From a virus (lineage: Duplodnaviria > Caudoviricetes): 64,000 bases of DNA. The DNA lies in the IMG/VR virus record IMGVR_UViG_3300028833_000057, positions 1-64,000 of that record. The stretch is one strand, 5' to 3'. Every line of letters begins with the position of its first letter. The first letter of the stretch is position 1. The notes under the pieces were generated by a model. The model saw nothing but the letters and a program-made list of their open reading frames with translations. It was not told where the DNA came from and ran no database searches. A program made the position numbers and the translations under genes. Shown piece after piece: positions 1 to 64,000 of the stretch.

Positions 1-78
1 CATTTCTTCTGGTGTAATATCTGATAGAATTTCTTTCAGAAGCATTTCATTCTGTGCAGAGAGTTCTGTATCTTTCAT
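1..78 (-). CDS. 5' part of a hypothetical protein (MKDTELSAQNEMLLKEILSDITPEEM...), runs off the window
   Basis: ATG at 78, open frame to the window edge, AAGG upstream. Confidence 0.6.
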   Translation of the reverse strand, partial: MKDTELSAQNEMLLKEILSDITPEEM

Positions 79-117
79 AATAAACCTTTAAGTTTTGTAT
101 TTCAATAAAGAAGTTGA

Positions 118-180
118 AAAAAAAAACAACCCCACAGCAATGACGCCGTGGAGCTATAGCGGTGACGTATCATGCCGCTA
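118..180 (-). terminator. Two tandem hairpins followed by a U-tract
   Basis: Minus strand tagcgg..ccgcta, then ccacggc..gctgtgg, then a long T run. Confidence 0.6.
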
Positions 181-279
181 AATATTTTAAAAAGTATATG
201 TATAAATATAAATATTTTTGACAATAATAAACGTTTTTAATAGTAATAAATAATTAAACGCATCTTAAATAGGAAATAA

Positions 280-357
280 TTAACAGTGACGAGCTAAAAT
301 TTCAATTTCAGTTTCGTCATATTTCGATAAAAATTCAAAAATGTATTCTTTAAACAT
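280..357 (-). CDS. 25-aa acidic microprotein MFKEYIFEFLSKYDETEIEILARHC
   Basis: AGGA RBS 8 nt before the ATG; TATATTAA motif at 404-411 and 5' hairpin upstream; below the ORF-track cutoff. Confidence 0.5.
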   Translation of the reverse strand: MFKEYIFEFLSKYDETEIEILARHC

Positions 358-403
358 TTTTAATTTCCTATAGTTAGCCTATACATCATCATATAGACAT
401 ATT

Positions 404-411
404 TTAATATA
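404..411 (-). promoter_or_regulatory. Putative early phage promoter TATATTAA
   Basis: Exact motif recurring at 9 intergenic sites, oriented toward the downstream gene. Confidence 0.55.
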
Positions 412-424
412 AAGAGCCAATTGT

Positions 425-458
425 AAAAAATACGGTCAAAGCAAGCGCTTTGACCGTA
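425..458 (-). terminator. Intrinsic terminator
   Basis: tacggtcaaagc-aagc-gctttgaccgta, U-tract on the minus strand only. Confidence 0.8.
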
Positions 459-571
459 ATGATCTAAGAGGACACACAAGGAAAGTTCTAGCTTCAGGAA
501 AACGAACACAAACCATCAGCTAGCTCTTAGATTAATTCGACGTCCCGTCACGTCTTAATTTCAAAAATTTC
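425..571 (-). ncRNA. Putative ~145-nt structured small RNA (late promoter to terminator)
   Basis: AACTATAAATTG promoter at 571-582; nested stems atctaagag/ctcttagat and ctagct/agctag; 12-bp terminator at 431-458 plus T6; no RBS-supported ORF. Confidence 0.55.
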
Positions 572-582
572 AATTTATAGTT
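571..582 (-). promoter_or_regulatory. Putative late promoter AACW-N6-TG
   Basis: AACTATAAATTG matches the AAC-N5-ATTG motif seen before structural genes. Confidence 0.55.
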
Positions 583-602
583 ATATAGTATTTACTAATT
601 TG

Positions 603-1058
603 TCAAATAATAGATTTTATACATGCAGGGTATGGATAAAAATTCACTTCTTTTGCTATGTTATCCATAACTTCCTTAGAAAAATAACGTTCATCAATAT
701 AGATTATACTTATTTCCTTTTCTAATAGCCTATCAATAATTTCATCTGGAAAGTCACAAGCATAACTTTCTTCATAATGAAGCATCGTATACCTACTGTC
801 AAGTTTTATTCTATTACCAAAAAACATTGCCAATACTTTAATTTTATCTTCATTTATAAGAATACGCTTGGTGTCTTTTGATGAAACAATCAATGGAAAC
901 TTATAGCTATTGGTAAGCATACCGGATATAAATTCTGTAACAACTTTAGTGTCTTTTATATTTACTTTGCTATAATCTATATCCTTTATAATCTCTTTTA
1001 TCGGCTTAGTTTCTAACTCAATTTCAATTTCATCAAATGGATTGCTGCCGGAGTCCAT
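603..1058 (-). CDS. Hypothetical protein
   Basis: 151-aa ORF, GAGG RBS, overlaps the upstream gene end. Confidence 0.75.
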   Translation of the reverse strand: MDSGSNPFDEIEIELETKPIKEIIKDIDYSKVNIKDTKVVTEFISGMLTNSYKFPLIVSSKDTKRILINEDKIKVLAMFFGNRIKLDSRYTMLHYEESYACDFPDEIIDRLLEKEISIIYIDERYFSKEVMDNIAKEVNFYPYPACIKSII

Positions 1059-1674
1059 AAAGTAATACCTCGCCTTTCTTTATAAGTTTTTCTACATATT
1101 TGGTTTTGCTACCAAAGTAGAAAGCTTCTGACTCACATTGAGTTTTAAACCATACGGAAGGATCACTACCTATCTCCAAAGCTACAGCTAACCAATCAGC
1201 TACTGCTTCAAGTATATCTTCGTCTTTCATAAGATACTGCTTTGAACCATATGCTTCAGCATGATGTGCCTGTGTAGTTCTATGTATCTCTACAGCCTTA
1301 GATATAAGTGTTTCTGTATCTTTTTCAATAGTAGTATTAAGCATATTCATCTTACTTAAAATACTATTAAGACTTATTTTATTTTTGGATAAATTAAATC
1401 TAACTGCAAAGGCGTACATATATGCTTTGGATGAGAATATTTTATCCATATCATGCATACGTACTTTATCAGTCAACTCTCCATTGGATATATACTTGTA
1501 AAATTCTAGTACATGCTGTCTGTGTATAGCATTACTAGCAAGATAAGTATCTAACCAAGATTTATTATCCTTAGATTTTGTAAGATCTAAAACCATCCCC
1601 AATGAAGATATCAAATACGGATCAAATTGCTTTTCGAAATTTAAAATTTTTGAGTTAAGTAGTTTTGTATTCAT
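1033..1674 (-). CDS. DUF5662-like HD-type metal-dependent phosphohydrolase
   Basis: Motifs H..HV, HDMDK, H....HHAE, M...DILEAVADW. Confidence 0.65.
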   Translation of the reverse strand: MNTKLLNSKILNFEKQFDPYLISSLGMVLDLTKSKDNKSWLDTYLASNAIHRQHVLEFYKYISNGELTDKVRMHDMDKIFSSKAYMYAFAVRFNLSKNKISLNSILSKMNMLNTTIEKDTETLISKAVEIHRTTQAHHAEAYGSKQYLMKDEDILEAVADWLAVALEIGSDPSVWFKTQCESEAFYFGSKTKYVEKLIKKGEVLLYGLRQQSI

Positions 1675-1698
1675 ATTTGAATGTTAATAGGCTTAAAT

Positions 1699-2448
1699 AT
1701 GGACGAAATACAGTCGATTGCTCAAGCTTCTATTCCAAAAGTAGATACTATAAAAGTAGACCATGAAAATAATTCAGAACTTGAAGTAAAAGGACAAGGA
1801 TTCTTTAGTGAAAAGTTCTATAAAACAAAAATTCTTGATGGAAAAGAATTTACAAAAATAGCAAAGGCTATAGAAAAGTTAATTAGAACTAGTGAAGAAT
1901 ATAAGACCTTTATATTTAATATCTTTGAAGATTTAAATATTCATGGCTGTTCTATTCTTGGTAATGTAGGTGAAGATGATGACTTGGCTACGATAGAAAT
2001 TGATCATTATCCATTTACATTATATGATATAGTATCAGCAGTAATGAATAAACATATAGAAACTGAGAAAAAATTTAATACTTTCATGATTGCAGATGAA
2101 GTAATGAAATTACACTATGACATGAAAGTAGGAATAGTACCATTATCTCTAACTATGCATCAACTAAGACATTCTGGAAAGATCTTTGTAAATTTAAAGC
2201 AGGTTATTGGTAATTATTTAGCTTTTGCTAAGGAATACGAGCAGTATATAGATCCAGATACTATTGCTACTCTAGCAAAACTAATGGAAATGAGTAGAGA
2301 TAATGCTCCAATATCAAATAATCCAGACTTTCTATCAATTAAAGGTCAGTATTTCTATAAAAATGCTGAAGAAGCACCCACTTTAGCTATAGAAGATATC
2401 ACCAACAAGGATAAATGTCATGAAACTTCCGATAGAAGCAATATCTAG
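1699..2448 (+). CDS. HNH-like protein, paralog 1
   Basis: IEIDHYPFTLYDI...GIVPLSLTMHQLRH; start moved to MDEIQ. Confidence 0.55.
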   Translation: MDEIQSIAQASIPKVDTIKVDHENNSELEVKGQGFFSEKFYKTKILDGKEFTKIAKAIEKLIRTSEEYKTFIFNIFEDLNIHGCSILGNVGEDDDLATIEIDHYPFTLYDIVSAVMNKHIETEKKFNTFMIADEVMKLHYDMKVGIVPLSLTMHQLRHSGKIFVNLKQVIGNYLAFAKEYEQYIDPDTIATLAKLMEMSRDNAPISNNPDFLSIKGQYFYKNAEEAPTLAIEDITNKDKCHETSDRSNI

Positions 2449-3148
2449 CAGTAAAAATACGGATACTGATGCTCTAGTAAATACTGCAGATAATTTTAAT
2501 ATAGCAAAAGTACCAGATAACTATGTCATGAATGGTTATGGTATATATGAAAGTATTGAATATATAGAACATGACCAAAAGGCTAAAATACGTTTTATAA
2601 AATATGTAGAAAGCACTGCTAGAAAGAGCCTAGAACTCAAATTATATCTTGATTTTCTTAGAGAAAATACAGATATGCAAGCATGCAAGATTCTAAATGG
2701 AGTAGACTCTGAATCAGCTAGGATAGAGTTACATCATTATCCATTTACGTTATTTGATATAGCTAGAATTATAGTTGATAAAGCTATAGCCAATAAAGCG
2801 GATGTATCTAGTTTCAAAATTATTGAAGAAATTGTAGAAGTACATTATAAAGGACTTGTAGGTCTTGTACCTCTATCAGAAACAGTACATGAATTGGTGC
2901 ATGCTGGAAAACTTACCGTGTCTCTAGCATCTGTTACAGGAAATTGGCAGGAATTTGTAAGGTTATATGCTGAATATTTACAACCTGAAGATATTGAAAA
3001 GCTGAAATTTCTTATACATGCTTCATCGACACAATCCCTTGAGAATGAAAACAGAAGAAAACTCAAGGTAATCAAGCGAGTAATCGCTTATGAACCTCAA
3101 AAAGAAAAGGTAGAAAATGACGGACAAACAACTGACACCAAACTTTAA
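2420..3148 (+). CDS. HNH-like protein, paralog 2
   Basis: IELHHYPFTLFDI...GLVPLSETVHELVH; clearly similar to the upstream ORF. Confidence 0.55.
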   Translation: MKLPIEAISSSKNTDTDALVNTADNFNIAKVPDNYVMNGYGIYESIEYIEHDQKAKIRFIKYVESTARKSLELKLYLDFLRENTDMQACKILNGVDSESARIELHHYPFTLFDIARIIVDKAIANKADVSSFKIIEEIVEVHYKGLVGLVPLSETVHELVHAGKLTVSLASVTGNWQEFVRLYAEYLQPEDIEKLKFLIHASSTQSLENENRRKLKVIKRVIAYEPQKEKVENDGQTTDTKL

Positions 3149-3650
3149 ACTCTCAGAATTTATTAAGACTGATCCTACTCCTTATCAGGAATCTTTATTG
3201 CAACTTCTCGCTGATAACTTGCAGAAAGTTCGTGATATGCTTCAACCGTATGCCGTTGAAGGAAAGAAGGTATCAATAGGTATTAGCTCTGGTGTAAGAA
3301 CTGAAGCGGACTATGAACGCCTTAAAGCTAAAGGATGTAACCCCAGTAAAACATCTGATCATCTATGCGGTTTACAGACAACAGCAAAACCGACATTAGG
3401 TGCAGCTGATATTTATGTTTCAAACTGTAAGCTTTCTTTAAAAGAAATTTTTACAAAGATCATGTATTGGGATAAAACACTTCAGGTTAGCTTTGGGCAG
3501 GTAATCTATGAATACAATCCTGCTAGAAACTCTGAATGGATACATGTTGGAAATGATTGGAATAAGATATTCCAGCCCGGTATTACTGTCTCTAGAAAAA
3601 AATATTTGACTTCTATGGATAATGGTAAAACATATCAGGAAGTAAAGTAA
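3117..3650 (+). CDS. Peptidase M15A-family endolysin
   Basis: LTPNFKLSEF N-terminus, ISSGVR, SDH, AADI and EWIHV Zn-ligand motifs. Confidence 0.8.
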   Translation: MTDKQLTPNFKLSEFIKTDPTPYQESLLQLLADNLQKVRDMLQPYAVEGKKVSIGISSGVRTEADYERLKAKGCNPSKTSDHLCGLQTTAKPTLGAADIYVSNCKLSLKEIFTKIMYWDKTLQVSFGQVIYEYNPARNSEWIHVGNDWNKIFQPGITVSRKKYLTSMDNGKTYQEVK

Positions 3651-3660
3651 TCAAAAAAAA

Positions 3661-3684
3661 AAGATAGGGCCTAAACCCTATCTT
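3661..3684. terminator. Bidirectional terminator
   Basis: aagataggg/ccctatctt between convergent genes, A and T tracts on both sides. Confidence 0.75.
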
Positions 3685-3688
3685 TATT

Positions 3689-4585
3689 TTAAAACTTGCA
3701 AACATGAACGATATTATAGTACTTACTGTTTGCATATCCGCGGATATAAGTCGTTCCAACAGCACCAATTCTAGTAGTATTAGAAAGACCTTTATCTTTA
3801 GTAATGCATTGCTGGTCTGCCATATTTTCATCCAGGCATATCATATTGTAATTAATATTGGAAAGCACTCCTACAAATTTATTTGCAGTATTTGACAACG
3901 CATCAAAAACTTGATTCTTTATGGAATTAGCTTCAGCTAGTGTCACGCTTTCAGCTCCAATAGCATTACAAAGATGGTTTCCTTCACCATAGCTGAATAT
4001 AGGTTCTGGATCATCTACCAGATAAGAAAGATACCTAGCTACAATCGTGTAAGTATCATTACCAACAGTAAATGTTGTAACACTATCATGAATAGTAGCA
4101 GAAGATGAACTAATAATGCTAGAAGAAGATTCCTCAACAATGGATGAAGAAGATTCCTCAAGTACACTACTAGATGATGATGTAGCAAACACAGTATCAA
4201 TTACTTTAACCGTATCTACAATAGACACAGTATCGGTAATCTTCATAGTGTCAATGATAGAAATTCTAACAGTATCTACCACAGAAACAGTGTCAACAAG
4301 AGATACAGTGTCAGTAATAGACAAAGTATCAATCATCTTAATGACATCCTTAATAGTAACAGTATCTGTATTATTAACAAAGACAGTATCTGTCAAGGAA
4401 ACATTCACCGTATCAGTGGCAGACACCCAAAGAGTATCTACATCAGACACAAAGATCGTATCCGTGTTCGACACAATTACAGTGTCAATTTTTTCCACCG
4501 GCTCATCATAAACCGGGGCAACAGACTGATCTTCGCTACAAGCAATAAGCATCAGAACTGCAAGAATAGTGAAAAACTTTTTCAT
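3689..4585 (-). CDS. Lipoprotein with DTV repeats and a Ser-rich linker (Fibrobacter-style)
   Basis: MKK-hydrophobic-LIAC lipobox; ~15 DT(V/I/L/M) repeats; SSSS(V/I)xESSSS linker; GGAGG RBS. Confidence 0.75.
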   Translation of the reverse strand: MKKFFTILAVLMLIACSEDQSVAPVYDEPVEKIDTVIVSNTDTIFVSDVDTLWVSATDTVNVSLTDTVFVNNTDTVTIKDVIKMIDTLSITDTVSLVDTVSVVDTVRISIIDTMKITDTVSIVDTVKVIDTVFATSSSSSVLEESSSSIVEESSSSIISSSSATIHDSVTTFTVGNDTYTIVARYLSYLVDDPEPIFSYGEGNHLCNAIGAESVTLAEANSIKNQVFDALSNTANKFVGVLSNINYNMICLDENMADQQCITKDKGLSNTTRIGAVGTTYIRGYANSKYYNIVHVCKF

Positions 4586-4627
4586 AAGTCCTCCCTGTTA
4601 AGTGCAACGACATTGTTACACCAAAAC

Positions 4628-4635
4628 TTAATATA
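4628..4635 (-). promoter_or_regulatory. Putative early promoter TATATTAA with 5' hairpin (4602-4621)
   Basis: Exact motif upstream of the lipoprotein gene. Confidence 0.55.
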
Positions 4636-4669
4636 CTATTTATTATACAAATTTTACGAAAAAATAAGA

Positions 4670-4694
4670 CTCTATAGCATTTATAGCTATAGAG
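4670..4694 (-). terminator. Intrinsic terminator
   Basis: ctctatagc/gctatagag downstream of the 4703-5173 gene. Confidence 0.65.
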
Positions 4695-4702
4695 CATATC
4701 TT

Positions 4703-5173
4703 TTAGTTCACGGTTTGTCCATTAATTTTATCTGGTACATAACCTTTGCTAAGTTTTTCTGGATATTCTGTATTATACCATTCCATAAGCATCATAGATA
4801 ATGGAATTCCACAGCATGTATTCATAAACGAATTCGTTAATATCTTCTGTTTTTCAGAAAGTTCAGCAGGTTTTACATATATATCTTCAATCTCAGGATA
4901 TCTAAGTTTAAGTATTCCCGGAATATTTCTTGCAAATTCAAAGATAAATTTATCTTCACTGAAATCTTCTTTCTCTCTTTCTTTTTCAAATATAGCTTTA
5001 AATGCATTCTTTAACATAAAAAGCATTTCTTCACTTGTCTTAAATGCACTGCTTGAAGGGCCTTTATCTGGATCATACTTTTCAGTTGTACAATCTACAG
5101 TCTTACTTACAGGTTTTACTTCATTAAGATCTTTGATCTCATGGGCTTTATTTTTCTTTATGGATTTTCCCAT
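4703..5173 (-). CDS. Hypothetical protein
   Basis: 156-aa ORF, GGAG RBS, part of an overlapping operon. Confidence 0.75.
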   Translation of the reverse strand: MGKSIKKNKAHEIKDLNEVKPVSKTVDCTTEKYDPDKGPSSSAFKTSEEMLFMLKNAFKAIFEKEREKEDFSEDKFIFEFARNIPGILKLRYPEIEDIYVKPAELSEKQKILTNSFMNTCCGIPLSMMLMEWYNTEYPEKLSKGYVPDKINGQTVN

Positions 5174-5466
5174 ACGGGTGTTTCTCCCTTTTCAATTACG
5201 GATAAAGCATCTTTTAAGTCTTTGTAAAAGAGTTGCTCATCTTCTTTAGTTCTTTCATAAACCTTACAGCTTATACCAAAATATAACTTTACAGTATCAT
5301 CTGTCGCAATAACATAATTAACATTATCGAATCTAATCTCATAATTCAATTCATCTTGCTTAACTTTATAAAAGCTATCTAACTGCGTAATCTCTTTATA
5401 ACCAACTTCTGTTGATTTTAATATTTCTAGCACATTTTCTTTAGCGTATAACATCTTTGGAACCAT
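5158..5466 (-). CDS. Hypothetical protein
   Basis: 102-aa ORF overlapping both neighbours. Confidence 0.65.
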   Translation of the reverse strand: MVPKMLYAKENVLEILKSTEVGYKEITQLDSFYKVKQDELNYEIRFDNVNYVIATDDTVKLYFGISCKVYERTKEDEQLFYKDLKDALSVIEKGETPVWENP

Positions 5467-5668
5467 TTCTGAGTGGAAAGATAGAAGTAATGGTTATTCC
5501 CACTGATACATCTTTTTTACCATTACAGTATGAATCTATAATGTAATTTCTAAGGCCAGACTTGAGGGATGGCACATCTGCGCCATCCCACCAATCTATA
5601 ACCAAATCGAAATCACTATCGCTATAGCCATATCTGGCTTTAAAGCATACAAGATATTTCGATTTCAT
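5441..5668 (-). CDS. Hypothetical protein
   Basis: 75-aa ORF, GGAG RBS. Confidence 0.65.
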   Translation of the reverse strand: MKSKYLVCFKARYGYSDSDFDLVIDWWDGADVPSLKSGLRNYIIDSYCNGKKDVSVGITITSIFPLRNGSKDVIR

Positions 5669-5678
5669 GTTGTCTCCA

Positions 5679-7058
5679 TTAGTCTAACAACGTTTGAAGT
5701 CCTAGTGCATAATCTTTATCAAGACTTAAATTACTATTAAACTTTCCATCATTTAAACTAAATGCAAGATTAATAGGACTGAACTTCTTTAGGTCATCAT
5801 CATATTCATCGAATAGTGTTAAGAAGATATTCAAAACGTCTCCATCGTAATCTCCAGTAAGGAACTTTAAGACATTATTTCGAATACTCATAGTATAATC
5901 AGTAATATCAGTTTTGATCTTAGTAATACGCATATATAGAATTGAACCAATAGAAATGGTTGGGTTTCTATTCAGTAAGAATGGATGACCATTTGGTCCA
6001 AGTAAGCGCATCATATAATCATAGATATCCTGATCAAATACCGTAATTGCATTGTTGAAGATTGTCATTGCTTCGAAATAACTAATGTCTTTCTTACGGG
6101 TAAGATAACTTAGGATCTGCAGTTTAAATAATTCTAAGCATACAATATACGGCAAATGTACTTCATCTAAAGCCGTATCTACAGGTAGTGGTGTAATTAC
6201 ACATCTTGATGAGAAATTTAAACGGCTACCTAATACTGTATTTCTAATTAGACCTTTCTTACCATTTAGTGCTAATATAACAAAGTTATCGATGTCAACA
6301 ATCAACTGCTGAATCTTATTACAATATGCTGCTACAGCTAACTCATTTCTATCCTTAGAGAGAGCATGAAGACCTGCAGTTAGCTTTAGGATCTGTACAT
6401 ACTTTTCATTCAGCGGATCAGTAATAACCTTATCCTTAATTACCACGACTGGTCTAAGTCTAGGACTGTACATAGGTATTTTTGTCATAAAGAGCTTATC
6501 ACGATTAGCTCTAATTATTTCATATACATCTTTTTTCTCATCTTTATTCTTTGTGTGATATGTCTCTAAAATAGAGTCGAAGTTATTAATAAACCCTTCA
6601 ACACCCATACCTACACATTCTGGCATAGGATCTTTAGCAGTAGGCTTTAACTCTGTCTCATTCGGGATGACTACATTCCCGTCTACATCGATGGACATGT
6701 TTGTGTTAATATAGCTATTCAGTCTTGAAGTACCAATGTATTGCTGAATAAACTGATAGAATCTCGGATGAATTACTTTATATTCCTTGAGATCTATCCA
6801 ACCTACTCTAGAGATAACTGATTGTTTCTTCTCTACTATGGTCTTACAGGATTCACACTCTAAGCCTTCATAAATCCTGCCTCTAAGATTACCACATTTA
6901 CAAGAATATTCAATTTCATCTCCATGAATTTTACCAAATACTTTTTCAGAATATAATCCATCATCTGTAAATGCTCTGGATTTATCCATTATTTCTGCAT
7001 TGGTAATTACTCTAGATGAATCAAATATATCATCCATATTTATGAAACTTAATTTCAT
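5679..7058 (-). CDS. rpoC: Phage multisubunit RNA polymerase beta'-like subunit, N-terminal/catalytic part (probably non-virion RNAP)
   Basis: GLYSEKVFG, Zn ribbon CKCG..CESC, GKKGLIR, G.RLNFSSR.VI, LLNRNPTI, catalytic GDYDGD; true start MKLSF at 7058 with AAAGGA RBS. Confidence 0.92.
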   Translation of the reverse strand: MKLSFINMDDIFDSSRVITNAEIMDKSRAFTDDGLYSEKVFGKIHGDEIEYSCKCGNLRGRIYEGLECESCKTIVEKKQSVISRVGWIDLKEYKVIHPRFYQFIQQYIGTSRLNSYINTNMSIDVDGNVVIPNETELKPTAKDPMPECVGMGVEGFINNFDSILETYHTKNKDEKKDVYEIIRANRDKLFMTKIPMYSPRLRPVVVIKDKVITDPLNEKYVQILKLTAGLHALSKDRNELAVAAYCNKIQQLIVDIDNFVILALNGKKGLIRNTVLGSRLNFSSRCVITPLPVDTALDEVHLPYIVCLELFKLQILSYLTRKKDISYFEAMTIFNNAITVFDQDIYDYMMRLLGPNGHPFLLNRNPTISIGSILYMRITKIKTDITDYTMSIRNNVLKFLTGDYDGDVLNIFLTLFDEYDDDLKKFSPINLAFSLNDGKFNSNLSLDKDYALGLQTLLD

Positions 7059-7120
7059 AGATATTTTTCCTTTATGGTGTATCTTAATGTTAAAAAGCTT
7101 ATTCTTGCTTTCAACATATT

Positions 7121-7128
7121 TTAATATA
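7121..7128 (-). promoter_or_regulatory. Putative early promoter TATATTAA with 5' hairpin (7087-7117)
   Basis: Exact motif upstream of the beta' gene. Confidence 0.55.
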
Positions 7129-7321
7129 AATTTAAATATTTTTCTTAAAAATTTCAATATAATTATATATAATTTTTTATTAATTTTAAAATAATTTTTA
7201 TTATTTTTTTTATGAATATTATTTAATATTATTATACAAAACTGCAAGAATTTGAGCTTGGGCTCAAAATGGTATATTTTATACCTAGAACACATAAATG
7301 ACCATCCACAAAGGAACAATT

Positions 7322-7918
7322 ATGCAGCAAAAATATTTAATTTTGGTCGGTGCATCTGGCACAGGTAAATCTACTATTAGACAAATGCTAGTAAATTTTA
7401 ATCCTGCGATGTTTACGACCGTAATTCAACATACAACTCGTCCGCGCCGTGCTTATGAAGCTAAGGATATGTATGTTTTTGATTCAAAAGCAAGTTTTGA
7501 ATCAGTATCTAATAAACTTATAGGTAAATGCCATATTAAAGATTATGTATATGGTAGTGAACCTATGCCGGAATTTGACAGCCGTGTTGGTGTGATCATC
7601 CTTAATAAAGAAGGTTTACAAGATTTTAAAGCTTGGGCTTCTGCTAAGAAAGATGTCATCTATAGAATTGTAGGTGTACACCGTCCGCCAGAAGAAGCAA
7701 TAGATGCTAGACTTGGCGAACGTGATGAAGAATACATTCGTGCCGAGTATGCAATATACGATGATGCCGACTACATATTTGAAAATGACTTTGAGAGTAT
7801 TGCGCCCGGTGAAGTAGTTAATAATTTCTCATTACTTGGAAAGGCTTTAATGCAGGTTTCTGAAGCATGCGCTTCTGAAGCCTTATTCAAGGAATGGTGC
7901 GATGGGACAACTAAGTGA
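7322..7918 (+). CDS. Guanylate-kinase-like nucleoside monophosphate kinase
   Basis: P-loop GASGTGKST, TTRPRR, Y.F and YG motifs; start at MQQKY with AAGGA RBS. Confidence 0.8.
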   Translation: MQQKYLILVGASGTGKSTIRQMLVNFNPAMFTTVIQHTTRPRRAYEAKDMYVFDSKASFESVSNKLIGKCHIKDYVYGSEPMPEFDSRVGVIILNKEGLQDFKAWASAKKDVIYRIVGVHRPPEEAIDARLGERDEEYIRAEYAIYDDADYIFENDFESIAPGEVVNNFSLLGKALMQVSEACASEALFKEWCDGTTK

Positions 7919-8735
7919 AGAATTAGCCCATAAAAAGAGCAATTATTTTAATCCAGATATAGATTTGCTATATGGATTGGACTCACGAGTTATGCGTGAG
8001 TTTGATATAAATGCGGCAGGTCTATCTATGATCCGCAGATTCAAGATGCTTGGTCCAAAAGATATTAGGCGTCTTGAAGCTATGGATAAATATACAAGAA
8101 ATGTTGTTATAGGAAGAATTAGAGGAAACTATCCTGATTTCTCTAAAGAATTAAAAACTCATATCCGTGATACAATGTATGAATTTATGATTGAGAACGG
8201 AGTAGAAGATGAGAATATTATTTCTATAAACAACGATGCAGTGACAGTGATTCAGCCAAGGATAAAATCACATAAATTAAAGATAAATGATATCACTTTT
8301 AAGATATCTGGCGTTTATGATTCCTTTGTATTGATAAATCGTGTATCATTTTTCCGTGGTACAGATGGAAATATGACTGTTAAAGGTATTTCAGATGCTG
8401 GTCGTGATCTTTGTAAAGATTATATGATTGAGCAGTTCAATACATGGCTAGGTGAGCTAGAGAATGGATATAAGCCCATTGATATTTTGAAGGATATTCG
8501 TGATTTTAAAGATTTATATTGTAATAAGAATTTGGATATCAATTTTTATAGAAATATTCGTAATGGACAATTTCAGATGAATGAAATGGGTTCAAAATAC
8601 TCAATAGTTTCATTCATAAATGATTTTGAAGATGCGGATTGGAAAGATAAAATAGATATTTCTCCAACTCTTATTGAATTTATCATTCCATTTATAAGCG
8701 TAATGCTAAGTAAGTATAATTCAATCGCTGCATAA
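7902..8735 (+). CDS. Small protein with family-B polymerase palm-like motifs
   Basis: EFDINAAGLS (motif A-like) and IISINNDAV (motif C-like). Confidence 0.45.
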   Translation: MGQLSEELAHKKSNYFNPDIDLLYGLDSRVMREFDINAAGLSMIRRFKMLGPKDIRRLEAMDKYTRNVVIGRIRGNYPDFSKELKTHIRDTMYEFMIENGVEDENIISINNDAVTVIQPRIKSHKLKINDITFKISGVYDSFVLINRVSFFRGTDGNMTVKGISDAGRDLCKDYMIEQFNTWLGELENGYKPIDILKDIRDFKDLYCNKNLDINFYRNIRNGQFQMNEMGSKYSIVSFINDFEDADWKDKIDISPTLIEFIIPFISVMLSKYNSIAA

Positions 8736-8738
8736 AAT

Positions 8739-8766
8739 TAGACCATAGACGAAAGTCTATGGTCTA
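8739..8766. terminator. Terminator between convergent genes, GAAA tetraloop
   Basis: Perfect 12-bp stem tagaccatagac/gtctatggtcta. Confidence 0.8.
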
Positions 8767-8774
8767 TGTTTGTT

Positions 8775-9284
8775 TTATCTTTGTTGGCTGTTATTTGCTT
8801 CTTTTCTACGAGAAGAGTTCGCAATCTGTTCTAACTTACGATATTCAGGATTCATGCTATTTATTTTATGTCTGTTCATAAGCATAATCTTTACAATATA
8901 TTCATTCATTTTAAGAATGACATATCGCATAATAGCATCTTCGGATCCCAGATAAATTTCTAGAATAAGTTTATACTGGTTGGACATATTGTCCATTATA
9001 TTCTTTACCAGTCTAGGAATATCTTCATTTGTTATCTTATCAGAAAGATATTCACCATTACCAGTAGATGCCAGAAGTAATTCAACTTCTTTAAGATATT
9101 TATCACCAGTAAGAGTTATCAATGTATCAATAAGCTTAAAGTCTCTTTCTTGATCAAGACTTTTGTTCATTAGATAAATATACTGAAATTTATGTTGAGC
9201 ACTTTCTTTGTCTTGCTTTTCCTTTTCAGCTTTCTTATCTAGCTTACGCTGTTTTCTATTTTTCCACCAAGATCTTAAACCCAT
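8775..9284 (-). CDS. Hypothetical protein
   Basis: Start moved to MGLRSWW (AAAGGAG RBS); late motif at 9303-9314. Confidence 0.75.
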   Translation of the reverse strand: MGLRSWWKNRKQRKLDKKAEKEKQDKESAQHKFQYIYLMNKSLDQERDFKLIDTLITLTGDKYLKEVELLLASTGNGEYLSDKITNEDIPRLVKNIMDNMSNQYKLILEIYLGSEDAIMRYVILKMNEYIVKIMLMNRHKINSMNPEYRKLEQIANSSRRKEANNSQQR

Positions 9285-9302
9285 AAGGTCTCCTTTGTTT
9301 GT

Positions 9303-9336
9303 CATGTTAAAGTTATCGATATTAAACTTACTATTG
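9303..9336. promoter_or_regulatory. Divergent pair of late-type promoters
   Basis: AACTTTAACATG (minus, 9303-9314) and AACTTACTATTG (plus, 9325-9336). Confidence 0.55.
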
Positions 9337-9356
9337 TTTAATAAAAGGATTTATTT

Positions 9357-10088
9357 ATGGCATCTACATCTACAAAACGTAAACGGATAGTTGATCTTAT
9401 AACTTCTGTTTTAGATAAGCTAGATAGAACAGGAGCTAATAGCAAAAAGTATCTATCTTTCTTTAATGCTATGAATGATAAACAATTTGAAGCATGGATG
9501 AAAAAGTTTGCTTCAGATCCGGATATGTTTATCACTGTTGAAGTATTACCATTTAAAAATGAACCTAAATTTTCTGATATTGAAGCAGCTGCAAAGGTAT
9601 TAAATTTACCTCTTGAGGAATATGTATATCTTCGTGATGAAAAAGAAGGTCATACAGTTAGAACTCCGTATAAAATTCCTGTAATGTATATTTATGTAAA
9701 ACGATTGCAGCAGATTGTTGCTAAGAAAACTGCAGTATCTAGTTCTATTAAAACTAGAAATGCTATTACGAACCAAGTTACTTCTGATGATAAGGTATCT
9801 AGAATGTCTGATGAAGAAACCAATTCTATGATAGCACAAGGTAACTTTGAAACTCTTAAAGAAATGATGGGTCCAAGAGCAGGTAATGCTGGTCAAAAGC
9901 GTATTATGTACAATAATATTGCTCGTGACGGATTTGTCAAGATGTCAGATATTAAGATGGGTGATTCTGTCTTTGAAAAGCCTGAACTTAATGCTTTAGA
10001 TACATATTTATTAGGTATGGGCTTAAAATCTGATCTTGTTACAGATGGAAATAAATTACTTGCATCTATAAACTCTCGTGTAGATTAA
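9357..10088 (+). CDS. RNA polymerase beta-like subunit, C-terminal fragment (probably virion RNAP)
   Basis: YIYVKRLQQIVAKK, SRMSDEET and LKEMMGPRAGN align to beta YxxKLxH, QRFGEME and LQExLTxKSD. Confidence 0.75.
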   Translation: MASTSTKRKRIVDLITSVLDKLDRTGANSKKYLSFFNAMNDKQFEAWMKKFASDPDMFITVEVLPFKNEPKFSDIEAAAKVLNLPLEEYVYLRDEKEGHTVRTPYKIPVMYIYVKRLQQIVAKKTAVSSSIKTRNAITNQVTSDDKVSRMSDEETNSMIAQGNFETLKEMMGPRAGNAGQKRIMYNNIARDGFVKMSDIKMGDSVFEKPELNALDTYLLGMGLKSDLVTDGNKLLASINSRVD

Positions 10089-10094
10089 AATTAT

Positions 10095-10122
10095 TAAGCT
10101 AGTATGTTCGCATACTAGCTTA
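10095..10122 (+). terminator. Terminator with UUCG loop
   Basis: Perfect 12-bp stem taagctagtatg/catactagctta. Confidence 0.75.
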
Positions 10123-10133
10123 TATAATCTTTA

Positions 10134-10145
10134 AACTGAATATTG
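10134..10145 (+). promoter_or_regulatory. Late promoter motif
   Basis: AACTGAATATTG upstream of the fibre operon. Confidence 0.6.
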
Positions 10146-10170
10146 AAAATATTTAATATTTGGAGATTCT

Positions 10171-10527
10171 ATGGCTACTGATATTTCTTTAATTCGAATA
10201 CACGAATTACAGACGGCAAATGATGCTGTGGATCTTCCTAGTACTGAAATTGCTATTGACCGTGTAGGATTTTCTAGAGCATATAAAATACCTTTAATTA
10301 AAGTATTTACATATATAAAAGATAAAGTAGTAACACCAGCATTAGATACTTTACATTTGATAGCTCATACAGGAAATTATGGTGATCTTAACGCTGCATC
10401 AATTCCTCAGCACTTGAGAGATCAGCAAGATGCTAATCAAGTATTAGCTTCTGATAATTCGGGTCATGTTGCATACACTGATCCAATGGAACTTTTAAAA
10501 ATTAGAACTATAGACCTCGACGACTAA
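10171..10527 (+). CDS. Tail-fibre segment A (putative proximal anchor)
   Basis: N-terminus IRIHEL resembles IRIIDL of the 24185 fibre; carries an IAHTGNYGDL fibre repeat. Confidence 0.6.
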   Translation: MATDISLIRIHELQTANDAVDLPSTEIAIDRVGFSRAYKIPLIKVFTYIKDKVVTPALDTLHLIAHTGNYGDLNAASIPQHLRDQQDANQVLASDNSGHVAYTDPMELLKIRTIDLDD

Positions 10528-10538
10528 AGGAAAGTTTT

Positions 10539-11666
10539 ATGAGTACTTATGTATATCAAATAAATGGACAAGAAATTTTAGCCAAACGTGCTGAATGCAC
10601 AAGAACTGGCAGAAATATTGATAATGAGTTAGATGCACTTAAAAGAGATATTGATGGTATTGGTGCATTTGAAATTGTAGACTCAATGACAGGAGATCCT
10701 CCACATCCAGATGTGGCTAAACCATCTCATAAAGTCATCTACCTTTATAGAGAACCGCAGTCTCAGGATAAAGACCCATATCAGGAATGGGTTTATACTC
10801 AGAGCAATACTTGGGAATGTATTGGTGAAACGTCTATTGACCTAACACCATATGCTACAACTGCTAGTGTTGAAGCTATAATTGAAAGCTTAGATGCTAG
10901 TGTTAGTTCTAGTGATGGTACTAATGTCAATGTGCAGATTGTAGAAGTTAATGGTAAAATTACCAGTGTAAGTATTATTAGAGATACTACTGTTAATGCT
11001 ACAACATATGCTAACGATAAAGCTGCCATTGAAGAGGATATTTCCGAAATTCAAGGAAATATGGCTCATAGGGTTACTACTGCTGGTTGGGAAGCTGGTA
11101 ATTTTGCTAGCCTTTCTAGTAATGGTGACTTAGCAGATTCTGGATATGAAGCTGCAGATTTTGCTGGAAAGGGTGAGTTTGATACTGCCATTCAAACTGT
11201 CGAAAATGAGATAGATGCTCTTGAAGATGGTAAAATGGATAAAGTTCCAGGTGCTCAATCCGGAAATATTGCAGTATTTGGTAACTCTGGTAATGTTGTT
11301 GATGGACTATCAAAAATCTCAGATTTAGCTACTAAAAGCGAATTTAATGCTTATAAGACATCAAATGATGCAGAAGTAGCTAAGAAGGCAAACAAAGATA
11401 CTAATGCTACTGCTGGTAACTTTGCAAAATTTGTAGCTGGTGGTGATATTGCTGATTCTTCATATAATGAGAATTCATTTGCTACTGCTGCACAAGGTGC
11501 TAAGGCTGATACTGCTATTCAGGGAGTTAAATGCTATACTGATGCCGAATTAACACCTGATGCTAATAAGAAAATTACTTTACCGCAAGCATCTGCTCAA
11601 GTTTATGGTGTGGTCACTGTAGGTTATACTACTATTAATGATGACGAAGAAAATAATAACGGTTAA
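10539..11666 (+). CDS. Tail-fibre segment B
   Basis: Repeated GNFA....G.L.DSG shaft units, short coiled coils, ATAAQGAKADTA motif. Confidence 0.7.
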   Translation: MSTYVYQINGQEILAKRAECTRTGRNIDNELDALKRDIDGIGAFEIVDSMTGDPPHPDVAKPSHKVIYLYREPQSQDKDPYQEWVYTQSNTWECIGETSIDLTPYATTASVEAIIESLDASVSSSDGTNVNVQIVEVNGKITSVSIIRDTTVNATTYANDKAAIEEDISEIQGNMAHRVTTAGWEAGNFASLSSNGDLADSGYEAADFAGKGEFDTAIQTVENEIDALEDGKMDKVPGAQSGNIAVFGNSGNVVDGLSKISDLATKSEFNAYKTSNDAEVAKKANKDTNATAGNFAKFVAGGDIADSSYNENSFATAAQGAKADTAIQGVKCYTDAELTPDANKKITLPQASAQVYGVVTVGYTTINDDEENNNG

Positions 11667-11687
11667 CCTTTAACTATCTTATACACT

Positions 11688-11942
11688 ATGTCAACATATG
11701 TAAGCACAATTAATGATACAGAAATTCTCGCTAGACGCGCTTATGAAGATGAATCTGGCGAGAATCTTCAAGAATCATTAGCATCTAAAGCTACTAATGA
11801 GCAAATAGATGATATTAATGATACAATTGAATCAATTTCTGTAAAAACGGATTGGGAAGAAGAAGATCCTGATTCTTTGAAGTATCTAGATAATAAACCA
11901 GTTCCAATTTCTACATCTGAAATTGAAGGTTTATTCACATAA
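11688..11942 (+). CDS. Tail-fibre segment C (84-aa adaptor)
   Basis: N-terminus matches B; DW....D...Y..NKP repeat; C-terminus ISTSEIEGL. Confidence 0.65.
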   Translation: MSTYVSTINDTEILARRAYEDESGENLQESLASKATNEQIDDINDTIESISVKTDWEEEDPDSLKYLDNKPVPISTSEIEGLFT

Positions 11943-11968
11943 CTAATGGCGTTTAATAAGGAAATATC

Positions 11969-13711
11969 ATGGCAAAATATCTTGATCTAAATGGTCTTTC
12001 TACCTTCTGGGGAAAGATTAAGACATATATAGCTAATCTTAGCGGATCTATAACTGGATCTCCTGGTGCTAGCAAGACTATTACAAGCTATACGGATGCC
12101 GGTGGTAAGACAACTGTTACATTTGCTGATATTCAGATAGCAGAGTCGCAGGTCACCAATCTCACTACTGATCTTGGTAAAAAGGCTCCAATAGCAAGCC
12201 CTGCTCTTACAGGAACACCTACTGCACCTACTGCCGCAGCTGGTACAAATACCACGCAAATTGCTACAACTGCATTTGTTAATACTGCCATTACGAATAA
12301 AATGGCTGAAGCAGATGCTATGATTTATAAGGGCACTTTATCTGGCGGTAGTACTGGTGATTATGGTGCACTAACACCTGCTGCTTCTAAAGGTTGGACT
12401 TATAAGGTTAATACAGCCGGTAAGATCGATGGCGTAGAAGTTGAAGTAGGCGACATGCTTATCTGTAATACAGATAGTACACCTGCCGCTACTGCTAGCA
12501 ATTATACTACAACTGTTGCTAACTGGGATTTCATTCAAGGTAATCTTGATGGTGTAGTTATTGGCCCAGCCGAATCCGTTAATAATAGGGTAGCTATTTT
12601 TGATGGTACTACTGGTAAGAAAATTAAAGATTCTGGTTATACCATAGGCAAATCTGTACCATCTAATGCTGTATTTACTGATGTTAGCGTGGCTGATGCA
12701 TCACATCACTATACACCATCGACAGCATCTGGATCAGATAAATCAGCTTCTGCATCTGGTGCATCTGCGGCTTGGTCTATAGACGTTGTTAAGGGTGTTA
12801 CGCTTAATACGGATGGCAAGGGTCACGTTACAGGTATCTCAGTTACTTCTGGAAAGATTCCTGCTAACCCAAATACTGATACCAAAGTTACTTCAGTTGA
12901 TAATCACTATGCACCAGCTGAAGATTCTGGTTCAGCTATTCCTGCAACTGGTGGATCGGCAACACAGCTTCCGACATCTTCCAGTGGAAGTTTAATTCAA
13001 GTAGTTACTGGCCTTAAGCGTGATGCTAAGGGCCACGTTGTCGGTGTTACATCTGCAGGTCTTTGGAGTCCAGATAATAATACTACATATACTAACGCAA
13101 AACTTGGTCAGGGATATGGCACCTGTTCTACAGCCGAAGCCACGGCTGCAAAAGTAGTAACGCTTTCTAGTTATGAATTAGTAACTGGTGGTATTGTTGC
13201 CATTAAGTTTACATACGGTCTTTGTGCATCTGCTACTTTAAATATTAATAGTAAGGGTGCAAAAAATATATACATTCGTGGTGCCGCCGTAAGCGCTACT
13301 ACTGCTAAAGAAGTTTTAGCTAATGATATTGCTTACTTCATGTATGATGGTACACAGTATCAGTTCCTTGGTACGGATCGTATCTTTGGTGCAGGTATTG
13401 TTAGCTTATCGATTAATGGTAAGACAATTACATGGACTAAAGCAGATGGAACTACTGGTACATTAACCACGCAGGATAATGATACTAAGAATACTGCAGG
13501 ATCTACAGATACTAGCTCCAAGATATTCTTAATTGGTGCTACTTCTCAAGGTACTAATCCAACAACGTATTCTCATGATACAGCATATGTTGGAACCGAT
13601 GGTTGTTTATATAGTAACTCTCAAAAAGTTCTTACAGAAAATGTAGCAGCGAGTACTTACGAGCCTAAAATGACTGCAATTACCGATGCAGAAATAGAAG
13701 CTTTAGAGTAA
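11969..13711 (+). CDS. Tail-fibre segment D
   Basis: ASPALTGTPTAPT...TTQIATTAFV fibre motif, D.KGHV.G repeats, Thr/Ser/Ala-rich. Confidence 0.8.
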   Translation: MAKYLDLNGLSTFWGKIKTYIANLSGSITGSPGASKTITSYTDAGGKTTVTFADIQIAESQVTNLTTDLGKKAPIASPALTGTPTAPTAAAGTNTTQIATTAFVNTAITNKMAEADAMIYKGTLSGGSTGDYGALTPAASKGWTYKVNTAGKIDGVEVEVGDMLICNTDSTPAATASNYTTTVANWDFIQGNLDGVVIGPAESVNNRVAIFDGTTGKKIKDSGYTIGKSVPSNAVFTDVSVADASHHYTPSTASGSDKSASASGASAAWSIDVVKGVTLNTDGKGHVTGISVTSGKIPANPNTDTKVTSVDNHYAPAEDSGSAIPATGGSATQLPTSSSGSLIQVVTGLKRDAKGHVVGVTSAGLWSPDNNTTYTNAKLGQGYGTCSTAEATAAKVVTLSSYELVTGGIVAIKFTYGLCASATLNINSKGAKNIYIRGAAVSATTAKEVLANDIAYFMYDGTQYQFLGTDRIFGAGIVSLSINGKTITWTKADGTTGTLTTQDNDTKNTAGSTDTSSKIFLIGATSQGTNPTTYSHDTAYVGTDGCLYSNSQKVLTENVAASTYEPKMTAITDAEIEALE

Positions 13712-13720
13712 AAACTTTTT

Positions 13721-13749
13721 AATGCTCCGTCTTGAATGGACGGAGCATT
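13721..13749 (+). terminator. Hairpin (terminator or 5' stem) overlapped by late motif AACTTTTTAATG at 13713-13724
   Basis: aatgctccgtc/gacggagcatt. Confidence 0.6.
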
Positions 13750-13770
13750 TTCTTCATAAAAGGAATAAAT

Positions 13771-15696
13771 ATGGCAAAGTATTTAAATCTACAAGGATTA
13801 CAAACCTTTTGGAATAAGATTAAAGGTATAATCTCTGGACTTGATACCAGAATTACCAATTTAAGTACTACTGTAGGCGAACATACAACTGCTATTGCAA
13901 ATAAAGCATCTACGAACCATGCGCACGGCAGCATAACGAACGGTGGAGCCATCACGGACACTGCAGTCGCATTGGCAAGCGGAGACTCGCTCGCATTCGT
14001 GGATTCTTCGGATTCGTCAAAGATAAAGAAGACTTCTATCACCTTTGACGGCAGTACTACGACACAGGCGCTGACCAAGGCTGGTACGTGGGCCACGTTC
14101 AACAACTATTCGCATCCCACCGGTAGCGCCCCGTCCAAGACCGGCGTGCCTACGGCAAATGCCAGTCCCGGATTCGGAGGTACTTTCAAGGTCAACCAGA
14201 TTACGACCGACTCGACCAGTCACGTAAGCTCCGTTACCGAGCGTACCATCACTATACCGAACACCATGGCCACCACTTCGGCTGCCGGTTTGATGAGCGC
14301 GGCGGATAAGACTAAGCTGGATAATGCCACTACCAAGAAAACAGGCTTTGCCTATCGTGGCACAAGTGGCGGGCCGGTATATAAAATTGCCGAGAAAACA
14401 TTTACCAGTAAAACAACAACTCATTCAGAGCAGTTAATATTTGATGTATCATACTCTACACACCCGACTGCCATTGCAACAAGTAGACTTGTAGTATCAT
14501 TTCGTGTGGATGCTAATACATCCGCTACAATGGGATTCGTTACTAATACTGTAATTCGTAAAGAGGGATTCACAGAATTGCCATACAAATTCTATGGAGC
14601 TGTGGACTATGCCAATGGTAAATTTACATTATATGCAAAATATATTAGTGGTGCTTATGTTACAGTAGAAGCCGAATGTATCCTAGCAAGTTCCGAAAAT
14701 ACCGACCTTATCGATAATGTATCCGTATTCAAGACAACAACCGCTGAACTTCCGGATACCGCTAAGGAAGAGACAACTAGATGGGTTGCCAATACATCGG
14801 CAAGTAGTGGAAATGCACCAGTGAAGGTAGATGCGTATGGAACGCTTACCGCCGTTCCAATGGATTCTACGCCGACAGCATCTAGCACGAACTTGATGAC
14901 CAGTGGTGCAATCAAGACTGCGCTGGATGGAAAGTCTGATATATACAAATGGAATGCCGTTACCCAAGGGCAAAAATGGTCACGTATATTCTATAGTGAA
15001 TCTACTGCTGGCGTGGTAGGAAGCTCCGGAATCCTATGGATTGGTTGTACCCGTGCGTCGGTTGTGTGCAATGCGGTCTTCCTTGTCACGGCTGCACATA
15101 ATGGTGCGGAACGCTCAAATATCGTTGAATTGTCATCATGCGGATATTCGGAATTACGCTGTCGGCTAGTCGTAAATAGTTCGGCAAATTATTATTTTGA
15201 GGTATATGATACCGCTAACAGCATTGCATCCGGCACGACACAACAATGGTACTGCCGGTATATACCGTTAAGGGAATCAAAAATTACTACTTATACCGCA
15301 TTTACAGATGGAACTACAATTCCATCTAACTATGCCACATGCAACGATTTTACCATTACTGTGGGCAATTCTGCATTCGCTATAAAAAATATTACTCGAA
15401 GTGGAACAACGTTTACCGCAACTCGGCAGAACGGGTCGACGTTCACGTTCACCCAGCAGGACTCCGATTCAAAGGTTACCCAGACTGCTGACGACACGAG
15501 CACCGGTACCGGATTCGAATTACTGTTTAGCGCGACAGGAGACAACACTACCCGTACGGAAGCATCCAGGAAGTCAAGCAAGCTGACCTACCAGCCAAGT
15601 ACAGGAACACTCAAGTCCACCGCCTACAACGTGAACAGCAAGTGTACCTTGCAATTCAACACAACCACCAACGCGCTGGACTTCGTGTTCGCATAA
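13771..15696 (+). CDS. Tail-fibre segment E
   Basis: Start MAKYLNLQGL with AAGGA RBS; HAHG, GLMSAADKTKLD and DSTPT.SSTNL.TSG fibre motifs. Confidence 0.8.
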   Translation: MAKYLNLQGLQTFWNKIKGIISGLDTRITNLSTTVGEHTTAIANKASTNHAHGSITNGGAITDTAVALASGDSLAFVDSSDSSKIKKTSITFDGSTTTQALTKAGTWATFNNYSHPTGSAPSKTGVPTANASPGFGGTFKVNQITTDSTSHVSSVTERTITIPNTMATTSAAGLMSAADKTKLDNATTKKTGFAYRGTSGGPVYKIAEKTFTSKTTTHSEQLIFDVSYSTHPTAIATSRLVVSFRVDANTSATMGFVTNTVIRKEGFTELPYKFYGAVDYANGKFTLYAKYISGAYVTVEAECILASSENTDLIDNVSVFKTTTAELPDTAKEETTRWVANTSASSGNAPVKVDAYGTLTAVPMDSTPTASSTNLMTSGAIKTALDGKSDIYKWNAVTQGQKWSRIFYSESTAGVVGSSGILWIGCTRASVVCNAVFLVTAAHNGAERSNIVELSSCGYSELRCRLVVNSSANYYFEVYDTANSIASGTTQQWYCRYIPLRESKITTYTAFTDGTTIPSNYATCNDFTITVGNSAFAIKNITRSGTTFTATRQNGSTFTFTQQDSDSKVTQTADDTSTGTGFELLFSATGDNTTRTEASRKSSKLTYQPSTGTLKSTAYNVNSKCTLQFNTTTNALDFVFA

Positions 15697-15709
15697 GGAG
15701 AGATGAATA

Positions 15710-18211
15710 ATGCCACTTAGAGCATGGTACCCGCTTAACGGCAACACGAACAACATGGGCGCGAGCAACCTGACGCTTACCCAGACGACTGCACCCGCAT
15801 GGTCCACTGGGAAGACATCGTCACAAGCCATGACGACCGGCGCGTTCAAGTGGACTGCCGCGCAGTCGAACAGCATTTTCAATAACAACGAGTTCTCGTA
15901 TGCTTGCTGGTTCTATGTAGACGCCGCATCAGGTACGTCCGCTTCGGACTACAAGAAGATATTTGGTGCAGACGGCGGAACTAATTCAAGTAACCGAAAA
16001 TTTACATGTGGCCAGTATCCTACAGTCAATGGATTCCATGTGTCATCGTGGAATGGTAGTTCGCTAATAAATTGCTGTAGACTTGACGATGCGCTCCCTT
16101 CGTACCAGTGGACTCATATCTGCTACTCGTACAAGAAGGGTGCAATCAACATCTACATCAACGGAGTGCTGAAGAAGACGACCGAGCTCACCATGGCGAA
16201 TAGCTCGTATTCGGCAGAGACACCAGTGCTATGGAACTATTCCGGCCGGAGGATATGCGACGTCCGTATCTACGACCACGCGCTCTCCCAGAAGGAGGTC
16301 GCTGAACTGGCCAAGGGGTTGATGATTCACTATACCCTGGACAACCCGTACACTACAGGCATCTACAACTTCTATTCCGGCACTAGGGCACACGGCAATT
16401 CCGACGGGCAGTCATATACCAAGACCAAACTGGCAAACGAGGACGGGTATAACTTTAAGCTGAACCGTACCGGAGATGGCTCCAACAGCTGGCCAAATGT
16501 ATGGTTTAATACCATCAGCCGCACAAATTTTGTCGCCGGTAGAAAATACACATGGTCAGCAAAGGTCAGGTGCAATACTTGGACTGCTGGGTACCTTACG
16601 CTACGTAATTCCATTGCATCCAATGACTGGCAGAATGGTGGCGTTACGGTATGCTCGCCTGAGCTTGCCGATGGCCAGTGGCACCAGTATTCCCGTACAA
16701 TAACCTTGACCGAGGGAATGCACATTGGTTCTACGTATTACTACCTGACCGATGCCGCATACAATGCATCCACCCAGTCGTCCAAGGGATACATGGCCCC
16801 TAATGTGGAATTCTACTGTGGTAATCAGAATGGCAGCGGTACCGTCTACAACATGGACTTCGACATCAAGGAGGTCCAGTTAATCGAATCCGACTCCTTA
16901 CCCGGCTGGGTGGACAACACGATGGCGTCCAATACCGTTCGCGATAACACCGGGCGCGGCAACGATGCCACCTGTTCCGGCTCGGTGACTACGGAAGGTG
17001 GTTCACCCAGGAATACTAGGGCGTTCAAGCTGCTTGAGACATCCTACGTCCAGTATCCGGTGCCTGCCGGGATATCCCAGTGCACAATTGCTTTCTGGGT
17101 AAAGCGGGCTAGTGGCGGAAGATATTCTACAGTAGACTGCTTGAAGAATAACCCAGCCGGTGGTATGTGGCTTGCCGTTAATACCGAGAGCAGTAAACTG
17201 TGGGCCTACTGGGGAGGTACCTATAACAAGGTTAGTGGTTCCCTTACGGCTAATACTTGGTATCACGTAGCATTGACTTTCAATGCCGGAGTAACCCAGT
17301 GGTATCTAGATGGTGTAGCTGTAGGTTCTGCTGTAGATTTCTCCGCCAAGGGTACTACTTGGCCATCTGGTACTAGGACTATAGGCAACAGCTATACGGG
17401 AACTACGTGGACTACCGCGTTCACTGGTTCCATATCCGACTGGAGATTCTATACTACTGTGCTTACAGCCGCACAAATCAAGGAGCTTTACAACGCTCCA
17501 GCTTCAATATCCGATACAGGAGCTGTCTTAGCTGAGCAATTTACCGAAGGAGCTTCTGGAATTTCTGTAGCAAAGACCGGTATCGTTTCCTGTTCTAATG
17601 TTTCATCGCTGCCTATCAAGTATGATAATTCCATACTTATAGAACCAGATGGATCATGCTGGGCTCATATTGGTCATCATGCCGATCCCACGACATACAA
17701 ATTTGCTAGTAGCGATCCGTTTTCTACTGGTGTCTGGAAAGATGCTAGAAGATTCCTCGATCCGTCGGCATGTGATAAAGTGGATAAGTGGGAATTTATT
17801 GCTACACAGCGGGCTACAGCTAGTGGCACTGAACAAAGGTTTAGGTGGATTCAGACTAAGAACCCTAATTCCGCTGTATATGAAGATGTCGTAGCTGCAG
17901 CAGTAACAAAGTACACTACAGACGATGGATATACTAACATGAGTGCGTCATATGGTGGAATCTATAAATTCAACAGTAATACCTACTACGTCATGACCAA
18001 CGGAAATAAAGGTAACTGGTTTGGAGCTATAGGAGCATGGAATGAATGGAATGGCGGTATTCCTGGTATAAATGGCATTGCTGTCAAGGACGGAGGCTAT
18101 CTTGATCTCTATCTCCGCATCGACAATGTTACATGGAATACTAAGAGAGATCTATGTTCCTTTGACAAGGCTGGAAAGTCTGTATTGTCACCGGAGATCA
18201 TTGAGATGTAA
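15710..18211 (+). CDS. Tail-fibre segment F: LamG/ConA-like and carbohydrate-binding receptor-binding protein
   Basis: Two LamG-like domains (WTHI...IYING...DVRIYDHALS; WYHVAL...YLDG...DWRFY..L) and a CBM-like insert. Confidence 0.75.
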   Translation: MPLRAWYPLNGNTNNMGASNLTLTQTTAPAWSTGKTSSQAMTTGAFKWTAAQSNSIFNNNEFSYACWFYVDAASGTSASDYKKIFGADGGTNSSNRKFTCGQYPTVNGFHVSSWNGSSLINCCRLDDALPSYQWTHICYSYKKGAINIYINGVLKKTTELTMANSSYSAETPVLWNYSGRRICDVRIYDHALSQKEVAELAKGLMIHYTLDNPYTTGIYNFYSGTRAHGNSDGQSYTKTKLANEDGYNFKLNRTGDGSNSWPNVWFNTISRTNFVAGRKYTWSAKVRCNTWTAGYLTLRNSIASNDWQNGGVTVCSPELADGQWHQYSRTITLTEGMHIGSTYYYLTDAAYNASTQSSKGYMAPNVEFYCGNQNGSGTVYNMDFDIKEVQLIESDSLPGWVDNTMASNTVRDNTGRGNDATCSGSVTTEGGSPRNTRAFKLLETSYVQYPVPAGISQCTIAFWVKRASGGRYSTVDCLKNNPAGGMWLAVNTESSKLWAYWGGTYNKVSGSLTANTWYHVALTFNAGVTQWYLDGVAVGSAVDFSAKGTTWPSGTRTIGNSYTGTTWTTAFTGSISDWRFYTTVLTAAQIKELYNAPASISDTGAVLAEQFTEGASGISVAKTGIVSCSNVSSLPIKYDNSILIEPDGSCWAHIGHHADPTTYKFASSDPFSTGVWKDARRFLDPSACDKVDKWEFIATQRATASGTEQRFRWIQTKNPNSAVYEDVVAAAVTKYTTDDGYTNMSASYGGIYKFNSNTYYVMTNGNKGNWFGAIGAWNEWNGGIPGINGIAVKDGGYLDLYLRIDNVTWNTKRDLCSFDKAGKSVLSPEIIEM

Positions 18212-18212
18212 G

Positions 18213-18244
18213 AATATTGGACAGGAGTGTTCTTGTCTAATATT
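18213..18244 (+). terminator. Intrinsic terminator
   Basis: aatattggacagga/tcttgtctaatatt. Confidence 0.65.
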
Positions 18245-18263
18245 TATTAAATCTATTAGTCTA

Positions 18264-18275
18264 AACTTAAATTTG
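18264..18275 (+). promoter_or_regulatory. Late promoter motif
   Basis: AACTTAAATTTG upstream of 18302. Confidence 0.45.
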
Positions 18276-18301
18276 ATAATAACCTATATAAGGATATAGA
18301 T

Positions 18302-21300
18302 ATGGCACAACTTAATGACACTATGGTACAGGGAGATCTCCGGGTTACTGGAAAGATCTATGGTACCGATAATGCTATACACTTGGAAAATGCTAACTTA
18401 GCAATACCGATGCTTGGTAATGGTGATTATGTAGGAAGCTCCGGTGACTTTTTTATTGGCTCAGGTAGTGGAAAGAACCTACCAGATACTACAAATAATT
18501 TCAATATCCATACGACAGTAGCTCATTTTTCTGGAACAACTTATAGACTTTCTCAGATTGCTACACCAACATCGTCAAGTAATCCTACCGGAATATATGA
18601 ACGCGGTGGTGTGTCCACTGATGGTATCACATGGACTTTTGGTGGCTGGTTAGCCGTAGCGAATAGCAGTCATTCTCATGGTAATATTACTACTGATGGT
18701 AAAATAGGCTCAACGGCAAATTTACCAGTAGTTACAGGTACATCTGGTGCCGTTACTACTGGTTCATGGGCTACTTCTGCTGCTGATACAGGTTCGTCTA
18801 GTTCAGCAGGTACTGCGAATACATTCTCTAGAGGTGATCATACTCATAAGGTTGCTGTTGCTACTGGTGATTCTGCGGGTCAAGTAAAGATTGCTGGCCA
18901 AAATGCATCTGTAAATGGATGGGCAAATAAAGCAAATCTAGCATCTCCAACATTTACAGGAACACCCGCTGCTCCTACCGCAACTGCTGGAACAAACACT
19001 ACACAAATTGCTACTACTGCGTTTGTACAAACTGCAGTTGGAAATAAATTAAATAGCAGTGGCTTTGTATGCGGATATTGTAGTACTGCCGCAGGTACTG
19101 CACAAAAAGATGTAACTGCAACGAATTATTCTGCTAGCACTGGCAATGTGATAATGGTAAGATTTACCAATACTAATAGCGCTGCCGGTCAGATAAAATT
19201 AAATGCAGGTGGTAAGAATTACCCCATTGTATGGAACGGTACTTTAACCGCTTCTGGATCAACATATGCTCTTCCAGCAGGTACATGGCCCTGTTATTTT
19301 GATGGTGCATATTGGAATATATGGACAACGGGTGCATACCAATTCCAAAAAATATATGCCAAAGATATAGCTACTGATAATACTATCGTTGTTGGGTCTA
19401 CATCTCCTACATATACTGAACTACGTGATAAGTTGTGGAATGGTCAAGTTACTACATATTATGCTAGGACTCTTATAGGGGCATCTTCAGAAATACTATA
19501 TATGCCTTTATTACATATGCCTAATAGTAGCTCTATGGATGTTGGAACTATTGGATTCGGTACATTACATAATGGCATATTCTTTTATGCTACTTACGGT
19601 GTAGGTAATGTCTGGTCATCCAATACAATTAACATACTATCTCCTAGTAGCATTGAAGCCGGTACTGATATAACGGTTAGCACTTTTGGTGGTACCGTTA
19701 CTATTGGCGTTGATACTACTGGAACTGCTTCTGGTACTAATGCCTTTGTAGAAGGAAATGGTACCCAAGCATCAGGTAATTATTCTCATGCCGAAGGCGA
19801 ATCATCTAAAGCTACTCAATCAACAGCGCATGCTGAAGGATATAATACTACAGCCAGTGGATATAATGCTCACGCTGAAGGAAATGGTACTACAGCATCT
19901 TCTGGTTCTACTCATGCTGAAGGAAATGGTACTAAGGCTACTTCAGATAGTGCTCATGCTGAAGGTAGAGCTAGTGAAGCAAACGGTGCGCATTCACATG
20001 CCGAGGGATATAGCACTAAAGCCAATGGTATTGGATCGCATGCTGAAGGCTCTTTAACTAAAACTTTTGGAGTCTCTGCTCATTCTGAAGGTGGTGGAAC
20101 TGCTGCCGTTGGTAAAGACTCTCATGCCGAGGGTCTAAATAGTACTGATGCATGTAAAGTAGGTACTTTAAGTGAAGCCCATACAAGCCAAAGTTCTAAT
20201 ACATGGCATATAAATGGCGTAAATGTATCAACTACTGATGTATTAGTTATACCTACTAGTAATGGTAATAAATTTATTAGCGGTATTCTAGATATATTAG
20301 GTGGAGAGATTGTAACTAAAAAGGATCTAAATGAAACGGTTGCTGCTGGCACTAGTATAATTGTCATATCACAAGGATCTGCTGGAGATTATTCTCACTC
20401 CGAAGGTAAATATACATTTGCCTATGGAGAAGAAAGCCATGCTGAGGGTTATAATACTAAAGCCATAGGGAATAATAGTCATGCTGAAGGAGAGTTAACA
20501 CAAGCAACGGAAATAGGTTCTCATGCCGAAGGTTATAATTCCGCTGCACATGGCGATTATTCTCATGCTGAAGGCAATAATACATATGCTAATGGCAAAT
20601 CTAGTCATTCTGAAGGTAAAAATACGTGGGCAAACTATGAAGCATCACATGCTGAAGGTCAGGCTTCATATGCAAACAATATAGCTAGCCATGCTGAAGG
20701 TGACAGTACATATGCTAATGGTTTATCTAGCCATTCAGAAGGTAAAAATACAAGTGCAAATGCTGCGTATTCACATGCTGAAGGTCAAGATACTGTTGCC
20801 TCAGAAGCTTGTTCTCATGCAGAAGGTTACAGTACTGGCGCACATGGTAATAATGCACATACTGAAGGCTATAAAACTTTGGCTACATCGTCTGCCGCTC
20901 ATGCAGAAGGATCTGAAACTTCCGCATATTTCGATAGCTCACATGCAGAAGGACGTAGTAGCGTATGTCATGCCCAGCAATCTCATGCTGAAGGTTTTTC
21001 CACTATAGCTGCTGCAGCATCTGCACACTCTGAAGGTTCTTATTCAACCACAGTAGGGGTATCATCTCATGCTGAGGGTGGAGTGACAATTGCTGGTGGT
21101 AAAGATGCGCATGCTGAAGGTTTTAATAATGATGTTTTAACTACTAAAACGAAAGCAGCATCTAGTTCTGGAATAACCACAATAGACGTTGAAACTGTAA
21201 CTGGTATTCCAACAGGCATGCCATGGGTAGTTATTCCTAACATACACTTCTGTTCTAGATTAAAAAGAACAATGGGAACAGGCGGTAAAACCTTAGAGCT

Positions 21301-22414
21301 TTATGATTCATTACCAGATGATGTAGACACTAATAGCACCGTTATAATTACAAATAGTGGTGCATTTGGGCAAGCTTCTCATACGGAAGGCCTTAGCACT
21401 AGAGCCGATGATGAAGCTATGCATGCTGCTGGTAAGTATAATGCTACTTTTTCCGGTCTAGCACGTGTTACTGGTTGGGGTACACTTTCAATTCGTAAAG
21501 ATATTGAAAAATTAGATACATCCGGTAATCTCACTCTTGCAGGTAATATTTATGCTAATGGTAATCAGCAAGTAAGTGTATCAGGTCATACACATTCTGC
21601 AAGTAATATTACTTCAGGTACATTTGCTACAGCTAGAATTCCAGATCTGTCTGCTAATAAGATTACAGCAGGTAAATTCCAAGGTAAAGTAACACTGCTT
21701 GCAGATCAATATAATGATAGTCTTACTGCCGGTGCATTAGATGCAAATAATAGTAATATTGTAAAAGTAAACGCTATTTATACTGCAGATACATCTGATA
21801 ATGCATCTGAAGGTATCCATTTCTATAGAGATTCTACGCATGTTGATACTCTATGGATGAATGGTGGAAAATTATTATTTGTACCAAATAGAGCTATAGG
21901 CACAAGTACTAGTGTTGCAGATAGTAATAGAGTACTATATGCTTCATCTGGTAGTAATCCATTTATAACTGCCAATTCAGATGGTGTAGTTTCCAGATGG
22001 ACTGCTGCAGAGTTTATGGGTAATAATGGCCTTAGGATGGGATATAGCACAACTGATCCTGAAGCTAGTACCACCAAGGCTTGTAGTATGATAATATTCA
22101 GATCCGCTGGAGACCATACCATTAATGTAAAAAGTCTACAGGTTGGTAGAGTTTACTTTGTAGGTGTTGGTAAAGGCTGTTTCAGTGGAGCTAATGGATC
22201 TGAGGTTTCTATAAAGCTTTATAATGATTACGGTGCAAATGTTAATTTGTATGTTACTGAAAGTAGTACTGGCACTGTAGTTTTACAAAATACCAGGAGT
22301 TATATTTTGGGAGCTTTTAGAAGTCCGGCAGATAATTATTATTTTGGATATACATTTATTATAGCTAGAGAATCTAATGATGGCATTAATATCCTTGCAG
22401 CAGGTTATAATTAA
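18302..22414 (+). CDS. Tail-fibre segment G with ~30 HAEG (YadA-head-like) repeats
   Basis: 14-aa SHAEGxxTxAxGxx repeats in three blocks; ASPTFTGTP motif; HxH metal-site motifs. Confidence 0.85.
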   Translation: MAQLNDTMVQGDLRVTGKIYGTDNAIHLENANLAIPMLGNGDYVGSSGDFFIGSGSGKNLPDTTNNFNIHTTVAHFSGTTYRLSQIATPTSSSNPTGIYERGGVSTDGITWTFGGWLAVANSSHSHGNITTDGKIGSTANLPVVTGTSGAVTTGSWATSAADTGSSSSAGTANTFSRGDHTHKVAVATGDSAGQVKIAGQNASVNGWANKANLASPTFTGTPAAPTATAGTNTTQIATTAFVQTAVGNKLNSSGFVCGYCSTAAGTAQKDVTATNYSASTGNVIMVRFTNTNSAAGQIKLNAGGKNYPIVWNGTLTASGSTYALPAGTWPCYFDGAYWNIWTTGAYQFQKIYAKDIATDNTIVVGSTSPTYTELRDKLWNGQVTTYYARTLIGASSEILYMPLLHMPNSSSMDVGTIGFGTLHNGIFFYATYGVGNVWSSNTINILSPSSIEAGTDITVSTFGGTVTIGVDTTGTASGTNAFVEGNGTQASGNYSHAEGESSKATQSTAHAEGYNTTASGYNAHAEGNGTTASSGSTHAEGNGTKATSDSAHAEGRASEANGAHSHAEGYSTKANGIGSHAEGSLTKTFGVSAHSEGGGTAAVGKDSHAEGLNSTDACKVGTLSEAHTSQSSNTWHINGVNVSTTDVLVIPTSNGNKFISGILDILGGEIVTKKDLNETVAAGTSIIVISQGSAGDYSHSEGKYTFAYGEESHAEGYNTKAIGNNSHAEGELTQATEIGSHAEGYNSAAHGDYSHAEGNNTYANGKSSHSEGKNTWANYEASHAEGQASYANNIASHAEGDSTYANGLSSHSEGKNTSANAAYSHAEGQDTVASEACSHAEGYSTGAHGNNAHTEGYKTLATSSAAHAEGSETSAYFDSSHAEGRSSVCHAQQSHAEGFSTIAAAASAHSEGSYSTTVGVSSHAEGGVTIAGGKDAHAEGFNNDVLTTKTKAASSSGITTIDVETVTGIPTGMPWVVIPNIHFCSRLKRTMGTGGKTLELYDSLPDDVDTNSTVIITNSGAFGQASHTEGLSTRADDEAMHAAGKYNATFSGLARVTGWGTLSIRKDIEKLDTSGNLTLAGNIYANGNQQVSVSGHTHSASNITSGTFATARIPDLSANKITAGKFQGKVTLLADQYNDSLTAGALDANNSNIVKVNAIYTADTSDNASEGIHFYRDSTHVDTLWMNGGKLLFVPNRAIGTSTSVADSNRVLYASSGSNPFITANSDGVVSRWTAAEFMGNNGLRMGYSTTDPEASTTKACSMIIFRSAGDHTINVKSLQVGRVYFVGVGKGCFSGANGSEVSIKLYNDYGANVNLYVTESSTGTVVLQNTRSYILGAFRSPADNYYFGYTFIIARESNDGINILAAGYN
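19735..21440 (+). repeat. 42-bp-period coding repeat (HAEG beta-roll)
   Basis: Recurring catgctgaagg at 42-nt spacing, interrupted twice by ~80-aa inserts. Confidence 0.85.
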
Positions 22415-23118
22415 TGAAAATAGTAATAATATCAAAGGATCAACCTAAATTTATTGATGCTATTGAAGAGAAAGTATCTAATTTTGATCATATCTTTGTA
22501 ATAGATCGTCCTACAGTAGAATACCGTATCCCTAAAAATTCTATTATGAATTTTGCAGGAGAAGGTTTTCTTGCTGGAAGAATGAGAGATATGGGAGCAT
22601 CCCTATTTGGAAATGATGATATTTTATTTCTAGATGGGGATAAAGCCCCTATTGGCGAAGATTTATCTTTTTTAGATACTTTACCTTATGATTGCATAGT
22701 CTTACCATGTGAAAATGATAGATATAGAGATGAAGGATATTTTAAAGAAGAAGTAGGAGCTATTCCTAATAATAATGATTATAATACTAACTTTAAGAAT
22801 CCTTTTTTTACATGTGGTATTCTTTATAGAAAAAAACTTGTAGAGAAACTCAGAGAAATTAATGGTGGTAGAATATTTAACTCAGTTTTTGATGGAAATT
22901 GGGGAGAAGAAGATCGTTGGAATGGCGATATCATCAATTTTCTTGGTTTTTCTGCAGGTTATACTACAAAAATAAAATTATCTGGCATAGTTGATGGCTG
23001 TGATTTAGAAAATTGTATAGCTGCTAAAAATGTTACAGACAGACATGTACAATATGCCATAAATTCTATGAAACGTATGAATCTACGAAAGAAATATTTT
23101 GGAGACTTCTGTAAATGA
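22414..23118 (+). CDS. GT-A fold glycosyltransferase (GT2/GT7-like)
   Basis: AGRMRDMG, ILFLDGD (DxD), WGEED; TAATG coupling to the fibre gene. Confidence 0.75.
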   Translation: MKIVIISKDQPKFIDAIEEKVSNFDHIFVIDRPTVEYRIPKNSIMNFAGEGFLAGRMRDMGASLFGNDDILFLDGDKAPIGEDLSFLDTLPYDCIVLPCENDRYRDEGYFKEEVGAIPNNNDYNTNFKNPFFTCGILYRKKLVEKLREINGGRIFNSVFDGNWGEEDRWNGDIINFLGFSAGYTTKIKLSGIVDGCDLENCIAAKNVTDRHVQYAINSMKRMNLRKKYFGDFCK

Positions 23119-24113
23119 AGAATTTTTCACCCGAAGAATTTTTAAAATCATTTAATTTTACTGACAAAGATACAAGTTTATTTTATATAGCATACATTTG
23201 TGAAAGTTTGTTATCACATCCAATGTATCAGAAAGTAGCAAATCTTATTACAGATATAAAAGAAGCAGCTATAGATAACATGGATACTGTATATAACTTT
23301 ATGGCTAAATATAATTCTATTAAAGGTAAGATTTTTGCAAATTATCCTCTATTTGATATACCCGTAATAGATAAATGTAATTTAAATTGTGCAAGTTGCA
23401 ATCATTTTGCTCCGTTAGCTTCTGATGCTGAAATTCCAGATATAGATGATTTACATGCATCTATGACTATTTTAAAGGAACAGTATAATCTACCTTGCAG
23501 GTCTATAAATATAACTGGCGGGGAACCACTCCTTAGAGATGATATATGTGATATTATTTATATGGTAAGGGATATATTTTCTAATTATAGACGCAATCTA
23601 TCATCTAATTTAATTCTTTATCCCATATACAGAGAAAAAATTATAAAAGCTATAATTGAGACAAAGTCTAGTATTTATTATTCTGCATATAAAGATATAA
23701 ATAAGGATCAAATAGATATTCTTAAAAATGATGCAAAAGAGTTTAATTTTAAAGCTATTTGCACACATAATAAAAACGATGGATTTGAGCTTTCTAATAT
23801 AAGTATTACAGAGAAAGATTACTTCCAAAATAAAAATGAATGTAATACTGCAGGTTGCTTAACATTAATAGGAAAATATCTTTATTTATGTCCTATTATA
23901 GCATATATCAAATATCCTAATGCTAAATTTAATTTAGATTATAAAATATCTAGATTTGATAGAATTAATTTAGAGGATATAGAAACACCCGAAGAAATTC
24001 TTGTATTTATGAATCTTGCTTCACCATTCTGTGGACATTGTAGGATAAATAGCTTCAATACTATGGAATGGAGTAAGAGTACACTTGAGAAATCTGAGTG
24101 GTTCCAGGATTAG
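23115..24113 (+). CDS. Radical SAM protein with C-terminal Cys cluster (twitch/SPASM-like)
   Basis: CNLNCASCNHF, GGEPLL, C...C...CP...CGHC; ATGA overlap with the GT. Confidence 0.85.
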   Translation: MKNFSPEEFLKSFNFTDKDTSLFYIAYICESLLSHPMYQKVANLITDIKEAAIDNMDTVYNFMAKYNSIKGKIFANYPLFDIPVIDKCNLNCASCNHFAPLASDAEIPDIDDLHASMTILKEQYNLPCRSINITGGEPLLRDDICDIIYMVRDIFSNYRRNLSSNLILYPIYREKIIKAIIETKSSIYYSAYKDINKDQIDILKNDAKEFNFKAICTHNKNDGFELSNISITEKDYFQNKNECNTAGCLTLIGKYLYLCPIIAYIKYPNAKFNLDYKISRFDRINLEDIETPEEILVFMNLASPFCGHCRINSFNTMEWSKSTLEKSEWFQD

Positions 24114-24122
24114 TTATAATTT

Positions 24123-24157
24123 ATATAGTCAATAGGGGAACACCCTATTGGCTGTAT
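24123..24157 (+). terminator. Hairpin containing late motif AACACCCTATTG (24139-24150)
   Basis: atatagtcaataggg/ccctattggctgtat. Confidence 0.6.
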
Positions 24158-24184
24158 ATTTAACACTTTTCGAAAAGGTAATTT

Positions 24185-26782
24185 ATGAGCTCAGAAATAG
24201 ATAAAATCAGAATTATCGACCTCGAATCTGGCGATAGCTCTGTAAATATTACAGATGCTAGCCATGTTATGATGGTCGATAGTCAGAGTACTGGTTCTAA
24301 GAAACTTTCTATGAATGTACTTCTTGATAAGATTCTTGCATTTGCTAAGTCAAATACTTCAAGAATTTTACCGGATGCTACAGAAAATAAGTATCTTGGA
24401 ACTAATGAAAATAATGTAATCACTTGGAAGGATCTTCCTACACAGGTTAAGCCTGACTGGAATGCTTCTGAATCTTCGGCTGCCGGTATTTTAAATAAGC
24501 CTAGAATGTCCGAATATGCTACTGTTGAAGCAATGAATGCGTCTGATGCAAATCTTGCATCTAGCATTGAATCCGAAGCTACTGATAGAGTTAATGCCGT
24601 TCAGGAAGTTGCTACTAGTGTTTCTCAGGAAGCAACTGCTAGAAGCTCTGCAGATACTATCCTTCAGGGTAATATAGATGCTGAAGCAACTGCCAGAAAC
24701 TCTGCAGATACTACTCTTCAGGATAATATAGATGCTGAAGAGACTAGAGCTACTGCTGCTGAAGGTGCATTAGATACTGCAATTCAGGGTGTCAGTGCTA
24801 ATGTTAATAAGCTTGTTTACGCTTGGGTCTTCAAGGGTAAGAAGTCTCCAACCGAATTAAGCAAACTTACTGATAAGAGAAGCGGTGATGTTTACGAAGT
24901 CACTGTTAATGGTACTATTGGTAACTATGCTGTTAAGGCTGGTGACGTTGTTGCTTACTTTGAATCTAGCTGGATTCATGTTTCTCATGCGATCGTTGCT
25001 CAGGTTCAGTGTGATTGGAATCAGACCGATACTGAAGCTGCAGACTACATTAAGAATAAGCCAGAAAATCTTGTGCAAGATGCTAATTATGTGCATACTG
25101 ACAATAACTACACTAATGCTGATAAGACATTAGTTGCTGGTGCTGCTCAAGAAGCAAGTCTTCCTGCAGTTGCTAGAACTGGCAGCTATAATGATCTTAC
25201 AGATAAGCCGACAATTCCTGCGGCTCAGGTAAATGCCGACTGGACAGCTAATTCTGGCGTATCCCAGATTTTAAATAAGCCCAGCCTAGCTACTGTGGCT
25301 ACTTCCGGCAGTTATAATGATCTTCAGAACAAGCCGACAATTCCTGCTGCTCAGGTTAATGCTGATTGGTCATCTAATTCTGGTGTGTCTCAGATCCTTA
25401 ACAAGCCAGCAAATCTTGTTCAGGATGCAAACTATACACATACCGATAATAACTATACAGATACTGATAAGGGCTTAGTTGCTGGTGCTGCTCAAGCTTC
25501 ATCGCTTGCTACAGTTGCAACCTCTGGTAGTTACACTGATCTTACTAATAAGCCGACAATTCCTGCGGCTCAGGTTAATGCTGACTGGAGTTCTAACTCT
25601 GGCGTATCTCAGATTCTGAACAAACCAGATCTTAAGACAGTTGCTACATCTGGAAACTACGAAGATCTAACCAATAAGCCTTCAATTCCTGAAGAATTCA
25701 ATTATACTTCAAATAGCTCTGGTCTATTTATTCGTAATTCTACTACTCAGTTATCTGATAAACGTGAAGTATGCGTTAATACTAGTGCTATTGCTCCAGA
25801 TATGGCTAAAGAGTTAGCCGGAGAGTACTTAGAAGTATCTAATTCTAATCAACTTGAAGTAGACTTACAAGCACTTGGAGAGGATCTTGCTGGTTCAGGT
25901 CTTTATGCTAGTAGCAGCGGTGCATTATATCCTGCTTGTGATGGCAAAACAATTGACGTTGTAGGGTATACCGACCCTCTACTTGCAGTTTTACATCCAG
26001 TGCCTGATCCTGATGGTGAGACTGGAAAGGTGCTTACAGTTAAGAACGAAGATAATACAGATAAAATAGTTTGGGACAACATAAATACTGTTCCAGATGT
26101 GTCTAGTGGTAATGAAGGTGATGTTCTAACGATAGATAATGGATCAGTTGCATGGGTTGCACCTTCTGGAGGCGGTGGTGGTGGAAACCCTTATACTAAG
26201 GTGTCTGTAACTCCAGGAGATTGCTATCTTAACGGACAAACTTCAGATTATGGATATGACTTATATGACCAAGATGTAACGATCTCAAATAACACATATT
26301 CCGTGCTGTCTAGCCCCATCGGCTGGTATCCTGAGTGGTATGACGATCCGGTAGAACAAGAAGGATGGCATCCCAAACATAATCTAGATAATCTAGTCAT
26401 TAAATTACCTGATAATACGTCATTCCCAATGGCAGTTGTGGAATTCACTGTCCAGGATAGCGATGATTATTCTCTGCAAGGTTGCGTAAACAATGTTAAG
26501 GTAAAGGTTGGAAATACCGAACTTACTAGGATGTATTCTGCCCCATACAATCCGAATGCGCTATTGCTAAGCGGCGAGAATAATGACGAATTTGAATACT
26601 GGAAATTGGCGACAGAGGAAAATCACGGTAATCCTTATTACAGAATAGAACGAGTAATGTCTGCTAATAAAGGAACCGATATCTCAGCCTTTGTACATGG
26701 TACAAAAGTACAAGTCCAAATTTTTGGTTCTTGTTTTAATGTAACCATGAGCCAAGCCTGTGGTGAACCCTCTGCCTCATAA
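24185..26782 (+). CDS. Second tail-fibre protein with internal repeats
   Basis: Coiled coil EATAR..AD..LQ.NI; repeats VATSGSY.DL..KP and QVNADW..NSGVSQILNKP; G.VLT....W and GGGGGG linker. Confidence 0.8.
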   Translation: MSSEIDKIRIIDLESGDSSVNITDASHVMMVDSQSTGSKKLSMNVLLDKILAFAKSNTSRILPDATENKYLGTNENNVITWKDLPTQVKPDWNASESSAAGILNKPRMSEYATVEAMNASDANLASSIESEATDRVNAVQEVATSVSQEATARSSADTILQGNIDAEATARNSADTTLQDNIDAEETRATAAEGALDTAIQGVSANVNKLVYAWVFKGKKSPTELSKLTDKRSGDVYEVTVNGTIGNYAVKAGDVVAYFESSWIHVSHAIVAQVQCDWNQTDTEAADYIKNKPENLVQDANYVHTDNNYTNADKTLVAGAAQEASLPAVARTGSYNDLTDKPTIPAAQVNADWTANSGVSQILNKPSLATVATSGSYNDLQNKPTIPAAQVNADWSSNSGVSQILNKPANLVQDANYTHTDNNYTDTDKGLVAGAAQASSLATVATSGSYTDLTNKPTIPAAQVNADWSSNSGVSQILNKPDLKTVATSGNYEDLTNKPSIPEEFNYTSNSSGLFIRNSTTQLSDKREVCVNTSAIAPDMAKELAGEYLEVSNSNQLEVDLQALGEDLAGSGLYASSSGALYPACDGKTIDVVGYTDPLLAVLHPVPDPDGETGKVLTVKNEDNTDKIVWDNINTVPDVSSGNEGDVLTIDNGSVAWVAPSGGGGGGNPYTKVSVTPGDCYLNGQTSDYGYDLYDQDVTISNNTYSVLSSPIGWYPEWYDDPVEQEGWHPKHNLDNLVIKLPDNTSFPMAVVEFTVQDSDDYSLQGCVNNVKVKVGNTELTRMYSAPYNPNALLLSGENNDEFEYWKLATEENHGNPYYRIERVMSANKGTDISAFVHGTKVQVQIFGSCFNVTMSQACGEPSAS
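24995..25690 (+). repeat. Internal coding tandem repeats of fibre 2
   Basis: aagccgacaattcctgc(g/t)gctcaggt x3; NLVQDANY.HTDNNYT x2. Confidence 0.85.
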
Positions 26783-26791
26783 ATAAATCAT

Positions 26792-26823
26792 AAAATTATG
26801 CTAACCGAAGTTAGCATAATTTT
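26792..26823 (+). terminator. Intrinsic terminator
   Basis: aaaattatgctaac-cgaa-gttagcataatttt. Confidence 0.8.
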
Positions 26824-26861
26824 ATTTATTTGAACTGATAAATAGTATAGGAACCCGCCAT

Positions 26862-28433
26862 ATGAACAAAAAATACACTATTATCTCTTTCTGTTTCGGC
26901 AACTATGATATCTTGCGCGAGCCTATCGAGATAGACCCGAATGCCGAGTATATCTTTGTTACAGACAAGCTCGTTCCTTCAAATAAATGGAAAGTAGTCG
27001 TAGATCCTGATCTAGCTGGAAAAGATCCGCTTTATGCGTCTTACTATGTAAGGCATCATCCGTTTAAGTATGCCAATACTGAAATTGTAGCCACTGTTGA
27101 TGCGTCTGTACAAATCAAAAGCTCTCTGCATCCGATTATAGAAGCCTTTGACAAGTCTGGCTCGGATTATTCTCTTATTAGCGCAATATACAAAACAGAC
27201 GAGCACAAGATTTCTGAATGGCAACGGAAATTTCCGGGCCGGTTATCCGAGCATGATATAAACGCCCTTAATGCCTTCATCAAGAAATTTGACCAAGAGA
27301 ATTGGCAAGGGGCTGTTGGCCAAGCCTTCAATATTTACAGGGATTCTCCGTTAATGCGAAAATTCTCTAAACATGTCTGGAGATACATCCTTGCACTGGG
27401 AGAAAATGGAAGACCAGTTAGAATTGATGAGATCGTAGTACATAAGCTACTAGCTAGATATGAAGATCTAAAATTATTCATGACTAGCTTGCAGATTATA
27501 CAGTCAGAGTATATGGTCTATTGCGCGCATCGTTCTACACAACCGAGAATGTCATACCATAATTACGACCAGTATTACTATCTCTGTGGAAAGCCTGTTT
27601 ATCCTCACAGGTTTGACAAGCGAATCATCTTTCCGACGTCTTATAGATACAAAACCGAAGCTATGCTTTTGACCAAGTATCTCAATCCAGTAGATCTTCA
27701 TGAATGGCTTGATCATCACCTTAATGTATGCAAATTTGATCAGGTACACGTATTCGACAATGAGTCTAATTATGATATTAGATCTGTTTGCGATGAATAC
27801 AGTGGAAAGGTTACCTACGAGCTTGTAGAAGGACAGGCATACCAGTACCGTCTATATGATTCATACCTAGAAAGTCGTTCTAATGCAGAATGGGTAATTC
27901 CGCTGGATGACGATGAATATCTAGATATCGGCGAATTTGCGTCCATCTATGATGGGGTAATGTATTATAGAAACAAATTCCCTCACATGGATATGCTTGC
28001 AATTCGTTGGAAACATTTGTTTCCTAAGAAATTCCATTCTGAACGTACCGGAAAAGTCTTGGAGTACTGTACAGAAGAGAACCCAGAGCTTGCAAAGAAG
28101 TTCATGTGGATCGGCGATGGTACTGTAAAGACTATCGTAAGACGCTATGGCAAGATTCATTATGAAGAAACATGGGAAAATCCGTGTGGCGGCCATGTTC
28201 CTAAAAATTCTGTATTTTATGGTGCAATGCTATGTGACAACAGAATTATTTTAGGGGTAGGTATACCTGACTGTCCTTATAAATTAAATGATGAACGTAT
28301 GCGAATTTTACATTGTCGTTATAAAGGATACTCAGATTATATTAATAAAATGAAAGAAGAAGTAACAGTGTCTGATAGTATTCCAAGAAAGAAACACTGG
28401 AAATTTGACGAAATTCTACCTTCTTTAGATTAA
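26862..28433 (+). CDS. Two-domain glycosyltransferase (DUF616-like plus GT2/GT92-like)
   Basis: FGNYDIL.EP, FVTD, VDAS.QI; then EWLDHH, FDNES, WVIPLDDDEYL, K.IVR; late motif at 26833-26844. Confidence 0.75.
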   Translation: MNKKYTIISFCFGNYDILREPIEIDPNAEYIFVTDKLVPSNKWKVVVDPDLAGKDPLYASYYVRHHPFKYANTEIVATVDASVQIKSSLHPIIEAFDKSGSDYSLISAIYKTDEHKISEWQRKFPGRLSEHDINALNAFIKKFDQENWQGAVGQAFNIYRDSPLMRKFSKHVWRYILALGENGRPVRIDEIVVHKLLARYEDLKLFMTSLQIIQSEYMVYCAHRSTQPRMSYHNYDQYYYLCGKPVYPHRFDKRIIFPTSYRYKTEAMLLTKYLNPVDLHEWLDHHLNVCKFDQVHVFDNESNYDIRSVCDEYSGKVTYELVEGQAYQYRLYDSYLESRSNAEWVIPLDDDEYLDIGEFASIYDGVMYYRNKFPHMDMLAIRWKHLFPKKFHSERTGKVLEYCTEENPELAKKFMWIGDGTVKTIVRRYGKIHYEETWENPCGGHVPKNSVFYGAMLCDNRIILGVGIPDCPYKLNDERMRILHCRYKGYSDYINKMKEEVTVSDSIPRKKHWKFDEILPSLD

Positions 28434-28466
28434 AAACATTATTATGTATAATTATAAGGATATTAT

Positions 28467-28706
28467 ATGAAAATAAATCTTTTAACTTTCATTTTTATTT
28501 TACTTATATCAATTTCATTTACTTTCGCATCAGATATTACAATAAAAATATGCAAAGAAAAGGATTATGATTGTCAATATATTAAATTATCAGATGTAAA
28601 GAAAATAGATAAGATTGCAAATGGCGATATTCTTAGAATTACATTCTATAATGGCAATCAATTAGATATAAATGTATCAAATAAGTATTATGAAATCAAA
28701 AAATAA
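28467..28706 (+). CDS. Small secreted protein
   Basis: Signal peptide ending TFA; AAGGA RBS; late motif AACATTATTATG at 28435-28446. Confidence 0.65.
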   Translation: MKINLLTFIFILLISISFTFASDITIKICKEKDYDCQYIKLSDVKKIDKIANGDILRITFYNGNQLDINVSNKYYEIKK

Positions 28707-28730
28707 AAGAACCATCTGGTTCTTTTATTT
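28701..28730. terminator. Bidirectional terminator
   Basis: aaataaaagaacca/tggttcttttattt between convergent genes. Confidence 0.75.
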
Positions 28731-28731
28731 T

Positions 28732-29973
28732 TTATAATGTTTCAAGGTATGCTTTAGCTAATGCTAAATCATTACGCCATTTCAGATCCTTTGCAGGATT
28801 AAGAATACGACTTACACGTTCATCTTGAATTACGAAACTGATATCTGCACGATCTAAGCAAGTCATTAGATTGGTATCATGACATACAGCTAAGATCTGT
28901 TTATACCGTACAGTACTTCTCCATAACTCAAAGAATTTCTTTGTAACTCGTTCATCAACGTATGAAATGAAATCATCAAAGATATATGTAGCATCATCAT
29001 TACAGGTAAGCATTGCTGCTAATCTTATAGCATTTATCAAACCCTTAGATTCAACTGGAATATCATTCTTTGAAAACTTCAATCTTACGCATTTATATAC
29101 ACTTGAAGTAGTATTGCTAATAATGAAGACACCACGTTTATTGCAGATGATAACATTTACGGAATCACCTTCATAAAATTCCAACACACGTTTAATTTCT
29201 TCTTTATTATCGCCACCATTCATTATAAAGAATTCTTTGCTAGAGCAATCAATCGTATAATAACCGTCAACAGGTATACCTAAATCATTTAAGTTATCCA
29301 TAAGGTTAGGTATGAACATCTCTTCAAGGTTAAGACCTGTTTCAGTTATTACAAAGTTTTCATCATCAATAAATTTTAATGTATTACGCATATACAGATA
29401 TGGCTCAACGATTTCTTCTATTTCGTCATATCCACTAAAGCACGTAATTCTATGTAATAATGTCTCGTCAATATCATTAAAGTATTTAGAGAACCATTTA
29501 CCAAGCTCACCGAAGTCAACGTACAATTTTACATCAGTATAATTTGTACGTGTGTATATCTTGGTAATTTTTCTACGTTTATTATCTTCTGAACGGCACC
29601 ATAGTACTTCACTATAAATACTTCTATCTTTAAGATTCACATCAATTTCATAGTGATACAGTTTTTCATGTGTAGCAAATTCAATTACAAATTCACTAGA
29701 TTCAGATCTATACTGTACACCATCTTTCGGGCCATTGTAATAGTAATCAGTATAACCGTATTTAACTTTACCTTCGCCGCCTAATAGCTCCTTAATGAAT
29801 TTCAAGGCTTCAATAAATGAAGTCTTGCCACTCATATTTTTACCAAAGATCATTGCCATGGAAGTAAGACGACCATCATAATAGACAGAATTTCTATTAT
29901 TTAAGGTGTCTCCAAACCATTCTACTTTATCTTTAAATGGACCAAAATTCTTTACACTTACATACTTAAGCAT
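28732..29973 (-). CDS. AAA_21/RloA(AbiLi)-like ABC-type ATPase
   Basis: VKNF.PFKD, Walker A GKNMSGKTS, ES.G signature, IFDD Walker B, Q.L...HD H-loop. Confidence 0.75.
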   Translation of the reverse strand: MLKYVSVKNFGPFKDKVEWFGDTLNNRNSVYYDGRLTSMAMIFGKNMSGKTSFIEALKFIKELLGGEGKVKYGYTDYYYNGPKDGVQYRSESSEFVIEFATHEKLYHYEIDVNLKDRSIYSEVLWCRSEDNKRRKITKIYTRTNYTDVKLYVDFGELGKWFSKYFNDIDETLLHRITCFSGYDEIEEIVEPYLYMRNTLKFIDDENFVITETGLNLEEMFIPNLMDNLNDLGIPVDGYYTIDCSSKEFFIMNGGDNKEEIKRVLEFYEGDSVNVIICNKRGVFIISNTTSSVYKCVRLKFSKNDIPVESKGLINAIRLAAMLTCNDDATYIFDDFISYVDERVTKKFFELWRSTVRYKQILAVCHDTNLMTCLDRADISFVIQDERVSRILNPAKDLKWRNDLALAKAYLETL

Positions 29974-30262
29974 CAAGCTGCTCCCTTATAACCTTTGGAA
30001 GTTTGTTATACATCTGGGCATAATCATATATTGCTCTCTGTACAAAATTCATTTTGCGAGGTTCAAGACGTTCGCCGCCCATCTTCTCACATAATTTCTT
30101 CTTAATGGCTCTGGTATTTCTACCTTTTAGCTTTCTAAATTCCTTGATTGCTTTACGATTCTTACGTTTGAATCTGGCAGTCATTTCCTTTTCAGCACGT
30201 GCCATTAGAATATTATACAGAATGCTCATATCCATAGCGTTGTTTTGATTTCCATTCTTCAT
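29966..30262 (-). CDS. Basic hypothetical protein
   Basis: 98-aa ORF in an overlapping operon. Confidence 0.6.
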   Translation of the reverse strand: MKNGNQNNAMDMSILYNILMARAEKEMTARFKRKNRKAIKEFRKLKGRNTRAIKKKLCEKMGGERLEPRKMNFVQRAIYDYAQMYNKLPKVIREQLDA

Positions 30263-30800
30263 CTAATACCTCAATGCCAATAGATGAGCCAGATACTGGA
30301 ACTGTGATACAATTCATGGATATAATTCCAACATTAGGTAATTCCCCTAAAATTTTAGAAGGTCTTATACCAATATTGAAATGTGACATGAAATGTTCTG
30401 CATGAACATCTCCCATGAATTCAGTCCGTTCTCTTTCAGAATCTATTACACAATAAAACCAAGTATCAAGATTTGAAAAGCGATTATCAATATCTGCTAA
30501 ATATCTTTTTATTTCAGCAGTATCAGGTTGAGGTCTATTCCAGAAATCATCAAAACTTGGAAGTATCATCATTTTAGGATCGTAATCATCTTCATCTACA
30601 TATGTATTTTCATTTTGTATTACAGCTAACATTTGTTCACATGCAGTATGTACAAATAGCTTGAATACCTTAACAGCCATTTCAAAATTGTCAAAGTTAA
30701 TTATTAATGGCGTCATACCATCAAGCATATTACTTATACTATCCATGTCGAATGTAGTATTACCTGCATACAATGTATATATTTTATTAACTACAGACAT
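30213..30800 (-). CDS. Hypothetical protein
   Basis: 195-aa ORF in the operon. Confidence 0.7.
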   Translation of the reverse strand: MSVVNKIYTLYAGNTTFDMDSISNMLDGMTPLIINFDNFEMAVKVFKLFVHTACEQMLAVIQNENTYVDEDDYDPKMMILPSFDDFWNRPQPDTAEIKRYLADIDNRFSNLDTWFYCVIDSERERTEFMGDVHAEHFMSHFNIGIRPSKILGELPNVGIISMNCITVPVSGSSIGIEVLDEEWKSKQRYGYEHSV

Positions 30801-31062
30801 GATCTAACCCCATAGAAACTGTCATATCCTTTAGGGCATTCATTGTATCGCTATCTATACTTAGATTCTTTATATAATCTATCGCTTGATCATTAGATAT
30901 ATCATCATCAAATGCTAATATATCTGCTGTAAAATCATTACGCTTAGCCATTTTAATTTCCATTTCAACTTCAGTAAAGTTGCTAAAGAAATATGGTTCA
31001 GGCTGAAAGCGTCTTGAGCTAGAACTCCAATACCATTTCTCTGAATTAAATATTATAAACAT
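30787..31062 (-). CDS. Hypothetical protein
   Basis: 91-aa ORF in the operon. Confidence 0.65.
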   Translation of the reverse strand: MFIIFNSEKWYWSSSSRRFQPEPYFFSNFTEVEMEIKMAKRNDFTADILAFDDDISNDQAIDYIKNLSIDSDTMNALKDMTVSMGLDHVCS

Positions 31063-31067
31063 TTCAA

Positions 31068-32000
31068 CTAATCCGTATGTAAAAGGTCAAAACTTGGATC
31101 TAATTTGTCTACATCATTTCTACTGGCTGTAAAATCTGGAAATTCTACTGCTCTGGATGTAAAATATCTATCATTAAATTTATAAATCAACGGTGAATCT
31201 ATCAATTCAAAATTATCTTCATATAAATCATCATCAGTATCAAATTCAGTTTCTTTTACAAGAATCAAAATAGATCCTAATTTGAATCCTTGACCTTTAA
31301 ATGCATGAGCTATACAAATATGTATACCTTCTAGAAAAGCTTTATCAATGCGTGTTAGATCATTATAACCTGGTAACGACTCAAAGTAAGATTCAAATAT
31401 AGAATCAAACAGTTCTGTTGTCCATTTATAAGGATCATATAATACATTAGAAGGTATCAACTCTTTTAAACGAAATCTTTTCTTATTTAGATCATCAATG
31501 ACTCTTCCCATAAACGGTAAACCTGCTTGTGAACTCATACAATCGCAGAGCTCATCATAAATGCGACCTATGCGATTCATTATTCCATTAAGCAGGATAT
31601 CGACTGCTACAGCTATGCTTGTTGTTACTGGACTAAGTAAATGTACTGAATGACAGTCATCATCTCTATTATTTTCAGTTACAAAATATACTTTTTCTTT
31701 AAAGGTGTCTCTTATACCTTTAAAGGCATCTTCTTTCTTCTTTTTCTTATTCTTAGCAGCAACTTTTCTTGCTGTAGTCTTTTTCTTAGTTACTTTTTTA
31801 GTTTTAATGGATCTCGCGACCCTAGAACTCCGTGTAGGCATTTCATCTCCAGAATCTCTTGATGCATTTAATAATGCATTTTGTTCCATAATAGTATTGA
31901 GCGCATCACTGAAGTTAAGCCATTCAGAATCTATCTCATGTCTGAATAGTTCTTCTTCGTGTGATGCGCTCCAATAATCATGATCTTGGTTTCTAGCCAT
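31068..32000 (-). CDS. Hypothetical protein, paralog of 32006-32737
   Basis: Shared L.P.TT, NRI..I, W.TE.F, S.PGY and VEFP motifs; Lys-rich segment. Confidence 0.75.
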   Translation of the reverse strand: MARNQDHDYWSASHEEELFRHEIDSEWLNFSDALNTIMEQNALLNASRDSGDEMPTRSSRVARSIKTKKVTKKKTTARKVAAKNKKKKKEDAFKGIRDTFKEKVYFVTENNRDDDCHSVHLLSPVTTSIAVAVDILLNGIMNRIGRIYDELCDCMSSQAGLPFMGRVIDDLNKKRFRLKELIPSNVLYDPYKWTTELFDSIFESYFESLPGYNDLTRIDKAFLEGIHICIAHAFKGQGFKLGSILILVKETEFDTDDDLYEDNFELIDSPLIYKFNDRYFTSRAVEFPDFTASRNDVDKLDPSFDLLHTD

Positions 32001-32005
32001 AATAA

Positions 32006-32737
32006 TTAGATCTCAATATGACCTAAATCAATATCTGTAGCTAGGTCATTACTATCATGTACAGATATAGTCTTCTGCATCTGTGGGAATTCAACATGAC
32101 TAGTTAAGAAATATTTATTATCAATTTTATTTATCATAGGTATTAATCTAAAACAGGCGTAGTAATCATACAATGGATCATCGCCATCCATAAAATCTGC
32201 AGTAACTTTTACAGTTAATCCAGTTAGATCATTCATTGTAAACATTGTACTATATTTATACGGACGCGAATGATTTCTACTAACGTTAATTTTTATATCG
32301 TCTAAGTAGTCGTAATCTTCTGATGATAAGGATTCATATCCGGGAAATGATTGCCAATACTTATCATATATCTTTTTAAATATTTCCGTATCCCATTTGT
32401 CCATATTATTGTAAACATTTTCAGGCATATAGTCTTGAAACTTTATTCTTGTTTCAAGTAGCGTCTCTAGGAACGTTTGCATTTCTTCGCTTATATCGCC
32501 TTCATAATTATCTACCATTTCTCTAAATATATCCTTTATACGGTTATCTATATTATATAGTATCGTATCCCTTACAATTTCTACATTCGTAGTTAAAGGG
32601 CACAATACATTTACATATACGGAACCATCATCTACAGCATTATCATATACAAGATATAATGCATCTTTAAATAAATTCTTTTTAACTTCTTTTTTGTCTT
32701 CTGTTTGGACTTTTTTCTTAGATTTCTTTGTTGGCAT
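32006..32737 (-). CDS. Hypothetical protein, paralog of 31068-32000
   Basis: Start MPTKK with GGAG RBS; TATATTAA at 32768-32775. Confidence 0.75.
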   Translation of the reverse strand: MPTKKSKKKVQTEDKKEVKKNLFKDALYLVYDNAVDDGSVYVNVLCPLTTNVEIVRDTILYNIDNRIKDIFREMVDNYEGDISEEMQTFLETLLETRIKFQDYMPENVYNNMDKWDTEIFKKIYDKYWQSFPGYESLSSEDYDYLDDIKINVSRNHSRPYKYSTMFTMNDLTGLTVKVTADFMDGDDPLYDYYACFRLIPMINKIDNKYFLTSHVEFPQMQKTISVHDSNDLATDIDLGHIEI

Positions 32738-32767
32738 CTTGTCTCCATGTTTATTCATTTTCTTTAT

Positions 32768-32775
32768 TTAATATA
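32768..32775 (-). promoter_or_regulatory. Putative early promoter TATATTAA
   Basis: Exact motif heading the 28732-32737 operon. Confidence 0.55.
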
Positions 32776-32800
32776 TATTCTTAATATCTAACATTATTAT

Positions 32801-32884
32801 GACGATGCAAAAATCTCCTTGTGTTGTTAGGTTGTTTATCGAATAAATATCCCTTAGCGTAGAAATATGCTAAGGGATATCTTT
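32801..32884 (+). ncRNA. Putative ~85-nt small RNA (late promoter to terminator)
   Basis: AACATTATTATG at 32790-32801; 14-bp hairpin at 32847-32880 with no upstream plus-strand gene to terminate; contains TCTCCTTGTGT. Confidence 0.5.
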
Positions 32885-32902
32885 ATGAATTTTTAAAGCC
32901 AA

Positions 32903-32914
32903 AACAAAGAATTG
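32903..32914 (+). promoter_or_regulatory. Late promoter motif
   Basis: AACAAAGAATTG followed by TATAAA, nearly identical to the 43502 site. Confidence 0.65.
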
Positions 32915-32936
32915 TATAAAATTATATAGGTAGATT

Positions 32937-34259
32937 ATGCAACAGGACTTAACCTTCAAACAAGCGAATATAAGTAGCAGCGCTATCTTAAGTGCTGTAA
33001 CGGGTGAAGTCCGGAGATGGTGGTTAAATCAGTTTCCTGAAAACTATTTTAAGTATATAAGAATAACTTCAGGCGGCACTATCCCGGATATAGAAGGCGA
33101 TGCCGACCGTATGAGGGCTTATAGAAAGAGTAATCCGTGTCTGGCATTAAGACCTAGATTAAAGTTTCAGGAAGACTTAATGGGTGAAGCCTTAAGGAAT
33201 CCGGCACCGTTCTTATATGAGAACATCGGGCCTGACTCCCATTACTATACGCTATATAGAAACGATCAGTTCCTGCAGCGTATAACATTCATGGTTGATT
33301 ACTATAAGATGGAATTCCAAGTTGGGATCCGTGTTGAATCTGAAGTGCAGATGCTGGATGTAATCGGCTTATTGAATAAGCGTATATTCCCTGAGAATTA
33401 CTTCTATATAAATGATTGTCCATTACTTGTAGAGATCCCATCTAATCTTCTATTCAAGACAGCAGAAGACTTAGGACTAAATTTATATAAGCCTGAAGAT
33501 GTAAAAATCTTCCTAGACATCTTACAGCATAATACTACGTATCCTATAGATATAAAGATTAAGAAAGATAGTGGTAAGAAGATAATTGCATTCATTATGC
33601 CTGCAAATATCTTATGCCGTGTTGAAAAATTGCCTGAACCTGATGTTCAGCATGTTAATCGTTCTATAGATAATACGAAAATACAGTTCACAATGACTGC
33701 CCAAGTGCCGTTCCCTAATCTATTTAAGATGTGGACGGAGTTACCGGTACCTATGCCACCTGGCTGGAGTCGGCCTGATGATGGAGATCCAAATAAGCCG
33801 GAACCTCCGTTTGAAACATCTGGTCTAGATAATGGTAGACTCATGATTAACTATGCTTTAACAACTGAACCTCCTCAATATATTAAGGGTACAAGTGCTA
33901 AGCGTATATTCATGAAGAAATTCATTACTGGTACAGATATGGCAGTAGATTATTTATCTCTAGCTGGTATTCTTCCACCTGCTCTAGAAATGTTTATAGA
34001 TCAGATGCTTGAGGAACATAAAAAAGACGTGCTTGAGGAAGCTATCTTATTCAGATTATATAGAGATGAATATTGTGAGCCACCAACGAATTATAAATTT
34101 GATTTCAAGAATAAGACTCTAGAATTATTCTCGCCACTTAGAAATTACATATACCGTGTAGTCATCTATGTGGAAACAACGATACTTCAAAGATACGAAG
34201 CTATTATCAGGGGTATACCTGATCTTCAGCAAGTATTTGATGCGGACATTCTTCAATAG
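32937..34259 (+). CDS. Putative virion structural protein
   Basis: 440 aa, first gene of a late structural operon; function not recognised. Confidence 0.55.
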   Translation: MQQDLTFKQANISSSAILSAVTGEVRRWWLNQFPENYFKYIRITSGGTIPDIEGDADRMRAYRKSNPCLALRPRLKFQEDLMGEALRNPAPFLYENIGPDSHYYTLYRNDQFLQRITFMVDYYKMEFQVGIRVESEVQMLDVIGLLNKRIFPENYFYINDCPLLVEIPSNLLFKTAEDLGLNLYKPEDVKIFLDILQHNTTYPIDIKIKKDSGKKIIAFIMPANILCRVEKLPEPDVQHVNRSIDNTKIQFTMTAQVPFPNLFKMWTELPVPMPPGWSRPDDGDPNKPEPPFETSGLDNGRLMINYALTTEPPQYIKGTSAKRIFMKKFITGTDMAVDYLSLAGILPPALEMFIDQMLEEHKKDVLEEAILFRLYRDEYCEPPTNYKFDFKNKTLELFSPLRNYIYRVVIYVETTILQRYEAIIRGIPDLQQVFDADILQ

Positions 34260-34267
34260 GTTATATA

Positions 34268-36613
34268 ATGACAGCGTTTTATAACAAATACCAGTCATAT
34301 AGACAGTATTTCATAAATCCGAACTATATGCCTTTACAAGAAAGAGCAGAAGCAGAAGACCTGCTGAATCCTAATACGTTAGTTACATCTGCTCTTCTTG
34401 AACAGCGCAATATACTAAGATTTCAAGGTGTACATCCTATACCTGCTAAATATTATATGCACTCTAAGAGTGCTACCCCTATTAGTACATTATTAACTAA
34501 GCTTTCTGAAAATGTAGATTATCAGGCATACTTTGTCCAAGGCTTAGATAATATTGGTGTTGTTACTATTACAGATTTCGACTCATCTATTAATCTCTCG
34601 GATTATCAGCTACTAGTATTTGATAGGAATAATAATGACTTGATTCATTCAGGATTTAGAATTAACGATTTTAAATCTACATTCTGGTATGTAATTAATA
34701 ATACTCTGTATGTTATTCTTATGAATTGCACTAGATATTGCAATGATGAAAATGATTTAACAAGCTTTGCAGATGAAGTTGATGTAGTCTTAATGCGTAA
34801 GGTTAATTGCCGTGATAGCGTTAAGATAGGGTTAATGGAATTTACATTACCTCCTAACGATCCTACAACACAAGTTACTGAAAATGAGTTACCATTTACG
34901 GAATTACAGACATTATATCTTAGATTTGATGAAGTTGGCCCGAAGACCACTATGTTTAATAGATATAATGAAAGATTCTATGGTGTTGCGCTATACTTAT
35001 CTGAGTATGAAGTAGAAATTGGTGACGTTATCTATAACGAACATGATAAAGAGGTAACAGTAACCAGTAATAATATTACTCTGATTAATGATGCTATTAG
35101 ACAGACACATATCAAAAACTGGTTGTTAATAGATCCAAGTAAATATCAGATATCTATTGGTGATAATTGTATTATTGCTGAATGGAATAATATTGCAGAT
35201 GTTGCAGATCTAAATCTCTTTATATATGCTTCTTATAGTGATACTGAAACAGGAACAAGCCTTCCTAGAATGAAGATACCTGTTACCAGATTATATATGA
35301 ATAGTAAATTCTATTTATATAATAAGAATACTTTTATAAAGACTGAATATGAATATAGATATAATCCGGGTGAGGATCATCCTATTATTTCTGTAAGCAG
35401 AGATAATACTACTCCATTAAGAGCTATTGAAGAAAGCTTTAATGTAGTTCGTGATGATGACGATAATATCATAGGTCAATATCCTAATTATATCCCTATG
35501 AATTGGAGTCTTCCTAACGATTTACGTTTAAGTGATGATCCGGATTCACATATCTATGGTAGATGGATTGATACTGAAGATGTATTCGTATTTGTAGATG
35601 GCGTAAAGTTAACGCCATATCTAGATTACGAAGTATCTAATAATGGTTTTATAGGCGAAGATATACCAGCTGGTAGTATCAAGTTCAAGAATAGGAATTC
35701 TAGTGATACTGCGGAAACTTTCCCGGTATTTCCTATATGCCCTGTGGATGAATCTGTAAGTCTTCATACTATATTAGTATTTACTATTCCATCTTCTGTA
35801 CATAGAAATGTATATTATGGCCCATATACTTATGGCGATCATTCAGAATTCGTACATGATATAAGTGAAGAGGTCATGAGTGCTTCTGATTATAAATTTA
35901 AGGATAGTAATGGAGTATATCCAATACTAAATATTGAAGCTGCTACAACTAAAGCTACAGTTTCAATGCTTTCTCCTGAAAATTATATAGTCTTTGCAGC
36001 AGGTAGATATCAAAGAACTGAAGATAATAAGGCTGCTATTGCATTAGATAATGCTCTATATATGAGAGAATTATCAACATATACAAGTATAGAGTATCAC
36101 TCTTACTTTGACGATAGCAAATTATCTTATATAGATAATATGTGGCACAATAATTCTACATATAATCCATTAGCAGAGAAGTTAATTAAGTATTTAACAG
36201 GAGCAGACCCTGAAGATCCTGAATACTTTGATATAGAGAAAACCTATATGATTAATTTCTTAGCTGATAGAGAAGATCCAGAAGAACCAAATAGGATTAC
36301 TGAAGAATCTTCAGAAGCCTATGGTATTCCGACGGACTATATCTACTATGGTGGTTCTACGAATATCTTTGAACTCTGGCTCAAGCATAATACTCGTCTT
36401 GTGTTTAGAAACGATATTGATGCACAGGATGATACTGCTAGACGTAGAGTTCCGGACAAACAGACTTACTTCAGTGCCAATGATGATCTATCTGAAAGAG
36501 GTTATCTGAATAATATTCATGTGTCTGGTAATGATATGCCGGGTATGCCTGAATATACTGCTTCTAATGATATAAATAATGAAGAAGAAACTGAAGACGA
36601 CAATAACGGATAA
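34268..36613 (+). CDS. Putative baseplate/virion structural protein
   Basis: 781 aa, beta-rich, VFVFVDGVKL...DY motif typical of Ig-like baseplate domains. Confidence 0.5.
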   Translation: MTAFYNKYQSYRQYFINPNYMPLQERAEAEDLLNPNTLVTSALLEQRNILRFQGVHPIPAKYYMHSKSATPISTLLTKLSENVDYQAYFVQGLDNIGVVTITDFDSSINLSDYQLLVFDRNNNDLIHSGFRINDFKSTFWYVINNTLYVILMNCTRYCNDENDLTSFADEVDVVLMRKVNCRDSVKIGLMEFTLPPNDPTTQVTENELPFTELQTLYLRFDEVGPKTTMFNRYNERFYGVALYLSEYEVEIGDVIYNEHDKEVTVTSNNITLINDAIRQTHIKNWLLIDPSKYQISIGDNCIIAEWNNIADVADLNLFIYASYSDTETGTSLPRMKIPVTRLYMNSKFYLYNKNTFIKTEYEYRYNPGEDHPIISVSRDNTTPLRAIEESFNVVRDDDDNIIGQYPNYIPMNWSLPNDLRLSDDPDSHIYGRWIDTEDVFVFVDGVKLTPYLDYEVSNNGFIGEDIPAGSIKFKNRNSSDTAETFPVFPICPVDESVSLHTILVFTIPSSVHRNVYYGPYTYGDHSEFVHDISEEVMSASDYKFKDSNGVYPILNIEAATTKATVSMLSPENYIVFAAGRYQRTEDNKAAIALDNALYMRELSTYTSIEYHSYFDDSKLSYIDNMWHNNSTYNPLAEKLIKYLTGADPEDPEYFDIEKTYMINFLADREDPEEPNRITEESSEAYGIPTDYIYYGGSTNIFELWLKHNTRLVFRNDIDAQDDTARRRVPDKQTYFSANDDLSERGYLNNIHVSGNDMPGMPEYTASNDINNEEETEDDNNG

Positions 36614-36622
36614 AGGTAATTT

Positions 36623-37483
36623 ATGTCTTTTGAAATTTATGAATATAAACCTACTAACGATGGAAAACTTGAAAAAGTCGTATATGAGACTTTGGAGGAT
36701 TTAAATCCATCTGATGCAGATACACCATTTGAATATCTGAATCGTTATATTGCTCAAAAGCGTATTGCTTTTGAGAGGGCAAATAATGAGATTATAGAAA
36801 AATGGCATTCATACGTAGAAAATTATTTTAGATCATTAGAACTTGTCAAAGAAGAATTAAAAATACGTGGATATGATATAGACCACTTAGACTTTAAAGA
36901 TGTATGGGAAATAAATAGCCCTGTCTTAAAGTATATGGCAGATAATCTATGCCAAGCCTTTGTACTTACCTTTGGTAATACAGAGGCTTTTTTAAATACA
37001 GATTTAATGAAGAATGCACCTGAAGATATTAAAGAAGAATTCAGGGATATTACATCTGACGAATATTACACATGGTTACAGTACATGACTAATGCTGAAG
37101 CAACAAGGCCAGTGCGTCCAGTCCTTCTTAGCGATACTTACGAGAAGTTTGACTTAATTGAAGCTAAGAATATTATTGTGACCATTCGTGATAAATTTGT
37201 TAGGAATAATGAAGATAGTATGGCAGATGCCTTAAAGCTGTGTTCATTCCTAGCCGGTGCTATCAGACGCATCTACAATGTACTTCCAGAAGAATCCAAG
37301 AATAAATTATCCGCAGTAGATAGAAATATTCTAGATTACGGATTTAAATTCCAATCTGAATTACAAACTAGATGTGATTCTGAATTAGCAGATGAAGGTT
37401 TAGGTGTAATAAAGAAACTCTTAGAGAGAGAAAGTACCATTAATGATATTATTCTCTTAGTTTACTCTCACTTGAAGGCGTAA
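36623..37483 (+). CDS. Hypothetical helical protein in the structural operon
   Basis: 286-aa ORF with AAGG RBS. Confidence 0.65.
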   Translation: MSFEIYEYKPTNDGKLEKVVYETLEDLNPSDADTPFEYLNRYIAQKRIAFERANNEIIEKWHSYVENYFRSLELVKEELKIRGYDIDHLDFKDVWEINSPVLKYMADNLCQAFVLTFGNTEAFLNTDLMKNAPEDIKEEFRDITSDEYYTWLQYMTNAEATRPVRPVLLSDTYEKFDLIEAKNIIVTIRDKFVRNNEDSMADALKLCSFLAGAIRRIYNVLPEESKNKLSAVDRNILDYGFKFQSELQTRCDSELADEGLGVIKKLLERESTINDIILLVYSHLKA

Positions 37484-37484
37484 T

Positions 37485-40400
37485 ATGGTTAATTTTAGTA
37501 AAGCAAGATTTGAATTCATACCTAGCGTATTGGATTCATCAGAGATCGACTCTCCTTATACTAACAGCAATGTTGAAGGCCATGAAGAGATGTCGAAGTC
37601 TTCGGATAGAATCTATCCAAGACGTGATGAATTATTCCAAGACGAAAATGGTAATCTATATTTATATAAAGTCATTAATGGCATTCACAAGTACGTGAAG
37701 ATTTCTGCTGATGCTACTGTAGGCTCAGATAATGGTGATCGCATAAATAAAGATATATTTATGCCGTTCCAGAAAATTGCTAAAGTAGATACAACCAGTA
37801 GTATTAATTCTGCAGTATTTGATGATGGCATTATAGCGGTTGCTAATGGAAATGCATTAAAGTTTTTCAAGAGCAATCTGAATGGTGATGGCTTAGATGA
37901 AATTGAAGGCGAAATATCTATAGCCAATTACGCTGATTTCTTTGCAAAGAAGTTTGGTACGTTTACATATAATAATGGTAATGTAAATTTCAGAGTCCTT
38001 TTATGCTGCAAGTCTGTAACTGAAGGCTACGAAGTTAAGAATACTGTACAGGCATTCAGACTTGTTAGCGATTTATCCGTAATTCAGACTGCTTATACTT
38101 TAGAACCATACGGAACTGCTGAAACATTTACGGAAAACATTACCAGTGTAGGAAACAATCAGGTAAATATTCTTCGTAATGGTGACAGTACCACAAGCTT
38201 TAGGGCTATAGTTAATAGCTCCATTATTGAAGCCGAGTTAACTGATGATACTATCACGTATACATGTCCTGCTGAATCATTTATTAGCTTTGCAAAGTCT
38301 TCCGGTAATACAAATGCCGTAATGACTTCAATGCCAATGTCCGGTAATATCCGTCTATATACTAAGGATACTGATTCCTATATAGAAGTACCGCCATCTG
38401 GTGGTAATAATTACTATGGCACGACTATTCTTAATGTAAAACGTACAAAGGCTAGACCTAATGCGTTTAGCATGTATCCTATCGTTAAGATTACATCTAC
38501 ATCATGCCACCTATATACCTCTGACTTTGGATCTACTCCAGTTGATAACCTTTTCTCTATGGATTTAGAAGAAGGTGAAGAATTTGTTAGAGTCATTGAT
38601 AACTCTCATTCCATAAACCATGCAAATATGGTTGAAGGTTATGAGAAATTTGTAGCATCATTCATTGTCTTCACTACTAAAGATAATATTTCTTATGCAA
38701 ATCTATACTATTGCATACCTAATGCTCTTGAAGATGACAATGTAACTAGTGCTAACGAGAGATATCAGAATTCTACATACTCCGTAGTAAAGGTCGGTAG
38801 ATACCAATTTAATAAAGGCGAAGAGATTAACGATCTCGAAACATTGTCTTATATCTATATACTAGATAATGGCAATATACTAGAGAACCGTTCTGACTCT
38901 CTAGTAATGTATGCTGCTTCACAGTTTAAGTATTTATCTGCGTCTTTTGCAGATAGCTTGTTTGCCGCAAATCTTCAGGCATTCAAACTTATAAGCAATA
39001 TTGTAGATACTAAGGAACTAAGGGCAACTGACAGCTATACTACACACACAGATATATCTAAGGCAAGTATTAAGGAAGCCAGCGTAACAAATATAAGTGC
39101 TGAATCCGATAATAGTTCTAGATTGTTAGAAAATATCCAATTCGATGTAAATCGCTTTACATCTTTCGGGTATGACCATTACTATATCAACATGGATCTG
39201 GAAGCATATAATCCATTAACGATTTGTGATATAGATACTGATGAAGTATACAATATCACTGTATCATTTGGAGATGATATATCAATATTTGATATTAGGA
39301 ATACACCAGATTATGGTAAGTTTATTGTAAACGTTGATAAACATGGTATAATATTTGGTAACTTCTATTGCTATTTAAATAATGTCTTAAAGACCTTTGG
39401 TTACCGTTCTACAATGAGCCTTGAAGAGCTTATTGAAAGAAAGAAGAAAGATTCTATTAATACAAAATGTGAATTTATCCTAACTGAAGAAGATGTATCT
39501 CCGTATATTGGATCCGATACCGTTAGAAACTTATTTGATTCTTTAAAGATAGTTACCCGTACGGATAATTCCATTATACATATCTATAATACGATAGATG
39601 GTAGGATCATCCTTAAGGAAACCGCAGCTGTTTATAATGCAGATGATTTTAATAAACATACCGTAGATATTTATAATACTAGCTTGCTAAATAGAGAAGT
39701 AAGTATTAATGCTTACTTTGAAGTGATAGCTAATGCTGGTAATCTCAATGTAATAACGAAGAGCTATACAGATGGCTTAGTGTATAATAAGTATATATTT
39801 ATACCAATGGTAAATGTTACTGATAAGCTTGTAATTGTTAGGCTCTTAAGACCATGTATTACTAGAAGCACTGGCTATTATCCTGAATCATATGGTTTAG
39901 CATCATATATATCGAATAATGAAATCGTTTATTATAATAATAGATACACGATGCTAGAACCAATGCTATCGTCACATGATGATTTCTATGACCTTCCGCT
40001 AGTAGCTACATCATCTAAAACTGTGATGTACATTGACTCTAACAAGAAAGTATGGAACGTCAATTTCAATTACAGAATGAATGAAGATAACATTGGCATA
40101 TCTTTCAAGGAATCTGCAAATGTAATCTGCGATAATAATATCTTGCCATATACTAGCGGTGCATATCGTTTTATTGATAAGTACAACAAGATGTACTTAT
40201 ATACTGAATATCGTGGAGAATACAAAGTAGTAGAAATTACCCACGAAGGCGATATAAATAGTGTAATACTGGTACGCACAGGATTATACGACCCAGGTCG
40301 TGGTAATAACGATTGCCTATTCATAGGCAATAATATCCTGACAAACGTATACAGAAATGATACAGGTACAACGGGTTATATAAAGGTAAAAAATACATTA

Positions 40401-43400
40401 CTCAATGTCTCTGCAGACAGCTTAAGTGCATCGGATGCTAATATTGGAAATGCTAATATTGGTAGCCTTAATGCTGTACACGGTAATTTTACTCAGCTAG
40501 ATATTAATGGTTTAGCTATGAGAAGCATTCCTGGTGCAGTTGTTGATACTGGTTTATCCGCTGCAGAAAAGATGAACTTTATAAAAGAAGCTAATGCATC
40601 TATTATTAGTAATTCTATAATTAGTGGAAACAGGACTACTGCTAAATATAGGGATCTTACTGACGATTATTCTAATGCAAGCTTATTGAATATTGAAATT
40701 ACTTCTAGACCTGGATATGCACATGGACTAGTCCATTATACTAAGGATAATAGTAGAGTTTATTCACTGCTAGGAACAGCATACTACGAAAATAATTCAG
40801 AAATAACAGTTGTATTAATGTTTGATACTCCTGAAAGGGCTGCTGACCAATCTATATACGACACTACAGGCGAGCTATTAAATAATGTATTTGTCATTAA
40901 GGGTTTAAAGAGATACAGTCAATATAGCGGAGTGATAACTGATGAAGCGACTCATTTCTCTCGACTTAGTGAAGACCAGTATGTACATGGTGGTACACCT
41001 TATTTATTAACTAATCCTGGGTGGATGTCTACCGGTAATATAGCATATGATAAGCGTAATGTAACAACCGGGCCTATGGAATTTACTTTTAATAAAGGTG
41101 ATAAAGAATTTAAATTCAAAATTAATCTTGGGTGTTTTGTTGATGCTGCAAATACAATGAATACTTATGTCTACTTCAACAATATCACATTTGTTAATGA
41201 AGATATTAATGAAGAATATGAATTATTCAAAGCAGAGACAGCACCTGCATTTAAGATTCCATCTTCTCAAGATTCTTGGACATTATGTAATGCTTCAGGT
41301 ACATTAGCATTAAATAAAATGGCAGAGTTCGTACCTGCAAGAAAGGAATATGAACTAAAAGCTGATCCTAATGATGTAAGAGTAAATGTTCTTAATGGAA
41401 TGAAAGTAGTATATTTCCCTGCTCTAGTCCATGGGAAAACTAATACTCTTAGTGCCATTAATAACGTATTAGTTTATGGTATGGATAAAACTGATAAAGG
41501 TCAGTATGACTGGAAAGTTATAAATCTTCAAGAAGTACCATCGAATAAGGAAAATCTTCTTACATCATATTATGAAAATGGTAATCCTATTTTAGCAGAT
41601 ATAGATATAGATTATACACCGTTTATTATAGATGAAGTAGATACAAGTTCTGAAATTACTACTGAGGATAGTAATTATAGATATAGAACTATACAGCAAA
41701 GAAAATATCTAGCTATAGGATGTGCTGAGCCTATTAATACTGAAAAAGATGATATGTTATCTTCTGGAATAGATGATAAATATACCAAAGATATCGGTAT
41801 ATATCATGGTTACGGTAACTTTACGAATAGACTTGCATACACCTATGCGTCCTTCGTAAAAGCTCCAAATCTAAGTAGCTTCATGAACTTTAGCAAGATA
41901 TACGTTACATGGATAGGAACTAAAACCGTAATTAAAACTGGAAAAAGTTCTGGTGTAGTTGTTTCTACTGTAACCACACAAGAATTACCTAAAGGATCAA
42001 GATTAGTGGTGCCTGATGGTAAGCTAATAAATCGAAACGATGATGATAAAAAGCGGTTTGTTAGTGCAAAATTCTTAGCTCCTAAGACGAATGAAATAGA
42101 AATACAGGGTATATTCGTTAAAAATAATCTTATGTACTCAGATATCCTTACTAGTTTCAGTAAGACTGAGTATGATAGCATCATAAGTACGTACATTGAA
42201 CCTACATACTTCATAGACCTGACTACTGATAATAAAACCTTTACACCTGTATGCTGTACTGATAATGATTGGAAGAATAGTAGTCCACGCGTAGGTTCTA
42301 TAGACTTAGATCCATACCTTAGTCTGTTTTATTCTCCATTATTTGAAAGAAAATATCCAGAAAATTCAAAAAGATCTATAGTTATCGCATTATTAATAAA
42401 TACTAGATTTGGTACTGACACAACTATCTCTAGTATAATTATGGATCTAACTAGTGGATATGGATATCTAAAAGATTCAATTAATTCTAATTATGCGGTA
42501 TTAAATAAGCAGTATACTGTAACGGTAAATGGATCAAAGATAGGCATTCAAGATGTATATCCTAAGCAGTTAAGTAGTGAATATATCACAAACTATACGA
42601 TTACATCATCATATGATGCTTATGCTATATTATTCCCCATAAACATTACTTGGAAGATCTATACTGCTATGGCAATGGTTCATGGGTGCGTATTTAATCT
42701 GCAATCTAAATATCTTAGTATACCAGTAACTGAATCATCTAAGAGTGCTGATAGTAATAAGAACTGGCTAACATACTATGAGGCATCATATCGTACGAGT
42801 TCGATGTTCCCACAAGGTTCTGAAATCCTTAAAGGATGCATGGAGAAGTATTCATTTAGTAGTACGACAGATACACGTGATAGACCGGTAGATTCAGTAT
42901 CTATATCAGATGTAGATAAATTTAAATATAAGCCAATACAATATCCTACAAAAACTGGCAGTTATATTATATATGTCAATGGTAGCTATACTGACCCACC
43001 ATGTATGCATATAGCTTCAAGCTCTGGAACTATGAATGAAAATTCTAATGCAGGTATACCTGTTTCATCCATTTATAATGAAACACAGAACTTTGCAGAG
43101 CTATCATATATGAATATGAGCAAGGCTACAGATACAAGTGTTATACTAGCAACTGCATCTGCTATATATATGTGGAATATAGGAGAGCTGTATAGCTATA
43201 CTAAAGGCTTTGTAGGTGACATTTCCGAATATAATATCCTTGGAAATAACCGCATAGATACATATATTTATCATGGCAACAAGTCTAATATGCTTTATAA
43301 TTATGGAAATGATATTGGAGAAGTTAAAGATTCCATAGTTGTCATTGACAAAAGAAATGATGTAAAGAATAACCCTTCGGGGTATATCGGTCAGAATCTT

Positions 43401-43451
43401 TACCTTAATGGTCGAAAAGTAGTTACCGTTGATAATATATTGACGGATTAA
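37485..43451 (+). CDS. Very large beta-rich virion protein (tail spike/baseplate appendage-like)
   Basis: 1988 aa; beta-rich domains separated by beta-helix-like stretches (ANIGNANIGSLNA); C-terminal LYLNGRKV. Confidence 0.55.
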   Translation: MVNFSKARFEFIPSVLDSSEIDSPYTNSNVEGHEEMSKSSDRIYPRRDELFQDENGNLYLYKVINGIHKYVKISADATVGSDNGDRINKDIFMPFQKIAKVDTTSSINSAVFDDGIIAVANGNALKFFKSNLNGDGLDEIEGEISIANYADFFAKKFGTFTYNNGNVNFRVLLCCKSVTEGYEVKNTVQAFRLVSDLSVIQTAYTLEPYGTAETFTENITSVGNNQVNILRNGDSTTSFRAIVNSSIIEAELTDDTITYTCPAESFISFAKSSGNTNAVMTSMPMSGNIRLYTKDTDSYIEVPPSGGNNYYGTTILNVKRTKARPNAFSMYPIVKITSTSCHLYTSDFGSTPVDNLFSMDLEEGEEFVRVIDNSHSINHANMVEGYEKFVASFIVFTTKDNISYANLYYCIPNALEDDNVTSANERYQNSTYSVVKVGRYQFNKGEEINDLETLSYIYILDNGNILENRSDSLVMYAASQFKYLSASFADSLFAANLQAFKLISNIVDTKELRATDSYTTHTDISKASIKEASVTNISAESDNSSRLLENIQFDVNRFTSFGYDHYYINMDLEAYNPLTICDIDTDEVYNITVSFGDDISIFDIRNTPDYGKFIVNVDKHGIIFGNFYCYLNNVLKTFGYRSTMSLEELIERKKKDSINTKCEFILTEEDVSPYIGSDTVRNLFDSLKIVTRTDNSIIHIYNTIDGRIILKETAAVYNADDFNKHTVDIYNTSLLNREVSINAYFEVIANAGNLNVITKSYTDGLVYNKYIFIPMVNVTDKLVIVRLLRPCITRSTGYYPESYGLASYISNNEIVYYNNRYTMLEPMLSSHDDFYDLPLVATSSKTVMYIDSNKKVWNVNFNYRMNEDNIGISFKESANVICDNNILPYTSGAYRFIDKYNKMYLYTEYRGEYKVVEITHEGDINSVILVRTGLYDPGRGNNDCLFIGNNILTNVYRNDTGTTGYIKVKNTLLNVSADSLSASDANIGNANIGSLNAVHGNFTQLDINGLAMRSIPGAVVDTGLSAAEKMNFIKEANASIISNSIISGNRTTAKYRDLTDDYSNASLLNIEITSRPGYAHGLVHYTKDNSRVYSLLGTAYYENNSEITVVLMFDTPERAADQSIYDTTGELLNNVFVIKGLKRYSQYSGVITDEATHFSRLSEDQYVHGGTPYLLTNPGWMSTGNIAYDKRNVTTGPMEFTFNKGDKEFKFKINLGCFVDAANTMNTYVYFNNITFVNEDINEEYELFKAETAPAFKIPSSQDSWTLCNASGTLALNKMAEFVPARKEYELKADPNDVRVNVLNGMKVVYFPALVHGKTNTLSAINNVLVYGMDKTDKGQYDWKVINLQEVPSNKENLLTSYYENGNPILADIDIDYTPFIIDEVDTSSEITTEDSNYRYRTIQQRKYLAIGCAEPINTEKDDMLSSGIDDKYTKDIGIYHGYGNFTNRLAYTYASFVKAPNLSSFMNFSKIYVTWIGTKTVIKTGKSSGVVVSTVTTQELPKGSRLVVPDGKLINRNDDDKKRFVSAKFLAPKTNEIEIQGIFVKNNLMYSDILTSFSKTEYDSIISTYIEPTYFIDLTTDNKTFTPVCCTDNDWKNSSPRVGSIDLDPYLSLFYSPLFERKYPENSKRSIVIALLINTRFGTDTTISSIIMDLTSGYGYLKDSINSNYAVLNKQYTVTVNGSKIGIQDVYPKQLSSEYITNYTITSSYDAYAILFPINITWKIYTAMAMVHGCVFNLQSKYLSIPVTESSKSADSNKNWLTYYEASYRTSSMFPQGSEILKGCMEKYSFSSTTDTRDRPVDSVSISDVDKFKYKPIQYPTKTGSYIIYVNGSYTDPPCMHIASSSGTMNENSNAGIPVSSIYNETQNFAELSYMNMSKATDTSVILATASAIYMWNIGELYSYTKGFVGDISEYNILGNNRIDTYIYHGNKSNMLYNYGNDIGEVKDSIVVIDKRNDVKNNPSGYIGQNLYLNGRKVVTVDNILTD

Positions 43452-43455
43452 AATT

Positions 43456-43488
43456 AATACAACTTACCCTAACAAGGTAAGTTGTATT
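43456..43488 (+). terminator. Intrinsic terminator
   Basis: aatacaacttacc/ggtaagttgtatt plus T tract. Confidence 0.8.
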
Positions 43489-43501
43489 TTTATCATAGTA
43501 A

Positions 43502-43513
43502 AACAAACCATTG
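43502..43513 (+). promoter_or_regulatory. Late promoter motif
   Basis: AACAAACCATTG followed by TATAAA. Confidence 0.65.
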
Positions 43514-43539
43514 TATAAAATTCTTACAAAGGCAAGTAT

Positions 43540-46500
43540 ATGAGAGCACAATTTTCTATGTTAAAGCCTTACAAGCTTTACAGAAACCTTACTATCATCT
43601 TCGATACTAAGATGAAGATGCTTGAGAATTCAATTCTCAATGTAAGTATGTCTAAGGCTTCGACCATAGATGTAATGAAGTCACCCTTATTCCAACAGAA
43701 TTATATTCGTGGCTTTTATATTTCTAAGTTTTTGGATAAGACCCTTTACAGAAAACTTATAGAGACTAACCGTATGGATGTCTATAAGGAGATTAAAGGA
43801 TCTACATGTGTTACTATCTGTCCATTAAATGCTACTATCTTAAAGAATAAAAATACATATTATCCTATTTGGAATGAACTTGAGAATATCTTTAATATTC
43901 CGGGTGCTCATAATAAGATTCGTAATACAGAGAATTTTATTAAGACTGTAAAAATCGTTCAAGGTAATATGCCTAAAGGACTATATAAGCAAAATTATGT
44001 AGTCATAAATTCTGAAATATTTGGTAGCGAATTTGGTGATACTGAAACATCATGGCTTAAGGGTCTAACTGTTGGTTCGATGCTTTATCTTCATATCCGT
44101 GATGTATTAATGAAAAAGGCATATAATAACTGGATATTTGCTGGAAAGCGTGTTATTATTTATGATACTTTAAATAGAACTGCATTTGCTATACCTGAAA
44201 ATATTGAGAAGCTCTCTCTTGGTAAGTTTAAGTGGATGATGAAGATCATGCACAAGTTCGCTACTGGTCAAACTGTTACCGAAGAGGATCTTGCTGAAGA
44301 GGAAATTGTAGCTAAACCTAATGCTGGCGAAAAGGCAGCATATATTGCTATAGATGATAAAGCTGAAATCTCTCTAAAGGGTATCTTAGTTTGTAAGAAT
44401 CCAGCAAGTGCTCTTGATGCTTTTATTCAGGCAAATTATCCTGATGCAGATTATCTTATCGAAGATAATATTGTAACTATTGAAGAATCAGATAACAATA
44501 AAGAGATTGTAAAACAGCTGTTTAATGGCGGGTTTAATCTTTATAAATCTGAAGATAATCTTTTAGATGAAAGAATCTTTAAGCCAGTTGGAAAGAAATT
44601 TAAGATAGCCAAGGATGAGAAATTTACGCATGTTGGTCCAATTCTTGTAAAGAAAAATGGAGCTACAGTCTTTGGTCTTACTTTTAAATTTATAAAATCC
44701 AGTGAAAAGGCTGAAATTAAAGCAGCAAAGGCTGAGGCTATTGAAAAAGTAGCTGGTATGAAGAATGGCATTCCTGTTTCTGCTGAAGAAAAGGAAATGA
44801 TGTTTTCTATAGATGACCGTATAGATGAGATCTTTGCCGAGACAGCTGATATTGAAGAAGCTGCTAATAAAGTAAAAGAAGATCCTGTTGTTAATAAGCT
44901 TCAGAATAATCTTACTGAAAGTCGTTTGAAGGCTGTTCAGAATAAGAGAGCCGCAGAAGTTATTGAAAAACTTAATGAAAAGCAGGATGAAGCAATTATT
45001 AACATTAATGGTACTAATGTAAAACTTGCTGAGAAGATTGCAGCCTTAGAAAAGCAACAACTTGAACCAGTAGAGTTTAAGTCAGATCTGCTTAATAAGG
45101 AATTAAATCATAGTACCGTTAAGTCCATGAGATCTTCTTATCTTAAAGATCTTTATGAGTTGGATCAGTACCGTATCTTTACACAGTTTAAGAATTCCAA
45201 AGATATTCCTATCTTTGTTGAGTCTATATCAAGGACTGATTCAAGTACGCCATTGACTCAAAAAGAAACGCTTACGATTAATTTTAATATTGCTAATGAA
45301 AAGCCGAGGTCAATGTCTATTGACATACCTAAGATTGATGCAGATGGCTTTATGTATATTGCAGGTAACAGAAAGCAATTTACTAACCAGATTACAATGA
45401 TGCCTATTACTAAGATCATGCAGTCTGGTGAACTTGTCGTTCAATATTGCACGTCTTACAATAAAATATACATTAGCCGTAGCAATGGTAACTTTAACCG
45501 TAAACTTGCTAGTTTCTTTAAAGCAGTAAATATTCTTGATAAGAATAATGATCTTGCTAATAAGACACATAATATTCTAATTGGTTCTAGTATTTCTACT
45601 AATGCTGGCAAAACTATCAGCTTGGAATACTGGGAAATGTCTAAGAAGATTGTTAATGTAAAGATTAAGAATCTTATACTAGAATTATCTCAGCCAAGTG
45701 TTGAGAAGCTACTGGATAAGCATAGCATAGATCTTGCAGAATATAAAGAAGAGCTTCCTGCAGAAAAGTACTTCCCAATAGGTATAATTTCCAACTGCAA
45801 AGACTTCTTACCAGAGGAATATAATGGTAAAGATGTACCTTTATTCTCTAATTTGATCGGAGAAATTGTAGTATATCTGCCAGACACAGAAACCCCTGTA
45901 ACTGTTGCTAAGTCTTTAGTGGATCTTATAATTAATTATGCAGAACTGCATGATCCTGAATTATTTAACACTCTAAAGACAAGTATATATTCTGGTAATT
46001 CCTTTACTTATACACGTCTAGAAGTAGCTAATTCTTATATTCCATTACTTGTATTCCTTGGATATAAAGATGGCTTAGAGTCTTTATTCAGTACCTATAA
46101 TATTGACTATAAGTTTGTTGGTAATGAATCTTCTAAGACAATGGATATTCCTCTTGAATATAATGAAAAGATTAAATTCTTAGATGGAACCCTTTGGTAT
46201 AAGTCTGGTGAAATTAAGAAAGATTTACTCTTTAATGGTATTTATCAGCTTCCAACTGAAGACTATAATTTTGCAGACTTTGGTCCAGATGGCGAAGGTT
46301 ATACACAATACTTTATTGATGATATTACACCGAGATATGGAAAGGCTTTATCTAACTTCTATACACTTTTTATAGATCCAATTACATCAGATATTTTAAA
46401 GGATAATGATATTCCTAATGATATTACGGGATCTTTCTTATACTGTAATGATCTTCTCGAAGATAGTAATTATCTTCCAAGATTTGATATGAATCTTTAC

Positions 46501-48144
46501 AGATTAAGAAACATTGAATGCCTAAATGCAATGCTATATAAATTAGTGGCAAAGCAGATTGAAAAGTATCGTAGAGGTTCTAGAGGCGATACCGCAGGTT
46601 TACTTGCTGTTAGAAGTGATGCACTGATTCTTGAATTGAATAATTCTCCAATTATTGAAGATGCTACACTTCTTGACCCTATTAAGGAAAGTGAAAACCT
46701 GTCTAAAGCAGTATTTAAAGGCCCAGGTGCTCCTGCATATCAGCATGCACAAGGTACTCAGGAACTTAGATTTTTCGATAAATCTCAGCTTGGTATCTTA
46801 GGTGTCGGTAGCTCTTTTGATGGTAACTCAGGCATGAATAGGCGTATAGCCCTAAATTCATTGATTACCAGTAAGAGAGGATATGTAAAGTCTGGTGTAC
46901 CTTCAGACCAGTTAGATGCAACAAATCTATACTCTATGGGTGAACTTACTGCTACATTCTCTACAAGGCATTCAGACCCACCTCGTCTAATGATGACTAT
47001 CGGTCAATCTGGACACCAGATTCCTACTAGGAATATGCAAACTGCATTAATTTCTTCTGGTGCATATAAGACTATATCTCATTTTATTAGTAATGAATTT
47101 GTATTCAAGGCTCCTGAAGATGGTGTAGTTGAAGGAGTTGATAAGAAGCTTAATGTCCTTAGACTTAAGTATGCTGATGGTACTAAGGGTATTATTGAAC
47201 TTGGAGTTATTCATAGAAGATCTCCTGATGGATTCTTTATTGATATTCATAAGACTACTAATCTTAAAGCAGGTGATAAATTCAAAGCAGGTGATATTCT
47301 AGCTGCTGACCAGCACTTCTTTAACTTCAATGGTAACAATACTGAAATGAAAGAAGGCACTCTGTGTAAGGTCGCAGTGATGTCTAGAGACTGTGATATT
47401 GAAGATGGGGCATCTGTGACTCAAAAGTTTGCAGATAAGCTGTTCTCTACTATTGTTATGCAGTCGCAATTAATGCTATCTAAGACATCTAACTTGCTTA
47501 AGATCGTAAAAATTGGTGATAATGTAAAGACCTCAGATCCGCTTGCAGTATTTGAAGAACATCTAGAAGATAAATCTATTACTGAAGCTCTAGATAAGCT
47601 TGGCTCTCTCACTGAAGCTATGGCTGCAAATGCTGCTAATATGAAGACAGCTAAATATACTGGTAAGATTGTTGACATCGAAGTATTCTACAATTATGAG
47701 ATTGAAGAATATTCTGAAAGTCTTCAGAAACTTATCAAAGCATATATAGCTACATATACAGAAAGAGGTAAGAACCTTTCAGCAGGTATCAACCCCGGTC
47801 AATTTGTTGAAGCTCGTGAGCTTGATAGAATTAAGACTGGAAGAGCTAAAGGTGTTCCGTTTGACGGTGTATTGATTAACTTCTATACTGAAATGGAAGA
47901 ACCATTTGCTCTTGGTAATAAATGTACTGCTGACGTGGCTCTTAAGAGTGTCCTTTCAGATATTGTTCCTACTGGAAAAGAACCATTATCTGAATATAGA
48001 CAGGACAGGCCTATTGATATGATTATGTCTCCGCTTGGAGTCTTGAATAGAAAAGTTCCTGATTACTTCTATCGTGGATATACTCAGAAAGTACTAATGG
48101 AACTAAAATTCCAGATAGATGAAATTATTAATGATAAGCGATAA
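43540..48144 (+). CDS. rpoB: RNA polymerase beta-like subunit, long N-terminal/central part (probably virion RNAP)
   Basis: IDIPK...GFMYIAGN, HSDPPRLMM..GQ..HQIP, DIEDG, GNK......K.V.S, DMIMSPLGVLNRK; ends before the C-terminal region encoded at 9357. Confidence 0.88.
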   Translation: MRAQFSMLKPYKLYRNLTIIFDTKMKMLENSILNVSMSKASTIDVMKSPLFQQNYIRGFYISKFLDKTLYRKLIETNRMDVYKEIKGSTCVTICPLNATILKNKNTYYPIWNELENIFNIPGAHNKIRNTENFIKTVKIVQGNMPKGLYKQNYVVINSEIFGSEFGDTETSWLKGLTVGSMLYLHIRDVLMKKAYNNWIFAGKRVIIYDTLNRTAFAIPENIEKLSLGKFKWMMKIMHKFATGQTVTEEDLAEEEIVAKPNAGEKAAYIAIDDKAEISLKGILVCKNPASALDAFIQANYPDADYLIEDNIVTIEESDNNKEIVKQLFNGGFNLYKSEDNLLDERIFKPVGKKFKIAKDEKFTHVGPILVKKNGATVFGLTFKFIKSSEKAEIKAAKAEAIEKVAGMKNGIPVSAEEKEMMFSIDDRIDEIFAETADIEEAANKVKEDPVVNKLQNNLTESRLKAVQNKRAAEVIEKLNEKQDEAIININGTNVKLAEKIAALEKQQLEPVEFKSDLLNKELNHSTVKSMRSSYLKDLYELDQYRIFTQFKNSKDIPIFVESISRTDSSTPLTQKETLTINFNIANEKPRSMSIDIPKIDADGFMYIAGNRKQFTNQITMMPITKIMQSGELVVQYCTSYNKIYISRSNGNFNRKLASFFKAVNILDKNNDLANKTHNILIGSSISTNAGKTISLEYWEMSKKIVNVKIKNLILELSQPSVEKLLDKHSIDLAEYKEELPAEKYFPIGIISNCKDFLPEEYNGKDVPLFSNLIGEIVVYLPDTETPVTVAKSLVDLIINYAELHDPELFNTLKTSIYSGNSFTYTRLEVANSYIPLLVFLGYKDGLESLFSTYNIDYKFVGNESSKTMDIPLEYNEKIKFLDGTLWYKSGEIKKDLLFNGIYQLPTEDYNFADFGPDGEGYTQYFIDDITPRYGKALSNFYTLFIDPITSDILKDNDIPNDITGSFLYCNDLLEDSNYLPRFDMNLYRLRNIECLNAMLYKLVAKQIEKYRRGSRGDTAGLLAVRSDALILELNNSPIIEDATLLDPIKESENLSKAVFKGPGAPAYQHAQGTQELRFFDKSQLGILGVGSSFDGNSGMNRRIALNSLITSKRGYVKSGVPSDQLDATNLYSMGELTATFSTRHSDPPRLMMTIGQSGHQIPTRNMQTALISSGAYKTISHFISNEFVFKAPEDGVVEGVDKKLNVLRLKYADGTKGIIELGVIHRRSPDGFFIDIHKTTNLKAGDKFKAGDILAADQHFFNFNGNNTEMKEGTLCKVAVMSRDCDIEDGASVTQKFADKLFSTIVMQSQLMLSKTSNLLKIVKIGDNVKTSDPLAVFEEHLEDKSITEALDKLGSLTEAMAANAANMKTAKYTGKIVDIEVFYNYEIEEYSESLQKLIKAYIATYTERGKNLSAGINPGQFVEARELDRIKTGRAKGVPFDGVLINFYTEMEEPFALGNKCTADVALKSVLSDIVPTGKEPLSEYRQDRPIDMIMSPLGVLNRKVPDYFYRGYTQKVLMELKFQIDEIINDKR

Positions 48145-48147
48145 TTT

Positions 48148-48180
48148 ATAAATCCATAGGGTTATTCCCTATGGATTTAT
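48148..48180 (+). terminator. Intrinsic terminator
   Basis: Perfect 14-bp stem ataaatccataggg/ccctatggatttat. Confidence 0.8.
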
Positions 48181-48185
48181 TTTTA

Positions 48186-48193
48186 TATATTAA
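48186..48193 (+). promoter_or_regulatory. Putative early promoter TATATTAA
   Basis: Exact motif upstream of 48219. Confidence 0.55.
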
Positions 48194-48218
48194 AATGAGC
48201 ATAATCATACGAGGATAT

Positions 48219-48422
48219 ATGGCAAATATTAGATCAGATAGAGAACTCAAAGAAATGGTCTCTGCTCGTGAAGGAGACTTTAAGAAAATTATTAATAATA
48301 AGATTAAGGCAGGTACAGCAAATCTCTCACCTTCAACTGCCATGAATATTTTGAATACAAAGCTCTCAATGGACTTTTTCGAAGAAATGAATACGGAGGT
48401 GTCTCGTGACAGCGTCCAATAA
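48219..48422 (+). CDS. Hypothetical protein
   Basis: Start moved to MANIRS with GAGGA RBS. Confidence 0.65.
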   Translation: MANIRSDRELKEMVSAREGDFKKIINNKIKAGTANLSPSTAMNILNTKLSMDFFEEMNTEVSRDSVQ

Positions 48423-49440
48423 GATTTATAAAGGATTGATAGTTCTTGAGGAATTCAAGAATCTTCCAGTAGAAGGATTTTACAATGTAGATCCTTCACT
48501 TGTAAGAGTCTTGAATAAGAGACTTAGAACTGACGATAGTGAACTTTGGAAAATCTATATCCAGAGCTATGGATACGGAATCATGTATTTGCGTGATTTC
48601 CTGTTGATGATTACTAAGAATAATAACCTTCCATATAAGGATGGCTATTTGGTATTGAAGTCTCTTCAGACAATCGATGATGCAAATCTTAAGAAACTCT
48701 TGACCAAGATTGCAAATAATTCTATTGATGAAGGACATACAGTTGTAGCATTTGATAGATCTCTGAATGATCTTGATCCTATTGTTGGTGAAGAAGGTAG
48801 ACCGGCACTGGATAAGTCAGTTCAGAATGATGATATCAATGCATATAATCGTTATCTCATGAAGAATGGGACAGTCCGTACCAAAATCAATGAAGTCTAT
48901 GCAAAGATCCTTAATCTTAGTGATGAAGCATCTACCGCACAGAGCTTCTTGAGTGTTGTTCAAGAGAGACTTGAAGATTTAATTGCTAGAAGAGTTGCTT
49001 TGAAAGACGTATACAATACGTATGTCAATGAACAATCTCCGCAATCTGAACAGTTACATTTTGATCTGATTCTTGAAGGCATTGATGAAACATTCAAGGC
49101 TTCAAATCTCAGTGATTATTATGGATCATTAGAAGAATTTATTAGTGATCATGGAATGAGCAATTTCGTGATTAGTGCAGAAAAGAAATGGGCAATGTCA
49201 AAGATTGCCGGTGAAGATTCATTTAAGGTTCAGTGTATCAATAATATCTTCGACGAGATTTTTAGTAATGACTATAATTCGTTGAAGGGAAAGAAGGTAT
49301 ATAGAACTAAGGATGAATTCATGATTAGCAATTACATTGAGGCAATAGATAATGCACTTTCAATGGGAATGATTACCAATGACGAATGGGGTATTTCCTT
49401 CTTGAAAGACACTATGCAACAGTGTTTTGCAATGATTTAG
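48406..49440 (+). CDS. Hypothetical protein
   Basis: 344 aa, GTG start with GGAGG RBS. Confidence 0.75.
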   Translation: MTASNKIYKGLIVLEEFKNLPVEGFYNVDPSLVRVLNKRLRTDDSELWKIYIQSYGYGIMYLRDFLLMITKNNNLPYKDGYLVLKSLQTIDDANLKKLLTKIANNSIDEGHTVVAFDRSLNDLDPIVGEEGRPALDKSVQNDDINAYNRYLMKNGTVRTKINEVYAKILNLSDEASTAQSFLSVVQERLEDLIARRVALKDVYNTYVNEQSPQSEQLHFDLILEGIDETFKASNLSDYYGSLEEFISDHGMSNFVISAEKKWAMSKIAGEDSFKVQCINNIFDEIFSNDYNSLKGKKVYRTKDEFMISNYIEAIDNALSMGMITNDEWGISFLKDTMQQCFAMI

Positions 49441-49460
49441 CCTGACGCAATAGGGTGAAG

Positions 49461-49500
49461 AGATGGGATGTGGCGAAAGCTGCATCCCTATCTTTTTTTT
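49461..49500 (+). terminator. Intrinsic terminator, GAAA loop
   Basis: agatgggatgtggc-gaaa-gctgcatccctatct plus T run. Confidence 0.8.
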
Positions 49501-49515
49501 ATATTTTATGTCAAA

Positions 49516-49527
49516 AACAACACATTG
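49516..49527 (+). promoter_or_regulatory. Late promoter motif
   Basis: AACAACACATTG. Confidence 0.6.
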
Positions 49528-49549
49528 TTTATAAGTATATAGGTTTATT

Positions 49550-52500
49550 ATGGCAAATAAGCGATATATCAAAAATGTTATTAAATCATTTAAGCAGGTA
49601 GTTCCTGATGCTATAGGCGAGTCTTTACCGGGTGCAAAAGGATTAATTAACTTTATAAAATCTCCTGCTGGCGAAGGTTCCACTATAAAAGAAACTTTCA
49701 AAGAGATTGTCAACGATTACAAAACTGAAGTCGATACAGTTACGGGTGTCTTCAAGAAATTTAAAAAAGGCATAAAAACTGGTGCATTCTACGATCGTGA
49801 TGCAGATATAGATATGTCTGCATTCGGTGGTGATTTTGATGCAAGTTTTAAAGACGACGATCTATTTGGAGATAATGACGACTGGGATTCCAGTTCTTCT
49901 GAAAAAGCATCTAGTGATGTAGGCGGTGGTTCTACTAATGTAAATTTCGTAGGTGGTGGTGACGATAATAATGCCGGTCTTATATCTGGTGCAATGGCTG
50001 TAGGTTCTGCAAGAACTGTTGGAGCTATTGAAAAGGGTACTGCCATAAATTTTGCCGTAATGAATTCTATTGATGCTAGATTATCTAGAATCGAAGAAGC
50101 TAATCAGAAATTCTTCTCTGCAAATCTTGAATTACTATCCTCTATTAAATCTAATGTAGAAGCGATGGTAAAGATACAAGGTTCTAAGGAAACAGATTTA
50201 CCTATTTCACAGATGGAAAGATTATTTGGTGATGGTAGCCAAGAATTTAATCTTCGTCTGTATATGAGACATCTTTCTAAGAAAGTCAAGAATAATGACT
50301 ATGCAAGCATGTTGCCTATGCTTGGAATGATGAATCCTATGAATATGGCAACTATGGCAGGTACCCAGTACCTTATGAAGAAGATTCCTTTCTTTGCCAC
50401 TGTTGAAAAGATGTCTAAGATGCTTGAAGGCATTGGTCAGCTTACATTGCATAATATGGCCAATGTTAAGGGCAATGGCATGATTAGTAAGCTCTTTAGA
50501 TTTTTCGGTGTAAAGACTACTGCCGAAGTAGGTAAAGTTAGCTTAGGAAAAATGAGTAAGGGGCCAATACCCTTTGATGGTGAGACTAAAGAAGCCATTA
50601 CACGAGCTATCCCAGGATATTTGGCAAAAATCCTTAATGTAATGAAGCACGGAAAAGGTGCTAAAGATGATACATTAGAAATATATGATAATGATCAGCG
50701 TCAATTTAGAACTGCTGGCTCAATTCGTAAAAAGAGAAAAGAATCTGAGCAGTATGATATTGGCGAAATTAGAGGATTTATAGAAGCCTGTGTAGCTGCT
50801 TCTGGTGTATCTGGTAAAGAAGAAGCTAAAGTAAGAGAGCAGATCTTTAAAGTAGTCTCGGATGCAGTATTAAAAGGTAAATCCTTCGGTGACCCCGATA
50901 TGTTCTCTCATCTTTCTGGTAAGATGAAGAATATTATTCAAGGTGTTCATCGTGGCATGATCAATGACCACAATCGTATAAGAAAGTTACAGCAAGATGC
51001 ATTTAGCTATACAGCTACTAAACAAACTCAGGGTTATTCTGATATTGAAAAAGCTGTAGAACATGCTGTTACTAATGACGGTGGTTCAAAAGAAACCATT
51101 TCAGTTTCTGGATATTTTGAAAAGAAAAATCAAGGTAAACTAGAAGATTTACTTAAGAGATTATGTGGTAATGATAAAGGTGGCCAAGATCTCTTTAAGA
51201 AATTGATGAAGGATTATAAGGCTTTCCAAGAAAGAAAAAAGCGTGAGCCATTTAACTGGAATCTTACACTTGATAAATTTTTAGAAGATGCTTTAGGCCA
51301 AGCTCAGGCTAAAAAATTAAAAGATACTGTAGATCAGATAAATGCTGAAATATATGGTAATTCTTTTAGTAAAGATATTGAAGATATTATAGGCGATATT
51401 GATTTATCTGCATCCGCAGAGCATGTTGCAAAAATAGAAGGATATGCAGATATTGATAGTATAACTAGCCAAAGAGGTAAGAGATATGCCAATTCTTTAA
51501 GTGATTTTACCATTAATGGTATACAACGCTTGGCTACCAGAGGTGATAGAGCTACAGGCAAAATACTTAAAAAATTTGGATATGCTAAGGGCGGTTATAC
51601 TGGTAAAGGTGCAAAGAATGAACCTGCTGGTGTTGTCCATAAAGACGAATATGTTGTACCTAAAGAAGTTGTTAATTCAGCACAAGGCGGAAAACTTGTT
51701 AGAGTTCTTGAAAAGCTACGTGCAAAATTCTTAGGTGGTGTTGATAGTGATCATACTGAACTATCAAACGATCTCGTTGGTGGTGATGAAGGCGTTTCAA
51801 ATAGACAAGCTCAGAAACGTTTAAATATTTATCAAGAACTGACTGAATTAGATATTCCATACGACCAAGCTATTACTATTGCAAGAATGGCTGAGGTTGA
51901 TAGTAAGACTGCTAAAGAATTCATTAGAAAAGCTAGAGAAGATAAAAAAGCACGAAATTTAGAAAATAAAAGAACTAAGGGCGACTTTGGTGGTGATCTT
52001 GTTGAGATAATCAAGAATGATGTAACTGGACCACTTAAAGAAGCATGGCTTGGAACTAAAGCTGCTGTTAAAGAAGGTAATTTAACTGCATCAGATATAC
52101 TTGGTAAAGCAAAAGATATGTTCCCAGGTATGGCAAAATATGCTGGTGCTGGTTTAGCTGCGGGATTTTTCTTACCCGGTGGCCCTTTAATGGGAGCGAT
52201 TACCGGCGGTGCTATTGGTGCATTACGGCAGAATAAAGTATTACGTGGATACTTCTTCGGTGAACATGACGAAAATGGTGATGTTCAGAAAAGAGGTCTA
52301 TTCCCTAAGCTTGCTGGTGCCTTTATTAAATCTATATATGGTAAGGAAGTTGGCGATAAAGCTGAAACTAACTTAAGATCATTCTTTAAGAATCCTTTAT
52401 CTACATTAGCTTCGGCATGGAAAGATCCACAGGGCAAAAAGATAATGCTCGGTGCAGGTGCAGGTGGTATTCTTGGTTCAATGTTTGGACCAGGTGGTGC

Positions 52501-55500
52501 CATTATAGGTGCATTTGCTGGTGGTATGCTAGGAAAGAAAAAACAACAAAGCTATTTTAGCAAAGTATTATTTGGCGATAGAATTGTTGGAAAGGACGGC
52601 ACTGTTAAGGGCTATAAAGGTGGCCTGTGGCAATCTTTATCTGGTGCATTTAATGCATTAGTAGCTGGCCCTGCTCAAGCTATGCTTGTTGGTGGCAGTC
52701 TTACAGATTATAAAGATATGATGTCTGGTAAGATTAGTCCTCATAAAATTCGTGCCAATCTTAAGAAAGGTCTTGCAAATGTTGCTGGCGGTGCCGCTGC
52801 TGGTGGTTTGATAGGTTCATTCTTTGGTCCAGGCGGTACTCTTATTGGTGCACTTCTTGGTTCTACTACTGGCATACGTCCAGTTCGTGCTGCTGCTAAA
52901 CGACTTATGTTTGGTAAGGAGAATGCCGATACTGGTAAAAAAGAAGGTGGCATATTCGGATTTGTTAAGAAAGTTGGATCTTTAGCTGCAACATTAGCAT
53001 CATTCTTAGCTAATGGTGTTGATCCAGATAAGTACCCATTCTTAAGTAAAGTTGCTAAAGTATTAGGATGGACAATAGGTCTTCCAATTAAGATCGCAGG
53101 TGGTGCTGCAAAGACTGCTGGTGGATTACTCTCTAAGTTCAGAAAGTTCTCTACGAGTTCTCATACAGTTCTATCAGGTAAAGATCTTATTGCTGCTCTT
53201 AATGCTGATGAAAAAGCCAGTGGTGCTGAAAAAGCTATAGGTTCTGGCGTTGGTATTATTGCTGATAATTTAACAGAAATAAAAGATCATCTAATTGGTA
53301 ATACTGCCACTGCCACTGCTGAGAAGGCTGAAGCAGATAATGGTGCTAATACGGCTGAAGAAATACAAGAACAAAATAAAGAAAAAGAAGCTGAAAAGGA
53401 AAAGAAAGAAGATAAGAAGCATAGAGGTCGTCTAGGTAAGACTCTTGATAAGATTAAAGGCTTACTAGGTGAAGGTAATGAGAATAATAAAGGTATCCTT
53501 GGTACTATTGTTAGCGGTATTACGTCTATCATTGGTATGATGGGTGCAAAAAATGCTCTAAATGCCTTTAGTGGCGGCATTGGAAGATTCGGTGGTAAAT
53601 TTGGTAAAGCTTTAGCCGTTGCCGGTATAGCTACTGCAGCTGTTGGCATAGGTAAAGGCGTATATCAATCATTTAGTGCAGATTCTCCAGAAGGAAAAGC
53701 TCAAGGCGACCAGAATGCTATAAATGGTGCGCATCTTGGTGCTCAGTCATCTATTCTTCTAAAAATGAGTAGCCTTAAAGATAAGGCTAAGAATCTAGCT
53801 GGCGAAGGTATTGAAAAAGCCAAAGGTATATTTGGAAAAGTCGGTGGATTCTTCAAGAAAGTCGGCGGTAAGATTGCTTCTGGTGCTAAAACGGCTTTTA
53901 GTTGGATTAAAGATAAGGCTTCAGCTCTTAAAGGTATATTTAAAGAAACTAAAGGCGTTATACCTAAATTATTTAAGAAATTATCTAAACTTGTAAGCAA
54001 ATTTGCTAAGAGAGTTCCGTTACTCGGTGCATTCTTTGTAGCTATAGAAGAAATTATGGCTGTAAAGAAATTTGTAGATCAAGGTGGAACTAGTACTGAT
54101 AAGTCGGTATCATCCATTAGCCCTAGAGAAAGAATATTAGACTTAGTCAAGAACTCTGCAACTGCTTTTGTCGATTTAATTATGCTAATTGTATCAGGCG
54201 CATTAACGGTGTTATTACCGGGTATTGGTGCAGCTATTGCAGGACTTATTGCAGTTATAGATGTTGCTCTTTCATTCATAAGTGGAGAGGGTATAGCAGA
54301 ATATGCAGGTAAGTATATTGCCGAGAGTTTAGGTCCATCTATTGCAGATATATTTGGCTGGACTGAAGCCAGAAATACTGCTTGGAAAAATGGTCAGCTT
54401 GAAGAATATGATAAGAAGCATGAAAAAGATGTTGTAAATAATGCTAAGGCTTTTGTTGAGAAAGTACAGAAAGAAGAAAAGCCAACAGCAATACCTCCGG
54501 TAAATACTACAGCAGCTCCGGCTCCAGCACCTACAGCAGCTCCAGGAACTAAACCTCCAGAACCAGCAGCACCTGCCCCAGCTCCAGCTGCACCAGCTCC
54601 GGCAAAGGCTCCTGAATTTGATCATGAAAGACATGGCAAACTTACTATAGAAAAATTCAATCAGAGAAAGGCTGCATTTGAGGCTAGAAAGAAAGCAGCA
54701 GAAGATGCCGGTAAAAAATTTAATGGTCAATTCGATGAACAGGCTCAGTTAACACTTGCTGAAGAAGAAGCCAGAGCTGAAATTCTTAAGGAAATGGCGG
54801 CTAAAGCAGGAAGTAATGAAACTGCTAGTCCTGGATCTTTTGATATAAATACATATGATATAACTAAACCTGTAAAAAATATATGGGATTATGTACAAGT
54901 TATAGGTAGCGGCGGTAAGGAAACCATTGATAAACTTGATTCTGAAGTTAAGGATAACTTAGGTCACTTAGGTTACATATACTATAGTTTATACGGTGAA
55001 AAATTACCAGTTAATTCAGCATATCGTAATCCTAACACACAGGGTCGAATATATGAAAATGGAAATAAAGATGTAATGGAATTAGCTAATAGAGCTACCG
55101 GTAAGAAACCTGGACAATATTTATCTGAGTTCAAAACAAATTTCCCAGGAACATCTGATCATGAAACTGGATTTGCCATAGATATATGGAATGCAGATTT
55201 ACCCAAACAAAATCGTAAAAAAGATGAGATAATGACACGTATGTTTGGATATACCGGAAGTGATCCAGCTATAGTAACCGATCCTAAGAATCCAAAGGCA
55301 CATAAATTTAAATATAAAGATGATAGCGTACTTGGTATATTTAATAGATTAAAGAGTAAAGCTAAACTACCAGGAATGTATAGAGCTTCTGGCGGCTGGC
55401 GTCCTAAAAGTCAAGACTGGAATGAGCATTGGCATATACAAAGTACTCCGGATCCTAAAAATGATGCTAAGAGATGGAGAGAATCATATGATGCTAGAGT

Positions 55501-55939
55501 TCATGCTATAGATACGCTAGATAATCAGATAAAAGCACTATCTGGCGGTAAAAAAGAATTAAAGCAAAGTGTACGTGATATATATACATCTAAAGAATTA
55601 CCATTGGATAAAGATGGTAAACCATATAGACCCAAACAAATACATACAAAATATGGTGTACAACATCCTAATATTACTCAAACTGCTTCAACTGGTGGTA
55701 AAGGTGATACCGGTGATGATGAGACATCAAGTTCGTCTAGTGGAAATATTATTAATAATTCTGAAATTACTGACTTACTTAAGGGTATATTAACTGCAAT
55801 ATTGTCTCTTAATAAGGGTACAGATAATAGTAAGAATGAAAATATCCTTCAGAAACTATTTATACCTTCTTCTGAAGCATTTAATCCGAATGAATCTGCT
55901 ATGACTCTTCTTGGGTCAAGGCTTTGTGTCGGATTATAA
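49550..55939 (+). CDS. Tape-measure-like protein with glycine-zipper helices and a C-terminal M15B/VanY-like peptidase
   Basis: AKGGYTG....EPAGVVHKDEYVVP tape-measure motif; 3 Gly-zippers; Pro/Ala linker; SAYR...PGTSDHETGFAIDI...EHWH. Confidence 0.8.
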   Translation: MANKRYIKNVIKSFKQVVPDAIGESLPGAKGLINFIKSPAGEGSTIKETFKEIVNDYKTEVDTVTGVFKKFKKGIKTGAFYDRDADIDMSAFGGDFDASFKDDDLFGDNDDWDSSSSEKASSDVGGGSTNVNFVGGGDDNNAGLISGAMAVGSARTVGAIEKGTAINFAVMNSIDARLSRIEEANQKFFSANLELLSSIKSNVEAMVKIQGSKETDLPISQMERLFGDGSQEFNLRLYMRHLSKKVKNNDYASMLPMLGMMNPMNMATMAGTQYLMKKIPFFATVEKMSKMLEGIGQLTLHNMANVKGNGMISKLFRFFGVKTTAEVGKVSLGKMSKGPIPFDGETKEAITRAIPGYLAKILNVMKHGKGAKDDTLEIYDNDQRQFRTAGSIRKKRKESEQYDIGEIRGFIEACVAASGVSGKEEAKVREQIFKVVSDAVLKGKSFGDPDMFSHLSGKMKNIIQGVHRGMINDHNRIRKLQQDAFSYTATKQTQGYSDIEKAVEHAVTNDGGSKETISVSGYFEKKNQGKLEDLLKRLCGNDKGGQDLFKKLMKDYKAFQERKKREPFNWNLTLDKFLEDALGQAQAKKLKDTVDQINAEIYGNSFSKDIEDIIGDIDLSASAEHVAKIEGYADIDSITSQRGKRYANSLSDFTINGIQRLATRGDRATGKILKKFGYAKGGYTGKGAKNEPAGVVHKDEYVVPKEVVNSAQGGKLVRVLEKLRAKFLGGVDSDHTELSNDLVGGDEGVSNRQAQKRLNIYQELTELDIPYDQAITIARMAEVDSKTAKEFIRKAREDKKARNLENKRTKGDFGGDLVEIIKNDVTGPLKEAWLGTKAAVKEGNLTASDILGKAKDMFPGMAKYAGAGLAAGFFLPGGPLMGAITGGAIGALRQNKVLRGYFFGEHDENGDVQKRGLFPKLAGAFIKSIYGKEVGDKAETNLRSFFKNPLSTLASAWKDPQGKKIMLGAGAGGILGSMFGPGGAIIGAFAGGMLGKKKQQSYFSKVLFGDRIVGKDGTVKGYKGGLWQSLSGAFNALVAGPAQAMLVGGSLTDYKDMMSGKISPHKIRANLKKGLANVAGGAAAGGLIGSFFGPGGTLIGALLGSTTGIRPVRAAAKRLMFGKENADTGKKEGGIFGFVKKVGSLAATLASFLANGVDPDKYPFLSKVAKVLGWTIGLPIKIAGGAAKTAGGLLSKFRKFSTSSHTVLSGKDLIAALNADEKASGAEKAIGSGVGIIADNLTEIKDHLIGNTATATAEKAEADNGANTAEEIQEQNKEKEAEKEKKEDKKHRGRLGKTLDKIKGLLGEGNENNKGILGTIVSGITSIIGMMGAKNALNAFSGGIGRFGGKFGKALAVAGIATAAVGIGKGVYQSFSADSPEGKAQGDQNAINGAHLGAQSSILLKMSSLKDKAKNLAGEGIEKAKGIFGKVGGFFKKVGGKIASGAKTAFSWIKDKASALKGIFKETKGVIPKLFKKLSKLVSKFAKRVPLLGAFFVAIEEIMAVKKFVDQGGTSTDKSVSSISPRERILDLVKNSATAFVDLIMLIVSGALTVLLPGIGAAIAGLIAVIDVALSFISGEGIAEYAGKYIAESLGPSIADIFGWTEARNTAWKNGQLEEYDKKHEKDVVNNAKAFVEKVQKEEKPTAIPPVNTTAAPAPAPTAAPGTKPPEPAAPAPAPAAPAPAKAPEFDHERHGKLTIEKFNQRKAAFEARKKAAEDAGKKFNGQFDEQAQLTLAEEEARAEILKEMAAKAGSNETASPGSFDINTYDITKPVKNIWDYVQVIGSGGKETIDKLDSEVKDNLGHLGYIYYSLYGEKLPVNSAYRNPNTQGRIYENGNKDVMELANRATGKKPGQYLSEFKTNFPGTSDHETGFAIDIWNADLPKQNRKKDEIMTRMFGYTGSDPAIVTDPKNPKAHKFKYKDDSVLGIFNRLKSKAKLPGMYRASGGWRPKSQDWNEHWHIQSTPDPKNDAKRWRESYDARVHAIDTLDNQIKALSGGKKELKQSVRDIYTSKELPLDKDGKPYRPKQIHTKYGVQHPNITQTASTGGKGDTGDDETSSSSSGNIINNSEITDLLKGILTAILSLNKGTDNSKNENILQKLFIPSSEAFNPNESAMTLLGSRLCVGL

Positions 55940-55943
55940 AATT

Positions 55944-55976
55944 AATATACATTACCATATAATGGTAATGTATATT
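55944..55976 (+). terminator. Intrinsic terminator
   Basis: aatatacattacca/tggtaatgtatatt. Confidence 0.8.
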
Positions 55977-56022
55977 TTTATTATCCAACTTCTAAATGAA
56001 TATAAATAATATAGGTACTATC

Positions 56023-58068
56023 ATGGAACTATATACCGACATAGATAAAAAATCTGGCAAAGTTATGGCCAATAATACAGCCGCTAGCGCATGGCTAGTA
56101 GGAAGATCTGTCAAAGAACAGACCGAAGCTAAGGAAGCATTAGATAATTTACATAAAAATCCAGAAGTTGGAAATTCCAGGTATGGTATACCTACAATTA
56201 GAGAAAGACTACAATACAGAGCCGACAGTGCTACAGCTGTTGCAAACGTTGGTGATATAGATAATATAAAAGATGTAGTTAACAGACGCGTTGCTCAGCT
56301 TATGTATGGTGAAGCTATGGGCGATGAAGATCTTTACCAACGTATATGTGAAGAGTATACTGGAAGTTCTACACCTAACAGGTCTGTATCTTTTTTTACT
56401 AAGTTATTTGGTGGAAGTGGTACACAGGTATCAGATGATGCAAAAACTCTTGGATTAGGATTTAATAAAGAAAAGGCAATGAAAGCCTTTACAAATATGA
56501 TCCGAGGAAACTATAAGCCAAAAGATTCTGCGAATTTAGCACAATTTAATCAGGCATTAGATAAAATGACTGACTTTTCACTAGAGTCTCTTAGTGAAGT
56601 CTTTAAATACTCTGGTCCTGCTGAAGATTTAGGTGATCTTGCAGATTCTGCAGGTATGATGTGGGATGTTGCTAAAAAAATTGCTGAAGGAACAACAAAA
56701 CTAAATCCAATGTCATTTATGGCAGCAGGTACTGCATTTGTAGACTTTTGGAAAAGTAAAAAACGATTTAAATGGATACGTAATGCTGTATTTGGTGAAT
56801 CATTAATTGGTCCAGAAGATTCACATGTTGGTAATGTGATGGCTTTAAGATCAAGAATAATGGGGCTTCCTCCTGCACTTCTAAATGCAGTAGATCCATT
56901 AGCAAGAGCATATAATAATAATGTAATAGCTACACAGCATGTGATGACAATTGTTCCAGGAATATTTGATTATACTGGTATCGCATGGGCTACTAAAAGA
57001 GGATTCTCTACTCCTGCTCTTGAAGAAGAAATGAAATCATTTTTAAATGGTACATCACAGACGCTAGTCTTTGATGCTACATCTATTACTAGAAATCTAA
57101 TTGATACTCTTAATAAGAAAAATAGAAGACTAGCAAACTTCTCTCCGCAAATTGGTACTTTCCTTAGAGTATATAATACTCTTATGAGTAGATTCATAGC
57201 AAGACTTTCTCCAACATCTGCAACTGCTGTTTTAATAGATGGATGGAAAGGTGCTGATGAAACAAAGTTTGATAATAGACTTGTAACTACCGGATGGGGT
57301 GGCATTGAATTTGCCATAAATTCAAATACTACTGTTAGTGAAACGGCTTCTAGTTCTTGGGGTCAAGGCACTACTGAAGGTATGATGCAAGCTTGGGAAG
57401 GTGCATTAAATAAAGTTACCGATTCTATAAAAAGTATTTTAGGTAGTGGTTTTACAGATTTCTTTAATAAGCATAAATCTATAACGAACTTCCCTAAGCA
57501 TTGGGAAGGCAGTAGCTTTAATAAGTCATATACGCTATCATTTAGATTGGAATGTCCTTATGGTAGTACTGATCATCTTCTTGAATATGTATATAAGCCA
57601 TTTGCATCTTTACTTGCAATGACTATGCCTATATTTGAGAATGAAAACTCATATAGCTCTCCATTTATAGTAAGAGTAGATTGTCCGGGCTTCTTTTCCA
57701 TTGATGCCGGTGCAATTACATCATTAGATATAAGAAGAGGCGTTGATGAGAATTCATGGTCAGCACAAGGCATGGCTACATGTCTAGAAATTACTATGAC
57801 TATTATGGATATGTATGAAACTATGGCTCTTCCAGTTGGCCCTGCATCTTTCTTTGTAAACTATCCAATGCAGACATATATAGATAATATTGCCGGTATG
57901 AACTATAAGGAAATTTATACTGGTGGTTCTTTCGCATCGGCTGCCCGTACATATGCTGCATATACAAGAGCATTACCTGATGTATATAAGAACGTTATTA
58001 AGAGTAAAGCTAGTGAAAAGGCGTGGAAATTACCAGGCAGCCTTTGGGGTACTAGTAAAAATCGATAA
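56023..58068 (+). CDS. Putative baseplate hub/tail-tube-initiator-like structural protein
   Basis: C-terminal P..W..S.F.KSY.L.F.L..PYG...SPF.V......AITSL.I.RG pattern; follows the tape-measure gene; start moved to MELYT; late motif at 55987-55998. Confidence 0.5.
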   Translation: MELYTDIDKKSGKVMANNTAASAWLVGRSVKEQTEAKEALDNLHKNPEVGNSRYGIPTIRERLQYRADSATAVANVGDIDNIKDVVNRRVAQLMYGEAMGDEDLYQRICEEYTGSSTPNRSVSFFTKLFGGSGTQVSDDAKTLGLGFNKEKAMKAFTNMIRGNYKPKDSANLAQFNQALDKMTDFSLESLSEVFKYSGPAEDLGDLADSAGMMWDVAKKIAEGTTKLNPMSFMAAGTAFVDFWKSKKRFKWIRNAVFGESLIGPEDSHVGNVMALRSRIMGLPPALLNAVDPLARAYNNNVIATQHVMTIVPGIFDYTGIAWATKRGFSTPALEEEMKSFLNGTSQTLVFDATSITRNLIDTLNKKNRRLANFSPQIGTFLRVYNTLMSRFIARLSPTSATAVLIDGWKGADETKFDNRLVTTGWGGIEFAINSNTTVSETASSSWGQGTTEGMMQAWEGALNKVTDSIKSILGSGFTDFFNKHKSITNFPKHWEGSSFNKSYTLSFRLECPYGSTDHLLEYVYKPFASLLAMTMPIFENENSYSSPFIVRVDCPGFFSIDAGAITSLDIRRGVDENSWSAQGMATCLEITMTIMDMYETMALPVGPASFFVNYPMQTYIDNIAGMNYKEIYTGGSFASAARTYAAYTRALPDVYKNVIKSKASEKAWKLPGSLWGTSKNR

Positions 58069-58085
58069 TATTGATATTATATTCA

Positions 58086-58123
58086 TATATTAAAAAATGA
58101 CCATGATCGAGTGATCATGGTCA
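58086..58123 (+). promoter_or_regulatory. Early promoter TATATTAA plus perfect 11-bp hairpin
   Basis: tgaccatgatc-gagt-gatcatggtca directly after the motif. Confidence 0.55.
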
Positions 58124-58154
58124 ATTAACCCAAAGCGAAAAAGGACAAAGAACT

Positions 58155-58553
58155 ATGAGTAAGTTCTTGCAGGGATTGCGTAGTGATATGGTCGCTACGT
58201 ACAAAAGGAAAAAGAAGGCTGTCATTAAGGCAGCTATGGCAGTAGCTAGCTTCAAAATGGGGGAAAACCAAGTAGGCGATGGCCTCTTCACTTTTGGAGA
58301 TTACTCCGAAGGCGATGAGCTTGCCTTCCTTGGTTCCACCAAGGATTGTTTCAAGTTGAAAGGTGACTTTGTTGTCACTGCTTGTCAAAGAACGATTGAC
58401 GACAACGGACAAGTGACATTACTTGTTCGTGACGATCGTCCTGATAAACAGGGTAACAAAGTCAGGGATCTCCTGAAAAATGGAGACATGGAAGTGGTGA
58501 ACTTCCTACTTTACTTGGAACCGATCCTTCAGGTTGAACTGAAAGACGAATAA
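58155..58553 (+). CDS. Hypothetical early protein
   Basis: 132 aa, AAGGA RBS, own promoter and terminator. Confidence 0.75.
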   Translation: MSKFLQGLRSDMVATYKRKKKAVIKAAMAVASFKMGENQVGDGLFTFGDYSEGDELAFLGSTKDCFKLKGDFVVTACQRTIDDNGQVTLLVRDDRPDKQGNKVRDLLKNGDMEVVNFLLYLEPILQVELKDE

Positions 58554-58580
58554 GCTACTGTGAGGATTTTGTCCTCGCTT

Positions 58581-58621
58581 GGGGAGGGGCGGGCGGTGCC
58601 TGTCTCTCCCCTTCTTTTTTT
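58581..58621 (+). terminator. GC-rich intrinsic terminator
   Basis: ggggaggggcgggc/gcctgtctctcccc plus T tract. Confidence 0.8.
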
Positions 58622-58886
58622 ACTCTAATTCATATAGATTATTATCTTTGAGAACTTCAGGAAGATCTTTTATTGCACAAGTAGTTATTAATAGATCTTC
58701 CACAAATAAATCAGCCTTATCATTTTTTATATCATAGCATATATATGCTGATAAGCCTTTATCATTTTTATATTTAGAGATTTCAAATTCTGAAGCTCTC
58801 CAATATTTTAGGACGCCTTCTATTTTTTTATACTTGAAGACTGCAAAATCACAAATATCCATTATACAAATGGCTGATCTGCCCAA
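58620..58886 (-). CDS. Hypothetical protein
   Basis: 88-aa ORF overlapping the rusA end. Confidence 0.6.
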   Translation of the reverse strand: MGRSAICIMDICDFAVFKYKKIEGVLKYWRASEFEISKYKNDKGLSAYICYDIKNDKADLFVEDLLITTCAIKDLPEVLKDNNLYELE

Positions 58887-59401
58887 GTCATAATAATTTC
58901 AGTTCTAGGAGTATATGATAGATATTTTTCTGAAACTATTTTAGTAATTTGAGCATCATCTCTATAAGTAATTCCATTAAGAGCGTCCTGAATTAGCTTA
59001 ATGAAATTATCAACATCTGGCCTACCAAGAGGTCTTAGAATCTCGGCTTCGTAAAGTAGAGCAATAGGTTTAGGTAGTGACTTTGGAATTGGTCTATACG
59101 CCTTAATAAACATCTGAATCTCGCCTTGGATCATAGATATTTCTTGACCAAATTCTTCTTCAAAATAAGACTGAATTACACGTTTTTCAGGCGTATTAGG
59201 GTCATACATACCTGATATTCTTGAAGCTCTATGACGTTTCCAAGCTTTAGGAGATCCATAAATAATAATTTTCTTTGAGTTAGTAAGCTCAAGAGATTTA
59301 GTAGATAAGAAATTATCTAATTTCTTTATTATCTTGTCATCAATTTCGAAAGGGATATTTGGATGAGATGCCAAGATATTTTTGATATCTAAACCAGTCA
59401 T
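58862..59401 (-). CDS. rusA: RusA-family Holliday junction resolvase
   Basis: G.P....R.R, PDVDNFIKLIQDALNG..Y.DDAQI, K.....PR.EI. Confidence 0.9.
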   Translation of the reverse strand: MTGLDIKNILASHPNIPFEIDDKIIKKLDNFLSTKSLELTNSKKIIIYGSPKAWKRHRASRISGMYDPNTPEKRVIQSYFEEEFGQEISMIQGEIQMFIKAYRPIPKSLPKPIALLYEAEILRPLGRPDVDNFIKLIQDALNGITYRDDAQITKIVSEKYLSYTPRTEIIMTWADQPFV

Positions 59402-59409
59402 AATTTACC

Positions 59410-59448
59410 AAAAAAAAAAATGAATCACCATCATGATGATTCATTTTT
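59410..59448 (-). terminator. Hairpin with A/T tracts
   Basis: aaaaatgaatca/tgattcattttt. Confidence 0.6.
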
Positions 59449-59458
59449 AAGTTAATAA

Positions 59459-59965
59459 TTAAGAATTTCCTACAACTTGCTTGACATTATCATCTAGATT
59501 TTTTCTTGATGAGTATAAATGGAATAGTGAAAGATATATTTTTTTATTTTGTTCATAAATAATAAATTTTATCTTTCTTTTTAAGTTAGCAGAAATTACA
59601 TTTACACTATTATCATGCAAGAATTTATCAAGATGTTTAAATTTATACATATACTTAACTTGACAAACATCTAACTGTAATTCATCACATTTATCTATAG
59701 CTTCACTAAATGGTTCAAAATTAGCGAGCATTATAAAATCTTCAAATGAGTGAATATTCAACACTGAATCAACTTCTTTGAGATCCATGATGTCGAAACC
59801 GGCATCATTGGCAAATATAGCATTTGTTCCTGAAGTAAAATTATATAAACAATTTTCATGATCCTTTAATACTTCAAAGAACGGCATAGTAGAAGAGAGA
59901 TTATTTATCTTCTTGCCTAATTTCAAAGCTTTAGTACACATCATTTCAAGATTGCAGTTGTTCAT
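59459..59965 (-). CDS. Hypothetical protein
   Basis: Start moved to MNNCN with AAAGGA RBS. Confidence 0.7.
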   Translation of the reverse strand: MNNCNLEMMCTKALKLGKKINNLSSTMPFFEVLKDHENCLYNFTSGTNAIFANDAGFDIMDLKEVDSVLNIHSFEDFIMLANFEPFSEAIDKCDELQLDVCQVKYMYKFKHLDKFLHDNSVNVISANLKRKIKFIIYEQNKKIYLSLFHLYSSRKNLDDNVKQVVGNS

Positions 59966-59999
59966 GACTTTCCTTTGTAACAGTTGCAATATAAGGTTC

Positions 60000-60518
60000 T
60001 TATGACCAGAATATCAATATTTGTAGTAAATTAACTACTAATACTATGCTATGAAGCCATGCATATGATTTTTTAGTTAATAGCTTTTTATAGCAGAATG
60101 TCAAACTAATACCTAATAAGACGGTAATTCCAAATACTGTATACGTTAATATTGTCTTATCAAAGTATAATGCTAAACATGTTAGCAACGATGCAATTAC
60201 AATATGCCTTAGACATATAGATACGAGAAGTAATTCCAAACCAGTAGATAGATAAAACATTGTAGACAATTTAATGAAACTTGTTTTGGCTTCAAATGAA
60301 GTATCTTCTTCAAAACTTTTTAACTGGACTACATAATTTTCATAAGGTAGTTCGGGTGTTTTATGAGTTAATCTATCATAAAGAAGACTCTTTGCCATAG
60401 TGTATGCTTCTTCAGTAGTATTAGCTCTAACCTTTATATTTTCTTCAAATTCTTCTATTAGAATATCATCTGTATACAAAGATACATTATAAATCGCTTC
60501 AAATGGAGTGGATGGCAT
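60000..60518 (-). CDS. Membrane protein (about 3-4 C-terminal TM segments)
   Basis: Hydrophobic stretches in the C-terminal half. Confidence 0.7.
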   Translation of the reverse strand: MPSTPFEAIYNVSLYTDDILIEEFEENIKVRANTTEEAYTMAKSLLYDRLTHKTPELPYENYVVQLKSFEEDTSFEAKTSFIKLSTMFYLSTGLELLLVSICLRHIVIASLLTCLALYFDKTILTYTVFGITVLLGISLTFCYKKLLTKKSYAWLHSIVLVVNLLQILIFWS

Positions 60519-60558
60519 ATTTCTAACTTTCTATTGAATTTAACAAGGATTTTGTATT

Positions 60559-60990
60559 ATGACTGACGCACAGTTAACATCTTTAGTTTCAACTTACTCT
60601 GCTTCAGATGTAGTAGAGTTTATCAATAAATACGTTCATAAGATATATCTTGACCCATCGTCTTCAATTAATATTTCATGCGATTTTGATTATAATAAGA
60701 AAGAGGTCATTGATCAAGTGCATTATTGCACCGATTATAGCGATGGTATGCTAACGCTAGTTCCAGCCGATGACACAATGATGGCTAGGATGTACTATAA
60801 TAAGCATGTTAGTATTGAAGCCATTCGTGAGTTTGAATGTTATGCAACTGTTCAGAATGAATATATGAAGGAAGCAATTAGAAAGGCTAAGGAGCTTAAA
60901 TTGGCTAATAAGAAGCCTTACTTAACAAAACCTGTTAATTATCAGGCTTTGTCTGATTCTAAGTCTTATCCTCCGGCTTCTGAAGGGTAA
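60559..60990 (+). CDS. Hypothetical protein
   Basis: 143 aa; late motif AACTTTCTATTG at 60525-60536; AAGGA RBS. Confidence 0.75.
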   Translation: MTDAQLTSLVSTYSASDVVEFINKYVHKIYLDPSSSINISCDFDYNKKEVIDQVHYCTDYSDGMLTLVPADDTMMARMYYNKHVSIEAIREFECYATVQNEYMKEAIRKAKELKLANKKPYLTKPVNYQALSDSKSYPPASEG

Positions 60991-60996
60991 AAAAGA

Positions 60997-61022
60997 AGGT
61001 AGTATGGAAAACCATACTACCT
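60997..61022. terminator. Bidirectional terminator
   Basis: aggtagtatgg-aaaa-ccatactacct between convergent genes. Confidence 0.8.
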
Positions 61023-61033
61023 CTTTATTTGAG

Positions 61034-61828
61034 CTACTTAAGAAGGTTAGAAGCACGGGCAAGATTCTTCTCTTCACGACGCTTCTGTTTTTCTTTCTGC
61101 TTATCCAGATTATTTACAACCTTCTCCAAATGTTCCTTATAAAGTGGCCAGATGTATTCTGTATCATGCTTATTAGGAATGACAACTACATTACCTTCAG
61201 CATCTTGACCACGTTCACCTGCGACAAACTTACCATCCTTGTCGAAGGAGCAAACTTTCTTGATTTCATTCAAAACTCTCACAGCCTTAATTTCTTCGTG
61301 AGGGCCAATGAAACAAATTAATCCGTTAGGTTCACGGAAACAGCAGGGCTTCTGATAATGCCCGAAATAGAATCCTGCAAAGTTAAGACTGTATTCAGTC
61401 ACTAGGCTATTAAACCAATTCTCAATAGACTCCAAGAACTGTTTTGCAGATTCATTAGTAAGGTTATCCATTCCTTCAACATTTTCGCCAAGGAACTTCT
61501 TAAAAGATTCAATGATCTTATTTCTACCAATTCTCTTAGACTTAGCTTCCTCTTCTTCTTTAGCAGCTTTTTCAGCAGCACGCTTAAGAGAGAATTTCTT
61601 TACCTTTTCGGCATTGGAAACTTTCTTGACTGGTTTTTCTTCTACTACAGGAGCTTCATCCTTAGGTTCTTCATCGAGTACTTCTTCGGCGTCATCATTG
61701 TCTTCGCCTGCATCTTCTTCGACTTCACTTTCAGCATGAACTTCAGCTACAATCTTTTCTTCATCAGCTTCCTCGGGTTCAACCGGTTTCGGTGCAGCCT
61801 TTGCGGAAGTTCTGGGTTTGAGATTCAT
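61034..61828 (-). CDS. Divergent HU/IHF-like protein with acidic disordered N-terminus
   Basis: Central helix-helix-strand-arm pattern (RNKIIESF...AKQFLESIE...SLNFAGFYF...REPNG); start MNLKP; TATATTAA at 61899-61906. Confidence 0.5.
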   Translation of the reverse strand: MNLKPRTSAKAAPKPVEPEEADEEKIVAEVHAESEVEEDAGEDNDDAEEVLDEEPKDEAPVVEEKPVKKVSNAEKVKKFSLKRAAEKAAKEEEEAKSKRIGRNKIIESFKKFLGENVEGMDNLTNESAKQFLESIENWFNSLVTEYSLNFAGFYFGHYQKPCCFREPNGLICFIGPHEEIKAVRVLNEIKKVCSFDKDGKFVAGERGQDAEGNVVVIPNKHDTEYIWPLYKEHLEKVVNNLDKQKEKQKRREEKNLARASNLLK

Positions 61829-61929
61829 AGTTTTATTCCTTTGCAATTGTTTGTAATAATTATAATTAATACATACAATCTTGCGATTGTACCAGAATTT
61901 AATATATAAATATAAGATTTAAGAAATAA

Positions 61930-62072
61930 AAAAAAAATAGTGGCAAGGAACCAGGGAGAGTTCCTTGCCACTTTGTCCTCGCCATTATAGTGTTGTGGTA
62001 AAATGTGCGTAGGACTTTTTCCAAGGAGCCATCCTTAGAAAACTTTTTAGACTTATTATAAAGTCTATCACA
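61930..62072 (-). ncRNA. Putative ~140-nt four-hairpin small RNA (early promoter to terminator)
   Basis: TATATTAA at 62075-62082; consecutive hairpins; 13-bp terminator at 61939-61972 plus T10; no RBS-supported ORF. Confidence 0.55.
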
Positions 62073-62177
62073 TTTTAATATAATATTAAAACGTATAATA
62101 TTACATTTATATGTTATTCTATAAAACTCAACTAAATATTGTAATGAAGTCTTTTCTTACTTATAAGGCACCCCCAA

Positions 62178-62369
62178 ATGAAACACTATAAATATATGCT
62201 TAATGCAGATTATTTGGTAATAGATATCGAAACGGATGAGATATCTATGGCAGATAGAGACTTTGATAATAAGCTACTATCTGATGATATGGACTATGAA
62301 ACAGAGATGTATGACATCCCAGATCCATGGTTTAGATCTTTCTTTGACAATATTTATGAGTGTACTTAG
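62178..62369 (+). CDS. Small highly acidic protein
   Basis: 63 aa, Asp/Glu-rich; late motif AACTAAATATTG at 62130-62141. Confidence 0.6.
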   Translation: MKHYKYMLNADYLVIDIETDEISMADRDFDNKLLSDDMDYETEMYDIPDPWFRSFFDNIYECT

Positions 62370-62392
62370 CGTAGATTTCCGTAAGAAGATTA

Positions 62393-62455
62393 TATATTAA
62401 GGTTTGGATGAAATAGGATATGGTGTGGTACCATATCCTAAAACAAACATCCAAA
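62393..62455 (+). promoter_or_regulatory. Early promoter TATATTAA plus long 5' leader hairpin
   Basis: tttggatg..taggatatgg/ccatatccta..catccaaa ending at the AAGGAG RBS. Confidence 0.55.
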
Positions 62456-62466
62456 AGGAGCCATCT

Positions 62467-62691
62467 ATGGAACTGGAAATTATTTCCGCAATTCTTTTCG
62501 CAGCAGGATTTCTTGGTGCCCTTCGAAAGAAGGCAGCATATGGAGTTCTTGTTATCATTTGTTCCATCATTTTCCGTGCTAATAGTGATGTTGGCACCGA
62601 TCTCTGGTGGGCATCATGCTTGTTCATCCTAGTCGGTGCAGGAATGGTTACATTCTTGCCTATCAAGAATGAAGAAAAAGAAGAAGCATAA
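62467..62691 (+). CDS. Small membrane protein (about 3 TM)
   Basis: Start moved to MELEII (AAGGAG RBS); hydrophobic. Confidence 0.7.
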   Translation: MELEIISAILFAAGFLGALRKKAAYGVLVIICSIIFRANSDVGTDLWWASCLFILVGAGMVTFLPIKNEEKEEA

Positions 62692-62710
62692 AGCTTCTTC
62701 TTTTTTTTTT
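62676..62710. terminator. Bidirectional terminator
   Basis: aaaagaagaagc/gcttcttctttt plus long T run. Confidence 0.75.
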
Positions 62711-62715
62711 GTAAA

Positions 62716-63396
62716 TTAATCAGAACTCTTTGAAGAATCAGAAGATGAAGAATCAGAAGAACCGGTATCTTCTTCGTCTTTAGCTTCCTCAACCTTGGCA
62801 GTCACGACAGACATAAGGACATTGCCCTGCATACCAGTAATAGTAGCCTGAATCATAAATTCAGATGTAGCTGGAAGACCATCATGAGCCGGAGTAACAA
62901 CTTCAACTCTCTTAACAACTACTTCCGCATTTTCCACCGCGACTTCACGAATTTCAAAACCGTCAGCAGCCTGTAAGAAAAGTTCCTTATCTTCAGCAGG
63001 CTTCTTTGCCTTACCAGATTTAGAATCAATAAAGCAGTCAGTAACATCGATATCCTCTGGGTCACCTAGGGAATCGACATCCTCGCCAACCTTAAAGTTT
63101 AAATCACCAACAAATGTAATCTTCTTAGTGGCATTGGCTTCGCGTACAATAGATTCGATATTATCAAGATCCTTAAAGTCGTCAATGACCTGATCATCAA
63201 TACTGAGTACAGAAAGATTTTTGTATTTAAGGAACATGCCGTTATTGCGACCATTAACTTTCTGCTGAACGCTCATACCATCTTTCTGAGATTCAACGGA
63301 AAGAGCTTCACCCATATAAATGGTTTCCATAGGAACTTCAGCATTAGCTTTCTTATCCCAGAACTTTTCTGTAAATTTGGCTATAACCTTAATCAT
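62716..63396 (-). CDS. Hypothetical protein with Ser/Asp tail, paralogous N-terminus to 63396-63794
   Basis: MIKVIAKFTEK vs MINVAVKYTER; shared LS(I/V)(D/N)D..ID.F. Confidence 0.75.
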   Translation of the reverse strand: MIKVIAKFTEKFWDKKANAEVPMETIYMGEALSVESQKDGMSVQQKVNGRNNGMFLKYKNLSVLSIDDQVIDDFKDLDNIESIVREANATKKITFVGDLNFKVGEDVDSLGDPEDIDVTDCFIDSKSGKAKKPAEDKELFLQAADGFEIREVAVENAEVVVKRVEVVTPAHDGLPATSEFMIQATITGMQGNVLMSVVTAKVEEAKDEEDTGSSDSSSSDSSKSSD

Positions 63397-63794
63397 TATC
63401 CTTCACCTCCTTCAGTAACATCTGAATCAGCATTGCTACCGTCATCAGTGCTACTACCTTCTTCATCCGCAGTAGAGCTACCACCTTCATCATCTGCGCT
63501 GGAAGAATCACTACTATCACTAGAGCTAGAATCATCGCTACCAGTAGGAGCGAGAGCTTTTGTAATAGCTTCCATTGTAAATGTGTCAATAGCAACATCA
63601 TTAACAGAAAGAGAAATCATAGTATCGTAGAAGAAAGAACAAGCCTTGCCTCTAGAATCTTTAACAGCCAGCATTGTAGGAAGTGCTATAACACTTGAAC
63701 AATCCATGACCTTAGTGTGTTCCAGAGTATCGTAAATATCGCCAGTATTTTCGACGACACCACGCTCTGTATATTTAACAGCTACATTAATCAT
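63396..63794 (-). CDS. Hypothetical protein with acidic Ser-rich tail
   Basis: 132 aa, AAGGA RBS, TAATG coupling to the next gene. Confidence 0.75.
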   Translation of the reverse strand: MINVAVKYTERGVVENTGDIYDTLEHTKVMDCSSVIALPTMLAVKDSRGKACSFFYDTMISLSVNDVAIDTFTMEAITKALAPTGSDDSSSSDSSDSSSADDEGGSSTADEEGSSTDDGSNADSDVTEGGEG

Positions 63795-63798
63795 AGTG

Positions 63799-64000
63799 TT
63801 ATCCTTTTTGTATAGTTACATAGTGTACAGTTATAAAAGTGTCTTCTTTGACAATGAATGTATATTGTAGCATCTTATCATCACTTCCGGCATCAGGATG
63901 AATAGGATTGCCATTGACAAATACCTGTAATATTTTTGTATGATCCGATGCAGTAACAATAATAGAGCATTTATTTCCACGTTTAACTTCAGGAAGGTAT
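63799..64000 (-). CDS. 3' part of a gene with an Ig-like beta-sandwich end (..KILQVFVNG...YTFIVKEDTFITVHY..)
   Basis: Open frame from the window edge to TAA at 63799-63801. Confidence 0.55.
   Translation of the reverse strand, partial: YLPEVKRGNKCSIIVTASDHTKILQVFVNGNPIHPDAGSDDKMLQYTFIVKEDTFITVHYVTIQKG

What the first reader, a model, noticed from the sequence alone, without database searches (positions are those of the whole stretch)
425..582. Late-promoter small RNA displaying two anti-RBS-like single-stranded segments
Seen: the minus-strand late motif AACTATAAATTG leads to ~145 nt ending in a strand-specific terminator. It folds as a 5' hairpin (gacgt/acgtc), then stem AUCUAAGAG/CUCUUAGAU enclosing stem CUAGCU/AGCUAG. 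This leaves UGGUUUGUGUUCGUUUUCCUG as a loop and CUUUCCUUGUGUGUC as a bulge. Their complements (CAGGAAAACGAACACAAACC, GACACACAAGGAAAG) look like A/C-rich leaders with an AGGA Shine-Dalgarno, resembling the kinase leader CACAAAGGAAC at ~7307. Inference: a phage trans-acting sRNA that silences early or host mRNAs at the RBS late in infection.
Basis: partly seen in the sequence, partly recalled or inferred. Interest (0 to 1): 0.75.

Follow-up and report, generated by a model that had tools for sequence, protein, structure and literature searches.

The report
Conserved late small RNA, jumbo phage
A 268-kb uncultured giant phage and at least three related lineages keep a roughly 147-base protein-less RNA gene with its own late-type promoter and terminator; the gene looks real, but the idea that it blocks ribosome-binding sites is only partly supported, and its best-conserved loop has no evident target.

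Summary
On the minus strand, AACTATAAATTG (582-571) fits the published late-promoter consensus of Bacillus phage AR9 (AACA-N6-T[A/G]+1). The same motif marks virion-protein genes in this genome. It leads to a 147-nt unit (571-425) with a 5' hairpin, a two-part stem and a strong terminator.

Four related metagenomic lineages keep the unit. It shows five compensatory base pairs and G-U pairs on this strand only. It is conserved about twice as well as third codon positions of the neighbouring gene. The 26-codon ORF is absent in relatives, so this is a real non-coding RNA gene. It matches no Rfam family and is single-copy.

The anti-RBS reading is only partly supported:
- The invariant apical loop (UUUGUGUUCGUUUU) pairs with phage start regions no better than shuffled sequence.
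- Its 'AGGA' complement comes from stem-closing bases that one lineage lacks.
- The CU-rich bulge is mildly anti-Shine-Dalgarno in two of the three variants tested.
- A sibling late unit elsewhere in the genome has an 18-nt perfect match to a ribosome-binding site, so the mechanism is plausible for the class.

No transcript could be checked. The scan has noted similar late small RNAs in other AR9-like phages. Verdict: a new member of a known kind, of moderate interest.

The parts
571..582 (-). Late-type promoter AACT-N6-TG; predicted transcription start at G571
   Evidence: It matches the AR9 late consensus AACA-(6N)-T[A/G]+1 (PMC5312081). The motif AAC[AT]N3[AT]ATTG is concentrated upstream of genes. 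Four of ten genes tested that carry it hit virion structural protein families. It is conserved as AACTAAAAATTG in relatives.
425..571 (-). Predicted 147-nt non-coding RNA
   Evidence: Fold z -3.95. A covariance model finds one copy in the genome and copies in L003, L004, L006, L086 and L089. 62% of columns are invariant, against 31% at third codon positions of the neighbouring gene. No Rfam match.
539..554 (-). 5' hairpin GACGU-loop-ACGUC; stem and loop almost invariant
   Evidence: helix 1: 5 pairs that never vary. The loop is predicted unpaired.
524..532 (-). Outer stem, 5' strand (AUCUAAGAG)
   Evidence: Helix 2 is 95% paired and nearly invariant in sequence.
462..470 (-). Outer stem, 3' strand (CUCUUAGAU); with the bulge it forms a polypyrimidine tract
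   Evidence: Invariant in all lineages.
488..523 (-). Inner hairpin: stem CUAGCU..GG paired with CC..AGCUAG around the apical loop
   Evidence: Helix 3 has 3 pairs with compensatory changes, plus G-U pairs on this strand only.
499..512 (-). Invariant apical loop core UUUGUGUUCGUUUU
   Evidence: Identical in all six sequences. Predicted unpaired at 0.9 or more in relatives. Not anti-RBS. No phage complement.
471..487 (-). 3' bulge, CU-rich (AACUUUCCUUGUGUGUC); relatives have CUUCUCC or CUUCUCU and lack the 8 nt CUUGUGUG
   Evidence: Weak complementarity to start regions.
425..458 (-). Intrinsic terminator: 12-bp stem, 4-nt loop, U6
   Evidence: Two compensatory pairs in helix 5.
436..516 (-). 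26-codon ORF, not a gene
   Evidence: The ATG reads ATA or GTA in relatives. No sense-strand ORF of 10 codons or more exists in any relative.
398..411 (-). Early-type promoter TATATTAA-N6-G of the next unit. It marks the 3' boundary of the RNA gene and is not part of it.
   Evidence: TATATTAA lies in 51 upstream regions against 3.3 expected. Compare the AR9 early consensus. Conserved in relatives.

Best explanation
This is an independent late transcription unit of an AR9-like jumbo phage that makes a stable, structured RNA of about 147 nt with no protein product.

Proposed sequence of events:
1. Late in infection the phage's own non-virion RNA polymerase starts at G571.
2. A hairpin forms near the 5' end, starting 17 nt from the predicted start.
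3. A long two-part stem presents an invariant U/G-rich apical loop and a CU-rich bulge.
4. An intrinsic terminator releases the RNA.

The RNA most likely acts in trans as a riboregulator. The polypyrimidine bulge, together with the adjoining 3' strand, can pair with purine-rich Shine-Dalgarno regions. It would favour the GGAG-type sites that mark this phage's early genes. The invariant loop recognises a partner not encoded in an obvious way by the phage: a host RNA or a protein.

Status of each step:
- Shown here: the gene anatomy, conservation, structure, strand and absence of coding.
- Inferred by analogy: late timing and termination.
- Inferred only: action in trans and the targets.
For: - Promoter: it fits the experimentally defined AR9 late consensus. 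The same motif is concentrated upstream of genes here, 20 of 23 sites being non-coding, including virion structural protein genes. The phage encodes a multisubunit RNA polymerase subunit.
- Termination: the terminator is strand-specific. In AR9, RNA-seq showed strong termination at predicted terminators.
- Conservation: four lineages keep the unit, with 5 compensatory pairs and 96.7% of cells paired. G-U pairs occur only on this strand.
- Selection: 62% of columns are invariant, against 31% at third codon positions of the adjacent gene.
- Non-coding: no conserved ORF.
- Single-stranded parts: the loop and bulge are unpaired at 0.9 or more in L003, L004 and L089, and somewhat less in L086.
- Anti-SD bulge: it pairs with early start regions better than shuffles do (z -2.6). 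The L004 version prefers early over late regions (p = 9e-4).
- Early versus late sites: early genes use GGAG in 41% of cases, late genes in 7% (Fisher p = 5e-4).
- Same locus, different RNA: a more distant relative (L118) has a different late-promoter RNA at this locus. Its two hairpin loops read CUUCUCCU and UUUGACUCCU.
- Sibling unit: a second late unit in this genome has an 18-nt perfect complement to one ribosome-binding site and 14-nt complements to two others.
Against:
- The most conserved element, the loop, is not complementary to phage start regions beyond chance.
- Bulge pairing energies are small, with means of -7 to -9 kcal/mol. The L086 variant shows no excess over shuffles.
- Part of the CU tract is locked in the outer stem.
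- The outer stem and the 5' hairpin are invariant in sequence rather than covarying. That pattern fits sequence-specific protein recognition as well as it fits RNA pairing.
- The host is unknown, so host targets cannot be examined.
Confidence: 0.45

Rival explanations
1. The RNA is a protein-binding or decoy RNA. The invariant 5' hairpin, outer stem and U/G-rich loop would be recognition sites for a phage or host protein, such as an RNA chaperone, a ribonuclease, a translational repressor or a defence sensor. The RNA would titrate, guide or scaffold that protein rather than pair with mRNAs.
For: - Helices 1 and 2 never vary in sequence, although the inner stem and terminator covary.
- The invariant loop has no complement in the phage genome.
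- The loop is no better than shuffles against start regions.
Against: - No candidate partner was identified.
- The adjacent, co-conserved 151-aa protein gives only weak ParB-N-like fold matches (E 0.025, TM about 0.3) and shows no RNA-binding fold.
- No repeated protein-site motif occurs elsewhere in the genome.
Confidence: 0.25
2. The element is a cis-acting module. It would serve mainly as the structured 3' end and terminator of the upstream DUF5662/151-aa operon. It might also be a late leader or insulator placed in front of the downstream early unit. The released RNA would have no function of its own.
For: - No terminator lies between the stop codon at 603 and the hairpin at 458-431, so upstream transcripts must also end there.
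- The order 151-aa gene, late RNA, early promoter, micro-ORF, 121-aa gene is kept even in distant relatives whose RNA sequence is different.
Against: - A plain terminator needs about 35 nt, not 145 nt with an invariant 14-nt loop and a conserved promoter.
- The promoter motif is conserved at a fixed distance in all lineages.
- Conservation matches that of first and second codon positions.
- The terminator is strong and is directly followed by a separate early promoter. This argues against a leader for downstream genes.
Confidence: 0.15
3. The element acts at the DNA level, for example as a protein-binding site, an origin or a packaging signal. Its palindromes would only happen to look like RNA helices.
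For: - The region lies next to the ends of the assembled contig.
- The hairpins fold on both strands.
Against: - G-U pairs are tolerated at four stem positions on the minus strand. Their A-C equivalents would break the opposite strand or a cruciform, and no A-C cells are seen.
- The promoter and the U-run are strand-specific.
- The contig ends simply overlap by 118 nt and break at a poly-A run, which is an assembly feature.
Confidence: 0.04
4. The element encodes the 26-residue peptide of the ORF at 516-436.
For: An ATG-started 26-codon frame exists, with AAGAG nine nt upstream.
Against: - The start codon reads ATA or GTA in all relatives.
- No sense-strand ORF of 10 codons or more exists in the relatives.
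- The frame runs into the terminator stem.
Confidence: 0.02

Closest known systems
Late transcription units of Bacillus phage AR9, read by its non-virion RNA polymerase (PMC5312081)
   Same: The promoter has the form AAC(A/T)-N6-T-G(+1). The phage is a jumbo phage with multisubunit RNA polymerase genes and distant DNA and protein similarity to AR9, PBS1 and phiR1-37. Early promoters are of the TATATTA type. Units end at intrinsic terminators.
   Different: The AR9 paper's main text uses neither 'small RNA' nor 'noncoding'; it reports late antisense transcripts. The covariance model finds no homologue in AR9, phiR1-37, PALS_2 or BpSp.
ORF-less start-to-terminator units ('sRNAs') of giant Pseudomonas phages 201phi2-1 and phiKZ (PMC11512511)
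   Same: These are short transcription units of jumbo phages that lack a coding sequence. Some are conserved between related phages and have a conserved secondary structure. Their function is unknown.
   Different: Those were found by long-read RNA sequencing, whereas this one is only predicted. No sequence relationship was tested or is expected. Most of those are 5'UTR-derived, whereas this one is intergenic with its own promoter.
Trans-acting sRNAs of Firmicutes with C/U-rich seeds that occlude Shine-Dalgarno sites (RsaE/RoxS type; from my own knowledge)
   Same: A small stand-alone RNA with a 5' hairpin, pyrimidine-rich unpaired segments and an intrinsic terminator.
   Different: The seed here is CU-rich rather than a repeated UCCC. 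Its complementarity to start regions is weak. The invariant loop is U/G-rich and is not anti-SD. There is no Rfam match.
Phage-encoded regulatory sRNAs reviewed in PMC12197685, such as the c4 antisense RNA of P1/P7
   Same: A phage-made RNA proposed to mask ribosome-binding sites of phage genes.
   Different: By my recollection, c4 is processed from an operon transcript and has defined long complementary sites. No such site exists for this RNA in its own genome.

Membership tests
AR9-type late (non-virion RNA polymerase) transcription unit | Promoter consensus AACA-(6N)-T[A/G], with the last base as the start | tested here: met
   AACT-ATAAAT-TG at 582-571 deviates at one position (T for A), and many genes of this genome share that variant.
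AR9-type late (non-virion RNA polymerase) transcription unit | The motif marks late (virion) genes of the same genome | tested here: met
   20 of 23 sites are non-coding and 16 lie 5-80 nt before a start. Four of ten genes tested that carry it hit virion structural protein PHROGs.
AR9-type late (non-virion RNA polymerase) transcription unit | The phage encodes split multisubunit RNA polymerase subunits | tested here: met
   Window 5679-7319(-) hits PHROG 2987, annotated 'RNA polymerase beta subunit', and Pfam RNA_pol_Rpb1_2.
AR9-type late (non-virion RNA polymerase) transcription unit | The transcript appears late in infection | not testable with these tools
Trans-acting base-pairing sRNA that masks ribosome-binding sites | Stand-alone unit with its own promoter and intrinsic terminator and no conserved ORF | tested here: met
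Trans-acting base-pairing sRNA that masks ribosome-binding sites | Conserved unpaired seed | tested here: met
   The 14-nt loop is invariant and the bulge is CU-rich in all lineages.
Trans-acting base-pairing sRNA that masks ribosome-binding sites | Seed complementarity to start regions beyond chance | tested here: inconclusive
   Loop: not met (z +0.9 and +1.4; no complement of 10 nt or more at any ribosome-binding site). Bulge: z -2.6 in two variants and 0.1 in a third.
Trans-acting base-pairing sRNA that masks ribosome-binding sites | Demonstrated repression of a target | not testable with these tools
   Needs an experiment.
Any Rfam family | Score at or above the gathering threshold | tested here: not met
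   There were 0 matches at gathering scores over the whole window. On 100-650, only chance-level matches appeared at E up to 10.
Small-protein gene | An ORF conserved in relatives | tested here: not met
   The start codon is lost and no ORF exists in relatives.

The most novel reading that the evidence does not exclude
This RNA would be one of a set of at least three late-promoter small RNAs in this phage. The other two lie at genome 214480-214642 and 267318-267383. Together they would shut off translation of early genes, which use GGAG-type ribosome-binding sites, while sparing late genes, which use AAGGAU-type sites. That would be an RNA-based temporal switch at the level of translation in AR9-like jumbo phages. 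In this reading, the invariant loop of the present RNA is aimed at a host RNA.
Probability: 0.2. Interest if true: 0.75.

Novelty: new member of a known kind. Interest (0 to 1): 0.42.

Why it matters
Giant phages that carry their own RNA polymerases are known to time their genes through early and late promoters. Almost nothing is known about post-transcriptional control in them. A conserved, late-made, protein-less RNA whose structure is kept by compensating mutations is a concrete candidate regulator. This holds all the more because sibling units in the same genome carry long matches to ribosome-binding sites. If such RNAs do silence early or host messages, they would add a translational layer to the early-to-late switch, and they would offer compact parts for controlling gene expression. 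For this particular RNA the value is more modest. It defines a new RNA family with clear boundaries and a testable invariant loop, but in an uncultured phage whose host is unknown.

Tried and rejected
- The exact 12-mer promoter with up to 2 mismatches is not enriched. The spaced motif is the real signal.
- Searches of IMG/VR for relatives through the two neighbouring proteins found none. The same was true for two exact RNA patterns.
- The 16-17-nt loop pattern gave 78 IMG/VR loci. All were chance, since none matches the covariance model.
- L085 from the metagenome scan is a chance match.
- The covariance model found nothing in AR9, phiR1-37, PALS_2 or BpSp. It also found nothing in more distant relatives reached through the 121-aa neighbour.
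- Relatives' contigs could not be searched as whole records. Comparative target prediction was therefore limited to one 20-kb stretch. Only the guanylate-kinase leader (GAACACAUAAA) recurred there, and weakly, upstream of the ribosome-binding site. I do not count it as a target.
- I looked by eye for pairing between the RNA and the adjacent micro-ORF mRNA and found nothing consistent across lineages.
- I folded the 151-aa neighbour to look for an RNA-binding fold. It gave only weak ParB-N-like matches.
- The small-protein reading is rejected.
- tRNA, tmRNA and Rfam readings are rejected.

Full report
**Setting**

The window is the first 64 kb of a 267,826-bp virus record with 33% G+C. It has distant DNA similarity to Bacillus phages AR9 and PBS1, Yersinia phage phiR1-37 and Staphylococcus jumbo phages. 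It also encodes a multisubunit RNA polymerase piece. The two contig ends overlap by 118 nt and then diverge at a poly-A run. The minus-strand gene that starts at window position 78 therefore continues at the far end of the record.

**The observation**

The parts are:
- AACTATAAATTG at 582-571;
- a 5' hairpin at 554-539;
- an outer stem, 532-524 paired with 470-462;
- an inner stem, 523-518 paired with 493-488, closed by GG/CC;
- a U/G-rich loop with its core at 512-499;
- a 17-nt bulge on the 3' side at 487-471;
- a 12-bp terminator hairpin at 458-431, followed by six U.

The consensus scan finds the terminator on this strand only. The 146-nt stretch that was folded gives -43.7 kcal/mol, with z = -3.95 against shuffles. 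No tRNA, tmRNA or Rfam family matches.

**Is the promoter real?**

A k-mer survey of the regions upstream of 161 predicted genes showed two motif classes.
- TATATTAA lies in 51 upstream regions against 3.3 expected.
- A second class has the form AC(A/T)-N3-(A/T)ATTG(T/A)A and sits about 20-35 nt before many start codons.

For AR9 these are the published early and late consensus sequences. The early one is AAATATATATTAT-(6N)-G+1. The late one is AACA-(6N)-T[A/G]+1, read by the non-virion polymerase (PMC5312081).

The element's AACT-ATAAAT-TG fits the late form with one deviation that many genes here share. It predicts a start at G571. Genome-wide, AAC[AT]N3[AT]ATTG occurs 23 times. Twenty sites lie in the 9.5% of the genome that is non-coding, and 16 lie 5-80 nt upstream of a same-strand start. 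I tested ten genes carrying the motif, and four hit 'virion structural protein' families. The exact 12-mer allowing two mismatches is not enriched. The label 'late' rests on the AR9 analogy and on these structural genes, not on RNA data.

**Relatives**

The 151-aa gene just upstream has three homologue clusters at 64-67% identity. Their contigs (L003, L004-L006) carry the element at the same place. A metagenome pattern scan added a further lineage, L086/L089.

Conserved parts:
- the promoter (AACTAAAAATTG);
- the 5' hairpin, including most of its loop;
- the outer stem;
- the 14-nt loop core, which is invariant;
- the terminator;
- the early promoter that follows.

A covariance model aligned six sequences from four lineages. 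On that alignment:
- 96.7% of pair cells are standard pairs, against 28-42% when partners are slid by 1-3 columns.
- Five pairs show compensatory changes, three in the inner stem and two in the terminator.
- G-U pairs occur at four stem positions on this strand, and no A-C cells are seen. This identifies the window's minus strand as the RNA strand.

The alignment was fitted to the model's structure, so it leans towards that structure. MAFFT alignments made without the model show the same compensatory changes in the inner stem and the terminator.

Across four lineages 62% of the RNA's columns are invariant. The neighbouring gene has 57% overall and 31% at third codon positions. The 60 nt downstream of the RNA have 37%.

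The ATG of the 26-codon ORF reads ATA or GTA in relatives, and none of them has a sense-strand ORF of ten codons or more.

The element is single-copy in the genome. It is absent from AR9, phiR1-37, PALS_2 and BpSp.

I conclude that this is a real, selected, non-coding RNA gene.

**Context**

The upstream operon (DUF5662 gene plus the 151-aa gene) has no terminator of its own. Its transcripts must therefore also end at 458-431, and the RNA doubles as that operon's 3' end.

Directly after the terminator, an early promoter drives a conserved micro-ORF of 23-28 codons with an invariant C-terminus, DETEIEILARHC. A second terminator and a conserved 121-122-aa gene follow.

More distant relatives, reached through that gene, keep the same order, but the late-promoter RNA at this position has a different sequence. 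The RNA of L118 folds with z = -6.2 and shows CUUCUCCU and UUUGACUCCU in hairpin loops. CUUCUCC is the same heptamer as the bulge of L003 and L004.

**Testing the anti-RBS idea**

I paired the single-stranded segments against positions -25 to +3 of 58 early-class and 30 late-class genes. I compared the results with shuffled versions of each segment.
- The loop is no better than its shuffles (z +0.9 for the window version, +1.4 for L004).
- No complement of 10 nt or more to the loop lies at any phage start. The single 10-mer match is on the strand opposite to the genes around it.
- The bulge does better than its shuffles in the window and L004 versions (z -2.6) but not in L086 (z 0.1). Mean energies are only -7 to -9 kcal/mol.
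- The window-specific 8 nt of the bulge (CUUGUGUG) resemble the loop's UUUGUGUU and may be a second copy of that motif. This is an inference.

Two observations make the mechanism plausible for the class:
- Early and late genes use different Shine-Dalgarno types. GGAG occurs in 24 of 58 early leaders and 2 of 30 late leaders (Fisher p = 5e-4). A late-made CUCC-bearing RNA would therefore hit early messages preferentially.
- Two more orphan units with a late promoter and a terminator exist in this genome. The unit at genome 214480-214642 has an 18-nt perfect complement to the ribosome-binding site of gene 225750-226190, and 14-nt complements to two other sites. The unit at 267318-267383 carries ACCUCCUU.

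By contrast, the RNA studied here has no such long match.

**What it most likely is**

I put 0.45 on a trans-acting late riboregulator whose CU tract can mask purine-rich ribosome-binding sites, and whose invariant loop recognises a host RNA or another partner.

I put 0.25 on a protein-binding or decoy RNA. The reason is that the 5' hairpin and the outer stem are invariant in sequence rather than covarying, and the loop has no phage complement. The co-conserved 151-aa neighbour gave only weak ParB-N-like fold matches, so no partner is in hand.

I give 0.15 to a purely cis role as a 3' end or insulator, 0.04 to a DNA-level role and 0.02 to a peptide.

**Comparison with what is known**

Jumbo phages 201phi2-1 and phiKZ have experimentally mapped ORF-less start-to-terminator units that are called sRNAs. 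One is conserved across genera, and none has a known function (PMC11512511). The AR9 paper reports late antisense transcripts, but its main text uses neither 'small RNA' nor 'noncoding'. Phage-encoded regulatory RNAs are an established kind (papers listed).

This element is a new sequence and structure family of that kind. It was found in the six sequences (four lineages) gathered here. Earlier notes of this scan describe similar late small RNAs in other AR9-like phages and two siblings in this genome. I treated those notes as leads and re-derived the sibling units myself.

**Limits**

No RNA evidence could be obtained. I did not identify the host; earlier notes call the source rumen, which I did not verify. 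Only one 20-kb stretch of one relative was available for comparative target work. With only four lineages, the covariation evidence covers the inner stem and the terminator but not the invariant helices.

Noticed in passing
window 280-357 (minus strand); L004, L086, L087, L089, L112: A conserved micro-ORF of 23-28 codons lies behind an early promoter. Its N-terminus is variable and its C-terminus, DETEIEILARHC, is invariant. A more distant relative has ...DQTEGEILGKYC with a basic tail. No family was searched, because the ORF is too short.
   Followed up: partly
genome 214480-214642, minus strand (L100:180-343): A second orphan unit with a late promoter and a terminator (about 163 nt, fold z -8.9). 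It has an 18-nt perfect complement to the ribosome-binding site of gene 225750-226190(-). It also has 14-nt complements to the sites of the gene at 168165(+) and a gene near 92300(-), and a 12-nt complement to the guanylate-kinase leader at window 7309.
   Followed up: partly
genome 267318-267383, minus strand (L101:118-184): A third orphan late unit of about 65 nt: a 5' hairpin, ACCUCCUU and a terminator. It lies just upstream of a gene with an ACAAAGGAG leader. An earlier report of this scan already describes it.
   Followed up: partly
whole genome (upstream regions of 58 early-class and 30 late-class genes): Early-class genes favour AGGAG-type Shine-Dalgarno sequences (GGAG in 41%). Late-class genes favour AAGGAU-type sequences (GGAG in 7%). 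Fisher p = 5e-4.
   Followed up: yes
L118:439-600 and L112:1763-1998: More distant relatives keep the gene order (151-aa homologue, late-promoter RNA, early micro-ORF, 121-aa gene). The RNA at that position is unrelated in sequence. This suggests a locus where late RNAs are replaced.
   Followed up: partly
window 603-1058 (minus strand): The co-conserved 151-aa protein upstream has no Pfam or PHROG family. Its model is confident (pLDDT 78) but gives only weak fold matches to ParB N-terminal domains (E 0.025, TM about 0.3).
   Followed up: partly
window 1-118 and genome 267684-267801: The two contig ends are identical over 118 nt and then diverge at a poly-A run (A10 against A15). The record is probably circularly closed or terminally redundant, although it is classed as linear.
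   Followed up: partly
window 7110-7210 (minus strand): Upstream of the RNA polymerase subunit gene lie a late-like ATTATATTGAAATTTTT and an early TTTATATTAAAATATG in tandem. This may be the AR9-style arrangement for continuous expression. It is 77% similar to the region around the RNA's promoter.
   Followed up: no

Follow-up and report, generated by a model that had tools for sequence, protein, structure and literature searches.

Do consecutive fibre genes of an uncultured rumen phage encode pieces of one long fibre, and does the end of each product mark which product is joined to it? The question is raised by a window of 64,000 nucleotides (the whole stretch of DNA that was analysed) within a genome of 267,826 bp. 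An earlier note had claimed that seven consecutive genes of this window, A to G (Table 1), form a chain in which matched peptides at the end of one product and the start of the next dock in gene order. The analysis described here indicates, with a probability of roughly 0.7, that A to E are five segments of one long tail fibre, joined end to end in gene order. The chain is thus one of five genes, not seven, and there is no support for joints from E to F or from F to G.

Terminal motifs and extent of the chain

All quoted termini of genes A to G were located in the sequence, and the translations were verified. The matched termini claimed for A to E are present and, when all six frames of the genome are scanned for the motifs, are confined to these genes. 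C-terminal motifs are referred to as tails and N-terminal motifs as heads, each of two types. A head takes up the first 30 residues of B and C and the first 18 of D and E. B and C are 52% identical over their first 31 residues, D and E are 62% identical over their first 29, and C and D have the common C-terminal ending I-[ST]-x-x-E-I-E-x-L. The tails of A and B resemble each other weakly within the window, but their type is backed by a family consensus, hydrophobic-G-[TY]-[IV]-D-L, drawn from the C-termini of B homologues and A-like proteins, of which the B tail is a degenerate version.

Table 1. Genes A to G, terminal motifs, and intergenic element (window coordinates)
Feature	Position	Strand	Description
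Gene A	10171..10527	+	118 aa; fibre repeat and type-1 tail
Type-1 tail of A	10459..10524	+	last 22 residues; end T-I-D-L-D-D
Gene B	10539..11666	+	375 aa; shaft piece
Type-1 head of B	10539..10628	+	
Type-1 tail of B	11595..11663	+	
Gene C	11688..11942	+	84 aa; converter
Type-1 head of C	11688..11777	+	joined to type-2 tail
Type-2 tail of C	11898..11939	+	
Gene D	11969..13711	+	580 aa; shaft piece
Type-2 head of D	11969..12022	+	
Type-2 tail of D	13667..13708	+	
Terminator-like element between D and E	13721..13749	+	12-bp hairpin followed by T-run
Gene E	13771..15696	+	641 aa; true ATG at 13771; no tail motif
Type-2 head of E	13771..13824	+	
Gene F	15710..18211	+	833 aa; two LamG-type domains
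Gene G	18302..22414	+	1370 aa fibre; 14-residue H-A-E-G repeats

Duplication of the gene junctions had been raised by the earlier note against its own proposal. The junction DNA of the window is only ~70% alike, with many synonymous differences, and a search for DNA repeats there found none; a recent junction duplication was therefore rejected, and the likeness is kept at the protein level. The synonymous divergence points to selection on the peptides. No near-identical phage records were found.

At the proximal end, the N-terminus of A resembles that of another fibre gene, H (at 24185), and homologues of A occupy the same position in two related contigs (L233 and L238). As part of the five-segment reading, and with the same confidence, A is considered to be the anchor piece on the virion side. 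At the distal end, the slot after D holds in relatives proteins whose bodies range from 278 to 1197 aa and which all have the type-2 head, and E is thus a variable distal end. F and the N-terminus of G are absent from a complete related genome. The start of F, quoted as part of a further docking pair, is presumably the first strand of its first LamG domain, since it looks like the usual start of such domains; Laminin_G_3 (PF13385) matches F in two stretches with 116.7 bits, compared to a Pfam gathering cut-off of 27.6. F and G are probably separate fibres or adhesins. A Pfam domain search of genes A to G detected no T4gp10-like branching domain.

The type-2 joint across phages

A type-2 junction was defined as a tail, I-[TS]-x-x-E-I-[DE]-x-[LI], no more than 8 residues from the stop, followed after a gap of less than 130 nt by a gene with the head, Y-L-[DN]-x-x-G-L-x-x-F-W-x-K-I-K, in its first ~12 residues. 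The C/D and D/E junctions are both of this kind. Viral contigs were scanned independently with two degenerate DNA patterns, one for the head alone and one for the tail alone. In the head-only scan, the head sits at residues 7-10 of the protein, and the adjoining upstream gene (gap of 2-25 nt) ended in a tail in 52 of 57 distinct cases, against a background of 182 of 2327 ORFs. In the tail-only scan, 59 of 106 distinct matches were within 8 residues of a stop, and at loci new to that scan a head came next in 29 of 36 (background, 59 of 1896). The adjacency of tails and heads across phage genomes, proposed earlier as a check, is therefore observed in both directions for type 2, with an enrichment of ~10- to 25-fold in two independent samples.

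In total, 61 non-redundant type-2 junctions were gathered, and a profile of the head detected 4,614 protein clusters (E<=0.001; 1.84 billion proteins), almost always at residues 1-45. Among the best 150 of these clusters, the head lies inside the first 12 residues in 123, and a tail is also present in 69. The profile search also recovered a rare natural fusion, protein P0182, in which a tail, an 11-residue linker, and a head form a single chain; no in-frame fusion was found among 213 loci. As a negative control, the head DNA pattern was searched against bacterial genomes: 119 of 120 matches were due to chance, being neither N-terminal nor preceded by a tail, and the single real match was N-terminal with a tail upstream. 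If the short termini resembled each other by chance or composition and had no function, neither this difference, nor the enrichment, nor the N-terminal head in thousands of clusters would be expected. For type 2, this explanation is already contradicted; the brevity of the type-1 tail motif and the weak likeness of the A and B tails are in its favour, and it is hardly credible overall.

The joints are present in siphophages, myophages, and jumbo phages. Chains start at a tail or baseplate protein; for instance, in L113 the first tail is borne by a Sipho_Gp37 minor tail protein. Five contigs (L004, L233, L238, L245, and L246) have D-like genes that begin and end in the same way as D. Gp10_C was seen only in L030, an unrelated gut phage, in a small tip protein that bears the head. 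In the cultured Bifidobacterium phage BitterVaud1, one tail is followed by two head-bearing tip genes. Most proteins of the family, including those of BitterVaud1, are labelled hypothetical. Searches of Pfam, the named PHROG functions, PDB chains, and the literature gave no match to the motif pair: head and tail profiles gave no significant match to PDB sequences at E up to 10, a literature search with the motif strings returned no relevant paper, and tblastn of the 44-residue head, a very short query, against cultured phages gave two weak matches.

There are exceptions to the adjacency. Heads without an upstream tail occur in L005, L017, L082, and L094, and several type-2 tails are not followed by a head in the next gene. 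In a rival reading, the shared heads are addresses by which every fibre is attached on its own to a shared site on the baseplate or an adaptor, with B and C, or D and E, used alternatively or side by side, and with the tails serving, for example, to close the trimer or to bind a chaperone. Among known arrangements, the most common is that paralogous fibres share an N-terminal anchor domain (PMC6872550), BitterVaud1 indicates that alternatives do occur, L005 has its head without a tail upstream, and the heads of each type are near-identical within the window. However, such parallel attachment leaves unexplained why a tail ends the adjoining upstream gene in ~90% of cases, why middle pieces carry both head and tail, and why a fused form exists in which tail and head are one chain, nor does it account for the predicted fold described below, in which the tail is set on the head. 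It is thus unlikely, and end-to-end joining is preferred.

Three copies of the D tail were folded with three copies of the E head, using unpaired custom alignments. This pair, from the 3+3 check proposed in the earlier note, had an ipSAE of 0.85 compared to 0.01 for the best control; of 80 solved complexes, 58 reach that mark, as do 2 of 110 mismatched pairs, although six short chains are outside the calibration of the tool. At least 95% of contacts are common to the runs, the partner pLDDT is at least 94, and the predicted interface, tail residues 25-39 of 40 and head residues 1-16, coincides with the conserved motifs. Recall of a solved complex is unlikely because neither motif is similar in sequence to any PDB chain. 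The confidence of this one model suggests that tail and head may bind physically. In addition, L at tail position 40 pairs with L at head position 11 (14/5/6/38; Fisher p = 6e-6, uncorrected for relatedness), and these positions adjoin a predicted contact of tail residue 39 with head residues 11, 14, and 16. Both type-2 subclasses share a genome in at least 8 phages. The adjacency and covariation can in part reflect inheritance of the junction as one unit.

In another rival reading, the junction is mainly a patch of DNA homology for swapping fibre cassettes, and the peptides have no binding role. Conserved boundary sequences are established crossover points in lambdoid and T-even fibres, and D-like pieces are known from both small rumen myophages and jumbo phages. 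Furthermore, the junctions have the G+C content of the genome (0.32-0.34), whereas the gene bodies have 0.40-0.55, which suggests that bodies were imported and junctions kept. In contrast, the limited DNA likeness of the window's two junctions and their many synonymous changes do not fit such a patch; the peptides are kept across phages of very different G+C (e.g., L237), the strictly terminal positions of tail and head are not needed by it, and both the predicted fold and the fusion speak for a protein interface. A mainly recombinational role is quite improbable, but recombination and docking may coexist at the same junction.

Overall, the type-2 joint, at C/D and D/E, is well supported, and because the same pairing recurs at junctions of thousands of phage protein families, the paired end and start peptides probably mark the point at which successive fibre pieces clip on to each other.

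The type-1 joint, the converter, and the proposed fibre

For type 1, the tail was defined as C-terminal hydrophobic-x-[TY]-[IV]-[DE]-[LI] and the head as a next gene starting ...[YF]-[VT]-x-x-[IV]-N-G-x-x-[IL]-x-A-x-R-A. The A/B junction clearly has both, and the B/C junction has them with a degenerate tail. Two head-1 DNA scans of viral contigs returned chance matches only or a single locus, which indicates that type 1 is rare in that collection; relatives were therefore obtained by protein search. B has 194 homologues in which both termini are conserved. An A-type tail module, aromatic-x-[WY]-x-D-P...T-[IV]-[DE]-L, lies directly upstream of a head-1 gene in L233, L238, L235, L237, and L241. 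Across 11 contigs, ~14-16 of 21 head-1 genes are directly preceded by a type-1 tail, as counted by eye and without a formal background. In one exception (L234), a B-like tail is not followed by a head in the next gene. No long proteins with an internal head-1 were found, which counts for little. Judging from gene adjacency in ~10 other contigs, the type-1 joint, at A/B and B/C, appears to be real but rarer than type 2. The possibility that type 1 is a diverged type 2 was rejected, since neither heads nor tails of the two types have detectable profile similarity.

The earlier description of C as a converter, from type-1 head to type-2 tail, holds. C is also 84 aa in the close relatives L233 and L238, and a 57-residue analogue is present in L241, an unrelated 229-kb jumbo phage with the same gene grammar: anchor, shaft, small converter, and then two type-2-like pieces. 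Residues 12-83 of C match the C-terminal end of 338-379-aa proteins encoded upstream of D-like genes. A related-locus search with C as the query found no relative.

The proposed fibre would be assembled from A to E as separately made, probably trimeric segments that are joined non-covalently. At each joint, a tail of 15-22 residues at the C-terminus of one segment would meet a head of 16-30 residues at the N-terminus of the next, and there would be two unrelated types: type 1 for A-B and B-C, and type 2 for C-D and D-E. The small adaptor C would switch the chain from one type to the other, A would be the virion-proximal anchor, and E the exchangeable receptor-binding end. At type-2 joints, three tails and three heads are modelled to interdigitate into a compact six-chain junction. 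Because the two heads of each type are so alike within the window, either B or C could follow A, and either D or E could follow C; the peptides alone may not fix the order, and the serial use of the joints, A-B-C-D-E, rather than their alternative use, is a proposal. The terminator-like hairpin between D and E counts against the five-segment reading.

Of the docking in gene order proposed earlier, the type-2 part is supported by adjacency, predicted interface, and fusion, the type-1 part, for which docking is presumed, is supported by adjacency, and the steps beyond E have no support. The proposed orthogonality of the pairs is consistent with the lack of detectable similarity between types 1 and 2 and with the type-2 subclasses that coexist in other genomes, but within the window the two type-2 joints are nearly alike, and so are the two type-1 heads.

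Relation to known fibre systems

Annotation of phage genomes is most difficult at the fibre genes, and a terminal motif pair that names which protein sits on which would order unnamed genes into a model of a fibre. Such joints, which seem to be an element of fibre assembly common to several phage types, would help explain the frequent splitting of fibre genes and would mark natural exchange boundaries of receptor-binding modules. It is an even bet whether the two portable, unrelated plug/socket pairs are a general assembly code for multi-gene phage fibres, read left to right and with subclasses and mini-adaptors. If so, sequence alone could reveal the fibre architecture of an uncultured phage and which tips are interchangeable.

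Fibres made of several proteins, and docking peptides, have precedents, for instance in T4, monocin, and Klebsiella phages. The tail fibre assembly proteins (Tfa) of Mu/P2-type phages reportedly remain bound at the fibre tip. As with Tfa, the N-terminal part of a downstream gene product would here bind the C-terminal end of a fibre and extend it; however, Tfa is a small chaperone-type protein with its own fold and family, whereas the partners proposed here are full segments of 60 to >1000 residues.

The long tail fibre of T4 (gp34-gp35-gp36-gp37) consists of separately encoded segments arranged end to end, with gene order equal to segment order (PMC3004832, PMC5537660). The present proposal similarly has multiple segments, genes in segment order, and a variable distal receptor-binding piece, although here these are known from genes and a model. 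T4 differs in having a monomeric hinge protein and dedicated chaperones, and in lacking both a short, portable, widespread tail/head peptide pair and a mini-adaptor that switches joints. No Pfam or PHROG match to gp34-gp37 was found for A to E, and B had no PDB match.

In the side fibre of the Listeria monocin, an F-type tailocin, the products of consecutive genes (FtbN/FtbO/FtbP; PDB 9J1L) dock trimer on trimer (PMC11830787). There, too, a C-terminal platform holds the N-terminal 'latch' of the next protein, and the fibre begins on a tail-tip protein. However, the monocin latch is formed by three beta-hairpins on a 'treble hook' in a branched 1:3+1 arrangement, whereas a linear 3+3 joint is predicted here, and neither the head nor the tail profile was similar to the 9J1L chains (E up to 10).

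Anchor-branch systems of receptor-binding proteins, as in Klebsiella phages KP32, K11, and KP34 and E. coli phage G7C (PMC6872550, PMC13352976), share a conserved N-terminal docking peptide on the second protein and modular, exchangeable tips, which is a functional analogy and not homology. Their docking site is an internal T4gp10-like branching domain rather than the extreme C-terminus, and they form two-protein branches rather than chains of 3 to 5 segments.

Finally, short matched C- and N-terminal peptides reportedly order the separately encoded subunits of polyketide synthases (PKS; bioRxiv 10.1101/669291). PKS docking likewise has several compatibility classes and a gene order equal to assembly order. 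The proteins are unrelated and the likeness is an analogy only: PKS docking domains are dimeric and serve enzymes, whereas the joints described here would be trimeric and structural.

Termini of the gene cluster and adjacency of type-2 motifs

The seven co-directional genes A-G lie in a phage record of 267,826 bp, the initial 64 kb of which are covered by the window, and their upstream neighbour resembles an RNA-polymerase subunit fragment (phrog_3233). Every terminus that the earlier note had quoted for the seven products was found in the window sequence or its translations. B and C have their first 31 residues in common (52% identity), D and E are 62% identical over their first 29 residues, and the C-termini of C and D have an identical nine-residue pattern. 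The start of E is the ATG at 13771 and not a longer TTG frame; the latter would cross the hairpin terminator between D and E. Because of this hairpin, transcription of E-G may be separate from that of A-D, or lower. A six-frame scan of the whole phage genome found no N-terminal (head) or C-terminal (tail) motifs outside these genes.

A check set beforehand concerned tail/head adjacency in other phage genomes. For type 2 (the C/D and D/E joints), the head core G-L-x-x-F-W-x-K-I-K was back-translated into a degenerate DNA pattern and run on viral contigs; true matches carried the motif at protein residues 7-10, and the gene directly 5' ended in I/L-T/S-x-x-E-I-D-x-I or a near variant. In the reverse scan, loci were picked by the tail only (I-T-N-x-E-I-D-x-I), which gave 106 distinct matches, 59 of them at most 8 residues from the stop; almost all of these near-stop tails were followed, after a gap of 2-25 nt, by a gene starting with a head. 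When counts were restricted to loci chosen by one motif alone, a tail lay immediately upstream of 52/57 heads (background, 182/2327 ORFs) and a head immediately downstream of 29/36 tails (background, 59/1896 ORFs), and thus type-2 pairing is far above background. With near-duplicates removed, 61 non-redundant junctions were obtained, and chains of three or four genes were seen in contigs L104, L113, L056/L081, and L098. The related phage L004 likewise carries genes with the type-2 code. Bacterial genomes served as a negative control: of 120 matches to this head pattern, 119 were due to chance and out of context; the single genuine N-terminal head here too had a tail upstream.

Junction DNA is approximately 70% alike, with mostly synonymous differences, and no DNA repeat was detected at the junctions; therefore, the peptides are the conserved entity. 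It is unlikely that a junction is purely a recombination linker, which would leave this synonymous divergence and the strictly terminal position of the motifs unexplained, even though G+C content does dip at each junction (0.32-0.34, versus 0.40-0.55 in gene bodies). These dips suggest that the joints double as exchange boundaries. From the G+C contrast in and around E and F (see table), gene bodies look imported and the joints native.

Predicted interface, subclasses, and extent of the type-2 family

In a second check set beforehand, run for the D/E pair, three copies of the last 40 residues of D were folded with three copies of the first 44 residues of E, using a 63-row alignment for each. 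The predicted complex scored 0.85 (runs, 0.87, 0.85, and 0.85), against 0.01 for the best control. In the calibration of the tool, this score is attained by 58/80 solved complexes and 2/110 mismatched pairs, although a fold of six short chains with custom alignments lies outside that calibration and the score expresses model confidence, not binding. Contact agreement between runs was at least 95%, and partner pLDDT was at least 94. The predicted interface joins tail residues 25-39 to head residues 1-16, which are precisely the conserved motifs, and every tail contacts two heads. No PDB chain resembled either motif by sequence, and it is thus unlikely that the model was recalling a solved complex.

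In a set of 63 junctions, G-L-L-Y heads are found with tails that end in E-[IL]-E-x-[ML]-L, and G-L-[small]-Y heads with tails that end in E-I-D-x-I-[VT]-A. Leucine at tail position 40 versus leucine at head position 11 gave counts of 14/5/6/38 (Fisher p = 6e-6, kinship ignored), and the covarying positions lie next to a predicted contact in which tail residue 39 touches head residues 11, 14, and 16. At least eight phages have one junction of each subclass, in fixed order. This pattern is consistent with compatibility classes that set assembly order; co-inheritance of junctions would produce a similar picture.

A profile built from 63 heads and searched against 1.84 billion cluster representatives matched 4,614 proteins at E<=0.001. 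Among the top 150 matches, the head was inside the first 12 residues in 123, and 69 also had a tail at their end; the latter are therefore middle pieces. One match, the 351-aa metagenomic protein P0182, has a type-2 tail, an 11-residue linker, and a type-2 head in a single chain (residues about 130-175). It represents a rare fusion of the type-2 joint and was the sole fused form seen, with no in-frame tail-head fusion in 213 fetched loci. If paralogous fibres were instead attached in parallel to one common site, the upstream tails, the middle pieces, the fused form, and the predicted tail-on-head fold would all be left unexplained, and such an arrangement is unlikely.

Chain starts and ends were also located. 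In L113, the chain begins with a Sipho_Gp37 minor tail protein (PF14594, 235.6 bits), whose C-terminus bears the first tail, and in contig L030 the final piece is a head fused with a Gp10_C domain (PF21939). Additionally, a tail-bearing protein and two head-bearing tips, all annotated as hypothetical, are encoded by Bifidobacterium phage BitterVaud1, which is cultured and offers a place to test the joint.

The proposed type-1 joint, the converter, and the end of the chain

The type-1 joints (A/B and B/C) were examined by gene context in ten further contigs. B has 194 homologues with conserved N- and C-termini and variable middles. The full A-B-C-D-E order, with C again at 84 aa, is conserved in L233 and L238, two close relatives. 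Three distant phages (L235, L237, and L241) have an A-like C-terminus on the protein directly 5' of a head-1 gene; head-1 genes come after B-type tails in L236, L240, and L241, and after small proteins with a similar terminal strand in L235, L239, and L242. By an eye count of a short motif with no formal background rate, approximately 14-16 of 21 head-1 genes have a tail-1-type neighbour, the exceptions being L234 and some others. From this adjacency we infer type-1 docking. The head-to-tail docking proposed earlier is thus backed by adjacency, fold, and fusion for type 2, and by gene adjacency for type 1.

The small proteins of L235, L239, and L242 are encoded downstream of a B-like gene and ahead of the next head-1 gene, have a basic N-terminus in L235 and L242, and possibly form another class of adaptor. 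Separately, three different phages have IS605/TnpB-type genes next to their fibre modules.

C had been read as a converter, a head of one type joined to a tail of the other, and this reading stands. In small rumen myophages, D-like genes are preceded by genes for proteins of 338-379 aa whose C-terminal end is matched by residues 12-83 of C; C is therefore a type-1 head joined to a type-2 tail. The unrelated 229-kb phage L241 has, in order, an anchor, a head-1 shaft, a 57-aa head-1/tail-2-like protein, and two large proteins whose type-2 head is a variant form. The reverse converter occurs in L237, as a 421-aa protein whose head is type-2-like and whose tail is type 1.

The proposed extension to seven genes, with docking of E to F and F to G, was unsupported. 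F, with two LamG domains, is missing from the complete related genome G003, which likewise has no counterpart of the first 200 residues of G, and the slot after D holds bodies of 278, 641, 1165, or 1197 residues that all retain the head. Therefore, the chain stops at E and comprises five genes.

Features of the window and of related loci
Sequence	Coordinates	Strand	Feature	Remarks
Window	10095-10122	both	Strong bidirectional hairpin ahead of A	12-bp perfect stem with T-run; terminator-like either way
Window	13721-13749		Hairpin between D and E	12-bp perfect stem with T-run; terminator
Window	13850-17300		E and F	G+C 0.47-0.55; genome about 0.33; junction-side gene termini 0.32-0.34
Window	19740-21120		Repeats in G	~30 tandem 42-nt (14-residue) units, S-H-A-E-G core, two blocks
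Window	22414-24113		Two genes between fibre genes G and H	234 and 332 aa
Window	24185-26782		Fibre H	865 aa
Window	25055-25691		Internal repeats in H	~115 residues, with motif common to A
L235	7577-8077		Small protein	119-166 aa (all three loci); C-terminal tail-1-like strand
L239	5728-6087		Small protein	As L235
L242	5774-6247		Small protein	As L235
L236	11040-12803		IS605/TnpB-type	OrfB_IS605, Cas12f1-like_TNB (all three phages)
L241	1277-2629		IS605/TnpB-type	As L236
L242	1260-2483		IS605/TnpB-type	As L236
BitterVaud1 (L232, MT006236)	4363-6013		Tail-bearing protein, then two paralogous head-bearing tip genes	208 aa; 155 and 148 aa

Neighbouring fibre genes and comparison with known systems

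The 14-residue repeat of G also fills a fibre with a type-2 head in L005, an unrelated siphophage contig, and G has a match to phrog_25468 (function unassigned) at 204.7 bits. Both ends of A, the N-terminus and the extreme C-terminus, resemble the N-terminus of H (7/11 identical). The two genes between G and H are conserved at the equivalent position in L004, a related phage; the 332-aa product has a radical-SAM-type C-x3-C-x2-C motif, and both products may be involved in fibre modification.

The particular motifs described here were without a match among Pfam families, named PHROG functions, PDB chains, and the literature searched. End-to-end fibres and docking peptides as such are already known: the multi-protein fibres of T4 are assembled end to end (PMC3004832), docking peptides are on record for Klebsiella phages (PMC6872550, PMC13352976), and in monocin consecutive gene products dock by a C-terminal platform to an N-terminal latch (PMC11830787).

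Follow-up and report, generated by a model that had tools for sequence, protein, structure and literature searches.

Trans-acting small RNAs that occlude Shine-Dalgarno (SD) sites with C/U-rich loops are represented in low-GC Gram-positive bacteria by RsaE/RoxS and the streptococcal csRNAs. For the Bacillus jumbo phage AR9, the promoter passages of the published work give an experimentally mapped late consensus, AACA-N6-T-A/G, whose last base is the transcription start site (TSS), together with the early consensus AAATATATATTAT-N6-G, and report that some late promoters drive non-coding antisense RNAs; an anti-SD small RNA is not described in those passages alongside the late antisense transcripts (PMC5312081). 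Of 11 small RNAs detected by ONT-cappable-seq in the giant phage 201phi2-1, eight arise from a terminator lying just downstream of a TSS in a 5'UTR, and one 5'UTR-derived RNA is conserved upstream of a tail gene (PMC11512511). A literature search returned no description of anti-SD RNAs in giant phages.

The virus record considered here comprises 267,826 bp (33% G+C), of which the first 64 kb (64,000 nucleotides) form the window, the whole stretch of DNA that was analysed. Within it a 199-nt gap between diverging genes holds a candidate unit on the plus strand (32790-32894). We put the chances at about even that this locus is a small, protein-less late unit whose RNA of ~85 nt displays an anti-SD loop and likely pairs with SD sequences. 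The divergent setting is as a preliminary description of this DNA had given it, with the minus-strand gene starting at 32737 and the plus-strand gene at 32937. The former has its real start at ATG 32737 with GGAG 5 bases upstream, an arrangement repeated in relatives, while the latter (32937-34259, ribosome site AGGUAG) encodes 440 aa and heads a long series of plus-strand genes, among them those for products of 1,988, 1,534 and 2,129 aa. Pfam and PHROGs gave no informative family for the flanking genes, megablast of 31000-35000 against deposited phages gave no match, a tRNA scan found none and a sigma-70-type promoter scan of the window showed no excess over shuffles. Rfam yielded nothing credible, either across the whole window at gathering score or within 32700-32960 at E up to 10, where the best hit (E = 0.11) fell far below threshold. 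A small protein was considered and rejected: the plus-strand ORF from 32799 has 15 codons in the window and 10 codons of different sequence in relatives, lacks an SD and, with G32801 as the TSS, would be left without a start codon.

Relatives gathered through the neighbouring protein comprise ten contigs with 93-95% amino-acid identity. Four haplotypes are represented, that of the window and the L005, L014 and L018 types; bringing in another six contigs of the 90% protein cluster did not raise this number. In the adjacent gene the window agrees with L005/L014 at 52-54% of four-fold sites, so that neutral sites are close to saturation. In the relatives the gap keeps both flanking promoters, the first bases GAC of the unit, the element AUCUCCUU, the block GUUGUU(U)AGGU and the whole hairpin with its GAAA loop; the spacer between these kept elements has been rewritten, with indels.

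The promoter classes of the phage were found de novo over the whole genome. The early type, TATATTAA-N5-G, is seen 55 times upstream of genes (3.2 expected); its core mostly precedes the start codon by 30-40 nt, and the G follows five bases later. The late type, AC-N5-ATTG(T/A)A, occurs 41 times against 5.4 expected, 20-30 nt before start codons, with an AATG form found 15 times (6.8 expected) and a TATG form that is unenriched (6 against 5.6). Examples of the classes in the window stand at 48219, 43502 and 49516. Short gaps between diverging genes at 159491-159545 and 161183-161248 (G000:C1) contain palindromes such as GACAATATATTGTC, which read as the late motif on both strands and are thus probably bidirectional late promoters.

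Three such elements share the gap studied here. On the minus strand an early-type core TATATTAA (32768-32775, PWM 14.3, predicted +1 at ~32762) serves the minus operon and is conserved in L005, L014 and L018. On the plus strand the late-type promoter AACAAAGAATTG of the 440-aa gene (32903-32914, PWM 17.0) confirms the earlier statement that the next gene has a promoter of its own; it too is retained by L005, L014 and L018, and in L006, L009 and L011 the homologous gene is preceded by a similar AC-N5-ATTG motif. The third, AACATTATTATG (32790-32801, plus strand), is the putative promoter of the candidate unit, with a predicted +1 at G32801. It can be parsed as AACA+TTATTA+T+G, a full match to the AR9 rule AACA-N6-T-A/G; unlike that rule, however, this phage shows a strong preference for A-T at -3/-2; the window site departs from it and has a PWM score of -5.0. 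As had been noted, AACATTATTATG exists in just two copies in the whole 267,826-bp genome, at 28435 and 32790, and the TATG twin at 28435 precedes a small gene at the usual late-leader distance. At the same place the relatives carry the late-type motif AACTTT[A/T]TAATG (AACTTTATAATG in L005), with a PWM score of 13.6.

Beginning at the predicted +1, both the individual folds and the consensus structure predict a 5' stem-loop (32801-32828, plus strand), in which the arms 32801-32810 and 32819-32828 enclose the loop AAAUCUCC (32811-32818). The anti-SD element AUCUCCUU (32813-32820) is identical in all four haplotypes, and the GUUGUU(U)AGGU block (32823-32832), which forms the 3' arm of the stem and the linker, is likewise conserved. 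Seven pairs of the stem are kept in 4/4 haplotypes by way of A/G and C/U changes that face the invariant GUUGUU. CUCCUU is predicted to be unpaired with a mean probability of 0.67 in the window and of 0.88-0.91 in relatives. Folds of the unit reach -31 to -32 kcal/mol (-31.4 for the 92-nt stretch from 32801), with z = -6. The consensus fold has 20 pairs, of which two show compensatory change and five one-sided change with pairing preserved, with one broken cell; the covariation evidence is thin, as the haplotypes number only four and three of these are close to one another. The CGAU/AUCG stem previously proposed to close the loop appears in no MFE or centroid fold and is missing from the relatives.

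In the window, in L005, L014 and L006, and in two further candidate units of the same genome (units B and C, described below), the predicted +1 is the first base of a stem, as against 3 of 53 gene-linked late promoters, and a small late RNA is therefore the most economical reading.

The candidate RNA would end at a terminator-type hairpin (32847-32880, plus strand, GAAA loop at 32862-32865), which is confirmed and comprises 15 pairs (12 Watson-Crick, one G.U and two more). Change across the haplotypes is limited and preserves the stem, with two pairs altered on both sides (A-U to G-C in L014; A-U/U-A). The G.U pair of the window hairpin, A-U in relatives, fits the plus strand only, since its minus-strand counterpart would be a C.A mismatch. 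Read directly from the sequence, an interrupted U-rich tail, CUUUAUGAAUUUUU (32881-32894), follows the stem, and it is because of this interruption of the T-tract that a consensus terminator scan does not call the window hairpin. In relatives UUUUCUUUAU comes directly after the stem; the orthologous hairpins of L005, L014 and L006 are called as terminators, on the plus strand only, and the post-hairpin tail on the minus strand is T-poor in all relatives. No plus-strand gene lies upstream of the hairpin, and a conserved plus-strand terminator in such a position implies plus-strand transcription that starts within the gap. Among 98 perfect hairpins of at least 10 pairs in the genome, nearly all lie just 3' of a gene, and only three, this one included, are situated between diverging genes; of the remaining two, one is purely A + T.

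A second orphan hairpin between diverging genes lies at 61939-61972 (-23 kcal/mol), with a T9 run after it on the minus strand. On that strand (61928-62115) the hairpin is preceded by AACACTATAATG (putative TSS ~61983) and, farther upstream, by AACATATAAATG (putative TSS ~62104), from which candidate RNAs of ~55 or ~177 nt could be made; 61829-62396 is without a convincing ORF.

The hairpin at 32847-32880 could also be an orphaned but useful terminator left at a junction of gene modules. It would once have ended a co-directional gene, as in L006/L011, until the module to the left was replaced by an inverted one, and would have been kept as a recombination cassette or as an insulator shielding the late operon from stray plus-strand or antisense transcription, the stretch before it being functionless. 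Synteny breaks exactly here: the six minus-strand genes to the left (28732-32737) have no homologue in L006, L007, L009 or L011 (relatives at 55-72% identity), which carry co-directional genes instead, including a guanylate kinase, and the gap is therefore a module junction. L007 and L009 also give faint RNA_pol_Rpb1 matches on genes beside the syntenic block, the sole hint here of the multisubunit virion and non-virion RNA polymerases that go with AR9-type late units. A terminator stands at the position of the hairpin in L006, L011 and L019-L021, and in relatives of 67% identity or less the unit is missing or the terminator is present alone. The stem AUCCCUUAG...CUAAGGGAU is moreover common to three hairpins that differ in their loops (32851-32876, 118274-118299 and 239846-239870; G000:C1), and those at 118274 and 239846 are ordinary terminators; the shared stem suggests either copying or recombination of terminators or a stem that is recognized by its sequence. 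A covariance model (R1) built from the unit at 32801+ (unit A) matched, over the whole genome, only the unit itself and these two sites, and its search of more distant loci gave no match. The weakness of the promoter motif in the window also fits a mere terminator. However, such an origin does not account for the retention upstream of AUCUCCUU, of a stem at +1 and of a motif scoring 13.6 despite ~47% neutral divergence, and the nearest plus-strand operon stops 4 kb away at a strong terminator of its own (28698-28733).

It also leaves L006 unexplained. In this relative (72% identity) the upstream gene is a different one and is co-directional, and just past its stop codon stands the promoter-like motif AACAAATTAATG, with a stem starting from the G and UUCUCCUU in a small hairpin loop; next come a strong terminator and, after it, the late promoter that serves the 440-aa homologue. 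We consider a retained terminator unlikely on balance, though a reading to be taken seriously; were it correct, the unit would still mark a recombination junction between gene modules. The conserved terminator, the stem at +1, the element AUCUCCUU, the U-tract confined to the plus strand and the design seen in L006 together favour a real late RNA of ~85 nt. Of the four haplotypes that of the window is the most degenerate, having in its TATG motif the weakest promoter and also the weakest U-tract, and our confidence is for this reason lower for the window than for its relatives.

The position of the unit, always directly upstream of the same gene, raises the question of whether it is a leader or attenuator of the operon headed by the 440-aa gene, in which most transcripts would stop at the hairpin, read-through would be regulated and the short RNA would be a by-product. 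The terminators just after a TSS in 5'UTRs of 201phi2-1 offer a precedent (PMC11512511). Here, however, the separate late promoter at 32903-32914 lies between hairpin and gene, so that the short RNA and the gene are not on one promoter; since this promoter is strong and conserved, read-through is not needed. Furthermore, the sequence shows no obvious alternative pairing of the CUCCUU loop with the AGGUAG ribosome site, and distant relatives have the gene without the unit. An attenuator thus appears improbable to us, and a discrete RNA is preferred.

Read on the minus strand, the anti-SD element becomes AACACAAGGAGAU, near the modal ribosome-binding site of the phage, which would allow the conserved feature to be a ribosome site, AAGGAGAU, either a relic or still live, that has a mini-ORF and a hairpin upstream and belongs to a lost gene or to the leader of the early operon. 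L005, L014 and L018 indeed have an ATG 5 nt further on, followed by an ORF of 4-6 codons, but the window has no ATG there and the length of the mini-ORF varies with the haplotype. To the right of the hairpin, PWM scans of the minus strand matched neither an early- nor a late-type promoter, and the early promoter that serves the minus operon is downstream of the element. The tail after the hairpin is T-poor on this strand, and in L006 both neighbours are on the plus strand. To such a minus-strand element we give very little credence. The polarity of the U-tract and the lack of any such minus-strand promoter match contradict it; the gap unit probably makes a plus-strand regulatory RNA of about 85 bases.

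The preliminary description had gone further and assigned this RNA, together with another at 425-571, to a family with the common seed UCCUUGUGU acting on leaders that contain ACACAAGGA(GA). What stands of that proposal is a gene-less plus-strand unit of late type with a conserved terminator and a displayed anti-SD sequence; the common seed does not. The 9-mer TCCTTGTGT is indeed present at 32816 (+) and 474 (-), but its sharing is at about the level of chance, some 9-mer being common to both RNAs in ~5-5.5% of shuffles of one of them. It has four sites in the genome against an estimated ~1.7 expected; of the other two, one is intragenic and one is the reverse of a real ribosome site. As a seed, UCCUUGUGU (32816-32824) is found in the window haplotype only, with UCCUUAUAG or UCCUUUCUG in relatives; of the region only AUCUCCUU is kept, the GUGU part being AUAG or UCUG in the other three haplotypes. 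Nor is most of the 9-mer exposed in the window RNA as had been supposed, since UUGUGU is predicted to be paired (unpaired probability ~0.01) and only AAAUCUCC is open. The conserved, unpaired C/U-rich seed among the relatives is thus AUCUCCUU, with UUCUCCUU in L006, and does not extend to the longer 9-mer.

The complement ACACAAGGA fares no better as a leader element, occurring in 1 of 318 leaders, and a single gene, 264944-265210 (-), has ACACAAGGAG at its ribosome site. Beyond the 9-mer the two RNAs share nothing, and R1 has no match at 425-571 at E up to 10. The RNA at 425-571 nonetheless has a canonical late motif and a strong terminator, which the proposal could claim in its favour. Largely refuted by the non-conservation of its seed, a family of this kind is in our judgement highly improbable. 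The second locus has features of its own: on the minus strand (425-582) the canonical late motif AACTATAAATTG directly follows the stop codon of gene 603-1058, and a unit of ~140 nt would be closed by a terminator of 12 bp that has a U6 tail. The unit includes an ORF of 26 codons preceded by a weak AAGAG site. Neither the neighbouring protein nor the exact 33-nt pattern of this RNA matched any viral contig. It looks like a good candidate for a late RNA.

The genome does contain other units of the same design, at 267383- (unit B) and 214642- (unit C), in which, as in unit A, a late motif is followed by a stem at +1, CUCCUU and a terminator. A family by design thus exists in the candidate units A, B and C, each with a different extension. 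Leaving aside copies that reverse a real SD, CTCCTT occurs six times in intergenic DNA, and four of the six lie inside promoter-to-terminator units. Over all intergenic DNA such copies are not enriched, with 6 seen against ~6 expected for all copies on both strands.

Unit C (214570-214642, minus strand, G000:C1) has a 13-nt late motif, TAACTAAAAATTG, that is the same as in unit 267383. Its 5' end presents at least 14 contiguous bases complementary to leaders with AAAGGAGCCAU(U/C)AUGG (91911, 131293, 168165 and 187250), the best duplex reaching -34 kcal/mol against -22.5 +/- 1.9 for shuffles. Equally, the unit could be what remains, after decay, of the 5' end of a paralogue on the other strand.

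A possible function is suggested by a difference between the ribosome sites of the two promoter classes. GGAG is found in 32/55 leaders of early type (58%) and in 5/51 of late type (10%; Fisher P = 1.5e-7), while in 34 of the 51 late-type leaders the site reads AAGGA and lacks the final G. The loop region forms duplexes with a mean energy of -10.0 kcal/mol for early leaders and -7.7 kcal/mol for late leaders (P = 1e-4), the better pairing with early leaders being due to their GGAG content. The commonest context of GGAG is GGAGAU and the commonest triplet before AAGGA is ACA, and the sequence AUCUCCUUGU of the window therefore mirrors the modal strong site. Averaged over all 318 leaders the duplex energy is better than in 60 of 60 shuffles, and the best single target is equalled by 2 of 60; these statistics are largely generic because anything containing CUCC pairs with SDs.

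On these grounds we propose the following scheme. The AR9-type late promoter motif would start an RNA at G32801, the 5' stem-loop of which would present AUCUCC(UU), the mirror of the commonest strong ribosome-binding site of the phage (GGAGAU, ACAAGGAG), and the RNA would end at the hairpin 32847-32880, giving a length of ~85 nt. From the conserved promoter, fold and terminator we infer that this RNA is made. It would most likely base-pair with SD regions, preferring those of early GGAG messages to those of late AAGGA messages, and the pairing would turn down early translation late in infection. Since early leaders are GGAG-rich relative to late ones, a masking of early messages late in infection is plausible. 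That the RNA pairs with its targets and that pairing represses we likewise infer, and confidence in repression is lower still than in the discrete late RNA.

Extended to AR9-like giant phages in general, late RNAs with CUCCUU loops (32801+, 267383- and 214642-) might form a timed switch that masks the strong GGAG sites of early messages, so that early proteins would be shut off and ribosomes freed for late messages with their weaker AAGGA sites. We offer this only tentatively and rate it as rather doubtful. The temporal control of giant phages has so far been explained by two RNA polymerases; if the proposal is correct, late small RNAs covering early ribosome sites would bring in a further layer of control, after transcription, and the unequal SD types of early and late genes (58% against 10% GGAG) would acquire a functional meaning.

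The late units of AR9, which are served by its non-virion RNA polymerase, have a consensus that is matched both by 32790-32801 and by the AC-N5-ATTG class of this phage, and the AR9 early consensus resembles TATATTAA-N5-G. With the small RNAs of the giant Pseudomonas phages 201phi2-1 and phiKZ the unit shares its layout, a short stretch from TSS to terminator that lies upstream of structural genes and is conserved in position among related giant phages. Those RNAs, however, have been seen experimentally and are mostly 5'UTR-derived, whereas the present unit is known from its sequence, and here a separate promoter is interposed between terminator and gene. Unlike RsaE/RoxS and the csRNAs, the unit has no Rfam match, is encoded by a phage behind a phage late promoter and has one loop rather than several. 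It nevertheless resembles them in being a short predicted RNA with a pyrimidine-rich anti-SD motif in a hairpin loop and a putative Rho-independent terminator, and by analogy its expected action would be to block 30S binding.
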